Positions 1 to 64,000 of a stretch of DNA of 64,000 nucleotides are shown piece by piece. Under the pieces are notes generated by a model. The model saw only the letters and a list, made by a program, of their open reading frames with translations, was not told the origin of the DNA and searched no databases. This DNA is from Anthoceros angustus. Lineage: Eukaryota; Plantae; Anthocerotophyta. A program made the position numbers and the translations under genes. The stretch is taken from assembly GCA_010909165.1 (NCBI GenBank), contig MU008153.1:124001-188000 (forward strand), written 5' to 3'. The first letter of the stretch is position 1, and each line of letters opens with the position of its first letter.

Positions 1-186
1 TGGTAGTTAGTGAGAATCTTGTAAGGCTTGAGCGCACAGCCGCTCGAGACTTCATGACTCAACATGGACTTCAAATGTTATGAAGGGGCTAAGCGTTGCC
101 CAATTGGCTATGCTTTGATCTATGGCACCTGATTGGTAAGCCATATGGTGGGGCTTATCATGTGATTGGTGTCGTGTCGACTTTAA

Positions 187-420
187 TGAAACTCATATGG
201 TAGCTTTCATTAGGCTACAAGCCTTGTTCATCGGTGGAATCAAACGGGGAAGCACACAAGGGCGGAAGATACATTCATTCAATTACTCAAGAAAGAGAAC
301 AATGGAGTTTATGTACAGCAAGTGAGATAACTAACTAAAGTTGTTTTGATAACTATCCGAACTACCTGAACGGATATAACTGGTAAGTAGATCCTGACTA
401 CTAGACCAATAATTTTTACA
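187..420 (-). repeat. 3' LTR of Copia A
   Basis: TG...CA bounded and adjacent to the PPT. Near-identical copies at 24700-24925 and 27582-27855. Confidence 0.8.
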
Positions 421-937
421 CTCCCTCTTAGTGAGTCATAGGGATCAAAATCAGCACATGGACTGATTCGATCCATAATTGCACGATAACTTCACACTCC
501 AAACGAGCGGTTGAAAACACATGCATAAGAAACACCAAAGGGAATCTTTCGGACACGCCTAGTCATGGGCAGTACTCCCTCCATCAACTACGCTCCACTA
601 CCTCTGCTACAAAACTTGAGATGGCAACATTTGATGTCGTGGAACTTGCCTTGGTTGTTGTTGTTTGTGTGCGCCTTCGCATCCTGGTGTGCTTAGGTTT
701 GCAAGACAAGATCCCACTTGATGAGTAGATGGATGGACGGCTAGGCTGGTGAGCAACTCCTTAGAGTCTGCAGCTAGAATATCAATGGCCCCCTGGCTAG
801 AGTGTGCTTTTCATGTAGTACCTAGGGAGCTTTATATTGGGCGGGCTATAGTCGGTGCAAATCTTTCAAGAAACTACGAACCCAAAAACTCCTTAGGTGC
901 ACGAGTCATTGCCCCATATGCGGCTTCCGTTGAAGAT

Positions 938-1110
938 AGGTGCTCGACTTCTTTGATGACCACGAAGCGAGTCATCCCAAGAAACATACAATAGGTAGGT
1001 GCTCGACTTCTTTGATGACCACGAAGCAGTCATCCCAAGAAACATACAATAGGCAGGCTGGTGTTTCACTTGATGACCACGAACAGAGTCATCCCAAGAA
1101 ACATACAATA
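938..1110. repeat. Three tandem ~58-bp units duplicating the start of Copia A RNase H
   Basis: Unit aggtgctcgacttctttgatgaccacgaagc(g)agtcatcccaagaaacatacaat; the minus strand encodes CMFLGMT..WSSKK. Also three units at about 25440-25606. Confidence 0.85.
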
Positions 1111-2967
1111 AGCGTACACTCTTCCTTGTCCACAAGGTCTCTTGCCAGTCGGCGAGGGTGGGAGTTGAGATCACCAAGAGTCTTACCGAACGGAGTCCTT
1201 TCCTTGGAGAGCCCTTCAAGTATCTAAAGATTAACTTCTCTGGCCAATGGGCAAGCCTTGGGTTTTCTAGAAATTGGCTAAAAGTACCAACAGCTCGGTG
1301 ATATCTAATCTAGTCCGGTTTGACAAGTAAATGAGGGACCCCACTGTCTATATGGTTTAGAAGCCATTTTCACCCCGACCAGTCTAAGACACCTCAAGGG
1401 GTAGCTTGTCATCTATACTCATTGGCATTGATACAGACGGGCGTCTACCACATTAAACCTTCGCAGTCGCAAAGTGTGCTTGATGAATGTCAATGGTCTT
1501 ATCTTTGCTATTAAAATGGAACCAAATACGAGGAAAGGTAAGTTGCCCTAGGTCATTCATCTCAAATCAAACTTGGTAAGTAAGATCTTCTTAATCCTGT
1601 CAATCAGTGTTGCTGAGGTACTAAACAGGATGTTGTTATCCACATAAACAGCCAGGATTAGAAAGTCTACTCCTTCACTTAGCAAGAACACATTGTTGTC
1701 AACGTCCATACGAATGAAGCCTACCTCTATAAGGAGTTGATGGAATACCTCATTCCGTGCTCTCAAGGATCGCTTCAGGCCATAACGTGTTTTAAGCAAC
1801 TTACACACTTTGTCCTCATCAACAATGAAGCCCTCAGGTTGACACATGTAAATCTCCCCCTCTAGCAGGCCATTCAGAAAAGTGGTCTTCACATCCAGTT
1901 GATGCACTAGTAGGTTGTAGTGGGCAGTTAGTGCAAGGAGGATTCGGAGAGAATTGGATTTGACAACGGTGAAAAGGTTTCGTTATAGTCTAGACCACGG
2001 ACTTGGTTGTAGCCCTTGGTAACAAGGGGCGTTACTATCGGCCAGCAAGATTTAGCTTCTTCTTGAAGACCCTCTTGCATGCTATTGGCTTCCTTCTAGG
2101 AGGTAAGGTGACAAGTTTCTAGCTGTTATTCCGAATGAGGGAATTGTATTCTGAATCTATTGCTACTTTCCAAAAGGAAGATTCAGGTCCCTCTATGGCT
2201 TCCTTATAGGTAGCGGGTTCTCCTAAGGACTGTGCAACACTCAAAGCTATGTCTTGGGAGAACTGAGTAGTCTGAGTACCTATGAAGTCACCTTGCCACT
2301 TCCATTGATGGATAGTTCTACGTGCCCTCTCGGAGCAACGCAACTCAAGTGGATCAGGTTGAAGAGGGGGATCGTCTTCTATGGGTCCAATGACCATTGG
2401 TTTTGGCTTTGGCTTTGGCTTTGGCTTTGGCTTTGGCTGAAGCTGCACATGTGCATCAAGATCAGAAGCAGTAAGATCATCATTATGGCCTGGAACATCA
2501 GCAGGTAAAAGTGGTACAGGTGGTCCAGGCGCCCCCTCTGAAACCATGGAAGACGAGCCGTCATCATCAAAAATGGAGGCAAATTTATCAGCCTCTGAAA
2601 TAAGTGAATCCACACGAAAGATGGTCCAAGGGGAAGGTTCAGCAGTTGGAAGGACAGCTGCAAAGTGGCGTTCAAGAAGCATTGTTTCATGAAAAATCAC
2701 GCTGCGAGCAATGGTCAATTGACAGGTAGCAGGGTCGAAAAGTTTGTAACCTTTGACATCTTCAGAGTAGCCCACAAAAATGTGACGAGTGGCTTTGGGA
2801 TCCAACTTGCTGCAAAGAGTTGAAGGGACATGAGCATAAGCAGGTGAACCAAATATTCGCAGATGCGTCACTCGTGGCTTGTTTCCAGTCCTCTGTTCAT
2901 AAGGAGTAATTGGCCCCAGTTCCTTTGTGGGTAAACGGTTTTGCACATAGTTGGCTTCCATCAAAGC

Positions 2968-3169
2968 TGTTACAGATAATAATAATACATTACTTATCTT
3001 ACATTGGGTAATACCTAATATGATGGTAAACCCTAATGACTGTAGTTAGTTGTAACCGATTCACGGGTCCAGGACATATGTTCATGGTTCCCCTTTTGTT
3101 GAATCGCTTTTGTTCATCATTGTCAGAGTGTGAGGATCGATCGTCGGTGCATCGGCATGTAACTTCACA
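2968..3169 (+). repeat. 5' LTR of Copia B
   Basis: TG...CA ends, followed directly by the PBS. Confidence 0.93.
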
Positions 3170-3181
3170 TGGTATCGAGCC
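3170..3181 (+). promoter_or_regulatory. tRNA-iMet-type primer binding site of Copia B
   Basis: TGGTATCGAGCC, one base short of the canonical TGGTATCAGAGC, directly after the LTR. Confidence 0.85.
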
Positions 3182-3814
3182 GTAAGGCTGTGCACAATTC
3201 TTGTATATATGGCGATGCTCACTAGTGATCTCTTAGAAATTCAAGAGTCCTTTGCCAAAATTGCTAAGTAACCCTAAAGTACTCTGGAAGGATGCCTCGC
3301 AGGAATTCCTGCAGGCAATCCTGGCCAGAGACTGAAGGAAGAGGGGCGCATCAATTGTCAGAGATAGAGTTTGATCGGAAGTACTTCAAGAAATCAGTTT
3401 CCGCTGCTGAAAGAGAAGATCGCGTTAAGTTTCTAAGCACCTTTCTCAATTCTCTGGCTACGGCATCAAACAGCCATAGTTGTGCAACATCTGTGAAAGT
3501 TGAACCCAAAGAGAAAGAGGTTCAGTTTCATCGCCATTCAGATACAGAATATACGAAGAAATCCAAGCCCTATCCTGAGACATTTACAAAGCATGAAGTC
3601 ATTCGAATTCCATTCTAAATATCAAAAGCACAGTGCTGGAGTATACCACCAGAATTGACAACGTGCTATCCAGGCAGGAGAGGCTTGAGAATCTTCGCAT
3701 TTCAGATCTGATGACCATGGCAAAGCAGGAGCAGGAGATTAATTGTCTCAGGGAGCAACTCGCTCACCTGACCAAAGGATCTCAGTAATTCTGTCAAGAC
3801 TGCTCGCAGGCACA

Positions 3815-4245
3815 ATGTCGGGGGCCAATGCTGATACAACGTCAGATAGGTTACAAGATAAGGACAGACTTACCCCAAATAATTACGATGCCTGGAGTTT
3901 CAGGGTGCGCTGCATCCTAGAAGAAAAACTGCTCATGGATATAGTAGATGGCAAAGTACCCAAGAAGATTGCTGGACAGTCCAGGAGTAACAACACCAGG
4001 AGGCACTGCTTGGGATCGATGCGAGTAACAACACCGAGGAGGCACATGCGTGGACTATCCGATCGGGTAACAACACCGGGAGGCCTGATTGAGTGGAACC
4101 TCAAGGATGAATTAGAGTGGGCGTTCAAAGGCGAGGAAGGCACGTACCATACTTGTGTCTTCTCTCACGGAGATGATTCCTCACATAAAAGCTACAGCCT
4201 CAAACGAAGTCTCGGTCACTTTTATCTCGAAACTCGAGCCATCTT
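3815..4245 (+). pseudogene. Copia B gag N-terminus, truncated by the Gypsy LTR
   Basis: RLTPNNYDAWSFRVRCILEEKLLMDIVDG is a Copia gag N-terminal motif. Three GVTTP-like repeats lie at about 3985-4090. The sequence breaks off at 4245. Confidence 0.8.
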
Positions 4246-4959
4246 GATTAATTAGGCTAGCTAATTAATTAACCTAGGTAATCAGGCCGATTAATTAGGC
4301 TAGCTAATTAATTAACCTAGGTAATCGGCCGATTATTAAATAACCAATCCGAATTAGGCGGGCATGAAACGTATGGGTTCGTTTAGGGCTCGGGAGCGAG
4401 GCGTGAAGGGCAAACGATGATGCCGGATGATGACGAACGTGAGGATGGGCAGCTCGGGCATTATTACGCAAGATGGTCGTGAGGTTGCGGCGTGGGGCGG
4501 CATGGCGCCGACGGTATGGAGTGAGACCGCGGCAGCGGCCGAGCAAGTGCGAGATAAGTACCGATGCGGGCTTAGCAGTAGTTGTCGAAGTTCTCAAGTA
4601 GACTGGCGCGCTGCTGCTTGACCTTCCCGTAGCCGGCTAGGGGACATAAGATATGCCGTGATTTCTCGAATCGGAGCAAGTCGTGAGCGTCATGTCGTGT
4701 GTGTGGTCCGAGTGTGTCGTGTTGATGCCGGGCCGAGGACTTACCGCAACTCACCGAACTGGTTTGTTAGGGCGGTGTGCTCAAGATCCGGTGTTTCGAG
4801 TTGGTCGATCCGCCGCGCCCGTAGGTGTTGTGAAACCGAGATTGGCCACGGTGGTTCACCGTTCGCGATTTTGCCCAAACACTGGTTTTGAGTGAACAAG
4901 ACACATTAGCGCTCCTTGCAGCGCGACGATGTTTCTTTCGTATGGTTTTACTTCTGACA
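4245..4959 (+). repeat. 5' LTR of the Gypsy-DNMT element (3' end uncertain, 4949-4959)
   Basis: About 700 bp homologous to 13727-14389. CpG-rich, with an AT-rich palindromic head (taattaggctagctaatta, acctaggt) that is duplicated in this copy. Confidence 0.8.
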
Positions 4960-5267
4960 ACTACTTTCTCGAAACTTGCTGCCATCGGCTTGGTGTGCTG
5001 CAGGAGTTGTTGTGTGCACAAAGATCTACCTGTCCCGATTCATGGGCATCATGGTGTGGACCTAACGTGCTACAGTTTGTGAGCTAAGGGAGTGACAGGA
5101 TACTCACCGGCCGAGTGTCCGTGGAGGGTGGTACACCTATCTCCTCGAGCTCACAGGTGTTCTAGCAAGGAGTCGTGGTCAAGTCGCAGCACAAATTTTT
5201 GTGTCATGCTCTTCCTTTCCTAACCTCCTGTTAATTACCGACTTTGTTACTTTTGCATGGGCTATAT

Positions 5268-7072
5268 ATGTCATCTGATGGGAGCGATGAGGAGCCAGCC
5301 TACCGTTTGAGGAGCAGGACTGTACCACAGCGGCCTTGGGTCCCACAGCGGAGAGCACGACGTCAACGGACTGTGAGGCTTGGTTCACCTGAGTTAGGAC
5401 TGGTTGAGGAGCCGACTGTCTGTCATCCTCCACCTCCTGGCCAGAGTACCACGGGCCGTAGTACTGCTAGTAGTGTCCGGTCTGAAGCGAGGAGTGAGTT
5501 GGTCACCTCTATCGACCATTGTTCAGATCGTGAGTGGAGCTACCGATTCGAGGAGGAAGAGTCTGGAAGTCGATACCATGGAAGGATCCGAGGCTGCTCA
5601 CAAGTCCGAAGTTTTCGGTAGACCGTGGACGCAGACTCTTAGGGACTTCAAACTGTGGTTTTTAACTAGTCGCGTCAGGTTTAAGCGTGGAGCCGCCTAC
5701 ACTCATCGGTACATGTTTGAACAGCTGCCTGGGTATCTAGCGGATGAGGCCCTGGATCTGTTTGAGATTCATGCACCAGAAATGTTGGCAGTAGTAGAGA
5801 AGCCTAACCCTGCCTACGCAGCGGCTCTGCAAGTGGCATACGACAGTTTGATGGCCGCTGATCGCATCAAGCGGGGATTGCGGTGGCACAATTGCGTTCT
5901 CCCCACCACCCACAGGAACATGACTCCACAGGAGATGGCTATCGCTACCATGCCGTTCGATATGTTAGATGTGCCCAATCATGACAACCTCAGAGAAGAC
6001 TTCTTTGCAATTTTGGATAAGGCCTTCCCAACCAAGACCCCGAGAAAATTGCCGAGCTTGCACTTTGCGCAAGAAGGGTGAAATAAAGATGATGGCCTTT
6101 AGGCGATTACAGAAATTGAGGGATGGCACGGGTATGTTGACTGACCAGGAGGCGGCACAGAAGTTCTTGGCTGCCTTGGAAACTGACCCCATGTTTCATT
6201 ATCAGCTCTTTACTACGTTGGTTGACAAGTATGGGGACAACTACACACTGGATCAGGTCTATCGGGAAGCGGAGAAGAAGGAGTTGGCCTTCTCAGCGTA
6301 TGCTTCCCAGCATACCAAGGCTTTCCACCATTACCAGCAAATGTTTTCAGGGAAGGGTAGTTCAGTAACAACGCAGAGTGCTGTCAACAAGGGCAAGGAG
6401 TCCAAGCCCAAGGCCGGAGCGCCATCCACCACACTTTGTAACAGTGTGGCGGTCGAACACCTTTTGCCTCGCATGACACTTGACTCCTTACACTGCGCTC
6501 ATTGCAAGAAACCAGGTCACGTGGAGGCAGTTTGTTTTTCAAAGTATCCGGAGCGGCGACCTTGGAAAACAGGGATAGACTCTAGTGCCGCCACTAAGCC
6601 TACCATCACTATTGAATCGGAGCAACCGGCATGTGGAGTGCCTCAGAGGCCAGGAGGAAATCACATCGAGAAGAGCCAAGTCAAGCGCGACAAGGCTAAG
6701 CAAAAGGCTGCTGCTCAAATGACTGCCCTGGAGACAGCCATGGCTGCACTGACTACCCAGGTCAGCACTTTGGCGGCAAGCTTGAATGCTGCTAAGCCTG
6801 CCAATGCTATGGAACTTGTAACTGCCGGGACATCAGACGATCTTGGTGAAGATTATGGGCCAGTCATGGAGGCTTATGCAACACACAAGGAGCAGTCCAA
6901 GGCTGAACCATTGCATGGCAAAGGTCTAAGCGAGTTGATTCGTCCGGTCGGTACCACACAAACTGGTGGTCACCTCTTAGACGCATCACCGCCACCACAC
7001 GCCGCCAAGGAGCTAGAGCCGCAATGCCCAGTCTTTCCAAAGAACTTCCATCGAGTCCAAAGATACCAGTGA
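5268..7072 (+). CDS. gag: Gypsy Gag with CCHC zinc knuckle (frameshifted across ORFs 5244-5621, 5404-6081, 5969-7072)
   Basis: Helical gag core, then CAHCKKPGHVEAVC zinc knuckle and a coiled segment. Confidence 0.8.
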
Positions 7073-7380
7073 GAGGGTCAGATCATCTACCTAAAGGGGA
7101 TCAAGAGGAGCAAAGGACTGACCAGGTTCCTAGCCAGTATCACAAGCTAGACACACACAAGTCTGAACAGGCTGCTCGATTGCTGACCATGGTGTTAACG
7201 CGCAAGGAGTTGTTGAAGAGGGTGTACACGGCACCCTTGCTCAGCCTACAGGATGTAGGAATTGAAGAGGCTAACTTGGACACCATGCTGCAGTCTCCAC
7301 AGGCTGAGGTACTGTTGGCTGATGATTGCAACAGCCATCATGGTCAGACTGGGCTGGATTCACTTGTTTCCGGCAAGACC

Positions 7381-8700
7381 GTGCCCAATCATGACAACCT
7401 CAGAAGACTTCTTTGCAATTTTGGATAAGGCCTTCCCAACCAAGACCCCGAGAAAATTGCCGAGCTTGCACCTTTTGCGCAAGAAGGGTGAAACAGATGA
7501 TGGCCTTTAGGCGATTACGTAAATTGAGGGATGGCACGGGTATGTTGATCGACGAGGCGGCAAGGTTCTTGCCTTGAAACAACCCATGTTTCATTATCGA
7601 CTCTTTACTACGTTGGTTGACAAGTATGGGGACAACTACACCGGATCAGTCTGGAAGCGGAGAAGAAGGAGTTGGCCTTCTCGGTATGCTTCCCAAAGAT
7701 ACCAAGGCTTTCCACCATTACCAAAGAATGTTTTCGTGAAGGGTAGTTCAAGAATAACGCAGAAAGTGTCGTCAACAAGGGCAAGGAGTCCAAGCCAGGC
7801 CATCACCACACTTTGTAACAGTGTGGCGGTTGAACACCTTTGCCCGCATGTGATTTAGTGTCGACTCCTTAATCGCTCATTGCAAGAAACCAGTCACGTG
7901 GAGGCGCTTTGTTTTTCAAAGTATCCGAGCGACCTTGGAAAACAGGATAGACTCTAGTGCCGCCACTAAGCCTACCATTACTATTGAAGGAGCAACTGGC
8001 ACAGTGGAGTGCCTCGGCAGAGCCACAGGGAGGAAATCACGAAGAGCCAAGTCAAGCGCGACAAGGCTGGCTGCTCAAATGATCGCCTGAGACAGCCATG
8101 GTCGACCGACTACCAGTCAGCACTTTGGCGGCAAGCTTGAATGTGCTAAGCTAAGCCCGCCAATGCTATGGAACTTGTAGCCGGGACATCGACGATCTTG
8201 GTGAAGATTATGGGCCACCATGGAGGCTTATGCAACACACAAGGAGCGGTCAAGGCTGAACCATTGCATGGCAAAGGTCTAAGGCGAGTTGATTCGCCCA
8301 GGCTGATGCAGTTACTACAAAACCCGGGTCACCTCTTAGACGACCGCACATCAAGAAGGAGCTAGAGCCGCAATGCCTGTGTCTTTCCAAAGAACTTCCA
8401 TCGAGTCCAAAGATACCGGAGAGGGTCGATCATCTACCTAAAGGGGATCAAGAGGAGCAAAGGAACGGGTTCCTAGCCGTGAGCTAGACACACACAAGTA
8501 ACAGCCGCTCGATTGCGACCATGGTGTTAACGCGCAAGGAGTTGTTGAAGAGGGTGTACACGGCACCTTGCTCAAATTTACGTGATGTAGGAATTGAAGA
8601 GGCTAACTTGGACACCATGCCGCAGTCTCCACAGTCGATCGCTATCGATGATTGCAATGCCCATCATGGTCGACCGGGCTGGATTCACTTGTTTCCGCAA
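7381..8700 (+). repeat. Noisy tandem re-copy of 5971-7375 (gag 3' half)
   Basis: Collinear with the first copy but full of single-base indels; probably an assembly artefact. Confidence 0.8.
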
Positions 8701-8819
8701 GGCTGTGCACAATTGGCTTGGGAAAGTCGGTCTACCAATCGTGACCCACAAATCGCGCAAGGCCACGTAAGTAACGTGCTTGTGGACAATCGGGCTAGCC
8801 ATGTCCGGTAAATGGATTT

Positions 8820-9080
8820 GCACCCAGGTGTGTTGTTGGACACGGGGAGCAGCCGATGATCATAGGGAAGGTTGCTGAGGCTGCGGCTAGAAAGTGCGTT
8901 GAAGCCTTCCCCATGGAACATTCGACTGGGGCTTGAGCTGTGAAAGGGGAAATTCCAACCAAATAAGATCACTTTGAAGCCCAACACAGATGAGGTGAGC
9001 TTGGCGGTCGTTGTCTAGTCACGGTGCCACCAATTATGACATCCTGTTGGACAGAATTGCTTCCGTGAGTCTCAATTGAC
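8820..9080 (+). CDS. Gypsy aspartic protease (frameshifted)
   Basis: GVLLDTGS at about 8827-8850 and ATNYDILL at about 9025-9050. Confidence 0.7.
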
Positions 9081-9504
9081 AATCGAGAAGGCCTTTTTAG
9101 GCCGATTTGGGGGGGAAGTTGCCTACCTACCTTGGATTTGCATGGGTCACAGCATGAGGCTACTGGTGGAAAGACAGGCCTGTATGGTGCAGATCCAGCC
9201 TTGGGGGGATGGGCCAGTTCCCCTATTACCACCAGATTATCGCGCTCAAGCATGGTTAGATGAGTGTGGAGAGGATGAGGACATCCTCTCACATGCTCAT
9301 GAGGGAGATGTGTTGGGAACACAGCTGTCCTCTCAGGTCTCAGTATCCAGCCATTCTGAGCCTCCCATAGCCAGCAAGGAGCGCATGCAGCAAGCTCAAG
9401 AAACAGTTGCTCGTGTTATGCAAGTGCTGCAGAAAACCTTCATGCACAAATGTGGGAGGGAGCACATGTTTCCCCATTCAACGATGTGATTACTTGGCTA
9501 CCTT

Positions 9505-10395
9505 CATCACGAGGTATTACCTTGGTGGAGGTTGGGGCCTATGTCGGTCTTGAGGCGGTCTTGAGGTGTGGCATCACGGTCTTGAGTACATCTCGTGATG
9601 TTTGTCCAGCTGTTAGGCATATTGCCGCACATCGGTGCACTGCTGCAGCAGTAGCTTCAAAGAATTTTCCAGGTGCGAAGAGCATGTTTGACACTCTCCC
9701 ACGTAATATGATTACATCCGGCAAGCACACGTTCAAGCCCTTGGGCATGTGGATTTCTTGATTGCGAGATAAGTGCAAGGCCTATCCCAAGCCGGAAAGG
9801 AGCGAGGTTGCAAGATAACCGTTCGAGGCTTATTTAGGATCCGTGCAAGTACTGCTGTGGATCAACATCCTCAAGTGGCTTATCTGCTGGAGAACACACC
9901 AGCCCAATTGGATGCTCGGCCACAACTGCGCCAAGACATGGCTGTGATCCAACACATCATTGGACCTCCCTTCACCATGGATGCAGCTCAGGTGGGCAGC
10001 TATGCTCACAGACTCAGGAATTATTGGACCAATTTGGTCCCCTTACCTATCCTGCACTTGGCTTTACAGCAACAGCAGCGGGAGCCCACCCGTCTCCTAC
10101 AGGATGTCCTGGATGACAATCATACTCCCAAGCCTGTTGCAGCCAAGGAGAGAGCCCCTTGGTTTCCTACCAACACACCTGGCCAGCCAAGGAGAACTCG
10201 CCCACGTGGTCACTATCCCGGCTCCTATGCTTATAGGAATAACGGTCTGGTATGCTTTTTAATGAAGATACCAAGGTGTGGGAGGAACCTACAGTGGAGG
10301 AGAGGGAACGGTGATGGGTCTCCACACCCACAAAGACGGCCGCACCCAAGGCTTCTGTGGCTCGAGGTTTGCAGCACTTGGCCGTGCCATGGATG
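9505..10395 (+). CDS. C5 DNA-cytosine methyltransferase domain inside Gypsy Pol (frameshifted)
   Basis: Conserved C5-MTase motifs in order: I-like (GITLVE..G...GLEAVLRCG), II-like (DVCP), IV (DFLIA..C/QGLSQAG, TGC at 9774-9776), VI (YLLENT), VIII (DAAQVGSYAHRLRNYWTNL), IX (PTVEERER.MG), X (RFAALGRAMDV). Confidence 0.87.
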
Positions 10396-10649
10396 TCGGT
10401 GACCGGCCGGGTCACCTTTGCTTGGCTTTCGATGCTCACGGACCTCGAGGCGCGGACCCACCGCTCATACCAAGATTTTTCTTGTCATCCCGATGTCGCT
10501 TCACTTGCCATTCTCGCTTACATCGGTCCTATCACCGACGCAATGGGGTGGAGCACATGTTTCCCAAACTGTTGTTTACCTTGATGGATCTAGGACCGAT
10601 CGCCAACGGCCGCCAAGACTTCACCTACCATGGAAACTTTTGGTTGGAC

Positions 10650-11900
10650 CATGGGTCCTCACCGATTGTGGGCGAGGCACAGATACGGGCTTTGCTTTTA
10701 CAATACTCAGATTGTTTTGCTTTCAAAGATGAAGGATTTGAAGAGGTGCAATGTCATGACCTTGATTAAGCTCAACACCATCGAGCCTATCTACAGCGCA
10801 GAGCAGTTGAGCTGAATGGAAACTGGACGCCGCTGTGGAGTTGTATAAGGTGGGCTAATTAGGCCCTCTAGTTCGACACGCATGCCTCTTCCACCTAAGA
10901 AGGACAATGGCTTTGGACCGAAAACGAATGTGTGGGGACTATCGTCCCATCAATGCGGCAACAGCCTACGGATAGGTATCCTATGCCTACACCGGAGGAG
11001 TTGTTTGATGATTGCGCCTAAGTTCTTTTCTACCGGACTGCGATGTGGCTTCAATCGTGCCGTGGCGAGGAGGACATTCCCAAGATAAGCTTTCATGGAG
11101 CCCACCGTGGAGTGGCTGGTCATGCCTTTTGGGTTCAAGAATGCACCAGTGACTTTCCAAAGAGTCATGGACAAGGTACTGGCAGGGGCGCCTCATCTTT
11201 TGTGTTACATAGATGATGTATTGGTCCATAGTGTGGACTTTGACACTCATCTGATGCATCTGGAGGATTTGTTCTAGAGGCTGCAAAAGGCCCAGCTAAC
11301 ATGTCATCCAGCCAAGTGTGAATTTGCCATGGACACAGTTGCATATCTTGGGCATCGGATTCTGCCAGATGGCATAACACCACATCTTGCTAAGGTGCGG
11401 CCATCCAATGATCCAAGCCCCAACTAATGTGCTCTTAGGGCTTTTTAGGGTTGTGCAATTACTATAGGGTCTATGTTCAGGCCTTTAGCAGCATTGCTAA
11501 GCCCTTGAATGATCTGTTGCGCAAGGAGACAGCCTGGGATTGGACAGAAAGTTGTCAAGCTGCGTTTGAGGGCTTGAAGAGCAAGCTGAGGCAAATGCCA
11601 GTCATGGCCATACCTGATTTTTCCAAGCCTTTTGTCCTCCATACTGGAGCATTTTTGGCTGGGTAGCACAAGTGGATGTCAAGGTCGAGAGGGTCATTGC
11701 CTATGCTTCAAGAAGCAACAGATGAAGCAAATTACTCCAGCTATGAAGGGAGTTGCTTGCACTGTGGGCTATCGCCATTTTCGCCTTATCTGTATGGGCG
11801 AATGTTTACTTGGTATTGCACCATCCTTGAAATGGGCGATGTCTAATACGGCTTAGTGGGAAACTCGCAAGGTGGGCAATGATTCTTGAGGACTATGAGT
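10650..11900 (+). CDS. Gypsy reverse transcriptase and RNase H (frameshifted)
   Basis: CGDYRP, RYPMPTPEELFD, WLVMPFGFKNAPVTFQRVMD, CYIDDVLVHS, CNYYRVYVQAFSSIAKPLNDLLRK, PDFSKPFVLHT. Confidence 0.93.
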
Positions 11901-12099
11901 TTGAGGTGGTCCATCGGCACGGAACCAAGCACGATCGGAATCCTGCCACGCAACCACAGAGTAGCGAGGACAACACGGCTCGCCAGACGGTGACATGGAG
12001 GAAACTCCTAATGCTGCAGCTTTGGTGACCATGCTTTGCGTGGTACAGGTCTGTGCTAACAGCCGTTTTCAGCCACACAAGGATGTGTGGAGTGATGAA

Positions 12100-13300
12100 G
12101 CCACATTGCAGTATGTGAAGACTGGGCAAATGGATGCTAGCTTGGATGCACATCAGCAAGAGAAGGTACAGCAGAGAGCAGCCTGTTATGAGTGGAGGGA
12201 TGGGTACCTGCTGAGGAGGCTGGCCAACGGGGCTGAACGTTTGGTGCCTCCACCACAGGATCGTACAGGGCTTATCCATAGGGTGCATGAAGATCTAGGC
12301 CATTTTGGTGTGAAGCGCACCTCCCGCTTCCATCCACATTTCCACCGGCATGGCATGTTCACTCGGTGCGAGGAGGTGGCTGTGTGTGCTCAATGTGGTC
12401 AAGGCTTCTTTAGCAACCCTCATTCGTAGGCAGTGCTGCCCATCATGGGACTCTTCTTTAGGTGGTCCTGTGACTTGGTGGAGAATTTCCACGACACCAC
12501 GTGGCAATGTTTACATCATGGTCATGATTGAACATTTTGCGAAGTGGGTGGAACTGGTAGCACTTCCGGACAAGACATCACGAAGCACACCAAGCATTTT
12601 GCACAATGTGCTTAGCGATTTGGGGCGATCTTGAGTGTCTCGACGTGGAGTCAATTCGAGGTGAGTTTCAGGATCTACTGGATGGTGCACTTATTGACCA
12701 CCGGCGCACAAGCCGTGATCACCCACAAGCAGACGGGTTGGCTGAGAGGATGGTGCAGACCATCAAACAGGCGTTGAGAAATCTATGCCTCACCAAGCCC
12801 AAGACAGATTGGGACTTGGCTTTGCCATACATTGCTATGGGCTACAGGATGAGCAAGCATGCATCACTGGCCAACTTCTCACCTTACTTCCTTTTGTTTG
12901 GAAGAGAGCCAGTACCACCTGTGGCCATTGCTCGCCAGATGCAAGAAGTGTTGAGTTTGGATGACCACCGCATGGGCCAAGGCTATTGGGGAACGTGCCT
13001 TATTAGGCGGTGATGCCAATGGCTATGGCCAATCTCAAGATAGCTCAAGATCGTGATACACTCGGTATGCTCATACCGGAGTGGGAGTTTCCACCCTAAG
13101 GTCGGAAATTTCAGCGGGGACTATGTCTATCTACGGCGGCAAACACAGGATACTTTGGAGCCTAGCACTAGCAGACATGTGTTACGGTTGCGAGAGGTGC
13201 GTAGGAATGGAGTGCTGTTGCTGGAAGGGTCAGATGGGAGGGTCACCACAGACCACATGAAGAACTGCGCCCCTTGCCATCTGCCCAACTTGGACCCCAC
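12100..13300 (+). CDS. Gypsy integrase (frameshifted)
   Basis: HEDLGHFGVKRT zinc-finger part, MIEHFAKWVELVALP, HPQADGLAERMVQTIKQAL, FSPYFLLFGREP, GDYVYLRR. Confidence 0.92.
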
Positions 13301-13340
13301 GCTGGTCACGACAAATTGGGTCCCTCCGGTTGACTATCCA

Positions 13341-13465
13341 TGTCGGTGTGCGAGAATTGATGATCCAGCACTCATGTTGTTGTGTGATGGTGCAATGGCG
13401 GCTACCACCTATTTTGTCTTGACCACCGATCGAGGTGCCGAGAATTCGTGGTATTGCCCCTTTGC
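13341..13465 (+). CDS. PHD finger (C4HC3) at the integrase C-terminus
   Basis: Allowing about 3 single-base indels it reads C..C..IDDPALMLLCDGCNGGYHLFCL......P..SWYCP.C. Confidence 0.82.
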
Positions 13466-13726
13466 CGAGCTAGGGACACCGATAATGTGATCGGTGACTC
13501 CTTGGATTTTCCTTTGGCATCCGATGAGCTTGCTCAGCTTTGGTGGCTTGTAGCACCACCAGGGGGATGAGGATTTACCGTGATTCCGTTCATCCTCGCT
13601 CATTTTCTCACAACACGTTCATAGCGACCTACCGTAGAGTGTGAGGTTAGGACTTTCGTCACAGACAATTTTGGTTGCCTAATGTCAAGGGCACTTTTGG
13701 CTAACACTGTTTCAAGACGATACCGC

Positions 13727-14389
13727 TGTTACGCTGATTAATTAGGTTAGCTAATTAATTAACCTAGGTAATTAGGCTGATTACTAGATAACCAGTCCGA
13801 ATTAGGCAGGCATGAAACGTGTGGGTTTGTTTAGGGCTCGGGAGCGAGGCGTGAAGGGCAAACATATGATGCTGGATGATGGCGAACGTGAGTGACTGGG
13901 CAGCTCGGGCATTATTACGCAAGATGGTCGTGAGGTTGCGGCGTGGGCGCATGGCGCCGACGGTATGGAGTGAGACCGCGGCACCAGCAAGTGCGCAGAT
14001 AAGTACCGATGCGGGGCTTAGCAGTAGTTGTCGAAGTTCTCAAGTAGCGACTTTTGCGGCGCTTGGACCTTCCGTGTGGCTGGGGACATAAGATATCTTT
14101 GTGTGATTTCTCGATGTCGGAGCAAGTCGTGAGCGTCATGTCGTGTGTGTGTGCAGGTGTGTCGTGTTGATCTTTGGTGAGGACTTCTGCAACTCACCGA
14201 ATCTGGTTTGTTAGGCGGTGTGCTGAAGATCTGCTGGTGTTGAGTTGGTCGATCTGGCGGGGCCGCCCGTGGGTGTTGTGAAGCAGATTGCGTCACGGTG
14301 GTTCACTGCTCGCGATTTTGCCCAAACACTGGTTTTGAGTGAACAAGACACATTAGCGCTCCTTGCACGATGTTTCTTCGTATGGTTTT
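13727..14389 (+). repeat. 3' LTR copy of the Gypsy-DNMT element
   Basis: Starts TGTTACGC and is homologous to the 5' LTR up to ...TATGGTTTT. It is separated from the PPT by about 160 bp that duplicate 14390-14545. Confidence 0.78.
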
Positions 14390-17300
14390 GATGAGGATTT
14401 ACCAGATTCCGTTCATCCTCGCTCATTTTCTCACAACACGTTCATAGCGACCTACTCGAGAGTGTGAGGTTAGGACTTTCGTTCGCGTACAATTTTGGTT
14501 GCCTAATGTCAAGGGCACTTTTGGCTAACACTGTTTCAGCACGACAAACCTACGAGTCAAAAGACATGATGACTGAGGTTGCTGCGACGCTGCACTTCCA
14601 AAATCTCTGCATGAAGGAGAGCGACTCTGTTGAGAGTCATGTTGCTAGGTTTAGGGCTGCTAGAGCCAAACTAGCATCTTGCGGAGTCATCCTTTCTGAG
14701 TCTAGAGCTGCAGTACAGTTGCTAGCCTCACTTCCCCCCAGTTATGAGTAGTTTAGTTCCAACAAGCAAGCAACAGCAACAGTAGTCCCTGCCACTGCCA
14801 CTCAACCTGCATCATCAAATCTCACTGTTCAGAAAGTTGTTGGAGCCCTCCTACAGGCTGAAGCCAACAGAAAACATATGCAAAAGGGAGCATCCTCTAG
14901 TTCTTACAAGCGGTGATACCGCCTTTATTCCGGCAGAGGTCGAGGTAGAGGCAGAGGGGCGTGGACGTGGTGGCGAGGGGCTTTGGAAGAGGACGTGGTC
15001 ACCTCACAATTCAAATTCCTCTTCATCTACCAAGCCCGGTAACCTAATTATTGTAATAAACCAGACAATTTTGGATTAAAGACTGCAGGAAGAGAATTAG
15101 AGATGAAGCAAAGAAAAGGTAGGCACACATCGAAACAAATCTGAGCTAGCACACAGCCTCGGTGGCATGTCTTACCTCATCGAAGAAAGGATGTCAGAAG
15201 TGGTTTCTAGACAGTGGGGCCTCGAATCACATGTGCTCAAACAGAAGTCATTTATTACCTATGAGCCGTCTTCCGTGTGTCATCAAACAGCGGTTGTTTT
15301 AGGGGATGACTCCACCATACCCATTAGGGGTTCTGGAACCATACAAATCACTTTGAAGGATGGGAGCTCCTTACTCTTAGAGAATTCCCTGCATGTTCCA
15401 ATCGCTAAAAACCTGGTGAGTACAATGGCACTAGGAAAGACGAATCAATACAGGATTACCTTTGAAGGTACTGAATGTTACATATCGAGACTGTCAACCC
15501 CAACTGTCCCTATTGCGCAAGGAACACCACTATTTGACCTTTACCTCATGGATTTCATATCGACATTCCTCCGATTATGCCTGCCACAAGCATCGCAGCA
15601 AGTTAGCTACGAGTGCCTTTAAGTGGCACTGTAGGTTGGGGCATCCTAATATAAAAGCAATGCGAAGATTGCTGCGAGAGAAAATGGTAACTGGATTTGG
15701 TGAATCAGAATTACCTGACCTTGACCTGTGTGTGTGCATGGCAAACAATTTAAGTCACACTTCGGGAGTGGAAAACCTCGCAAGGCAACAGAACTGTTAG
15801 ATTTGGTCCACACAGATATCTGTGGGCCAATGTCAGTGAACTCATGGGGAGGAGCAAGATATTTTGTGGTGTTTGAAGATGACCAATCACATTTTACAGT
15901 CACTGAACTTCTTCACCAGAAAAGTCAGGTCTTCGACAGCTTCAAACGATATCTTGCATATGCAGAAAGGCAGACTGGGAAGAAGCTCAAATGCATCCGC
16001 TCCGATAATGGAAAGGAATATCTATCTACTGCCCGTGAGTTCGGGAGAAAGGAATTACACGTCAACTTACCATTCCATATCATTCAGATATGAATGGACG
16101 TGCAGAATGGAGACATAGGACTATCCAAGACGCTAGGGCACTTGCTTGTGGAGGTTACCAATTGCTTCGGGCGCACAAGTGGCAACGTATCTCCAAAACA
16201 GATAGTTGTCTCTCTTCAAGGTGCACTTCAAGCCCTGGACTAGTAGTAAGCCCGATCTTTCTCACCTTGAGTTTTTGGTAGTACTTTATGCACATATCCC
16301 GCATAAGCCACGTAAGTTTTCTTTTAAATCTAAAAGACACATCTTCATAGGCTACACTCCTGGAATACACGGTTATAAGTTGTTTGAACCACAAACCCGT
16401 CGTGTCATTCATGCTCGTACTGTAGCCTTCGATGAGCGTTCTGTTCTTGAGCCTCCTACACACTCCTTTAACGATTTTGTAGATCCTGAGTCTGTAGAAT
16501 TGGCTCAACCCACAGAAATCGACGTTACTGACCCCATAGTGGATGATAGTGATTCTGACGTAGTCGAATTCCCTGGTCAAGATCCTTCTTACCTTGAACT
16601 CGACACTGGAGGCCTGCTCCACACAGCCCACTTGTTCCCCCGCTGTCCAGCCTCCTAATCCACCAAGACCAGATCCACCACCCTCAGATGATGATGATGA
16701 CCCTCAGTCTGATGCTGCTCCAGTTGTAGTGCCCCCTGACCTTCCTGACGATTGGTTTGTTGACGATCCGGTTGAGTATGTGATGCCGGTTCCTCAGACA
16801 GAACCTCCTAGAAGGTCCACAAGGGTTCGCAGACCTCCTGCACAGTGGCGTGAACCCCCCTATCGGAGTGAAGATTTTCGTAAGGTTCCTCGGCCACATG
16901 GGTCTGCTGTCGATGAAGTTGTTGTGGACATGGTGAACGTTATCACCAATCCTGGATATGAGCCGTCCACCTACCACGAGGTCACCATCGGATCAGAAGC
17001 CAAACATTGGAAAGCAGCTATAAAATGTGAGTATGACTCATTGATCCAGAACAATACCTGGGAGTTATGCCGCCCGCCTGAGGGGAGGAAGATTGTTACA
17101 TCCAAGTGGGTGTTTAAACTCAAATATAAAGCAGACGGGAGCATTGCCAGGTATAAAGCTCGTCTTGTCGCTCGCGGTTTTTCTCAAGTCCCAGGCTTGG
17201 ACTATCATGATACCTTCTCACCAGTTGTTAAGTCTCAGTCCCTCAGAGTCTTGTTCTCCATGTCTGCATTCTTTGGTCTCCATATTCATCAAATGGACGT

Positions 17301-18654
17301 CAAGACTGCCTTCCTGCATGGTAAGTTAGAAGAGGAAATATTCATGCAAAGAACCGAGGGTTTTGAGTTTGTAGGGAAAGAAGACTGGGTTTGTAAGTTA
17401 CTTAAGACCATTTATGGTCTGAAGCAGAGTCCACGTGCCTGGTACGAGTGTATAGATGAGTTTCTCCTTGGCTGGGTTTCCTCAAGAGTTCTGCAGACAC
17501 CAATGTGTACTTCCTGCAAGAGCAAATAGGTTATGTTATTTTAGCTCTGTATGTAGATGATTGCATTCTGCTAGGAACTAACTTAGAGGGAATTTCAGAG
17601 TCAAGGGTCCGCTTGTCGTCATGGTTTTTCTCAAGTCCTGTGCTTGACTATCATGATACCTTCTCACGCCTGTTAAGTCTCCTCGTAGTCTTGTTCTCCA
17701 TGTCCGCATTCTTTGGTCTCCATATTCATCAAATGGACGCCAAGACCGCCTTCCCGCATGGTAAGTTAGAAGAGGAAATATTCATGCAAAGAACCGAGGG
17801 TTTTGAGTTTGTAGGGAAAGAAGACTGGTTTGTAAGTTACTTAAGACCATTTATGGTCCGGGCGAGTCCACGTGCACGAGTGTATAGATGAGTTTCTCCT
17901 TGGCTGGGTTTCCTCAAGAGTTCTGCAGACACCAATGTGTACTTCTGCAAGAGCAAATAGGTTATGTTATTTTAGCTCGTATGTAGATGATTGCATTCGC
18001 TAGGAACTAACTTAGAGGGAATTTCAGAGTCAAGGGTCCGCTTGTCGTCATGGTTTTTCTCAAGTCCTGTGCTTGACTATCATGATACCTTCTCACCGGT
18101 TGTCAAGTCTCGGTCCCTCGTAGTCTTGTTCTCCATGTCCGCATTCTTTGGTCTCCATATTCATCAAATGGACGCCAAGACCGCCTTCCCGCATGGTAAG
18201 TTAGAAGAGGAAATATTCATGCAAAGAACCGAGGGTTTTGAGTTTGTAGGGAAAGAAGACTGGTTTGTAAGTTACTTAAGACCATTTATGGTCCGGGCGA
18301 GTCCACGTGCACGAGTGTATAGATGAGTTTCTCCTTGGGCTGGGTTTCCTCAAGAGTTCTGCAGACACCAATGTGTACTTCCTGCAAGAGCAAATAGGTT
18401 ATGTTATTTTAGCTCTGTATGTAGATGATTGCATTCTGCTAGGAACTAACTTAGAGGGAATTTCCAGAGTCAAGGGTCTGCTGTCAGGTCGTTTTGACAT
18501 GGTTGATGTTGGAGAGCTGTCGTATTGTCTTGGCACTCAACTCCAACGTGATCCTGCTAGCGAGACATTGGTTATTCATCAAGAGAAGTATATTTATGAT
18601 ATGCTGTTCAAATACAAGTTGCTGGACGCTAAGCCTGCTCTTACATCGTTGGAA
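14390..18654 (+). mobile_element. Ty1/Copia element C gag-pol (gag, protease, integrase, RT), frameshifted
   Basis: Gag FQNLCMKESDSVESH...QLLASLPPSYE; FKWHCRLGHPN; LDLVHTDICGPM; KCIRSDNGKEY; RT 16594-17529 with YKARLVARGFSQVPGLDY and HQMDVKTAFLHG; LYVDD. Its gag covers the same domain segment as the gag at 3815-4245, so it is a different element. Confidence 0.9.
17165..18475 (+). repeat. Three tandem ~430-bp copies of an RT segment
   Basis: ARGFSQ...LEGISRV segment repeats at about 17165, 17605 and 18035; the later copies are indel-rich. Confidence 0.85.
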
Positions 18655-19256
18655 CGTTGCCTCACAAAATGGTGATGTACTTCTATATGTTTTGTACGTG
18701 CGTGAAAAACAGGATTTTGTGCTAGAGCTAGAGCGGACTGGTTGTCACAATATATTACTGTTGGATCACTCTGAGGCTGACCTACATCTGCTAACAATCT
18801 GCGCAGCCAAATTGCCTCCTTTGCCGCTTGAGTCAGAGCTGAGTATTCTGCCTCAGTAGAGGACAGTGACACAGTTGATTGTTTCTTAGAAGACCAGGTC
18901 ACAGCTCCACCTGCAAGTAGGAAGGCGTGAAGATCGACCTTGCCGGATCAGCCCGTACCGATCACAGATCCAACAAGAGTGAACCCTTCCTCGTCATAGC
19001 CCTGTTTTGTGTAATGTATGCCATGTCTGCTAGTACCCTTGAGATAACGTAGTATTCTCTTAACTGCTGTCCAATGCGCTCTTCCAGGTTGCTTCAAGTG
19101 CTGAGAAACCATGCTAACCGGGAGGGCTACATCGGGCCTGCTATTGTTGGAACAGAAGATAAGAGAGCCAACAGCTTGAGCATAGGGAACTGTTTCCATC
19201 TCAGCTCTCTCAGCATCTGTTTCGGGTGACTGAGAACTGGTAAGTTTGCACCTTGC
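18655..19256 (-). mobile_element. Inverted RT C-terminus and RNase H of Copia C
   Basis: Minus strand: VPYAQAVGSL, SRPDV, HWTAVKRILRYLKGT, WSSKKQSTVSLSSTEAEY, YCDNQSA, HARTKHIEVHHHFVR. Confidence 0.9.
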
Positions 19257-19259
19257 TAC

Positions 19260-20520
19260 CCAATTCTCCTCGCGGCCACCACAACGACCTCCCTTCACAC
19301 CTACTTGCAGCCCAACTGCGAATTTTGCCTTCATGATGCACACCCCATTGCGATTCCTTCTCCATATCGCAGCCCATCCGCACATCGCCTTCTGTGGTGT
19401 GCCACCTCCATCTTGCAAATTGTAAATTCAGCTTGCCATGAGAGCTCTACCATGGCCTCTCCTAGTTCAGCACACGGCCCTATCATGCCATCCTCACATC
19501 ATTACTCCACTGCAAGTACTTCCACATCCTTCTAAGATCGCCATGGCCTCCTCTTGCAAATGACTAGCATTGATTGCACCATAACTCCTTCTCTGCCTCT
19601 TCATCCTTCGCCTTGTGGCCTTCACCGCAACATGTGCCAGGCACTCCAATTCCCTTCCTGCAGAGGCTGCCTACCACGTGGGGCTGCCTACCTACCTGGT
19701 CTTTGGGTACCCAGGCTATAGTGGGTACCCCACTCACCCTTGTACGTGTTGTTCCTATCACGGTAGGGTGTGCACCTACCATGGTAGGCGTCTCCCTATA
19801 CACCATTTGGCCCTATCCGGCCTGCATCTCTTGAGCTCCTCTCTGGGGCTCGCTCATGGAGGTTTCCTCCTCCTCCGGCAGCAACCCCTCGGGTTCTACC
19901 ACTGCTTCCTCCTCTTCCTTCGCAGAGTCCTCCAGCCTTGATGCTGCAGCGCTTGACGATGCCTGTCCTCCGAGTGTCATAAAAGGCAATGGTCTTTCCA
20001 TGCTTGGCCTGAGATGGACAATCTCGAATGGATGCCAAGAACCTTCCAGCTCCTTGCAATTTCCACACACACACCCCGGCCTTGACCTCGCCCTTGCTCA
20101 CAATTCCCCTAGCTCTTATACCCTTGCTTTTCCAGCACGAGTTTCCAATTGCTGTGATTTCGAAAGAAGGAATTCTCTAAGGTTCACGGATTCTTACATC
20201 TTCTCCAGCAAGTTGAGAGTCCCTTCTCCGCAATGTCTCTTCAATTTTGACATGCCTTGCTCTTCCCAACACTCCTTTGGGCTTGGGCAAGCATTGCCTT
20301 CTTCCTTCCACCCCGGCCCTTTCCTTCCTTCTTCTTCTCTTGTTGCACTCCTACTTGTCTTGCCTATTTTCCTCCTCTCACGCCTAGCTTGCACCCCTCT
20401 TCTCTATCCCTGCACAAGCGCACGTACATCGCAATACTGTGTGGGGCTCTTCTACAGCTCTTGGTGTGGCGGCGCCTTCCTGCAGTGTTGGCGCTTCCTC
20501 ACCTTCAAGTTGTGACCTCC
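19260..20520 (-). mobile_element. Degenerate retroelement-like ORF remnant (K/E-rich region, two CCHC-like knuckles)
   Basis: Minus-strand TCCGEGHKAKD and WCNQC..GGH. Shares the motif gttgcccaaactttt(g)cgttccacag (about 21066) with about 22914. Confidence 0.4.
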
Positions 20521-21175
20521 TACACACATGCAGCAGATTATAAAGATAACTTGGGGGTTAGGAATGGTAACTACCAATCTACTCTGCCCTTGGATATGCA
20601 CCACGTGGCACCTTTTCTACAGTTGATTGGAGTTTCCCAATTCCTCTTATACTAAGATACTATTTTCCCCCTAGTTTCCTAATGGCCCAATCTAGCTTTT
20701 AATTTCCTATTCGACCCATTTATCTAGTCCACTATTGGTGGGCATATATAGTGGATATACCTTTATCCTAATTTTCCTTTTTGTCCGAGATCTCGACCTA
20801 CCGTGGTAGTCCGCCTACCGTGGTAGTCCGCTCCTCTCTAGCTTGCACCCCTCTTCTCTGACTCTTGGTGTGGCGCCTTCTGCGGTGTTGGCGCTTCCTC
20901 CTCTTGCCTTCCTATCGCCCAGGGTCATTTTGACCCGTTCTTCTTCCTCGGATATCCTCTCGCCTCCCTAACAAGATCCTACAACTCCGCTTCAAGATTT
21001 GAAAATCCTTCAATCATTTTAGCCAAAAAATCAATTTCGTTAGTCCTCCGGCTCTTTTGGGCTGGTTGCCCAAACTTTTGCGTTCCACAGAGTGCGGTGC
21101 GCGTGGCGACACTCGTGGAGTCTGTTTTTAGTTTCATGCTATTTCTGATATAACTGTATACCCAATGAGAGGGGG

Positions 21176-21387
21176 TGTTACAGATAATAATAATACATTA
21201 CTTATCTTACATTGGGTAATACCTAATATGATGGTAAACCCTAATGACTGTAGTTAGTTGTAACCGTTTCATGGGTCCAGGACATATGTTCATGGTTCCC
21301 CTTTTGTTTAATCAGTTTTTGTTCATTGCTGTGTATGCGAGTGTGAGGATCGATCGTCGTGTGCATCAGCATGTAGCAAACTTCACA
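21176..21387 (+). repeat. 3' LTR of Copia B, preceded by PPT
   Basis: GAGAGGGGG immediately before TGTTACAG; ends CTTCACA followed by the AAAGC TSD. Confidence 0.93.
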
Positions 21388-21962
21388 AAAGCTTCAGCCC
21401 AGTAGCCACGAGTTAGTCCAGCAAAAATCAAGGAAGCGAGAGTGGACTCCCGTAATGTTCTGTTCTTCTGGATCCTTTCAACAAGTGAGTTTTGAGCAGG
21501 TGTATAAGGTACAGTAAATTGATGCTGAATCCCCTCATAAGCACAAAATGATGCGAAGGCCTTGTTGGTATACTGTCCTCCGTTGTCTGTGCGAAGAATA
21601 CAAACCTTTACTCTTGTCTGACGTTGAGCTGTTGTGACATATTGCTGGAAACAGGACAAGGCTTCACTTTTGTGGCAAAGAGGAAATATTGTACACTACC
21701 GGCTCCATTCGTCAACAAACGTTATGAAGTAATCAGCACCTCCAAAGGAGCGTGTGGTCAAGGGGCCACATATGTCACTATGGACCGTGTGAAGGAGGCC
21801 CTCTGCCCTCGTCGGGAACTTGTCTTTATAAAAAGGTAAAGAGTGAGCCTTGCTGACAACGATTGGTGCCAATTTCTCTCCGATTTCCAACTCGCGGGTA
21901 AGACCAGCGCTTGCACCTTTCTTGCCCTTCAAGCCGTCAATCCTCAATGCTTCAAAAACCAC
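21388..21962 (-). mobile_element. Copia A integrase core (continuation left of Copia B)
   Basis: HTVHSDICGP...YFITFVDEWSR; ILRTDNGGQY; QHQFTVPYTPAQN; YWAEA. Confidence 0.9.
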
Positions 21963-21964
21963 TC

Positions 21965-24000
21965 CTTCTTACTCCTCTCTAGCTTGCGCAACTCATAGTC
22001 TCTAAACATCAGCTTGCTCCGCTTATACCACGGTCGCCTCCGACATGCCCCCATCGGAGCTCATAGACGGCCACCAAGAATACGAAGTTGAACAGCTCCT
22101 CCGACATCGCACCGTTTGCGGCCGACCATAGATCCTAGTGCTCGGAAGGATTCACATTGTTCGAATCCACTTGGGAGCCTCTTGCTAACCTCATGCACCT
22201 GCAGGCCCTTCTCCGCATTATCTCAGGCACGGGATCTCAAGTACCTTGAGGTCAACGAAATGCCTCCGCCGGTGGGTAATGTAACGGATCCCATTACAAT
22301 ATAACGGGCCACCATTAGCATGCACCACACTCGTGTAACAATGCTTGATTTAAATCTGAAGGCGGTCGGAGGAAGGCCTCGATTTCCATGTCAAAGCTCT
22401 ATCATATAATTCGTGACATTGGCCCATAACATGCATGCATTCATCCTCACCTCATCCTACCATGGTCCAAGGAACTTCCCACCAGCACCCCAAAAACCAA
22501 GGACTTCCTACTTACCTGAGTAGCTATGACCAAAATCCAAGGACACTCCTCCCTTGGGTCTCGACGTCCATAGCTTCCAATGCCCACTATATATGCTAAA
22601 TACGTCGGCATGAAATATTCAATCCTACCTACTCTCCTACGACCTAGTCTAAAATGGCTTCGTCCCCAACTGCCTACCAGGACTGAAAATCTCGAAGTGA
22701 CAACCCTCCTACGGACTTCCTACACGTCATCCTACAGACCTCCTACTAGGCGCGTTTGACGCTATCCTACTACCGGACCACTACGTCCTACCGTAAATCT
22801 AACCTATTTTCTACTTGGGTAAATCCTAAAAATCAGCGTAATTCACAAAAGGAGTTTCTTAGCATAACCTTCTACAACTTTTACGTTTCTTTCTCCATTT
22901 TCTCAAAATGAAGTTGCCCAAACTTTTCGTTCCACAGTTGATATGGAGATGCGACTTGCGGCGTGGGTGTCCGAGCTCAAATGAGCCGGACCATACGATA
23001 AAGACACACCAAGTGGGTTAGTATGGGTCCATGGCGAGGACACACTTGAGAGAGCATCCGTCGGGGTGATACCCAAGCTAGTGAGCGTGGTGGCAACCAC
23101 CAACCTTCACGCAAAATTCGACTTGCATCATTTGGCTCGCACCTTCCTAATGTGGAGTATCGTCGAGCAAAGCGGTCGAAACTATGGCAGTGAGGGTCCA
23201 AATTTGCGGGTCCTCGGGGCCTTGCCTAACATTATACATATTCAGTAGGAATTGTGAACGTGCTAGGAGCGTCGTCGTCCACATCGTGTTTGCAAGAAGC
23301 TGGTCGCGATGGTTAACACGTTGGGGTACAATGCACATTTTGATCCTAACGACTTGAGGTTTGCAACCTTGTCTGGATCTTTGAACTACTTAAAGATGAA
23401 ATGCTTGCAAGCGCAATCGATTTGGCAGCGCTTCACGCAACCCTAATCGAAAATATGAGGGCCTCAAGTTGAAGCAGTTGCACCTCGACCGTCGGAATTG
23501 AGAGGGTTCACATGCGTAATGAAGTTTGAAGACAACAACTTGGGCATGAGTATCTTCCGTTCGGGACGCTCCACATCTCGGAGGAAGCACTATTGCACCG
23601 TCATACAAAGCTTTTGAACATTGTATCCCATTGTAGTGGCACATAAGAGAACAATGCCCGAGCCTAAGGCGGTGCGAGCAATTCGAGGTCGATCGATAGT
23701 AGTTCGATACACTAGGAAACTACTTCCATGAGCGAATTAAATCAAATGTGATAGAGTATAGTTTGGGTTTGGTCAATTTTATTAGTTCGAGAATTCAAAA
23801 ATGTGAAAACATTAAAAAATCGATGAAGATAAAATCGATGTTCTCACTTGCATTCATTGGAGGGGAGTTGGGGAAAGCAACATGCTCTCAACTTCCAGAA
23901 CTCGCTCGAAATTACGCCTTTTCCTCCTCCTCACATTCACGGCCGCCAACAGTTAAGGTAGTCTCCAAAATGCCCAAAACCCGGACTAACCGGTTTGCAA
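21965..24000 (+). mobile_element. Chromovirus (Gypsy) 3' fragment: chromodomain followed by probable LTR
   Basis: EYEVEQLLRHR...LV.WKGF....STWEPLANL at about 22078-22215; GGTGGGTAA then TGTAACGG at 22280. Right boundary not determined. Confidence 0.65.
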
Positions 24001-24514
24001 GTACATGCAAAACACAGTGCTGTTAGTGCAAGGTGATGACAAATCGGTGGACTTGCTGCGGAAGGAGCTTTGCTTTCATGGAGAAGGCATGGTTTATGTC
24101 AAAGGCTTGCTAGGGAGGTCCGATATGCATGACATCCTCTTACTGACACCAAAAGTGCCCATCATTGTATTTCTCCCACGACACTTGGAGAGCCTCCTTA
24201 GAGGGATGGTGTGAACTACATAAAATCATTATTTGCCGTCCATCGTGCCCGACATCGAAGAGCTATTGGTAGCCATGACGCCTGTGACCTCTTTCTCAAG
24301 CTAATGCCTATGATTTATGAGTTGCACGGGATATGACCTTGTCACCGCCGCCCTTCAAACTCATATGGAATGTTGGACCTGGTTGTTGCAATGACAAGAC
24401 AAAGAGATGGGGCAACATTGGTGACTTTAAGATGGAGGTGAGCAATTCGTGACTCGAATATGTCTTGAAATCGTGGTGGCCGGAGACATTTGAATGGTGT
24501 GTTGCCATGATCCT

Positions 24515-26410
24515 TGGTAGTTAGCTGAGAATCTTGTAAGGCTTGAGCGCGTAGTTGGACTTCACAGACTCAACATGGACTTCAAATGTTATGAAGGGGC
24601 TAGCGTTGCCCAATTGGCTATGCTTTGATCTATGGCACCTTGATTGGTAAGCCATATGGTGGGGCTTATCATGTGATTGGTAAGCCGTGTCGACTTTAAT
24701 GAAACTCATATGGTAGCTTTCATTAGGCTACAAGCCTTGTTCTTGTCGGTGGAATCAAGCGGGAAGCACACAAGGCGGAAGATACATTCATTCAATTACT
24801 CAAGAAAGAGAACAATGGAGTTTATGTACAAGTGAGATAACTAACTAAAATTGTTTTGATAACTATCCAACTACGAGCGGATATAATGGTAAGTAGATCC
24901 CGACTACTAGACCAATAATTTTACACTCCCTCTTAGTGAGTCATAGGGATCAAAATCAGCGCATGGTGATTTGATCCATAATTGCACGATAACTTCACAC
25001 TCCAAAGCGAGCGCTTGAAAACACATGCATAAGAAACACCAAAGGGAATCTTTCGGACACGCCTAGTCATGGACTCCTCCATCAACTACGCTCCACTACC
25101 TCTGCTACAAAACTTGAGATGGCAACATTTGATGTCGTGGAACTTGCCTTGGTTGTTTGCGCTGTGTTAGCTGCAGTCTTCACATTCAGTCGTGTGCTTA
25201 GGTTTGCAAGACAAGATCCCACTTGATGAGTAGATGGATGGACAGCTAGGCTAGTGAGCAACTCCCTTAGAGTTTGCAGCTAGAATATCAATGGCCCCTA
25301 CAGCTAGAGTGTGCTTTTCATGTAGTACCCTAGGGAGCTTTATATTGGGCCGGGCTATAGGTGCAAATCTTTCAAGAAACTACGAACCCAAAAACTCCTT
25401 AGGTGCAGTCATTGCCCCATATGCTTCCGTTGAAGATAGCTGGTGCTCGACTTTTGATGACCACGAAAGCGAGTCATCCCAAGAAACATACAATAGGTAG
25501 TGCTCGACTTCTTTGATGACCAAACAGAGTCATCCCAAGAAACATACAGGCTGGTGCTCGACTTCTTTGATGACCACGAAGCAGTCATCCCAAGAAACAT
25601 ACAATAGGCGCCACACTCTTCCTTGTCCACAAGGTCTCTTGCCCAGTCGGCATGGCGTGGGTCATGAGTTGGAGATCACCAAGAGTCTTACGAACGGAGT
25701 CCTTTCCTTGGAGAGCCCTTCAAGTATCTAAAGATTAACTTCTCTGCTGGCCAATGGGCAAGCCTTGGGTTTTCTAGAAATTGGCTAAAAGTACCAACGG
25801 CTCTGGTGATATCTAATCTAGTCTAGTTTGACAAGTAAATGAGGGACCCCACAGCCTGTCTATATGGTTTAGAAGCCATTTCCAGCTTTTCAGCTTCCGT
25901 ACTAAGACACTGCTCAAGGGGTAGCTTGTCATCTATACTCATTGGCATTGATACGGAATGACTACCACATTAAACCTTCGAAAAGTGCGCAAAGTGTGCA
26001 CGATGAATGTCAATGGTCTTATCTTTGCTATTAAAATGGAACTAGCCACGAGGAAAAGGTAAGTTGCCCTAGGTCATTCATCTCAAATCAAACTTGGTAA
26101 GTAAGATCTTCTTAATCATCCATCGTGTTGCCGAGGTACTAAACAGGATGTTGTCATCCACATAAACAGCCGATTAGAAAGTCTACTCCTTCACTTAGCA
26201 AGTACACCGTTGTCAACGTCCATACAAATGAAGCCTACCTCTATAAGGAGTTGATGGAATACCTCATCTGCGTGCTCTCAAGGATCGCTTGAGGCCATAA
26301 CGTGTTTTAAGCAACTTACACACTTTGTCCTCATCAACAATGAAGCCCTCTGGTTGACACATGTAAATCTCCCCCTCTAGCAGGCCATTCAGAAAAGTGG
26401 TCTTCACATT
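24515..26410. repeat. Direct duplicate of window 1-~1890 (flank, Copia A 3' LTR, RNase H, RT)
   Basis: Collinear near-identity that includes the non-LTR flank; the copies diverge after agaaaagtggtcttcacat. Confidence 0.9.
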
Positions 26411-27855
26411 CCGGCAGCATCATGATAGAGGAGCCCATTTAGCAGCCTCATCATCAGATGGTTCGGTCTTGATACGCTTAAGACTGGGGGATGGCGATAA
26501 CAATGGTCTGTACGGTACATACGTACAGCCCTTGCAGGTAGTGGATTGCTATCAAGTCGTGACTCAAAGCTAGATTCTTGGGCAAAAATAGCATTACATA
26601 ATTCCTCATGTTTGAGGCCAGTTGGCTGGTGAAATCCTTTGGTGAGTGATAGTAAGAAGGAGGCCATACTTTTGCTAACCGTATGTATCCCATGCTAGCA
26701 ATTGCATGCCCACAACCGTATGTCCTGCATATGCATAGGTACATCTAACAATACCATGCATCCTTCCAATTCTCATAGAAGCATAAAATGCTTTTGCATT
26801 GTGGATGAAGTTTCCATGGGTTGCGACACAAGAGCCTTTGGTTATCATTTCTGATACACCCTCCGATGCACAATGCCCAGCATATGCTTCTATGAGAAAA
26901 CCGCTTCTTCCAACACTCCAAAGCCCCGACAATTGCGATCTGAACGTCTTCCTCTATCCCTCTATTAAGACATAAACAAGGTTGATCACTCTCTCGATCT
27001 TGTTTTTATCTGTGTCTTGCCTAGGCGAGAATGAGAGCTTTGTGAGATTGTGCATGTCTTGGGTCAGGAGTCAATCGCTAAGATCTTAGGCTACTACAAA
27101 GCAAGCACTTATCGTTAGTTCAGGTCAGCTGCATAGTAAGGATTGTTACTTTATGGTATCAAGGGCATAGTCCATGCTTCAAGTGTTAAGAAAATAGATA
27201 AGATGGTTGACTCAAGCGAGCATAGCAAACCAAAATTGAATAATTGGCAACAATCATATGATCGGTAGTATGACACTAAACTAATTGGCTATCATAATAT
27301 TATGATTAGCACTGTATTTGAGCAAAGTGGCGTCTTTCTCACTCCTGCGTGGTGGTGGTGTGGGGCGGTTCCCACGTTCTTCCGATTGGTAGTCAGGGCA
27401 AGGGTGGAAGGCCTTGAAGGTTGCTCTGGCCTGCGCCATGTCGTGGGTGAGAAGATCCTGAATGTCTTTCTTTGGACATCCTTGCCTCTAAATGAAGCCG
27501 ATTAAATTGCCATGCTCAATGATTCCATGATCCGATCTCGCCACAAGAGTCTGATGATCAATTCGGGCTCTTATACCATAATGAAATTCAGATGGTAGCT
27601 TTCATTAGGCTACAAGCCTTGTTACTGTCGGTGGAATCTAACGGGGAAGCACACAAGGGCGGAAGATACATTCATTCAATTACTCAACAAAGAGAATAAT
27701 GGAGTTTATGTACAATAAGTGAGATAACTAACTAAAACCGTTTTGCTAACTGTTCGAACAAATAACTAACTAAAACTGTTTTGATAACTATCCGAACTAC
27801 CTGAACGGATGTAACTGGTAAGTAAATCCTGATTACTAGACCAGTACATTCTACA
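26410..27855 (-). mobile_element. Copia A-family 5' end: LTR (27582-27855), PBS, degenerate gag
   Basis: PBS TGGTATAAGAGC on minus at 27567-27578; gag-like FLLSL.K.F...LKHEELCNAIFAQES at 26404-26667. Confidence 0.78.
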
Positions 27856-27894
27856 ATATTTGCATTTGTATGTTAGCGTTCACATCATTCTACA

Positions 27895-28112
27895 TTTTAT
27901 TTCACTGAAAAGAGTGAATCTCAAGCACTTTAAATCCACTTCACATGGTTTTATTTCACTAAAAAGAGTGAACTTGAAGCAGCCTAAATCCACTTCACAT
28001 GGTTTTACTTCACTAAAAAGAGTGAACCTAAAGCAGCCTAAATCCACTTCACATGGTTCTATTTCACTAAAAAAAGTGAACCTGAAGCAGCCTAAATCCA
28101 CTTCACATGGTT
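27895..28112. repeat. 54-bp minisatellite, 4 copies
   Basis: Unit (ttt)atttcactaaaaagagtgaacc(t)aaagcagcctaaatccacttcacatggt, with an internal TTCACT-N6-AGTGAA inverted repeat. Confidence 0.92.
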
Positions 28113-28249
28113 CAGGTATGTCTCGAGGTATGTAGCCTGAACGCATGGGCACCACACCTAGTCCCATGATACACTATCAGCTGTTTTGATATGACATTTC
28201 AATCCGTCGTTGTCTCAAGTATAGGTCTATTACAATATTAACAAGAACT

Positions 28250-31200
28250 ACTTTCTTTCCTGTTGTGCTGTAGATCGCTCCATAATCTACAGACGTTGAT
28301 AGTTATCTGCTTACGTACTTGCCCACTTCTCCTGGCGAAGGAATTGGTATAGATTTTGGGAGCTTGTCTTCTACCAGGTGGGTAGGATTGAAATAACCAG
28401 GAGCCATACGTCGTGGGCACGTCAGAGGATACACGGGACAGGCTCCCTCAGCAAACTCCTAAAAACCATATTTTCAGCAAATAAGATGCGATCGTGCTTT
28501 CCAGTATCTACCAAAGATTTCAGGACAAAAGCTTGGTACGTAGCATGTTCACCTCACAGAGCTGCAGCAGAAGCGTGTCAAGATCCACAAGCATACCCGA
28601 TCGGGACTCTTTAAGTACTGGTCGCAAGCGTCTCAAATAAACCGGAAGCCCAACTGGAGCCGCCACGTTGTAAGCGTTACCAAGGACACAGAGTGCCAGC
28701 GCCTCAGGTATGGCTGTTGCGCCCTGATTCATATGGTTACAATATGGGTTTTCATCAAAACGGTACCGGACCAATCTTTCCGTTATGTTCACTTTAAGAA
28801 CTCTTACCTGTTGCCACTCACGCACCACTGCTCGCCAGTTGACTCCCAGCAGTTGCTTGATGCAGTACAGGACCTCCAAGTAGAATTGGAAGGCTTCGTG
28901 GTCGAGAACGGGTTGCTGTAGACCACAAAACCTGGCAAACATGCTGACCTGAGGAAAGTTGACAGTTTATTAGGGGCAGTTTGCACTCTGGCATCTCGGC
29001 ACCAAATTAGTGAATAGTACTCATGGACAGAAACTACCTTGGGATCATCTAAGTAAGATGTGCAGCTGCCCAAGCACTCCAGAACTTTCTGTGGTCCTTC
29101 ATCTAAGCCGTGAATCTGATTTTACATCCCAGAGCATCAGATCTCAGCGCCCGGCAAGCACTCCAGAATAGACTATGTGACGTGGCCCTGCTGCTGCCAA
29201 AACTTACCTCTCTTAAAATGACTTGCAACTTGATGACAATCCCATCTTCTGGACGAGTCCTAGAGTTATTAGGGGTGAATTGTTGAAGCCTCTCTAACTC
29301 ATTCACACCTTCTGTGTAGATCCTAACGGCCAGTTTAATCAGTTTCTTCCTGCTCAACGCCATATCCGGATCGCTGGACAAAGAAAGAGGAGTGGCTGTA
29401 CGGATAAGGGTCTCCACATCCATTTGCTGCAGGTCCTCCGGCACCTGCACAGAGCTTTTACTCTCACCTGAGCAGTTGTTGCCATTCAGGAGTCCTAGCG
29501 TAGGCATAGTAGCTTCCTTTGAATGCAAATTTAACCTGTATGAATCTGTTCTCATAGGTTGTATCTGCACAAGTCCCCAAGTCCGCGCACTGTGTCGTAG
29601 CCAGATAGGTGGGCTTGTCTAGACCTTGCTCCCAGTCATTGTGGATGCTCATTTTCTCGATGCGTTGTTCCCACTCGTCGAGAAATTTCACTTTCTTGTC
29701 TCGTGGCTGTCTTGGCTTATCTGCCTGGACTGCATCTTCCACAAGCTGAATTGTTGTTTCGGAATCCGCATTCGCCTCCATTTCGTGCTCATCCAACATC
29801 TCAGTTGTTATGTCAGAATCCAATTTCGCCTTGATTTCGTGCTCATCTGCACACTGCTTTCGGATGATCTGCTCTTTCCATTTATTTTCCTTCAAGATTA
29901 GCTCCGCCAGTTGGACAAGTTCGGCAAGGCCAGTTTTGAGCAAAGCCACCTGCTTCGTGATCCTTCTAAGAGCACTGCTTTCTTCAGCCCACACACACCG
30001 CATCTGTTCGGGAGCAATGATTGGATGGTTACTGGTTTTTTCTTCTGGACCCTGATGGCCATACGTCTCACCTATCTCAACTATTGTGCCAGTCTTGCCA
30101 AAGAAATGAGCACCCATATGTACCTGGATGAACAGATCATCCTCAAAGGACCGGCTTTCATCAATAAGTTGTTCTTCAGTCTCCACCCTGTTCTTCAGAT
30201 CAGTGCCCAACTGAGCCCTGCAGAACTGCACTGTCATGATTCGAGTGTAAGCAACCAAACTCTTCAGATCCAGTACGTTCGTGCAAAGTATGAAATACTT
30301 GCCTGATTTGACTTCTTTAGCAAAGCAGACTTTAGCCTCAGCAGTAAAGGCGGTTCACTGCCCAACAGACTCACGTATCAGTGAATCAGGTCACATAATC
30401 AAGTGCATATGCTGCCGTGCAGGGTATCAGATCTGTACCTCTTCACAGCACCTATGTATGTGAGGTGTGACTGAGCTGCAGCCGACTCAACATTCGTGAT
30501 GTCAACTGTTTGACCATGATGCGGGTCACCGTAGCCCACAGAGGGGTCCAAACATTCGATGTGTGACTTTGCATCCATCAAATTCTTGAAGAAAGCCCGC
30601 GCATACCAGACAAGCTGATGAGCACTCTGGAGATCTCGTACCAGGACTTGGTTTGCTTTCTCCAGTTCCATAACCTTGTTCTGTTGGATATCCCAGTTAG
30701 GTCTGGACGCAATGGACTACTGACTGTAGCTGCTTAGTTCGCAGCCAGTTCTAACAGTCACCACAAGCTCAGTCTCTTTAGTTGCTCTCAAACAGATAGC
30801 AAACCAACGGAGTGGGAGCACCTCTGACTCTTTGAGCTGAACATCCATAGTCAAGGTGTCATGATTGCTGGCCAAGTATGCTTGTATGGCACAATCTCTC
30901 TCCTCTTTCTCAAATGCTAATTCCTGAGAAAGCCTAACAACCTGCAAAATAATGCCCTTGCCCTCTCAATACACACAGGAAATGAATATTCATATATTAA
31001 GGAATCGTTTTTACTGGTCATGGGTAGAATCAAAGAACTAACATGTGCCTGCAACTCCTGAATCTCATCTTTGAGCTTTGACATTTCATCCTTGTCTGCT
31101 ACTCCCGTCAGCAGCAGAAGCCGCATCTGCATATTGTGATTTAATTAGTTTAGTACCAAGTCACTCTTACACCTGTGTTCTCTTGCTGGACATCAGCAGA

Positions 31201-34200
31201 AGCCTTGAGGCTCAGGACTGGCGAAATACCGTGTGTCATAAAGTGGGTGTAGGAGTCATACCTTTTCTGTCATGTCTTCGTGATCTTTCAGCAGTGCGAT
31301 GCTTTCCTCGTGGGCCTGAAGCAATGACAAGAACCATGACTTAGATCATGTGTGTCCAAATGGCTTAGGCCAAATGGACGCACATTTATAAGAACGCCAT
31401 GATTAAGCATCCTGAGCTTAGATCGGTACTTAGATGGGGTGCCTAAAGGGAGTGGATGCCCTTGGAGCAAGTAGCTTAGGCACACCATGGTACAAGTTGT
31501 TAAGTACCAAGTCCCATGACGGAAATCCGTCCTTAGTGGACTTAAATAAAATTCTTCTTCTTCTTCTTCTTCTTCTTCATGAGACAAACAGCATCCTTAT
31601 GCAAACCTCTGGGCATAAAAGGACAAAGATTTTACCTGCAAAGCCCTCTCCTCTTGATGTTGAAAATCTTGCACAAGGGTAGTTATTCTGTCTTGCAAAT
31701 CCTGTAGAGCTATAATAACTTGAGGCTTGCAGCCACATTGACACAGGCAGTTGTGAAAGACATGAAGCACACGTTATCCTCTTACAGTGATGGCGTTTCT
31801 TTCACTTTCAAGATCTTGATCTTTCTTGTCCAACAATGCCTGTGTTTGGAGGTCCTTGCTAGCTGCTTCAGCCTTTTCATACTCCAATGCTCTTGAAAGT
31901 CGCTCACAGGCTGTTTTCTGTTCAAATAGTTGCACTTCTAGATCTCTCCTTTCTTTGATCTCCATTTCCAGTCTAAAGCATCAGATCAGTACAGGGATCA
32001 GACCACAGTGTGAATCTACCTTGCTACTGCCATTGACAACAATGCACATACAGAAAATTTGGCTGGAACAAGATCTTCCACCTTCTTTCAACCATGGTAT
32101 GTTTCCTCCACGTGGATCTGAAGACGTTTCTTAGACTCCGGATGTGCTGACTGGCCGCAATGACTATTTTCTGTGTCTTGATTAGTATGTCACAACTATC
32201 CCAATCTGAAGCTAGCAGGTCATCGAGACATTCAAATGCTTCTCCAAGGGTCATTGACATGTCATCTGTAGCTAATGGGTCTGTCCGAGTTAATGATTCA
32301 ATGCCCTTTCGTGCCTCAGCTACAAACAAGGCGTCATTTGCACTCCCGAGGTGACATAATCGCTGAGAAATTTTGTGCTGACATATTGGGTCCTCCGTTA
32401 AGCTGCTATGTAGCTGCTCAGCGACAGTACTCATAATCTCTATCCCAGCAAGAAGTTCAGATATTCTTTTCTTCTCCTGGTGATAGAGGTTCTCCATACC
32501 CAAAACAGACTGTTCAAGAAACTTGCTTCTCTGCACCAGCTCAATGCAACACAAGAAAACAATAAGGGACTTTTTAAAAGGGTAGTGGATGATTGGATAT
32601 GTGAGAGCTGTGGAATGTGCCCTACATTTTCGTGTTCAGTGACTTTGTTTTCTGCTACCAATAGTGCAGCTTCAAACGTTTGCCCCTTCTTTTCTAGCTG
32701 TGCGCACTCTTTGAACAGCTTTTCGTGCAGAAACTCAATATCCGAACACCTCTGTGCAGAGCATCCGACACACATGCCTCAAGGAAAAAAGCCATCGTAG
32801 AGGAGACTTTCATAAAGGAGCGCACAGGCAAGGACTTTCAGGAAAGGACATAACCTTTTGCAGGTCTTGGTACTTCACTTTTGTTTCTTCGTGCCAATCC
32901 CTTTCTCGTTCTAGTTCTTCTTCCACAGCTTCTAATTGTGAAAGCTTCATCTTTGCATGCATAAACTCTGCTTTCTGGGCGACATATGCGGCGTCCATTC
33001 TCTGATTGCCCCAACATATGTCATCAATGTCAACATTTATCTGTAGCATTGAACACTTGTGCACTTTTTTCTTCAGTATTTAGTGCGATGACTAGCTTGA
33101 CCCAGGAATTTCCTTGCAATGGAAAAAATCTCACCTGGTTCGTGCAGGTTTCATCATCAAGCTCCGTCTGCAGAAGCAAACTCTACCATATCAGATGCAT
33201 CGAATGCTGACAGGTTACGTCCACCAACAAAAAATGGGTGGCAAATCAGTGCCTGAAGTCTCGTGACCAAAGCTGCTGCCTCTTCTGCCCTTTGAACAGC
33301 CACTTTTTCTGAACGGCGTAGTATATGCAGCTCAGCTTGGAGCGTCTGGTACTGCTGAAGAATTGTCTTTGCAGCAGCAGCCTGCTGACCAGCTTCGGTC
33401 TCAGCTTCAAAACGAAGTGAGCTGTCCCCGTTGTGATACTAAGATCAGGCCCTCTGGGCATTAAGCACCCCAAAATTTCAAACTACATGCAGCATTTGAG
33501 GCAACAGAAGGGGAAATTGAGGTTCATCATGGCTAACTCTGAGGAACGTAAGAAGATAAAGGACTATATTTGGCTCACATTTCTTTGTTGAGTGCTCTTT
33601 CCAGGCCTATTTCTGACGGATACACAAATAAATAATTGTTAGCAACCCGACTTTGGAGTCGAGACTACAAGAAGATATAACAGGACAGTCAAAACAAGCA
33701 CATGGGCACACGGCCATTAGGTGAGGGATACACTGAATGAAAATGGATTGTGTACTAGTTTGTATCAGATCTGTTATCTGATCTTGAAACCGTGGTTGAT
33801 TGTCCTTTGCGTCCTGCAATTCTTTCTCAAGTTTCGATATCCTCGTTGCTAAGTTCCTTTGCACAAATTCACTGGAATATTGCTCCTGTATTCATCACCA
33901 ACCCTTTAGGTGACGAACCTGTGAAGCTTTCTAACAAACTATTTCCGCAAAACTACACCAGGAACTAGCAGTCAGTAGGCAAAGCCAACAGTCTGAAGTA
34001 AACCTGTTCCAGGGCTGCTTCAGAAGAGAAGAGCTTCTCCTGTAGCTTTTTCTCCTCTTCCCCAAAACATGACAGCTCCACCTGGAAAACATTAATATCA
34101 GCACAAACTCATGTTCAGCTCTCCAACTTTGATCAAGGGGACCTGAGAAGAGAACCTTCAACTGTCCTTCCAGCCTCTTTATCTCACTTTGTAATGCTTC

Positions 34201-35786
34201 AAGTTGCCCGTTAAATTCCATAATCTTCAGTGCATTCACAAGGTGGAAATAGTGTGTCCAAACTGTCCACAGAAGCTGTGATCGCTCTTTGCAGTTCAAT
34301 TCTACCTGAGAGTTTCCACAAGATCCAAGTAAGCTTCCTGCTTCCGTGATTCTCAATGGAGCAGAATCACAGGAAGCTCACCTGCCTAACAATTTCACAA
34401 AACGCCGTGTTGTAAACAACCAGAGCTGCCTCTGCCATGGCTATACCGTTTCTGCTGCTAGTAGTGTCATCTTCATTATCCCGTCTCAGTCCTTTCATAG
34501 AAGCAGCCTGTACATGGCAAGCAGCAGGTGCAGCAGAAGGGAACCGAATCTGCTCCACGTTCAACAATATGCCAGCTAGCCACTGCTCAAGCATGAGCAC
34601 ATCCTCTCTACGAGTGGGGCAAGCTGATGGGAAGATAATATGCTGCCACTGGCCTGTGGAGATGCAAAAGCCAAGGTCACATACTCACTCTGCAATCAGA
34701 ACAGGCAGCAACAAAGAAACGGCATCCTCTACTTCACGCTTGGTTACTTGAAAGAAACTACCTGTTGGCTGGTAGACCACTTCATTGACCTTCTCATCAC
34801 GAATGTAGATTGGGTGGTCCTCTGCGTACTGCACTAGACTTTTGATCCAAGTAAGATCGGAGTGCTCAGTTCTCACTCTCCAGGTGACTGAAGAAGAACC
34901 CGCACCTTTGGGAGCCTCACCACTATTTTCAGTGGAGTTTCCCTGACACAAACCGCAGAACACGGATTGTAAACTCGATTACAGGCCTCAGGCTGGCGTG
35001 ACCAAGCAGGCTGAAAAGTTTACTGCTCACCTGCTCAGCAAACCGTACCCGAGGTCCTGCTGCAGCAGTTGCTGGACGCTGCTGGCTGCAGTCCTCTGCC
35101 ATTGAGTCACGTTCATCCTAATCATCACAGAGATGCACAGATACTCAAGAACAAAACACTCGGTTCATGAACAAGCCAGGGTTTGAGATGAGTTACAAAA
35201 TCTGACCTGCAGCCAATCTCTGGGGGAAGCAAGAACGTTGTTCCCCAATTTACCGCAGCTTCTAAGACCCTTCGTAGGGTACTCCTTAGCCAAATCAGGC
35301 ACAAAATTTCCACCACCATCTTTCGGACTTCTGCTCATCAGCTCAAGCTTCTTGCTATCCCCACCCTTGGGAATGTTTGATATTTTGAAAGCAGTTTTAT
35401 CTCGACCTGAACTAGGCTCCCCTGCACTAACATCCAGCCCCCTTGCCTGTGCCCTCCCAGGGCTGCCAGGTTTCCGTGGGGACAGGGCTTCGGCTTCATT
35501 TGCGATGCCGGAATGTAGACTCTCCCACTGCTCATTGATGGCTCTGACGGCCCTGCTCCAGGAAGCCCATATCATTTAAGCACAAGGCGATGCTCGTCTG
35601 AGCTTCAGGAGGGCCCTGGAATTCCAGAGTTGGACAAAAGCTGGAAACAAAGGCTAACTTGGCACGCAGATCTCTGCTGCCGGACCAAGCAGTCGAGGGT
35701 CTCCTGCTTTGCAACAAGCTGTGGCGAGGCTCAGGAATTGGCTCGATTGTGCTTAAATCCTTCTCAGTCGCCACCCGCACTTCCAT
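28250..35786 (-). CDS. Large multi-exon coiled-coil protein of unknown function (exon structure approximate)
   Basis: Many short minus-strand ORFs with E/K/Q/L heptad content (e.g. ALEYEKAEAASKDLQ, KLSQLEAVEEELERER) separated by GT-AG introns. Non-coiled terminal regions; candidate ATG at 35786. Confidence 0.62.
31346..31515 (+). repeat. ~170-bp dispersed repeat (intronic); inverted copy at 36081-36258
   Basis: atgtgtgtccaaatggcttaggccaaatgg...gtaccaagtccc matches the reverse complement of 36081-36258. Confidence 0.85.
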
Positions 35787-35890
35787 CTCCCGAGCTTTTC
35801 TGTGGATAAGAAAGGCGGAAAGATTGTCCCTCCCCTGCTGCCCGCTTTCCCCGCTCAAGGACAGCACACCAAACCAAACTTCCAGACCAC

Positions 35891-35973
35891 AACGGAAACG
35901 TAGCCCGTCGGGGCGAACCGTTAAAGGCTCTTTCAAAGGCGAGGGGCTTGATCAACGATCAACTGCCCAACGG
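35891..35973. promoter_or_regulatory. Cluster of three MSA-core (AACGG) motifs upstream of the coiled-coil gene
   Basis: AACGG 35891-35895, CCGTT 35918-35922, CCCAACGGC around 35966-35974. Confidence 0.5.
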
Positions 35974-36080
35974 CGATCATTAAAATAGGGATTTTTCACC
36001 GATATAAAAATAAAAAATAGTCTTCTTTCACCGATATAAAACTAAAAATATGTCTAAAAATCTGCCAGTCACGGGACTTT

Positions 36081-36258
36081 GGGACTTGGTACTTTAACAG
36101 CTTGTACCATGGTGTGCCTAATGCCTAAGCTACTTGCACCAAGCGCATCCACTCCCTTTAGGCACCCCATCTAAGTACCGATCTAAGGCTCAGGATGATT
36201 AATTACGCGTTCTTATAAAAGTGTGCCATTTGGCCTAAGCCATTTGGACACACATAGA
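36081..36258 (-). repeat. Inverted copy of the 31346-31515 repeat
   Basis: Reverse-complement match with scattered substitutions. Confidence 0.85.
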
Positions 36259-36549
36259 GTCCAGTATTTAAACTGCTAGAGTATGGGACCAGAATACAAT
36301 GCGACTCGCATGATCTTTGGTATTAGTTAGATTCACCTACTTGACTTCCACCTTATCTGATGTAGGCTAGATGAATGGGTTTGAACAATGAGGTCATGGG
36401 TGGACAGGGTCACTGGGCTACTGTCCCTGAAGGGAAGAATTCTCAAGGTATATTTACTTAGAGGTACTTGACACCACAACAGTGTGCCACAGGAGGTGGC
36501 TGCGATGTTCCTACTCCTGCTGCAAGAAGCTTGCAAACACTAGAGGTCT

Positions 36550-39500
36550 TCATGGGACTCTGGACTTGTACTTCATGTACATGTCAGTGACCACCTGGAC
36601 AGCTTCACCTTCTGCTTTGACTGGATATAGGTCCTTCCCAAGTTGCCACTTGTTTGTCAAAGCAATCCACTCCCTTCTCCACTCCAGGAACGGGAATAAT
36701 GAGTTCTTATGGAGAGACTGTTGTAGCAGGTGAAAGAATATTGAAGCCCGAGGTAAGTAATAGCCTCGGATCAGCCCACTCCACATTTTGTTGGCTGCAA
36801 TGGCATACGAGCATTTCAGAGCAAAGAATTTGGAGGAGGAAAATTAGGGACAGATGGTAGGCTGTTATGTGGCTACATACCGTAGTCATGCAAGGGGCTT
36901 GGGACTTCGGGTGTGTTGTCGAACCACATTGTGAGCTGTGTTCGTGCATTCCACTCATACTGTGCAGGAAGGAAGACATGCCAGGCTCAGCTTCTGCAAG
37001 TAAATGGCTTCTTCAATCTCAAGATCATGACCACAGGCTTGATGGAGACTGCAGATGAGATGATGGCTCACCAAGGCCTTCTCCTCCTGGTTGGTGCCAA
37101 GCTGCTTGGCAGACTCTAACCAAGGGCCCAGGAGGAAGCCTTCATCAGTCGCCAGGAGGGTATCAATATCACCCAAAAGCTCCAGAAAGGTGCTGGAGAG
37201 TTTCTTCAGCTCCATGGCATTTCCGGTCTGGTAAGCCTTGATGACTTGTGAGTATAGAGAGTTAGCCAGCTTTGCCAGGATCTGACGAGTGAGATCGACC
37301 AGGTCATATCTGCCAGGATGAGCTGCAGAGGTGAGAACCTACCTGACAGACAGGGCAATGCAACTGGAAGCACATGGAGCGGGATGCAGAGAGATAGAAC
37401 CTGTAAGTAGGGAGGCTGCTGGCAGAATCTGCAGAGTCAAGGAGGAGACCAAGTGCCATCACAGCTTCGGTTGGAGAGTACCAGAGATGTGGTACATGGC
37501 CCAGCAACTCTGCCTTGACCACTGAGATCTCTCTGGGTTCTTCCGAGCTGACAACCAGCTTCAATGTGGCATCAGGATTTAAGTCTGGGAATTCGACGAC
37601 GACATCTCCATTGTGATCCTGCCTTACGAAAATATGAAGGTCAGACACAGTCAGAATGACGAGTTCATATCCAGACACAAGTAATGACTTTAATCAATAC
37701 CGCTATGCCATCAGAGCAGTTGTAGATTGAACGCTGCAGCATCTGCCATGCTTTATGTGCTCCTGATGATGCTGTGCCATACCGTCGGATGTTGTAACCA
37801 TCGATCCAGTCCTGACGTCATACACAGCATTGGCACGTTAGAACAGGATGAGGTGCACATGTGAGAACACTGTGTTCTGTTGTCCGATGCGGAACATCAA
37901 ACATAAGAAGGAAATGAGCTCACCTCTGCTTGAACTTCTTCACTTCTGAATGCCATTTCGGCCATCAGGTCATAAACAACAGGATTCTGCTCGATGCCTT
38001 CCATGCACATGCCAACGCCAACCTAACGTACCCAAACTGGTCAGACAGGAAATTGATTGACCGAAGCACATGTTTGTAATGTGTCGCAAGAACACATCGA
38101 GGAGGAATTTACACACCATAGTTGAATTTGGACTTCTAGCAGCTTCGACTGGCCCTGTGCCCACAGCTAGCAGCCTTCCATACATCTCAATGTTCCCTCC
38201 AAAGTTGTGGAGCATACACCTATTGAATGTGAAGGTGGCTAGTCACAAAACATTTCTACAGATGAACCGCAGAAACAGCTGCTATGTCAACATATACCAG
38301 ATGTACGGGACACCATAAAAGTGATCAGAGCGCAACCACACTGGCTTTACATCAGCAAACAGATCGAGAACTATCATCTTGCCGACTGGGACTGAGTGCA
38401 GTAGGGCCTACAACAGACAAAAGCCACAGTCAAAAGCCTTCGTCGGAAGATCCCATGGTGGAAATGAACTGCCGGACCCAAGCTGAGTACCAACCAGGAT
38501 CTGTGGTGGCCTCCAAAATTCTTCGTCTGAGGCAAAAAGCCAGCCCTGCACAAGAAACTGCTCAGAGGATGTTGGGGATGGCAATGAAGGTCATAGTAGA
38601 GCTGAGAATACTCATGGAGAAGAAAATTACCTGCATGAGCCAGACAGCATTGCTGTCACCAGCACGCATTGCTTCATAGACAGCAGCTCCTAAAGATGTG
38701 ATATATGCAGGATCACTAGTTGGGGGCTCATTTTCGTTAAAAGTGTCACTGCATGATCACACATCATGTTGCCTCACTGTAAAAAATTTGAAACCCATCA
38801 AGCAGTGGTTGGAGGAGGGCTCGCCTGACCCGCAAAACTCACTTCAACTAGTGTTCTACAGGTTTATAATTGGTGTGCACGACAGACCAACCAACCAGTT
38901 ATATATATGTTGTGTTCCTCCGTACTCTGCCAGCATCACGAGCAAGAAGAGTCTATTAGAAGCACCAAACCTACAAACGACCTACCAATGCCAGAAGTGA
39001 ACATGTTGGTATGAAACGCTAATCAATACCTTTGATTTGTTGCTCCACAAATGCTTTTCCAATGACCAAAAACAATGGATCAGTGGGGTCGAGCAGATAA
39101 GTGCAGCACCATCTTTCATCTCCATCTACAGTGTTCCTGCACACAATACAAATTGGATATTAGCTCAAAACTTGGGCCCATTGCCTCACATTTCAATCCA
39201 AAGAACGATCTCAATTGTTCACCAATTTGGTAGCTGTGTAATCTTGGCAGAAGGGAAGGCCCTGAGCAAGGCATGGGGTATGTTTCCCGTGAAAGCGGGT
39301 AACACTGCATCCTTGCAAACGACACAGCTCAGGTTGAAAGGTAACAGCCAGACCTTATGACAGAGGAACTGGTTGCCAACAGGAGGAACCACAGGCATAC
39401 CTGGTGTCATCCCAAACTCGCGCATCCGAGACAAGATCAGCTTCTGCAAACTCAGCTGAGAATCAAGCCATGTCTGAGGTAAGGGACCTCCCCACCTGAA

Positions 39501-40720
39501 AGAAAGCCAACATCATCCAATCAAAGGGTGGAATGGGGATCAGCTAAACCGCATTTGCTTTGCTGAAACTGGATCAATTTCCAGTCCAAAAGGAAATGGC
39601 ATTTAGTCCCACCCATGCAAATTCCCCATGCGTGCCCAAGCCAAAAAGGCTGGTCCTCCAAACCAGTCACTGAGATCTGCATCGCTCAGGTTGAATTGGG
39701 CACTCTGTCGAACAAAACCCCATACACTGAGCACATCAGAACAGATGTGCTGCCTCTTGTTACCGGAAAGCAGACACCATCGTACCTGAAATAATTTCTG
39801 CCAGATACTCTCTTGTCCTGTTGATGCCAGAGGAAGGTTCACTCCCTGCAATGCCATCCAGTCTATCTCCTTCTCCCACCTTTCCCAGTCCCACCAGACG
39901 AAAGAGTCTGCACCACCCAACGACATCAGCACCCATCCTCGCCTCCAGCCTGAAACAGCCACAGAGGATGCTTGAAACACTTACAGCTCGAGGTCACAAC
40001 ATTCTGATAGTAATTCCAGTCTACAGGCCTCTGAATCCTGACAGCTCCACTGGTAACACGAGGCAGAAAGCCGGGATCTGGCACCGTTTTCAACTGCACC
40101 CCGCCCGTCTTGTCCCATGAAACATGTGCTCCGCACCAGTACTTCAAATACCAGTGCAGCCCAGCACATAATTCCACACCTGTTGTTCCCGAGATTCTGC
40201 AATCCCCATCCTCTCATCAGCACCAGCACCAGCACCAGCACTCCTCAAGAACGGAAGCCAATGCAGACTCTCACCCTTCGCATCTCCTCCCATGCATGGG
40301 TCTGCTCACCTGATTTCTGCCTCTGTCACGATGGAGTGAGACGAGAAGTCGGTGCTGATCTCAAAGCAAGATTTCCCACCGCATTCATCCTGCATTCAAC
40401 TTACATCTTTTGGGACATCCACTTTGCGGGCATTCCTGACTGGAGGAAGCCAGCGCGTCTCCGGAATTCGGGATGCTTAGGTGAAGAACCTTGGATATAA
40501 TGCGGAACTCGAAGCTCCTGGTGTGGAGCGGGAGCAGGCGGCCGAGCACTCCCTTGGCCGCCAGTTCTTGCGTGGAAGCTGCTGCACGCTCCCCATCCAG
40601 CCTCTCCACAAAAGCTTCGTAGTCCGGGAGCGGCACGCTCAGGCCGCCAGCCCTGTGCGCCACAACACCAAGCAGAGCAGCAAGCAGACATGCCCAGAAT
40701 GCGGCAGCGAGGTCCCCCAT
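36550..40720 (-). CDS. NAGLU: Alpha-N-acetylglucosaminidase (GH89), multi-exon
   Basis: Signal-peptide-like N-terminus [17 protein letters not shown]; [14 protein letters not shown]; YYQNVVTSS; [24 protein letters not shown]; [16 protein letters not shown]; RMREFGMTP; [13 protein letters not shown]; [13 protein letters not shown]. Confidence 0.95.
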
Positions 40721-41039
40721 TCCTCTACGCTGGAACGGAGGTTCACAGCACGGTGTCTCACGTTTCCATTGAGTTGGGTCGATCGCTTGTTTCAACAAGG
40801 GGCAAAGAACTGCGTCTTCTGTTTCAGTGTCTCTGCACGGCAGAATTGTTTCCCGTTCAGATGCATGTCTTCCCATGAGCTCAACATTTGCCTGCTAGAC
40901 GGACCCAATGGGCAAACTGAGCAATGACCATAGCACAACTGCCCGAGGACGCTTAACGTCGAGCCCGTCATAAACCAGCCCAGATTTTTTGGCGAACTTC
41001 ATCCCAGACATGCTGGGATCAAGTTCGCCAATGGTCAGA

Positions 41040-41525
41040 TGAAATTGTGGAGGGGTACGAAGGACGCTTACCATTACAGCACAACCTGTCTCACTTGACA
41101 AGGGGATGCAGATGATTCTCATGTACATCCTGTGTTGTTGGACCCGGAGGACACAAGACACTTGGAAGGATGATCGGTTGTGAAGGGGTAGCATCCTTGA
41201 GATAGCGTGTATGGGGCACTTGGTATCAGTCAATTCAGAGCTTGTTCCATCAAGCCCAACTCATCTTCGACTTCAGACCACGTCGAGCCAAGGTCAGTCG
41301 TGTTTTGACCAAAGGTTTCAAGTGCTGTAAGCTGCCGCTCCATGCAGCAAGCACCTACGTAGAGGCTGATGAGCAAGAATTCATCAATCCAAATCCACAT
41401 CAGATTCTGCTGTTAACCTGGATCGCAGGCTGTGACATAAACGATTACCTTGCTTGCTGGGTAGGGAGAAATTGGCGCAATCATGAGTAATACCAGGAGG
41501 CATTGCTGCTGCTATCAGGGTTGTG
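41040..41525 (-). pseudogene. Degenerate intron-containing partial copy of POLD2 (3' half)
   Basis: Minus strand matches 51590-52300: ANFSLP.Q, the intron end catcagcctct..gtaggtgcttgctg, GQN..DL....EDEL.LME..L, ggatgctaccccttcacaaccgat, RIICIP..SETGCAVMVS. Confidence 0.82.
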
Positions 41526-41589
41526 CAGCTCCAATATCAATGCTTTTTCCAACAGGAATCGTGGCCAGGAGCTTTTCTGGCAACATTTC

Positions 41590-41760
41590 CATCTGCTGGA
41601 AGATGCTGAAAGAGTTTTCCATATGGTTCCTCAAAAGGACTTGGTGTCATGGAGAGCCATGATAGCAGGATTTTCCCAGCAGGGCATAGGGCAGGCGCCC
41701 TTCGTCTTCACAGGCGTATGCAGGAAGGAGACCTTGTCGCACCTAATGCCGGGATGTTTA
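41590..41760 (+). pseudogene. PPR (PLS-class-like) repeat fragment
   Basis: LEDAERVFHMVPQKDLVSWRAMIAGFSQQG.GQA; isolated, no full gene. Confidence 0.7.
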
Positions 41761-42098
41761 TGTGACGCCATGCTTTCCATGGAGCCGTGAACATGCAAAA
41801 TTCATGGGGTCAGGAGCGAGTGACGAGGGCACCGAGTCATCGGCGCCAGCGTCACGCTAGACGACTTCAGTGAACGAAGGTAAGGAACTAGGTGACTGCA
41901 AGCGGCACTCATGTTGCAATACGGAACTCGAGTCCACATCCTGATCTCCTCGAGATCTCTCGTGCACATAAGAAGTTGAGGGATGGATCCCTGAAGAACA
42001 TCGTGCTTTCCGATCTGGAATTGAAGAACACAAGCGGGTAGCGATTGTGGAATTTTGAGTGTTGTCTGCATTCACCGTCACTGTGAAATCGTTGCACC

Positions 42099-43798
42099 AT
42101 GGCAGGCATGACCGATGCGGAGGCCATGTTCTTCAAAGAGGCCAAATTGCCAGCGCGGCTGGCAGCAGCGGCATACTCTTCCTCCGATGACTTCAGCAAG
42201 ACAGTCCCGATCCTGGACAGCAGCGGAAAGACCAAGGAGATCTGCACGCACCTCCTGAGGCCGCAATCGACTCCGAATCGAGCCGAGCTCGAGGGCTTGG
42301 CAAATTGGATGCTCGACATCCGAGTGCACATCGCCATCATCCCCGTGGAGCTACCGGATGCATCGCTGGCGTGGGACCTGGCCCTCGTCTTCCGCGGCAC
42401 GCAGCCCTACAGCGTCACCAACTGGGTCCTCGATTTCACCTTCGACCAGGAGCCGGTGGCCAAGTACATCCTGCAGGAGCCGGAGAGGACGGACATCCGG
42501 CAGCACCAGATGCTGGTCCACACCGGCTTCCACCAGGCGTTCCAGGGCGTCATCCCCGAACCCGACCCTCACGAGGACCACACCATCGAGTACATCGCAG
42601 AAGTCATCCAGAAGTACATCGAGAACCATGGGAGCGCCAAGCAAACGTTTGCCAAGACCCGGGACGTGAAGGATGGCTTCCAACCCGAGGTGATCGCAGC
42701 CAGCCCCCTGGAACTGTCGGTTCTGGTTTCTTCAGTTTTGATCATCTGCGGATTTGTGATGCCAGCCAGCTACAGGTGCATTTGTGATGTCATCCTTGCT
42801 GGTCCTTCTTGGGGCGATGCTAATCTTGCCTGTTGTATCGTTCCAAATTGATCAGTTGTGCCCGGAAGCCTTCCGCGGAGAGTTGGCCAGCACGATTCAG
42901 GCCCAGCCGCGGCCCAGGCGCATCCTGTCCATCGGGCATAGCCTGGGCGGCGCCCTGGCCACCCTGGGCGCCGCCTGGTGCAAGACAACGCTGTGCAACG
43001 ACAAGCGTTTCCGCGACTGCCCCGTGCAGTGCATCACGCTCGGGTGTCCCAGAGTCGGGAATCGATCGTTCGCCATGGCCTGGGATGAGAAGCTGAGATC
43101 GAGAAACGGGATGAACAAGGCGGGGGAGGGAAAGTCGTACCGGATCGTGAACGCGCTGGACTGGCTCCCAGCGTGCCGCTCTCCTTGAAGTTCCAGCACG
43201 TCGGAATGCCCGTGTACCTGCACCGGGAGGTGAAAACTGGGACGTGAAGGTTTGGCCGTGCGTGGGGCAGGAGCGGCCCAAGCTCAACACGGGCTCCCCG
43301 ATCGACCACGTGCAGTGGCACTACACGTCCGCCATGGTGGTGGCGGAGGCGACGGCGGCGTCGGCCACGGCGGACGAGAGGAAATCATCCCTGCTCACCC
43401 GACAATCCTGGTGGTTTGTGGCTTTCGCGCAGCAGCTGAAGCCGGGCTTCATGTGGGAAGTGTTGAAGCGCACGGTGGTGCTGGATCTGCCGTTGCATGC
43501 ACATTTCGCGGTGTTGGTCTTGTCGTGGGCCATAGCCGTGTCCTCCTTCGTTGCGGGGCTGGCAGTTTGCTGGCTCGCGCTCTTCCCTCTCATCATCTTG
43601 CTCCTTCCTGCGTTCACGGCGTCCTTCCTTGTGGACTGTTTGGTTGCGGCCGTGTTGTGGCCTTTCAAAGTGTGCTTTGGATCCAGCGGCAAGCTGCTCC
43701 CGCCCACTCCCCATTACAAGTTCGGGAACATAACCCTCGCGCTTTTGTCCCTGGTTGTCATGGTGGTGACCTATGTGTCGGCTTGGCTTGGACTGTAG
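42099..43798 (+). CDS. Class 3 lipase with hydrophobic C-terminal segments (probable intron about 42690-42857; one apparent frameshift near 43168)
   Basis: ALVFRGT...NW.LDF, VHTGFHQAF, nucleophile elbow IGHSLGGALATL, ITLGCPRVGN, RIVNALDWLP, FQHVG, DH..WHY. Confidence 0.88.
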
Positions 43799-43907
43799 TT
43801 GAATGCGATGCGCACTCTATTGTACAATTGTATAGGTATACACGTAAGAGCAATACACCACGTATATTTATATGTGCACAACTTTTTATTAGACTTTATA
43901 GCGTTAT

Positions 43908-44692
43908 CAAGCTTTGGAGGGGCTTTATAAGAATGCATGGAGGGGCTTTATAAGAATGCAAGCTTTGGTAAGAATGCAAGCTTTGGAGGGGCTTTGTAAG
44001 AATGCAAGCTTTGATAAGAATGCAAGCTTTGGAGGGGCTTTGTAAGAATGCAAGCTTTGGTAAGAATGGAAGCTTTGGAGGGGCTTTGTAAGAATGCAAG
44101 CTTTGGTAAGAATGCAAGCTTTGGAGGGGCTTTGTAAGAATGCAAGCTTTGGTAAGAATGCAAGCTTTGGAGGGGCTTTGTAAGAATGCAAGCTTAATTT
44201 GCAGGGGCTTTGTAACTATGCAAGCTTTGCATTTAAAGATGCAAGCTTTGCATTTAGAGGAGCTTTGTAAGAATCCAAGCCTTGCAACCTTTGGCCAAGC
44301 CTTACAAGCTTTGGAGGGACATCGTAAGTATCCAAGCCTTACAAGCCTTACAAGCTTTGGAGGGAAAGGGACATCGTAAGAATGCAAGCCTTGCAAGCTT
44401 TGAAGGGAAAGGGACATCGTAAGAATGCAAGCCTTGCAAGCTTTGAAGGGAAAGGGACATCGTAAGAATGCAAGCCTTGCAAGCTTTGGAGGGAATGGGA
44501 CATCGTAAGAATGCAAGCCTTGCAAGCTTTGGAGGGAAAGTGACATCGTAAGAATCCAAGCCTTGCAAGCTTTGGAGGGACAAAGCCTTACAAGCTTTGG
44601 AGGGACATCGTAAGAATGCAAGCTTTGGAGGGACATCGTAAGAATCCAAGATTGTAAGAATACAAGATTGTAAGAATGCAAGCTTTGGAGGA
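43908..44692. repeat. Compound tandem array (18/28-bp and ~43-bp related units, each containing AAGCTT)
   Basis: Units gcaagctttggtaagaat, gcaagctttggaggggctttgtaagaat and gcaagccttgcaagctttgaagggaaagggacatcgtaagaat. Confidence 0.93.
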
Positions 44693-44763
44693 GCATGCCC
44701 AACATCACAAGCACCATAAACGAGCTCATGAGGATCATGAGCTCGGACTTGGGATATAGTGGC

Positions 44764-45181
44764 CATAGTGGTCCTATGGTTTGGTGCTATGGTTTTCATA
44801 GTGGTCCTATGGTTTGGGCTATGGTTTTCATAGTGGTCTTATGGTTCGGTGCTATGGTTTTCATAGTGGTCCCATGGTTTGGTGCTATGGTTTTCATAGT
44901 GGTCCCATGGTTTGGTGCTATGGTTTTCATAGTGGTCCTATGGTTTGGTGCTATGGTTTTCATAGTGGTCCTATGGTTTGGTGCTATGGTTTAAATTTCA
45001 TAGTGGTCCTATGGTTTGGTGCTATGGTTTAAATTTCATAGTGGTCCTATGGTTTGGTGCTATGGTTTAAATTTCATAGTGGTCCTATGGTTTGGTGCTA
45101 TGATTTAAATTTCATAGTGGTCCTATGTTTTGGTGCTATGGTTTAAATTTCATAGTGGTCCTATGGTTTAGTGCTATGGTT
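44764..45181. repeat. 33-bp / 38-bp tandem array
   Basis: catagtggtcctatggtttggtgctatggtttt; later units gain AAAT-containing bases. Confidence 0.93.
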
Positions 45182-45609
45182 CTCATTGCGGGTGATCCAA
45201 AGCTGGGTTCATTGGGTGATCCGAAGCCCGAGTTCATTGGACGATCCATACTTTTGACTTTCCCTTTCGGTTGCTTAAGGTTTTGAAGGCTTGTACATTA
45301 ACCATACTCTTGACTTTCCCTTTCGGTTGCTTAAGGTTTTAAAGGCTTGTACATTAACAAGGATCTCATCTGCCACTGGCAAAATTAATGAGAATTTTAC
45401 CTTAACGTTTTGAAGGCAAAAACTACCTTGCGGGAAACAAGCAGCTTGTACCTTAAAAGGACTACCTTCCGGGAAACAAGCAGCTGGTACCTTCAAGTTT
45501 TGAAGGCAAGGACTACCTTACGGGAAACAAGCAGCTTGTACATTAACGAGGATCTTATCTGATTGCAGTAGCAAAATTAACGAAAATTTTTATCCGCTGC
45601 AGTGACAAA

Positions 45610-46020
45610 ATAAGAAGGAAAAATTGCTTGCTTTCAAGGTTGATCGTGCCTTGGATCAAGTGGCCTTTTTTTTCGTAGTAATCACTTGTACATGGCAATA
45701 TAAGAAAGAGAAATGGCTTGCTTTCAGTGCGCGCTGAGCATAAAACTAGAGCCATCCCTCCCCGCCCCCCTAGCTCGGCCAAGTGCACTCGAGTCCACAG
45801 GTCGCCCACAAGTTGTGTCAAAACTGGAGAGACGCAATTGAAAACAATCAATCATCAGTGACAAAAAAAGTTCGGGGACAAGTGATTACCACGAAAAAAT
45901 TTCCACTTGATCCAAGGCACGATCAGCCTTGAAAGCAAGCAATTTCTCTTCTTATTTTGCCATGGACAAGTAATTAGGTACCACAAAAAAAAAGGCCACT
46001 TGATCCAAGGCACGATCAGA
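45610..46020. repeat. Fold-back: ~110-bp inverted repeats (45610-45725 and ~45905-46020)
   Basis: tgatcgtgccttggatcaagtggcc...ttgcttgctttca versus ccacttgatccaaggcacgatca. Confidence 0.8.
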
Positions 46021-46289
46021 GGCTTGCCACTCACAACGAGCTTTCATTCTTGGTTTGTTGGCAACTTGGAGAGCGAGGAGTCGCGAGTTAGATTTTTGTC
46101 CTTCACAAAACATGGTGGGCACTTCTTAGTGGGCATGTTTTACTCCAGGCTGTCTGTCTCCTGTCTCAAGACAGACGTGCACTTGGCACGTCTGTCTGTC
46201 TATGCACTTCATGCACGTCTGTCTGTCTGTGGACATGAAGTGCACTTGACGCTCATTTGCACTTGGCACATGAGGGCCAACTGAATGCC

Positions 46290-46830
46290 AATGTGTCTTC
46301 TCCGGCTCTTGGAGGATGTACGTCGCCACCGGCTACTGGTCGAAGGTGAAATCGGTCACCCAGTTGATGACGCTGTAGGGCTGCGTGGCGCGGAAGCGAG
46401 GGCCCGGTCGCAAGTCAGAGCTGCATCTGGTAGCTCCACGCGGATGATGGCTATGTGCACTCGGGTGTCGAGTATCCAATTTGCCAAGCCCTCGGCCGGG
46501 TGGATCGACTCAGGATCTGTCAGTGGGAGGGTGTTGATCTCCTTCGTCTTCGCTGCAGTCCACGATCAGTATTTGAACTACGTTGTTGAAGTCATCGGAT
46601 GAAGAGTATGCCGCTGCTGCCAGCCTCACTGGCAGTTTGGTCTCTTTGAAGGAAATCGCATGATGTGGCACAGTGGACACTTGAAATCCTACAATGCGCC
46701 TGTGCGCAACGCAGACTCGATCGAGATCGCAAAGCGCTGTGTTTTCCATGGATCCATCTCTCCACTTCTTATGTGCACCAGGTCTCGAGGAGATTTCCAT
46801 TGTGAACGTCGGTTCCGCATTGACATTGAA
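46290..46830 (-). pseudogene. Inverted degenerate copy of the lipase 5' region
   Basis: FKETKLPVRLAAAAYSSSDDF versus FKEAKLPARLAAAAYSSSDDF; the upstream non-coding sequence gtgcacataagaagt is also shared; contains stops and frameshifts. Confidence 0.88.
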
Positions 46831-46949
46831 GCATCAGTGCCGCTTGCAATTCGAAACCCTCACCATCGTTTACCTACCCAAGTAGTTTACATACATACAT
46901 ATGTAGGTCTCCAAACTAACTCAAATTTGTCCCTCGGAAATTCATCCAC

Positions 46950-49471
46950 TATGTTACTGTGGGCTCCTCGAGCTCGTCAGGGTTTCCTCTCCTAAAGACG
47001 TTGCAGTATGCTTTCCAGCCGCAAAAACGAAGCCATTGTAATACCCTTGCCACCTGTATAGATTCCAACTGATAGTCAGTGCTTCGAGGCCATGAGGCAT
47101 GGACTGCGAGAACCGACAGTCAAGGGAGCCAGGACGCAAGACTGGACCTCGGTAGCTTGCCGTCGGAAGGAAGGTGAAGTTCTTGGTCTGGAGGAAACGG
47201 TTGGACGGCCGAGTCCAGGGACTTTGCAGTCACTTCAGCCAAGGAAGATGGGTTCCACTGCCATAACGGACACGGTTGGAGGTGGGTGGGATGGAGAAGG
47301 AGTTCATGGAATCAGGCAGCAAGAGCCGGAAAGACTGCTTGTTTACCTTTGGTTTGTTGTCCTTGTCGATGACTGTAGCACGTATACCCTGCAAGGTGAC
47401 AGATGTAGTCACGGCCACGATTTAGTTTAGTATGTTCTCAGGATGGGGGTGAATGCGTGGTTGGACATTTGGAATTACCTCGAACACGTCAGTGGAGATC
47501 AGTCCAAACATTATGTTCATTGTAAGTCGGAACTCTCGCTTCAGACATTCATCAAGGTCCTGAGAGCGTGCCTCCCGTATCTGTCATCCAGTATCAGTCA
47601 CATTCTGGAGAAAATGCGAAGTCTTCGATCACTGGCTGAAAGGTGCTGTGGATATGGCCATACCGATCTGAAGGTAACCTTCAAGCCGGTGGGAGAAGCA
47701 CGCTGCATCGAGGTGATCATCGTCTTGACCCATGCATCTTGCGTCTCGCTGAACACTTCAATCTGCACAAGGAGCCATGCTGAATATACACAAGCAGAAA
47801 GTGTGTATGGTATGAAGCAGAAATGCAGATGACAGAATGGTTTTGACGAAGACGGAGAAGGAGAGTACTAGTGTTTCCACGATCTCTTCCACACTGTTCT
47901 TGGAGAACCATTTGTCAATATCAGCTTGTCTGATGATAAGGCAAGTCAATGAGTATCTCTGGCTCAGATGCTCTAAGCCACAAGCAGACAGGCAGGTTTG
48001 AAAGATAAAAAACTGACCTGTGCAATATGCTCCGTTCTCCGATTTTTGGAGATACACTGTATTCGTCAAGGATGGCCTTGATGCTCTCATCTGATGGGGA
48101 TACCAGCGACAGTAAGCTCGTCTCAACGTCTGCCAAACGCTGGAGAGTTACAAACAAAAACGAATCAACCAAGAGGTCACACGGACGTCTCACAGCGGAT
48201 AGAACATGCTCAGGATTCTGTGTAACATGCGCCTTACCTCGGCAGGGACAAAGTGTGATGCAAGACCACAAGTAACCAACTCCGCACCGTCCAGGCGTGC
48301 ACCGGTCAGACCCAGGTACTCCCCTGCTCATCAGAGGATCAACGAAATGCAAGGGAAAATGTTCAGGTTCGAGTTGGTGCCCCTTAGGATACTTGCAACT
48401 TACCAAGATGTCCTGCAAGATGAGAGAGCAAGTAGGAGCCACCACAATCTGTGTGCAAACCAATGGCAGCTTCAGGCATAGTAAAGACCTGTGGACAGCA
48501 GAAGGCCAGCTCTGTCAGCAAAAAACACGAGTCCGGGTTCCCAGGCCAGATGTCTTGCAGTTGATTTGACTGGATTCTCAAGTACTCACTGTCTTCTCCG
48601 TGACAACTTGATACCTTCCATGGAATCCCAAAGTTGCACCTCCTCCAACGGAAGTAGCGTGCATGAGGCTGACCTGCAGTCGCACAGGGAACATGTAGGG
48701 ACAGGAGTTCAACCAAACTCCCAAATCGAAACCAACACTGCATACAAGCTGAAATACATACAATGGGTTTCTTGTAGGTGGCAACGTGGTAGTCAAACCA
48801 GTACATTTGGTAGACGAGTCCCGTCCATGCAGGATCTACAATGGCAAGCCACATGCTAATGGTCTCCACAGCAAGGAAGAACTTATTACATTGCAGGAAA
48901 AAGAGAAGAGAAACCGCAGTTTACTTTTAGCATTCAGGAAGTAGAAATATTTCAGGTCTCCTCCAGCAGAAAACAGTCGTCCAGCAGCCTGCGGTCCGTC
49001 ATGTGAGGAGCATGCAGGCGGGCATCATTGACATGGCCAATTGTGCTAACTCAGAAACCATCAAACCTTCAAGATGATGAGTTGCACATTGTCATCCTCC
49101 TCCCACTTCTCGTACAGCCCAGATATGGCCGAAAGCTGATCTCATGACCACAAGCTTACTCAGCTGCTGTGAGTTTGCAGCCCTGAGCACAGGCAACAGC
49201 TTGCAACCTCGCTCCTCAAATCCACCGAGCTCAATAGACAGCATCATCAGTCACTTACCAGTTCAACATTGATAGCATTCAGAGCCTTCGGCCGGTTAAG
49301 GGTCGCCACTCTCACAGCACCATGCTCCTCCGCCAGCACCGCCTGAAACCGGAATGCCAGCTCTTTAACCCATATTGCGCAGAAAACGTATAGCTCAACC
49401 CCCGAAATTCACAAACACAGCCTTACTTCCTCCTGGGCAAGAACCGTAATGCTTGCACCCTCAGTTCCCAT
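46950..49471 (-). CDS. HIBCH: 3-hydroxyisobutyryl-CoA hydrolase-like (crotonase fold), multi-exon; 3' end approximate
   Basis: MGTEGASITVLAQEE|AVLAEEHGAVRVATLNRPKALNAIN; FSAGGD; ATYKKP; FTMPEAAIGLHTDCGGSYLLSHL; YEGIRATVIDKDNKP. Confidence 0.92.
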
Positions 49472-49825
49472 GGTAGACTACACCCGCCCCGCCCTGCCCG
49501 CAATCCTTCCTGTCGAAAAACCAGCTCACTGTCATCAACTGCCTCAGCTCCTCGCAGAAATGAATCACAAGCTACAGCATTTGAGCTTCCGTTCGCGCAC
49601 CCACCGGGTCACACAAGTTCAGTGCAGGAGCACGTGGGACAAGGAATCTTACTCTCCTGGGCAGTCGTCAACCGGAAACACCAGACGCAGCCTCGACAAT
49701 GGAGCTCGTCGACGAGTCTACATAATCATCAACAGAAGCGAATGGCCGACCGCTATGACAGCTTTCCCAGCTGCCGGACAGAGATGGTTAATGATTGAAG
49801 CATTTCACCCGAGGCGAAGACGGAA

Positions 49826-49899
49826 TGTTACCACAGGGATTGTTACCACAGGGGCTGTTACCACAGGGGCTGTTACGGCAGTCTTGTTTGCCCGCCAAA
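49826..49899. promoter_or_regulatory. HIBCH/POLD2 divergent promoter: 15-bp tandem repeat and E2F-consensus site
   Basis: tgttaccacagggg(c) x3 at about 49826-49875; TTTGGCGG on minus at 49892-49899 fits the plant E2F consensus WTTSSCSS. Confidence 0.55.
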
Positions 49900-49977
49900 A
49901 AAACGCGAATTGCGAACTTGGACATTGGACCGCACAAGCCTAGGCGGAAAATCGCACCAAGCCCGAGCTTGGCAGCG

Positions 49978-52432
49978 ATGGACATCGACTCCGAGGAGTG
50001 TTTTGTGCGGAAGCAAGCACATTTTGTGTCACAGGTTCGAGAATCATGGTGCTGTATTTTCTTGTCGGAAGTGATGGTTTTGTTGTCAGATTTGTAGCGT
50101 CTGCGTGATGTTTCTGTTTGATTCGGAGCAGGACGAGAAGTATCTTCTGCGGGATCAGAAATACAAGGGGCAGCAGTACAGCCAGCTCTACTTCATCCGC
50201 CTGCACAAGCTTCGGGAACAGATCAAAGCTGTGGCTAGAATGAAGTGGCCAGGTCTTTCAGGTGTGTACTTTCGGGCAGGGTTTAGGGTCCCCGCTGTCT
50301 ATGCTGAGGATTTTGTGGTCAGCTTTGAGAAGCTTGCTGTTTGGTGGTCCCGGCAGTGTGTAACATTCTAGGTCTTGAGGAGGGCAAGCGATGTGTGGTT
50401 GTGGGCACTTTGTACAAGCACATGAAGCTGAAACCATCGATTCTAGCGGAGTATTCCAAGGAGGTGGGTTGTGGTTTTGTGGCTTCATATGGATTTTAGT
50501 TGCGTTTGTAGCTTTGGCTGAGAAGGCTGGGGTTTTGCACCTTACAGCGGTCAAATGTGCCTCTGGCTACTCCTGACAAGTTCACTCATCCTAGTGATCA
50601 TCTTATTCTGGAAGATGAGAGTGGGCGAGTCACGCTCTCAGGAGTTGGATCCCAGGCACAGTATTATGTGACAGGTAATTGTAAACGGTCAGTACTTCGA
50701 GTCCTTTACCCATCATCCGAGCGTTGATCTGCTTGGTTGCAGTGACCTTTGCTGGCTTGGTTCCGCACAGGTGTGGTGGTGGCTCTCTGTGGTCATGAGG
50801 ATAGGAATGGTTTGTATTTTGTAGAGGAGATACTGGAGGCAGGATTGCCCCCGCAGCTTCCTATACAAGCACCTGCTGGTAAGAGTTGTGAAGAACACGT
50901 TTTGGACAGTTCAGCCATTCAAATATCCAAAGCTCTGCAGTCTGTGTGTTGAAGAGCTTGGGGTGATTCACGTCAATCACTGTGGATGATGTGGAAGGTG
51001 CGTTTTGCAGAGGACAAGTTTGTCGCACTGGTATCTGGGTTGAAGGTTGGAGTCAATGGGTCCAATCCACTGCTCCTGCAACTCCTTGTGGATCATTTGA
51101 CTGGATATCTTGGTGACCCACAGGTACTTGGTGCTTATTTCTCGTTATGCTTGTCCAGAAAAGTTTCTTGGTTTGGTAGCACTTATATGATGTAAACTGC
51201 AGGAAATAGGCTTGAGTGCTCGAATAGTGCGGGTTGTCATTGCTGGCAATTCTGTTGACCTCCCACACATGGTCTTACATGGGCAGGTATGGAGCTCTGC
51301 CCAGAGTTTGGAGTTCCTAGCAAAGTTGAGGTTCTAACTCTGTGTTCCCTATCTAGCCTGTAACCCCGAAGGAACAAGGGAAGCTGACTGAACCGATCAA
51401 GGAGCTCGACCTAGCTTTGACACAGGTACATCAAATGTTGGTTGCTTTTTATATCCACCTCAGCTTGTGCAAAAGCTAGTAACAAGAGACTATTCAGCCT
51501 GTCTAGATGGATCCTAGCAAAAGTTTTCTACGTTCATGCACGAAACAGGACACCTTTTATTATTTTGTGTCTGATCAGTGAAATTGTGCTATAGATAGCA
51601 GCAGCGATGCCTCTAGATATTATGCCAGGAGCTGATGATCCTGCCAATTTCTCCCTACCCCAGCAGGTGAGCCACGCTTCATTTGACTGCCAGTCCAGGC
51701 TAGCAGCAGAAGTGATATGAATTGATTTGAGTTGTTGGTCATCAGCCTCTCCATAGGTGCTTGCTGCCCGGAGCTGCAGCTTACAGCACTTTCTACTCCG
51801 CTACGAATCCACATAACTTTGAGCTCGATAGAGTATGTTTCCTTGGAACTTCTGGTCAGAACATCAGTGACCTAGCTAAGTTCTCTGAAGCCGAAGATGA
51901 GCTCGACTTGATGGAGAAAACTCTGAAATGGCGACACCTTGCTCCAACTGCCCCAGACACGCTGGGTAGTTTTCTTGCTCTTCTCTCTCCCTGCCCAACA
52001 GCAAGAGCAGCATCTTTAATTCTCTGTCGTTTTGCAGGATGCTACCCCTTCACAACCGATGATCCTTTCATCATCACAGCATGCCCTCATGTCTACTTCT
52101 GTGGCAACCAGAAAAAGTTTGCAACCCGGCTAGTGAAAGGTGTGGTGGCTTACACCATCCCTATCCATTCAACCTCCACCTCAAGAACAGAAGGAACTCA
52201 CGTCGATTGTCTCTGCCCTCCAGGTCCAGCTGGACAGCACGTGAGGATCATCTGCATTCCCCGGTTCAGTGAGACAGGTTGTGCTGTAATGGTAAGCATC
52301 CTTCCTGCCCTGCTATACTTGAGTGGAAAGAACTGCAATCCAGCTCAGTCCCTTGTCCTTGTCTCCGTGCAGGTGAATATCAGAACACTGGACTGCCATG
52401 TTATCACACTCTCCACAGCATCTCTAGAATGA
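49978..52432 (+). CDS. POLD2: DNA polymerase delta small (B) subunit, multi-exon
   Basis: QQYSQLYFIRL; VGTLYKHMKLKPSIL; LILEDESGRV; FVALVSGL; RVVIAGNS; DIMPGADDPANFSLPQQ; FLGTSGQN; WRHLAPTAPDTL; CYPFTTDDPFII..CPHVYFCGNQ. Confidence 0.96.
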
Positions 52433-53520
52433 CAACTTAATGGACTTCATTGTTGTGACGGTGTAAGCCCTCGAGGGTAGACAGTACCAGGTGGTGCCAG
52501 AAAGGGAAGGCGTTTTCCATATTCCAGCCATTTCAGCCTCTGTTGCCATCTCGATGAGGAGGCTGTCGACGAGGAGGTGCATTGCCCTCTCCCCAAACGG
52601 GCTCTCAAGGTGCACCACTCATCCTGCCACTCCATGCAGTTTAATTCTGCCTCGTTACATTTCTTGACTATCCTAGGTTCTTTTTCTTGCAGGAGTGATG
52701 CTATCCGTCGCTTGTCAGGATGGCACCATCAGTGACGAGGAATCTGTCTTTGCTTCCAAAGCCTAGGACCGCTAAGCTGTTCTGAAGTCCTCAGGACTGA
52801 CCAGTACCTGAAACAAGAATCAGTCTGAGAGTCCCTTGGGACGCAGCACAAGCGTAGGAACAGAATGGTGCTGGACTTCCGTCCTCTTTCTAGATTGTAA
52901 GCTAGTGCATGCAAGCAGCATTTGTTACTTTTGCTGCTGGGGAATGTATCAGATGACATTCAGAGTCTGCCTGGCGATTGCGACCGGAGTTTGAATCCAG
53001 ACAGCTCTTGCAAGCATCTTCAAGTATATTCATGCAAAGTGATGATCGCGCAAGTGTAAACGAGTCCAAGTGATCTTTCCAATTCTGCATCGCAATTACG
53101 ATGTCTGATGCGTTCTCGGATTTGAATGCAAGTGTACACATGCCCAAGGTGGACAACTAGGGAAAAATGGAATAGGTCACGGACCGAGATACTGTCCGGC
53201 AACACCTTTGAGCAGAGGAGGGCCATTGTCACAATGTTTGCTTGCTGTAAAGTGGAGGTGGATCACGGGGATGAGGTGAAGCTTCACTCACATGCCTGCG
53301 AACCGATGTGCTTCGTGCTTTGGGATCGACAATCTACGGAGGTAAAGCACCTAAAATCTGCACATCACTTTAAAGACCGCCTCCCAGGCTACGGTGGTGT
53401 CTCACTGCCACCCACTTTCACTCAGCTGAACAGACGCACTTGGAGGAGCTGTTTTCCTTGACACTCACTTCTTTCATATGTTTGTGACTTTGCCGTCGGT
53501 GACATTGCATACAGGAATGA
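52424..53520 (-). CDS. Candidate multi-exon gene of unknown function, convergent with POLD2
   Basis: Protein-like segments (DIVIAMQNWKDHLDSFTLARS, SLAVLGFGSKDRFLVTDGAIL, RLKWLEYGKRLPFLAPPG) between plausible splice sites; no family recognised. Confidence 0.4.
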
Positions 53521-53844
53521 AACGCATAACCATCAAGAATTCTGAAAAAGCGATCGTTTGGTGAACTATAATTTGCGTTTCTGCGGATTTATCCTTTCGC
53601 TCATTTCTTGAAAAGTCTCTGCAGTGATCGGTCCAAGCATTTTCATCGACAGTTCACATGCTTGCTTTGAAGATTAATTAATTCGTAGGCTTGAGATTCT
53701 TCTTCCCTTTTTGTAATCTTTAGGATCTCTAGGCTGTCTACATCCATCCACCACTACATAGTTTAGCATGAACCTATTAGATGAAAATGAACTTCTCAAA
53801 GAGAGGAATTAGTTAGCTCTGGTCTTAAAAGTCACATAATCAGG

Positions 53845-54022
53845 AGTTGTATCTTATCAGGCCTATGTGACTCAATTGTGTCCTATCAGGCCTATGTGAC
53901 TCAGTTGAGTCTTAGAAGGCCTATGTGACTCAGTTATGTCTTATCAAGTCTATGTGACTCAATTGTGTATGTATCCTGACTCAATTGTATCCTATCATGT
54001 CTATGTGACTCAGTTGTGTCTT
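53845..54022. repeat. 29-bp tandem repeat with six TGACTCA cores
   Basis: Unit cctatgtgactca(a/g)ttgtgtcctatcagg. Confidence 0.88.
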
Positions 54023-54291
54023 ACGTGACATGAGCTAAGGCAAAATCGCAAGGTAACCAGATGGGAATGGTCTGAACTCCATATGGGAGGTGTGAATGGT
54101 TACATTATTCACGGGTTGGTGAGTGCAGTAAAAGCAGATATAATTACCGTGGGTTGGGTCCAGAACTCCAGAAGCTTCACCCGCGGTAACGTGATGGCGT
54201 AAAAAAGTGAAGGTGGTGAGAGCAGGTGGGCGCAAGGTGGGCAATGATGAGACGATATGGCCCCTCGTGGCGCTGCCGGGCCTGCACTCGT

Positions 54292-54371
54292 GGCCCAGAT
54301 CGTATTCCGTTACGGATCTTCACTGCCATCATTTGAAGTTTCCGTTCGCCCAGTCAAAATCTGCCACCGTT
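54292..54371 (-). promoter_or_regulatory. Three co-oriented MSA-core motifs (AACGG on minus) and a site II-like TGGGCC
   Basis: CCGTT at 54307, 54342 and 54367; GGCCCA at about 54292. Confidence 0.5.
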
Positions 54372-54928
54372 TTCGAATTTCCAATATCGGGTTGCGCTTG
54401 TCCGCCGACCGATTAATTCGCCCGGCTTTCTCTTACTCAGTGATTTTTACAAGCACAATATCACAAACAGGATGAACTGATGGAAGAGGCATCATGCTGG
54501 TTCATGAAAGCATGCTACGGACCAAAGCAAAGGCATGTACTGCAGTCTCCATGGTAACTCTAACCACCGGGAACGAACTTACAGGCATGGCATGCGGCAG
54601 GCCTGCACACTCACATGGTTGTGAAATAAATAATAACAATGTGTCTCAGCTGCAAGTGTGTATGTACATACTACATCACAGCGTTGATTTTCCAGAAGCC
54701 CGTCCGTCACAGGATCTGGAGGCATGTATCTGGGTGAGTACGTCAATCACAAATCTTGCTACATCTAAGCATGACAGCAGCAGCAAAGGAGCATGTCAGG
54801 AGGCTGCCAAAGGAAGAGGAAGAGCAGGGCAAGGGAAATGGAAACGGAAATGGGAGAATGAAAAGGAGGAGAAGGGAAGGTGAAATTGTGCTAATGAGTA
54901 AGCTAGGGTGAAGGTGTGGGAATTCAGA

Positions 54929-57232
54929 TCAGAGCATGGCATGGAATAGGTCTACTCCACAGCGGTGGCAGAGGAAGCGGAGAGGGATGGAGTCGGCGTC
55001 GGAGATGCCTCCACATCTGGTATGCTGCCAGACCTCGCAGACATCGCATGCTATCATGCGCTCGCCATCATCGTCCTTGGTACCACAAGGGCAGTCCACG
55101 ATCCAACTGTCGTTGCCGCCTTCATAGCGCCACTCGCTGCACAGCTCAATGCCACCGCCCTGTACGATGACATGGGACCCGGATTCAATGGCTCCGAACA
55201 GCAGGTCCTCGTCGTCTCCTTCCAAGTCGGGGATGGACTCCACCACAAAGTTGCGCATGATCTCATAAGTCTCGCGGTATGCCCGTTGGGCCTCCTGCTT
55301 CAAGTCGCCCACAGTGGCGTGAGGGGGGAGCACCACTAGCTCGGCTGGCGGGCTGGGCCGGTTGCGCTTGGCGTCCTCGTCCTTGAGCACCACAGTGCAC
55401 ATAACTCGCAGCATCTCATCATCGTCCATGCCCCACTCATTGTTGGCACACTTGCGGCTGATCTCCCCCTTGTAGTCCTTGATGAACTGCTTCGTGTCCA
55501 GGATTATCCTTGTAGCAGTTGGGATCGCTGTCAGAACGCTCTTAATGCCCCGCCTTGCTGGCTTGTAGCTCTCCAACACATGCTTATATAAATACACGAT
55601 GTCCCGGAGCACCTCTGCCCGGCCAACCTCGCACACAGTCTCGGACTGGCTGTTCCGCAGGTCGCGGCTCACAGCTGGGTTGGTGGCACTCGCCGTGTTC
55701 ACGTCCTCCAAGCTGTACTCCAGAACCTTGGTGATGGGATTCACAGCTCGCCGCACCACGTGAGAGCCCACAACCCGATTTCCCAAGGACTTGAGCACAA
55801 AGTCCAGCAATCCGGTGTCCCCTATGTAGACCCGGGCTGCATCCCTCACATCCTGCCGAGGCATCCACTTCTTCTCGCAGCTCTTCAAGGCTTCCACAAT
55901 CACCTGCGTGGCTAAGTCCAGCCTTTTCACAGACCAACGGCAGGGCATGTCCACAGCAGCAGGTTGAGGGCTGTTCGCTGTGCTGCATTTCTTGTCCGAG
56001 ATGTACTCTTTGGAAGCTGCAGTCTTTCCGACATTCTTCGAAGCTGTTGGATGCAGTGGAAGCCGAGCTTTGAGCTCTGTCATAAACCTCAACAGATCAC
56101 CAACTGTTTGCAGAGTGTTCCCGCTAACTCGCTGGTACATTGTCACTATGGCCAGCACGTCCTGGTCTACACCATCGAAATGCTGCAGCAGTACAGTTAA
56201 AGGCATTCCCCTAATTGCCTCAATTGCCTTCATGTACATCTGAGCAGTAATTCCAAAGCTTCCATGCCCGAACTTGTAGCCCCACCTCCCGTACCAGGAT
56301 TCTCCATATGCTACAGAATGGATCAGGCGGAATTCCAGTGACCTCTTTTTGGCAACATCCTCAACGCTCACCTTCCTGCAGATTTCGAATTCAAGCAACT
56401 CAGAGTTAGAGCTTTGAAAGTTTGGCAGTCACTAGTGAAGACTCACAGCCCCATGGAACAAAACTGCCTTAATTCAGGTGCTTACCTTGCTCTAAGCATG
56501 GCACAAACCCGGTCCCACAGATCCATGATCTCCCTTCCTGAAGCGAATTTGGACCCTTTCTCTCTGCCGTTTATCCGCAAAAGATGGCCATACCCATTGC
56601 AATGGAGAACTCCGTGTAGCAAGTGACTTTGCAAGTCCAAAATGCTGCCAATAACAGCATCTTCACCACAGGAGGGGCAAGTGAACATGTTTGTCGGAAT
56701 CGGATCGCTGCATCCAGGGCACACCTTTCCCCCAACCAGCCCGACCAGTCCCATCGGCCGCTCCTCAATCTCTGGCGCTGGAATGATGAAGTGATACCGC
56801 ATGTTCGACACGGGATGATGGCTCCACCCTGGATACTCGTGCGTTAGCGATGAACATACAGGGATGAAGTGCCACTGAATCCACAGAAGTACGCTATCAA
56901 AAGCAAACCGATTTCAATTTGCTGAATTTGAGCTGTGAAATCATACCTATGCAGCGGCAGTGGTCGCAGTGTGGATGCAACGAGTCGCGCATTCCTTCTT
57001 CAATAATTAGCAGTGAGATTCTTGAGCCGCTGGAGTCCTCCGAGAGCCCTACCGACCACGCCGGCATGCCTTCGATGTTGTACAGCTCTGGCTCTGCGCA
57101 GTCCTCCAGGAATCTCCGTATGTTATCTCTGAATGGCGCATAGTAGTCGGCAGGGCAGCCTGGATCTCCGAAGGTGTGAAAGCCAAACAGCCTGTCCCCT
57201 TTCCTCCGCTTCCTGATGTCACAGGTTTGCAA
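54929..57232 (-). CDS. PHD-finger protein, MMD1/MS1 family, copy 1 (exons about 57232-56935, 56830-56485, 56380-54929; start uncertain)
   Basis: FRDNIRRFL, HCDHCRCIGWSHHPV, HLLHGVLHCNGYGHLLRING, WYGRWGYKF, GDTGLLDFVLKSL, C-terminal PHD VDCPCGTKDDDGERMIACDVCEVWQHTRC. Confidence 0.93.
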
Positions 57233-59544
57233 TTACGTCAGATAGGTCACAAGACACAAGCACCTTCTACCTAGCTTCATGAGAGAGTGCAGAGCATTTG
57301 ATAGAGCAGCCTGTCACAAGCATTTGTGATTTCAATTCAATCCATGAACAGTTCCTCCAATTCCTTGCGTAGACTGGAAGCCATGCTCTGCAAACACAAT
57401 TTGAAAATTTCCTCAGGGACGCCGTTAGGGACCTGTTCTTGAAGACCAAGTTGGATTGAGTGTCCATCGATGGAGCGCCACTCAACCGTTGTCCAATACA
57501 GAAGCACTGTTCGGCAGTTCACGGGCCTGCTGCCACGATAAGCCTCCGTAAGCCTAAGCTTATGACCTACAGGTGCGCAGTCTGAAAAGAGGATCTCACT
57601 CGCCAGCCATTGCCATTGCACCGTGTCCGACGGCTGGTTGCAATCTCATCCTCGGCCATTTTCTGTTCACTCCCTGAAGACGCTCACTCACTCACTCAGT
57701 TACTCGATCAGGCATGTGGCCTTCTACCTGTGAGCACGGTGTCACCGAAATGCACATTTGCAGCGGCCTGATCTGGATCCTGCCGAGCTCATCTCAACTC
57801 AAAAAATTAATCCGCCTGGCAGTGCAGCGGCCCCGAACCTTGCGGAGCAAGAAGAATTGCGATCGCTCCTGAATCAAACCTTGTGCACAAGCTTGTGAAA
57901 TTCTGCCTTGTTCAAATCGAATTCATGAAAATTCCAGGGCCGCCTGTGGGAGCCTGCCAGTGCGCTGCTGATCAATCCTGAAGCAAGTCGCACATTTCGT
58001 CCGGCAAGGATGGACGAGAGCTCGCAAGCGCGGCGCGCGCGCGCGTCGCGGGAGGAGACGGCGGGGCGGCCGTCGCGGTGGCGACGCCGGAGCGTGAAAA
58101 TGACGGAGGCGAGGAGGCTGGGGGCCGCACGCACGCACGCTTCAGAGACGGGGCGCGGGTACGAGAGGGGCACAGAACTCTACAGTGGACTGGTGGGCAG
58201 TGGCAGTGGCAGTGGATGGAATCCGTCAGCTTGCAAGACTCCCGAGTGGATGTGAGGAATAAAGGCGGGAAGGAGAGGGGGGGCGAAAGGGGCCGCGGCG
58301 AAACTCCGGCGGGGGGTGAAAGTACGGCAGGCCATCGGGTCATGATGGCGCAGCATGGGCGGGCGGCCACGTGGCGCATGCTGCACTTGTGGTGCAGATC
58401 GCATTCGGTTACGGATCTGCTGACTGTTCGATTTTTGAGGCCCATTACCCATTTTGAACATTTTTCGAATTTTGCGGCCATTTCCGTGTATTTTTCCGTT
58501 GCGATTGTCCGCCGACTGTAATCATCCGCTCGATCTCCATCATGCATGAAAGAGGCCTGCCAGCCTGCTCATTGCCCGGCCCGGGCCCGGGCCCGGGCCA
58601 GCCCGGGGGACGTCCGTCCCCGGAAGTTTAATGAATTCCGCACCATTTTGTACCCTGCATCACAATTAGTGGGCTCCGCCTCCGCCAAAAAGCGCGCATC
58701 ATGTTTCATTAACGGGAAACAAAATCTACTGGCCTTTTCGTCTGCTCGAGTTCTCACCGCTCATGAATTCAGATGCCAAGCATTTGCACCACATAGAGTG
58801 CCACAGATTCACCGGATCAATTCAGCTCTCATTTCCAAGCCATGGACAGGGATCGACTTACTGTATGTACCTATCTCATCAGCAATTGCAAACGTAACCT
58901 AGTACCGGCTCAGTAACTCGCTACAATGTAAGTAAGCAATTCCGTTAATCAGTAGCCTCACACCACCCTCACCAATGAAACTACTTGTAGCCAACCAGCT
59001 GAAAACTGTGATATCGGACATCACCACACTGTTGTCACTCCTGTCACTAGCAGCTGCTAACCCATCAGATGTGGACAGTCAGGACTGTGCCACAAAACAT
59101 TTGCTAACTACACAGAGGAAGTTGGACCTAAACTAGACTCAAACAAGAATGTTCAAGACGAAGGAGACGAAAATAATCAATTTGTCCATCGATGCATGAC
59201 AAGGGGCCCGCATGCAGTCCATCTGTCCATGTTTACATGTACAACCCATCTAGCTGATGAATGATGCTCCGGAGAGAGGCTCTCGCTGTCAATCACTATG
59301 AATCATAGCTGCTGCTAACTAGCTCACTACTGTGCATGCGAAAACTTCTCGACGATTCTATTGGATCGGTATGTGGACACACTGGAAATCCGCTCAAGGC
59401 CCAAGGGTGACAAACTCTGGACAAAGATGAATGAATCTCTGGGGACACAGAAAATTCCAGGGCAAAGAGGGAGGACGCACAAGGTACAGCTTCTAAAACA
59501 TGCAAAGAATTGTACAGACTACTACCAGTAACTTGGTCAGACCG

Positions 59545-62449
59545 TCAGAGCATGGCATGAAACAGGTCGACTCCACATCTATGACACAGAAAACGGAGAG
59601 GGATGGGGTCCGCGTCCGAGATGCCCCCACATCTCGTGTGTTGCCATACTTCGCACATATCGCAAGCGATCATCCGCTCTCCGTCGTCGTCCTTTGTGCC
59701 ACAAGGGCAGTCCACAATCCAGCTGTCGTTGCCTCCTTCATAACGCCACTCGCTGCCCAGCTCGATGCCACTACCCAGAAGAACTACATGAGATCCCGAT
59801 TCGATGGCGCCAAAGAGTAAATCTTCGTCGTCTCCTTCCAGATCTGGAATCGCTTCCACCACGAAGCCCCGCATTATCTCGTACGTCTCTCGGAAAGCTC
59901 GTTGAGCCTCCTGCTTCAAATCACCCACTGTGGCATGTGGCGGTAACACAACTACCTCCGCGGGAGGGCTGGGTCGATTTCGCTTTGGGTCCTTGTCTTT
60001 CAGCGCCACGGTGCACATGACCCTCAGCATTTCATCGTCGTCCATGCCCCACTCATTGTTAGCACATTTGCGTGTGAGCTCACCTCTGTAGTCCTTGATA
60101 AACTGCTTCGTGTCCAGGATTATCCTTGAAGCTGTGGGGATTGCAGTAAGCACACTCTTCACGCCCCGCCTGGCTGGCTTGTAGCTTTCCAACACCTGTT
60201 TGTATAAATACACAATGTCACGAAGCACCTCTGCGCGACCAACCTCACATCCAGCCTCAGGTGTACTGGTTCGTAACTCTCGCCCAGCTGCGGAGCTTGG
60301 AGTCCCGGTGGCAACGTTGACATCCTCCAGGCTATATTCCAATACTTTCGTAATGGGATTTACAGCTCGGCGCACCACATGTGACCCCACAACCCTATTG
60401 CCCAAAGATTTGAGAACAAAGTCGAGCAATCCCGTATCCCCAATGTAGACCCGGGCTGCATCTCTCACATCCTGCCGGGGCATCCATTTCTTGTCACAGC
60501 TTTTCAGGGCTTCCACTATCACCTGCGTCGCTAGCTCCAACCTCTTGGTAGACCAACGGCAGGGCATATCTGGAGTTGGAGGTAGAGGACTGTTGGTACC
60601 GGTGGAGCTGCTCTTCTTTTCTGTGTAATCCTTGGATGCAGGCTTGCAGTAAGCTTTTGCTGAAACTGCCGGTTGCAGGGGCAGGCGGGCTTTCAGCTCG
60701 GTCATGAACCGGATGAGATCCCCAACTGTTTGAAGCAAATTGCCACTCATCCGCTGATACATGGACACAACGGCAATCACATCTTGATCCACACCATCAA
60801 AGTGCTGCATCAGCACGCTCAGAGGCATTCCTCGAATGGCCTCTATTGCCTTCATGTACATCTGCGCAGTTATCCCAAAACTTCCATGCCCGAACTTGTA
60901 TCCCCACCTCCCATACCAGGATTCACCATACGCCACAGAATGTATCAGACGAAGCTCTAGTGACCTTTTTTTGGCAACATCCTCAACGCTCACCTTCCTG
61001 TGCACAAGGGGCGAATAAACAATGTCAGGCCTGGTGTCACCATCTAACAAACTAAGGCAAAAAGTTGTCAGGTGGCCTCTTGGAGCATTGAAATGTCGCG
61101 AAAAGGGAATTCAGAATCTACACATGTACAGTAAAGCAACATCACTCGCCGACTTTCAAGACACACCTTCTCTTTCACTCTTCCACATTCATTCATTACA
61201 AGAATGAAGACATGCTCTGACCACTACATTGCCTTCAGGACGAGAGGAAACGCTCGAGTACCTAGCTCTCAGCATCGCACAGACTCGGTCCCATAAATCC
61301 ATAATCTCTCTCCCCGAAGCAAATTTGGATCCCTTCTCCCGGCCATTTATCCGCAGGAGGTGGCCAAAGCCGTTGCAGTGCAGTACGCCGTGAAGCAAAT
61401 GACTCTGTAAATCCAGAATACTGCCAATCACCGCATCCTCACCACAGGTAGGGCATGTGAACATATTTGCTGGGATCGGATCACTGCAGCCGGGGCATAC
61501 CTTTCCCCCGACCAACCCGACCAGTCCCATCGGCCTCTCCTCGATCTCAGGCGCGGGAATTATGAAGTGGTACCGCAGGTTTGACACCGGATGATGGCTC
61601 CACCCTGCACAAGTAGAGAGCGAGGTCAGACAATTGGATCCACAACCGCGCAGGACTCCTAAGTAAGAATTCCGCGAGTGAGCCTCCTACATCGATCCTA
61701 CGACTCCTCGTTCATGATCAAATTAACAAGAAGCACTTCTCAGCCAGCAATACTGTTCGCCTCAACGCGGAAACAAGCCCCGGCCTGGTCGTCAGTCGTG
61801 GAGTCAAAAGTCCATGACCAAGTCCAAACCTACAACTAAGACTTCGCTGTCGATGCGACGGGCCCTGTCCCTAAGCTTGCCGCATCGCCCTGACGACAGC
61901 GCTCCAGCTCTAGTAGCCATCTGGCCAGTGCGGTGTCGCCTTGAATTGTGCAAACTGGCAATCTCATCTCTGAAACTGTTCAAATGTGGGATCGGTTCCA
62001 ACACTGCGATTCCTACCCTGACATCTACGACGGCAGGTTCGGAAGCCTGCACGCCTCCTCAGCAGAAGTCTTCAATTGCATGCAGAACGAAGAGCATGCC
62101 TCAATACCGGAACAGACTACAAGAACACGGGACGACATGGTAAGATGCGCTTACCAATGCAACGGCAGTGGTCGCAGTGCGGATGCAGAGAATCTCGCAA
62201 TGCGCCTTCCTCAATAATTAGCAAGGAAATTCTGGAGCCGCTGGAATCCTCTGAAAGGCCTACTGACCACGCCGGCATGCCTTCGATGTTGTAGAGCTCC
62301 GGCTCTGCGCATTCCTCCAGGAATCTCCGAATGTTGTCCCTGAAGGGGCCATAGTAATCGGCCGGGCATCCTGGATCTCCAAAGGTGTGAAAGCCGAACA
62401 ACCTGTCTCCCCTCCTCCGCTTTCTTGTGCGATCAGCTGTCAAATACAT
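59545..62449 (-). CDS. PHD-finger protein, MMD1/MS1 family, copy 2 (start uncertain)
   Basis: Same three-exon layout and motifs as copy 1, with an open final exon. Confidence 0.93.
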
Positions 62450-64000
62450 GCTGTTGCTTCAACGCATGAAGTGCTGCACAGCTCCAGACGTCCTCAATTG
62501 CCTGGCCCAAGGATCGGACCTCTCTGCTGGCAAGGACGTCGTTGATTGAGATGAAATTGCTTTGAACAAGTTCCACTGGAGCCTCAGAGGATCAGGGAGC
62601 TTAACATTGTTCTTCCGATGAGCCGAATAGCATTTTCTTGAAACCAAGAACCTGGACTCATCACAGGTCTGCACGGACAGAAGAGAGGGAGCACAGATCG
62701 GGACTGCTCAAGGCCATTTGTCTTCACGGCGCACATGAGCATCAAGATGATGTGCCGACGAGTACCTGGTGCAGGATGGACATGGCGGCAATGTGAAGGG
62801 GTTCCAGTTCGTAAGTTTGCGCTTGCAGGCAACCACTTCGGCTGTTCTCAATGCACTCCACCTCTCTGACGTTCATTTTGCATGCTCCCAGGACTCATTT
62901 CGGGGGGATTCCACTACAGAACTGCGAGCTGCCAGTGTAAATGCGACTCGTTCACAGCTTCACGGACCTCCTCGGAAACGCGTTCTCCTCAAGATCTAAG
63001 TGGCTGCAATTCCCGCAATCCTCCATCTCCAGGCAAAGCACGTGTTTGGGAGTCACTGGAAAACGCCCGAAACATCAAAAACCACCTCCTGACCGCTCCC
63101 AGCTCCTGACAAGGTTCCACGTCGCCGCAGGAGCTGGCGGCCGGGGAGCTGCTGGTGTGCTGTGCTCGGAGGGCAGACCAGGATTTGCAAGGACATCCGG
63201 TGTGCCTCGCAGGAATCCTGTGGGAGAAAGAAGCTGAGGCAACAGGCAGGTGGGGGAGAACGCAAGGGCCCCCCGGAAGGCCGCAAGATCTGAGCGTGAA
63301 AATGACACCCGCACCCAAGACCGCACCCGCACGCACGCACAGCGACGGGAGGAGGGAAGGATGGAGCTCGAGGTTGGAGGGGCAGAAACCTTGAAGTCTT
63401 GCAGGTCACGGCAGGAGATCGTCGGTGAGCTTGCAAGATGGACGCCGACGGAAGAAGCGCATCGTCGCCTGCAGCTGCTCGCCAACCAGAAAGAGAAGCG
63501 AGGAGAGAGAGGGAGGGAGAGAGGGAGAGAGAGAGAAGCGGGAAGCGGGGGGCGGGGGGAAAGGAAGGGTGCGGGCGGCGAAAGTGGCGAAACTGTGCCC
63601 CCGTCCACACAGCAGATTGAACTGTGACAAGAAAATGGATGCAGTTGGGTACCGATTCGTGGGAGAGGGAGAAATGGTGATTGCATGTAGGTGTGTACGC
63701 AGGCCGTTTCTGTCAAGCAACTGGAACAGGTGGTACATCTCAACGGTGACAGGTATTAGCACATTTGACCAGATGTGACTCTGACCTAACCGGACTTCAC
63801 ATTATGATCGATTAGGTGGGATGGTTCCTTCCGAAGTGACCAAGAAGGGATGGCCGGAAACATGGAAAAACACCCTCCTCTGTTTCTGCTGCACCTGGTA
63901 CCAGCAGGAGCACCAGTACCACTTCTCCATACATGTCTCTTCTTCTTCTGCAGGTACTCTGCATCACATTTTTCATTTCAGCCTGCACATCCCATGGTGC

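Follow-up and report, generated by a model that had tools for sequence, protein, structure and literature searches.

The window analyzed here is a stretch of 64,000 nucleotides from the genome of the hornwort Anthoceros angustus (contig MU008153.1, positions 124,001 to 188,000), and all coordinates below count from its first nucleotide. We found that a Ty3/Gypsy element spans about 4245 to 14544 of the window on the + strand, and every feature of the element described here lies on that strand. Self-blastn, a repeat search, and an alignment of the ends identified two LTR-like repeats, which we named A1 (5′, 4245 to 4949) and A2 (3′, 13735 to 14389). A second repeat, B, is present as B1 (13566 to 13720), located just 5′ of A2, and as B2 (14390 to 14544), which abuts the end of A2. 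B1 and B2 are 94% identical according to self-blastn and the repeat search. Repeat A1 starts with TGATTAATTAGG and opens with a 43-bp tandem duplication (4245 to 4293 and 4288 to 4336). From the three analyses, the order of the repeats is A-coding-B-A-B. The end alignment revealed no copy of B beside A1, which rules out an LTR composed of A+B or B+A.

We used the divergence between the repeats to judge the age of the element. A1 and A2 share 92.5% identity over the aligned columns, corresponding to a K2P distance of 0.080, and their alignment contains 45 gap columns in addition to the 7.5% difference. The K2P distance is 0.061 between B1 and B2, and 0.065 between the two gag copies described below. 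With an LTR K2P of 0.08, the element is an old insertion. A search for a target-site duplication at the two candidate 3′ boundaries, after A2 and after B2, was negative. We also observed that the sequences on the two sides of A1 resemble each other over 20 nt (score 23), which may be due to chance.

Downstream of A1, self-blastn and tblastn detected a gag region (5969 to 8713). This region is tandemly duplicated (5971 to 7389 and 7381 to 8713, with 85% identity including gaps in self-blastn), and the second copy is interrupted by stops. The ORF at 5969 to 7072 encodes a CCHC-like sequence, HCAHCKKPGH, and the gag-PR ORF of the related metagenome locus L004 matched positions 6068 to 6880 in tblastn (E 1.5e-20). 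Farther downstream, translation revealed a protease active-site LLDTG at 8833 to 8847, recognized at the motif level. On the basis of this motif and its position, we placed a decayed protease region at roughly 8800 to 9090. For the protease of the window copy, no profile match was obtained, nor was there a tblastn match with the protease regions of relatives. In relatives, a PF13650/PF13975 protease lies directly 5′ of the DNMT domain.

The reverse transcriptase (RT, 10914 to 11400, with YIDD at about 11205) is distributed over several frames. It was recognized by PF00078 (46.2 bits on 11095 to 11274), by a pol HMM, and by tblastn, in which it matched the pol of Klebsormidium nitens and Closterium. 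The next domain is a broken RNase H (11442 to 11983), detected by PF17919 (37.9 bits on 11451 to 11663), the pol HMM, and tblastn. It is followed by a broken integrase (12001 to 13063), comprising the H2C2 zinc-binding part and the DDE core. Pfam support for the integrase consists of PF17921 at 22.3 bits, under its cut-off, and a weak rve_3 match, while tblastn matched it to residues 1177 to 1567 of the K. nitens protein P0411 and to others. Taken together, Pfam, tblastn, and HMM colinearity place RT, RNase H, and the DDE integrase in the Ty3/Gypsy order. Further, tblastn with the PHD of protein P0012 revealed a decayed PHD-finger-like tail 3′ of the integrase (13323 to 13469, E 0.001). This tail has no Pfam match in the window copy, and the C-terminal part of the element is colinear with PHD-bearing polyproteins. 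Including the DNMT domain, the full order in the element would be gag-PR-DNMT-RT-RNaseH-integrase-PHD, with the protease assigned by its motif and the PHD in decayed form.

Upstream of RT, at 9504 to 10397, the family HMM and phmmer identified a remnant of a DNMT3-like C5 cytosine methyltransferase with motifs I, IV, VI, VIII, IX, and X. An earlier inspection of the DNA, hereafter the sequence-only reading, had listed six motif strings for this stretch. We recovered all six where it had put them, on the + strand and in canonical order, across three reading frames. A phmmer search of 1.84 billion representative proteins with the piece translated from 9773 to 10399 yielded 455 matches at E ≤ 1e-3, 199 of them at E ≤ 1e-10, with a best E of 8e-31. 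We then scored the window against a family profile constructed from 30 intact relatives. The piece 9773 to 10399 (frame 2), which covers the rest of motif IV to motif VIII and the target-recognition region, reached 138.6 bits on profile positions 104 to 267. The piece 9360 to 9758 (frame 0), containing motif I, reached 18.1 bits on positions 3 to 51, and the piece 10243 to 10311 (frame 1), at the start of motif IX, reached 13.9 bits on positions 268 to 289. LGRAMD of motif X (frame 0) gave a weak match to positions 307 to 318. The pieces run along the DNA in the order of the family HMM. The relatives found by phmmer and the family-HMM scores rule out that the motifs are a chance resemblance.

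The Pfam family of these enzymes, PF00145, had been suggested as a check on the assignment, and its outcome was divided. For the window copy alone, the stop-free pieces 9360 to 9758, 9773 to 10399, and 10278 to 10766 matched neither PF00145 nor any other Pfam family at E ≤ 1. Similarly, a phmmer search of PDB sequences with the piece 9773 to 10399 returned no solved DNMT, only chance matches to chloramphenicol acetyltransferase at E about 0.6. The relatives pass the gathering score of PF00145, those named here with 24 to 40 bits against a cut-off of 22 (P0151, 39.8; P0001, 38.1; L007, 37.8; P0003, 34.3; P0025, 33.7; P0411, 33.5). Because the homology runs through these relatives, the window copy can be assigned to the C5 methyltransferases transitively.

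We compared the family profile with PDB sequences to determine the class. The matches were DNMT3A (1.3e-18), DNMT3C (7e-17), and DNMT3B (1.4e-16), and, among other classes, DRM (1.5e-11), M.HaeIII/M.HhaI (1e-6), and DNMT2 (6e-4). DNMT1 did not appear among the matches of the profile at E ≤ 0.01. The match to DNMT3A consists of three colinear segments, covering motif I, motifs IV to VIII, and motifs IX to X. Mammalian DNMT3A/3B (PDB 6w89, 5yx2, 6u8p), the best solved match, share with the family (P/E)C(Q/N)DLS, ENV, AHR.R.(F/Y)W.NL, and LGR...(D/S). They are host genes with PWWP and ADD, whereas the window domain sits in a retrotransposon Pol. The phmmer relatives and the family profile bear out the claim of a C5 methyltransferase: judged by homology, the domain is a real one, predicted to be of the DNMT3 type, with the class read from the family profile and not from the copy alone.

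The state of the domain in the window copy was read from the DNA and from alignment to relatives, which revealed at least three frame changes and two in-frame stops. Frame changes lie near 9700 to 9707, near 10243, and at 10311, the last adjoining a TGA at 10312 to 10314; those at motif IV and at 10311 are of one base each. At 9770 to 9772, a TAA occupies the place where relatives carry the Trp of G-W-(P/E)-C-Q. The TGC at 9774 to 9776, taken in the sequence-only reading as the codon of the catalytic Cys at the price of one indel, is present, but it is out of frame with the following Gln codon and is preceded by this TAA. In frame, the window copy reads A-R-stop-V-Q-G-L-S, compared with A-G-W-(P/E)-C-Q-(D/G)-(L/F)-S in relatives, and the in-frame catalytic Cys is absent. 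Two residues that precede the catalytic Cys, G and W, are invariant or nearly so in all 30 aligned relatives but substituted here. Five residues are missing 3′ of motif IV, and Arg replaces the Thr of the invariant PT pair. Motif I is degenerate, as had been noticed, reading EV--GAYVGLE against E(P/L)FGGxCAGLE in relatives, with two residues missing and FGG lost. Consequently, the AdoMet-binding motif I (F-G-G-x-x-x-G-L-E in the family) is not intact. Across RT, RNase H, and integrase, comparison with the K. nitens and Closterium polyproteins added 10 or more stops or frame changes. As far as its sequence tells, the window copy is dead; it would make no enzyme and could not methylate. The proposal that the element methylates its own cDNA or insertion sites is excluded for this copy.

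We next considered the position of the domain within pol. In the window, the DNMT domain precedes RT (9504 to 10397 versus RT from 10914). Of the long proteins among the best 150 relatives, almost all are ordered RT-RH-DNMT-INT, usually with a C-terminal PHD, and the named members with this order among those 150 come only from the chlorophyte Haematococcus lacustris. The DNMT-before-RT order was found in K. nitens KFL_009030040 (P0411), in many proteins of Closterium sp. NIES-53/54/68, and in the metagenome sequences P0400, P0409, P0410, and L002. In P0411, Pfam places PF00145 at residues 312 to 369, RVT_1 at 770 to 930, RNase H at 974 to 1103, and the integrase at 1235 to 1401, and it finds the same order in Closterium P0392. 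In some Closterium proteins, the DNMT is preceded by a zf-CCHC gag and an aspartyl protease. L002, L004, and Closterium P0033/P0395 have the protease directly next to the DNMT on its 5′ side, and on contig L002 it forms an ORF immediately preceding the DNMT. In some relatives, a continuous ORF runs from the DNMT into RT. The same order in K. nitens, Closterium, and many metagenome copies indicates that the DNMT inside the Gypsy pol, 5′ of RT, is an integral part of the element. The domain had further been placed between the protease and RT, and this holds on the RT side; on the protease side, it follows from the LLDTG motif and its position.

To place the element among its relatives, we constructed an RT-RH-INT tree by a quick search with SH-aLRT support without bootstrap, in which the window was read through with X at the breaks. 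The window grouped with K. nitens P0411, Closterium P0392, and the metagenome protein P0400, and was split from the RT-RH-DNMT-INT family at 99 SH-aLRT. A tree of the DNMT domain separated Closterium and K. nitens into a clade each and showed a chlorophyte-type group, drawn open, with weak support (92 SH-aLRT). The window joined neither of the two clades with support. The sole near neighbor of the window in this tree was the metagenome fragment P0151, with 46 to 50% identity and without strong support. A protein-atlas search with the Closterium DNMT returned only leads below 0.9.

A closely similar element has been reported. De Mendoza et al. 2018 described KnitGypsy-Dnmt3, an LTR Gypsy element whose Pol ORF contains a Dnmt3-related domain (PMC5890265). 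In the legend of Fig. 4c of that paper, its repeats are DIRS-like and are written A-coding region-B-A-B (PMC5890265). Like the window element, KnitGypsy-Dnmt3 has an intronless DNMT3-like domain 5′ of RT, is colinear over DNMT, RT, RNase H, and integrase, and falls on the same side of the 99 SH-aLRT split in the RT-RH-INT tree. The A-coding-B-A-B layout is also common to both, the K. nitens side being known by the figure legend (PMC5890265). The two differ in that the host of KnitGypsy-Dnmt3 is a charophyte alga and not a land plant, in that the DNMT identity is about 34%, and in that the two are left unjoined in the DNMT tree. A PHD-like tail, in decayed form, follows the integrase of the window element; no PHD was detected in the partial K. 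nitens protein. In addition, the K. nitens copies have conserved key residues and a Ka/Ks below 0.2 (PMC5890265), in contrast to the dead window copy, in which a signature of purifying selection with the key residues kept was not found.

The Closterium elements (Zygnematophyceae; strains NIES-53/54/68, e.g., P0392, P0033, and P0058) are ordered gag-PR-DNMT-RT-RH-INT. They agree with the window in domain order and pol clade, and the NIES-54 locus L001 is colinear with the window from the DNMT through the integrase. They differ from it by a DNMT identity of 32 to 36%, by a well-supported DNMT clade of their own, and by the presence of some intact copies; no PHD was detected in the Closterium polyproteins. 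The chlorophyte-type Gypsy elements (H. lacustris QJQ45_005505/6 and hundreds of metagenome proteins) resemble the window in having a DNMT3-like domain with 38 to 43% identity, RT, RNase H, and integrase related at 35 to 48%, and a C-terminal PHD. However, their DNMT lies after RNase H and before the integrase, and their pol backbone is apart from that of the window at 99 SH-aLRT. We filed the window element with the KnitGypsy-Dnmt3 kind because the domain order, the pol backbone, and the A-coding-B-A-B layout agree. Thus classified on sequence, it is very probably a non-functional member of the known streptophyte Gypsy-DNMT3 lineage, residing in a land-plant genome.

Metagenomes were also scanned for related loci. 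A scan with a single window piece retrieved no relative, and a scan with an alignment as the query retrieved 80 loci, which come from a small number of related JGI samples; their GC content is about 41%, and the contigs reach 192 kb. RT is 3′ of the DNMT in 64 of the 80 loci and 5′ of it in none, and a PHD follows the integrase in 34. Most of these metagenome copies are decayed. One of the JGI samples, 3300027860, also contains a contig with an embryophyte-type MS1-like gene, the element and the plant gene being on separate contigs. The metagenome loci are probably from a second land plant; going by their JGI sample numbers, the samples may be peat-moss metagenomes.

The contig that harbors the window element also has a tandem pair of MS1/MMD1-like PHD genes and a fragment of DNA polymerase epsilon subunit B. 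The 501-residue MS1-like ORF shares 78 to 79% identity with proteins from Riccia and Calypogeia (liverworts) and Diphasiastrum (a lycophyte), and 42 to 49% with proteins from Mesotaenium, Spirogloea, and Mesostigma. In a tree of MS1-like proteins, both window copies are inside the embryophytes, where they and two Logan proteins make up a separate clade (support 99). Liverworts, lycophytes, ferns, and seed plants fall outside this clade, a position that fits a hornwort as far as a single gene tree can indicate. These identities and the nesting within embryophytes agree with the sequence-only reading, which had judged the host genes to be embryophyte.

Since the element and the plant genes are on one contig, contamination is unlikely. 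More broadly, the element might stem from a recent horizontal transfer from a green alga, from algal contamination, or from a chimeric assembly, and not from a resident streptophyte lineage. The window DNMT piece is indeed slightly nearer to chlorophyte-type metagenome proteins (40 to 43%) than to Closterium (36%), its placement in the DNMT tree is without support, and its nearest relative is a metagenome fragment. Nevertheless, we consider an algal source improbable, because other plant-type TEs as well as plant genes flank the element on the same contig, the LTR K2P of 0.08 shows it to be old, in the pol backbone it clusters with streptophyte elements (99 SH-aLRT), and a second probable land-plant source has the same architecture. 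A different objection concerns the domain itself, which could derive from a host DNMT3 or DRM gene, a piece of which entered this one element through nested insertion or recombination. Capture of host fragments by retrotransposons does occur, and a single copy is visible in the window. Such a capture is hard to reconcile with the finding that K. nitens, three Closterium strains, and 64 of 80 metagenome loci carry a DNMT at the same place and equally oriented, with the continuous DNMT-RT ORFs of some copies, and with a DNMT position that tracks the pol backbone tree. Moreover, the domain lacks introns, and its closest relatives are TE-borne DNMTs, with which it is colinear; we give the host-fragment origin very little credence.

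The sequence-only reading had left it undecided whether the frameshifts are sequencing errors or real decay. If they were sequencing or assembly errors, the window copy could be intact and potentially active. The two frame changes read at the base level, at motif IV and at 10311, involve one base each, and much of the domain reads well, with its 138.6 bits extending over 164 profile positions. Against this, the domain has two stops together with in-frame losses of 2 and 5 residues, and substitutions affect the T of the PT pair and the G and W of the G-W-(P/E)-C-Q stretch. The 10 or more additional stops and frame changes in RT, RNase H, and integrase, the duplicated and broken gag, and LTRs that differ by 7.5% plus 45 gap columns weigh on the same side, making an intact copy highly improbable. 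Substitutions of invariant residues, in-frame deletions, breaks throughout pol, and the LTR K2P of 0.08 all favor decay. Because the breaks are pol-wide and the LTRs have diverged, we attribute them to ordinary decay rather than to a few sequencing errors; they look like real decay.

A full-text search, with incomplete coverage, found no report of Gypsy-DNMT3 in land plants, hornworts, or Closterium. The literature on this type that it returned consists of the 2018 paper (PMC5890265) and a 2026 preprint citing it, which names the type loosely as "streptophytes (Gypsy-DNMT3)." Provisionally, what is new is the host range, land plants, and the kind itself is known from K. nitens. The sequence-only reading had raised the possibility that DNMT-bearing elements extend into land plants, and the same architecture, pol backbone, and repeat layout beside embryophyte genes support this extension. 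With these three characters present in a land plant, the host range of the lineage crosses the water-to-land transition. We entertain, with considerable doubt, a further possibility: that land plants (hornworts, and probably a second bryophyte represented in the JGI metagenomes) have kept a Gypsy lineage with its own DNMT3-type de novo methyltransferase and PHD reader since before their split from streptophyte algae, and that some copies are intact and expressed. The papers covered by the search contain no report of such a situation. If this were true, a transposon-borne enzyme would contribute to, or manipulate, embryophyte cytosine methylation.

In intact members of the family, the DNMT may be released from Pol or may act within it. 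A Pol-embedded DNMT would methylate the newly made cDNA or the new insertion of the element, an idea put forward by de Mendoza et al. (PMC5890265), and the C-terminal PHD finger could add chromatin targeting or reading. Methylation of the cDNA or the insertion is the likely role of the DNMT in intact members, with both the activity and the target predicted. A TE-borne de novo methyltransferase would invert the usual view of methylation as a weapon of the host against transposons, and experimentally tractable bryophytes are open to asking what a Gypsy-DNMT3 enzyme does. The window copy is a fossil; its importance comes from the family and from how that family contrasts with the much larger chlorophyte family, which has the same domain elsewhere in pol.

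Regarding enzymatic activity, it had been stated that the retrotransposon DNMTs of dinoflagellates and charophytes methylate CG de novo. This is overstated, as such activity was shown only for SymbioDIRS-Dnmt3 of Symbiodinium, which performed de novo CG methylation in yeast (PMC5890265). KnitGypsy-Dnmt3 produced no methylation in yeast, a result that the authors regard as inconclusive (PMC5890265). SymbioDIRS-Dnmt3 and SymbioLINE-Dnmt are, like the window domain, retrotransposon-encoded DNMTs (PMC5890265), a likeness drawn by description only; unlike the Gypsy element of the window, they belong to the DIRS (tyrosine-recombinase) and LINE classes. The acquisition of DNMTs in Symbiodinium is considered independent (PMC5890265).

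The order of the window element, in which the DNMT domain precedes RT, recurs in 80 further copies, mostly decayed, that we found with the arrangement DNMT-RT(-INT) in JGI metagenomes (loci L003-L082 in Ga0209611, Ga0116226-31 and Ga0209208, together with L083). The contigs carrying these copies are eukaryotic, with a GC content of about 41%. Because one of the JGI samples holding such copies also contains a contig with an embryophyte MS1-like gene, a second land plant, perhaps a moss, is probably a host of the window-type Gypsy-DNMT family. No single JGI metagenome contig joins a DNMT-bearing element to the MS1-like gene.

Downstream of the integrase, the window element has a decayed PHD-finger-like tail (13323-13469), which gave no Pfam match and was recognized by tblastn against the PHD of P0012, a Gypsy protein from outside the window (E 0.001). 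At the equivalent position, an intact PHD is present both in metagenome copies, 34 of the 80 having a PHD 3' of the integrase, and in the chlorophyte family described below. No PHD was detected at this place in the proteins of Closterium or in the partial ones of K. nitens.

That family is a very large group of Gypsy proteins, all from outside the window (P0025, P0012, P0014, P0330, P0332 and about 160 others), with the order RT-RNaseH-DNMT-integrase-PHD. It has the DNMT3-like domain in common with the window element, but at another place in pol, and the position of the domain follows the pol backbone tree (99 SH-aLRT). The chlorophyte Haematococcus lacustris is the only named source among these proteins, and we found no description of the family in the literature searched.

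Among the host genes in the window is a tandem pair of MS1/MMD1-like PHD genes on the minus strand (54929-56398 and 59545-61050; PF25565 plus PHD), each including an exon of about 490-500 codons, with 87% identity between the two. The same tandem pair occurs, at up to 92% protein identity, in a Logan contig of run SRR33208241 (locus L084), indicating that a close relative has already been sequenced. Two host gene fragments lie on the plus strand, namely an exon of DNA polymerase epsilon subunit B (51761-52432; PF04042, 75.7 bits) and a stretch with a weak match to class-3 lipase (42099-42851).

Within the window element, the gag region is tandemly duplicated (5971-7389 and 7381-8713). The divergence of the duplicates (K2P 0.065) is about that of the LTR pair, which places the duplication close in time to the element's insertion.

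The Gypsy element lies between remnants of Ty1/Copia elements, with an SH3_retrovirus match upstream (2119-2964, minus strand) and, downstream (14560-17530, plus strand), a gag-like ORF from about 14560, whose start adjoins repeat B2, and RVT_2 (16594-17529). A 20-nt similarity, TCTCGAAACT.G..GCCATC, lies shortly before (4225-4243) and shortly after (4967-4986) repeat A1, the 5' LTR-like repeat; it may be due to chance or related to priming or template switching.
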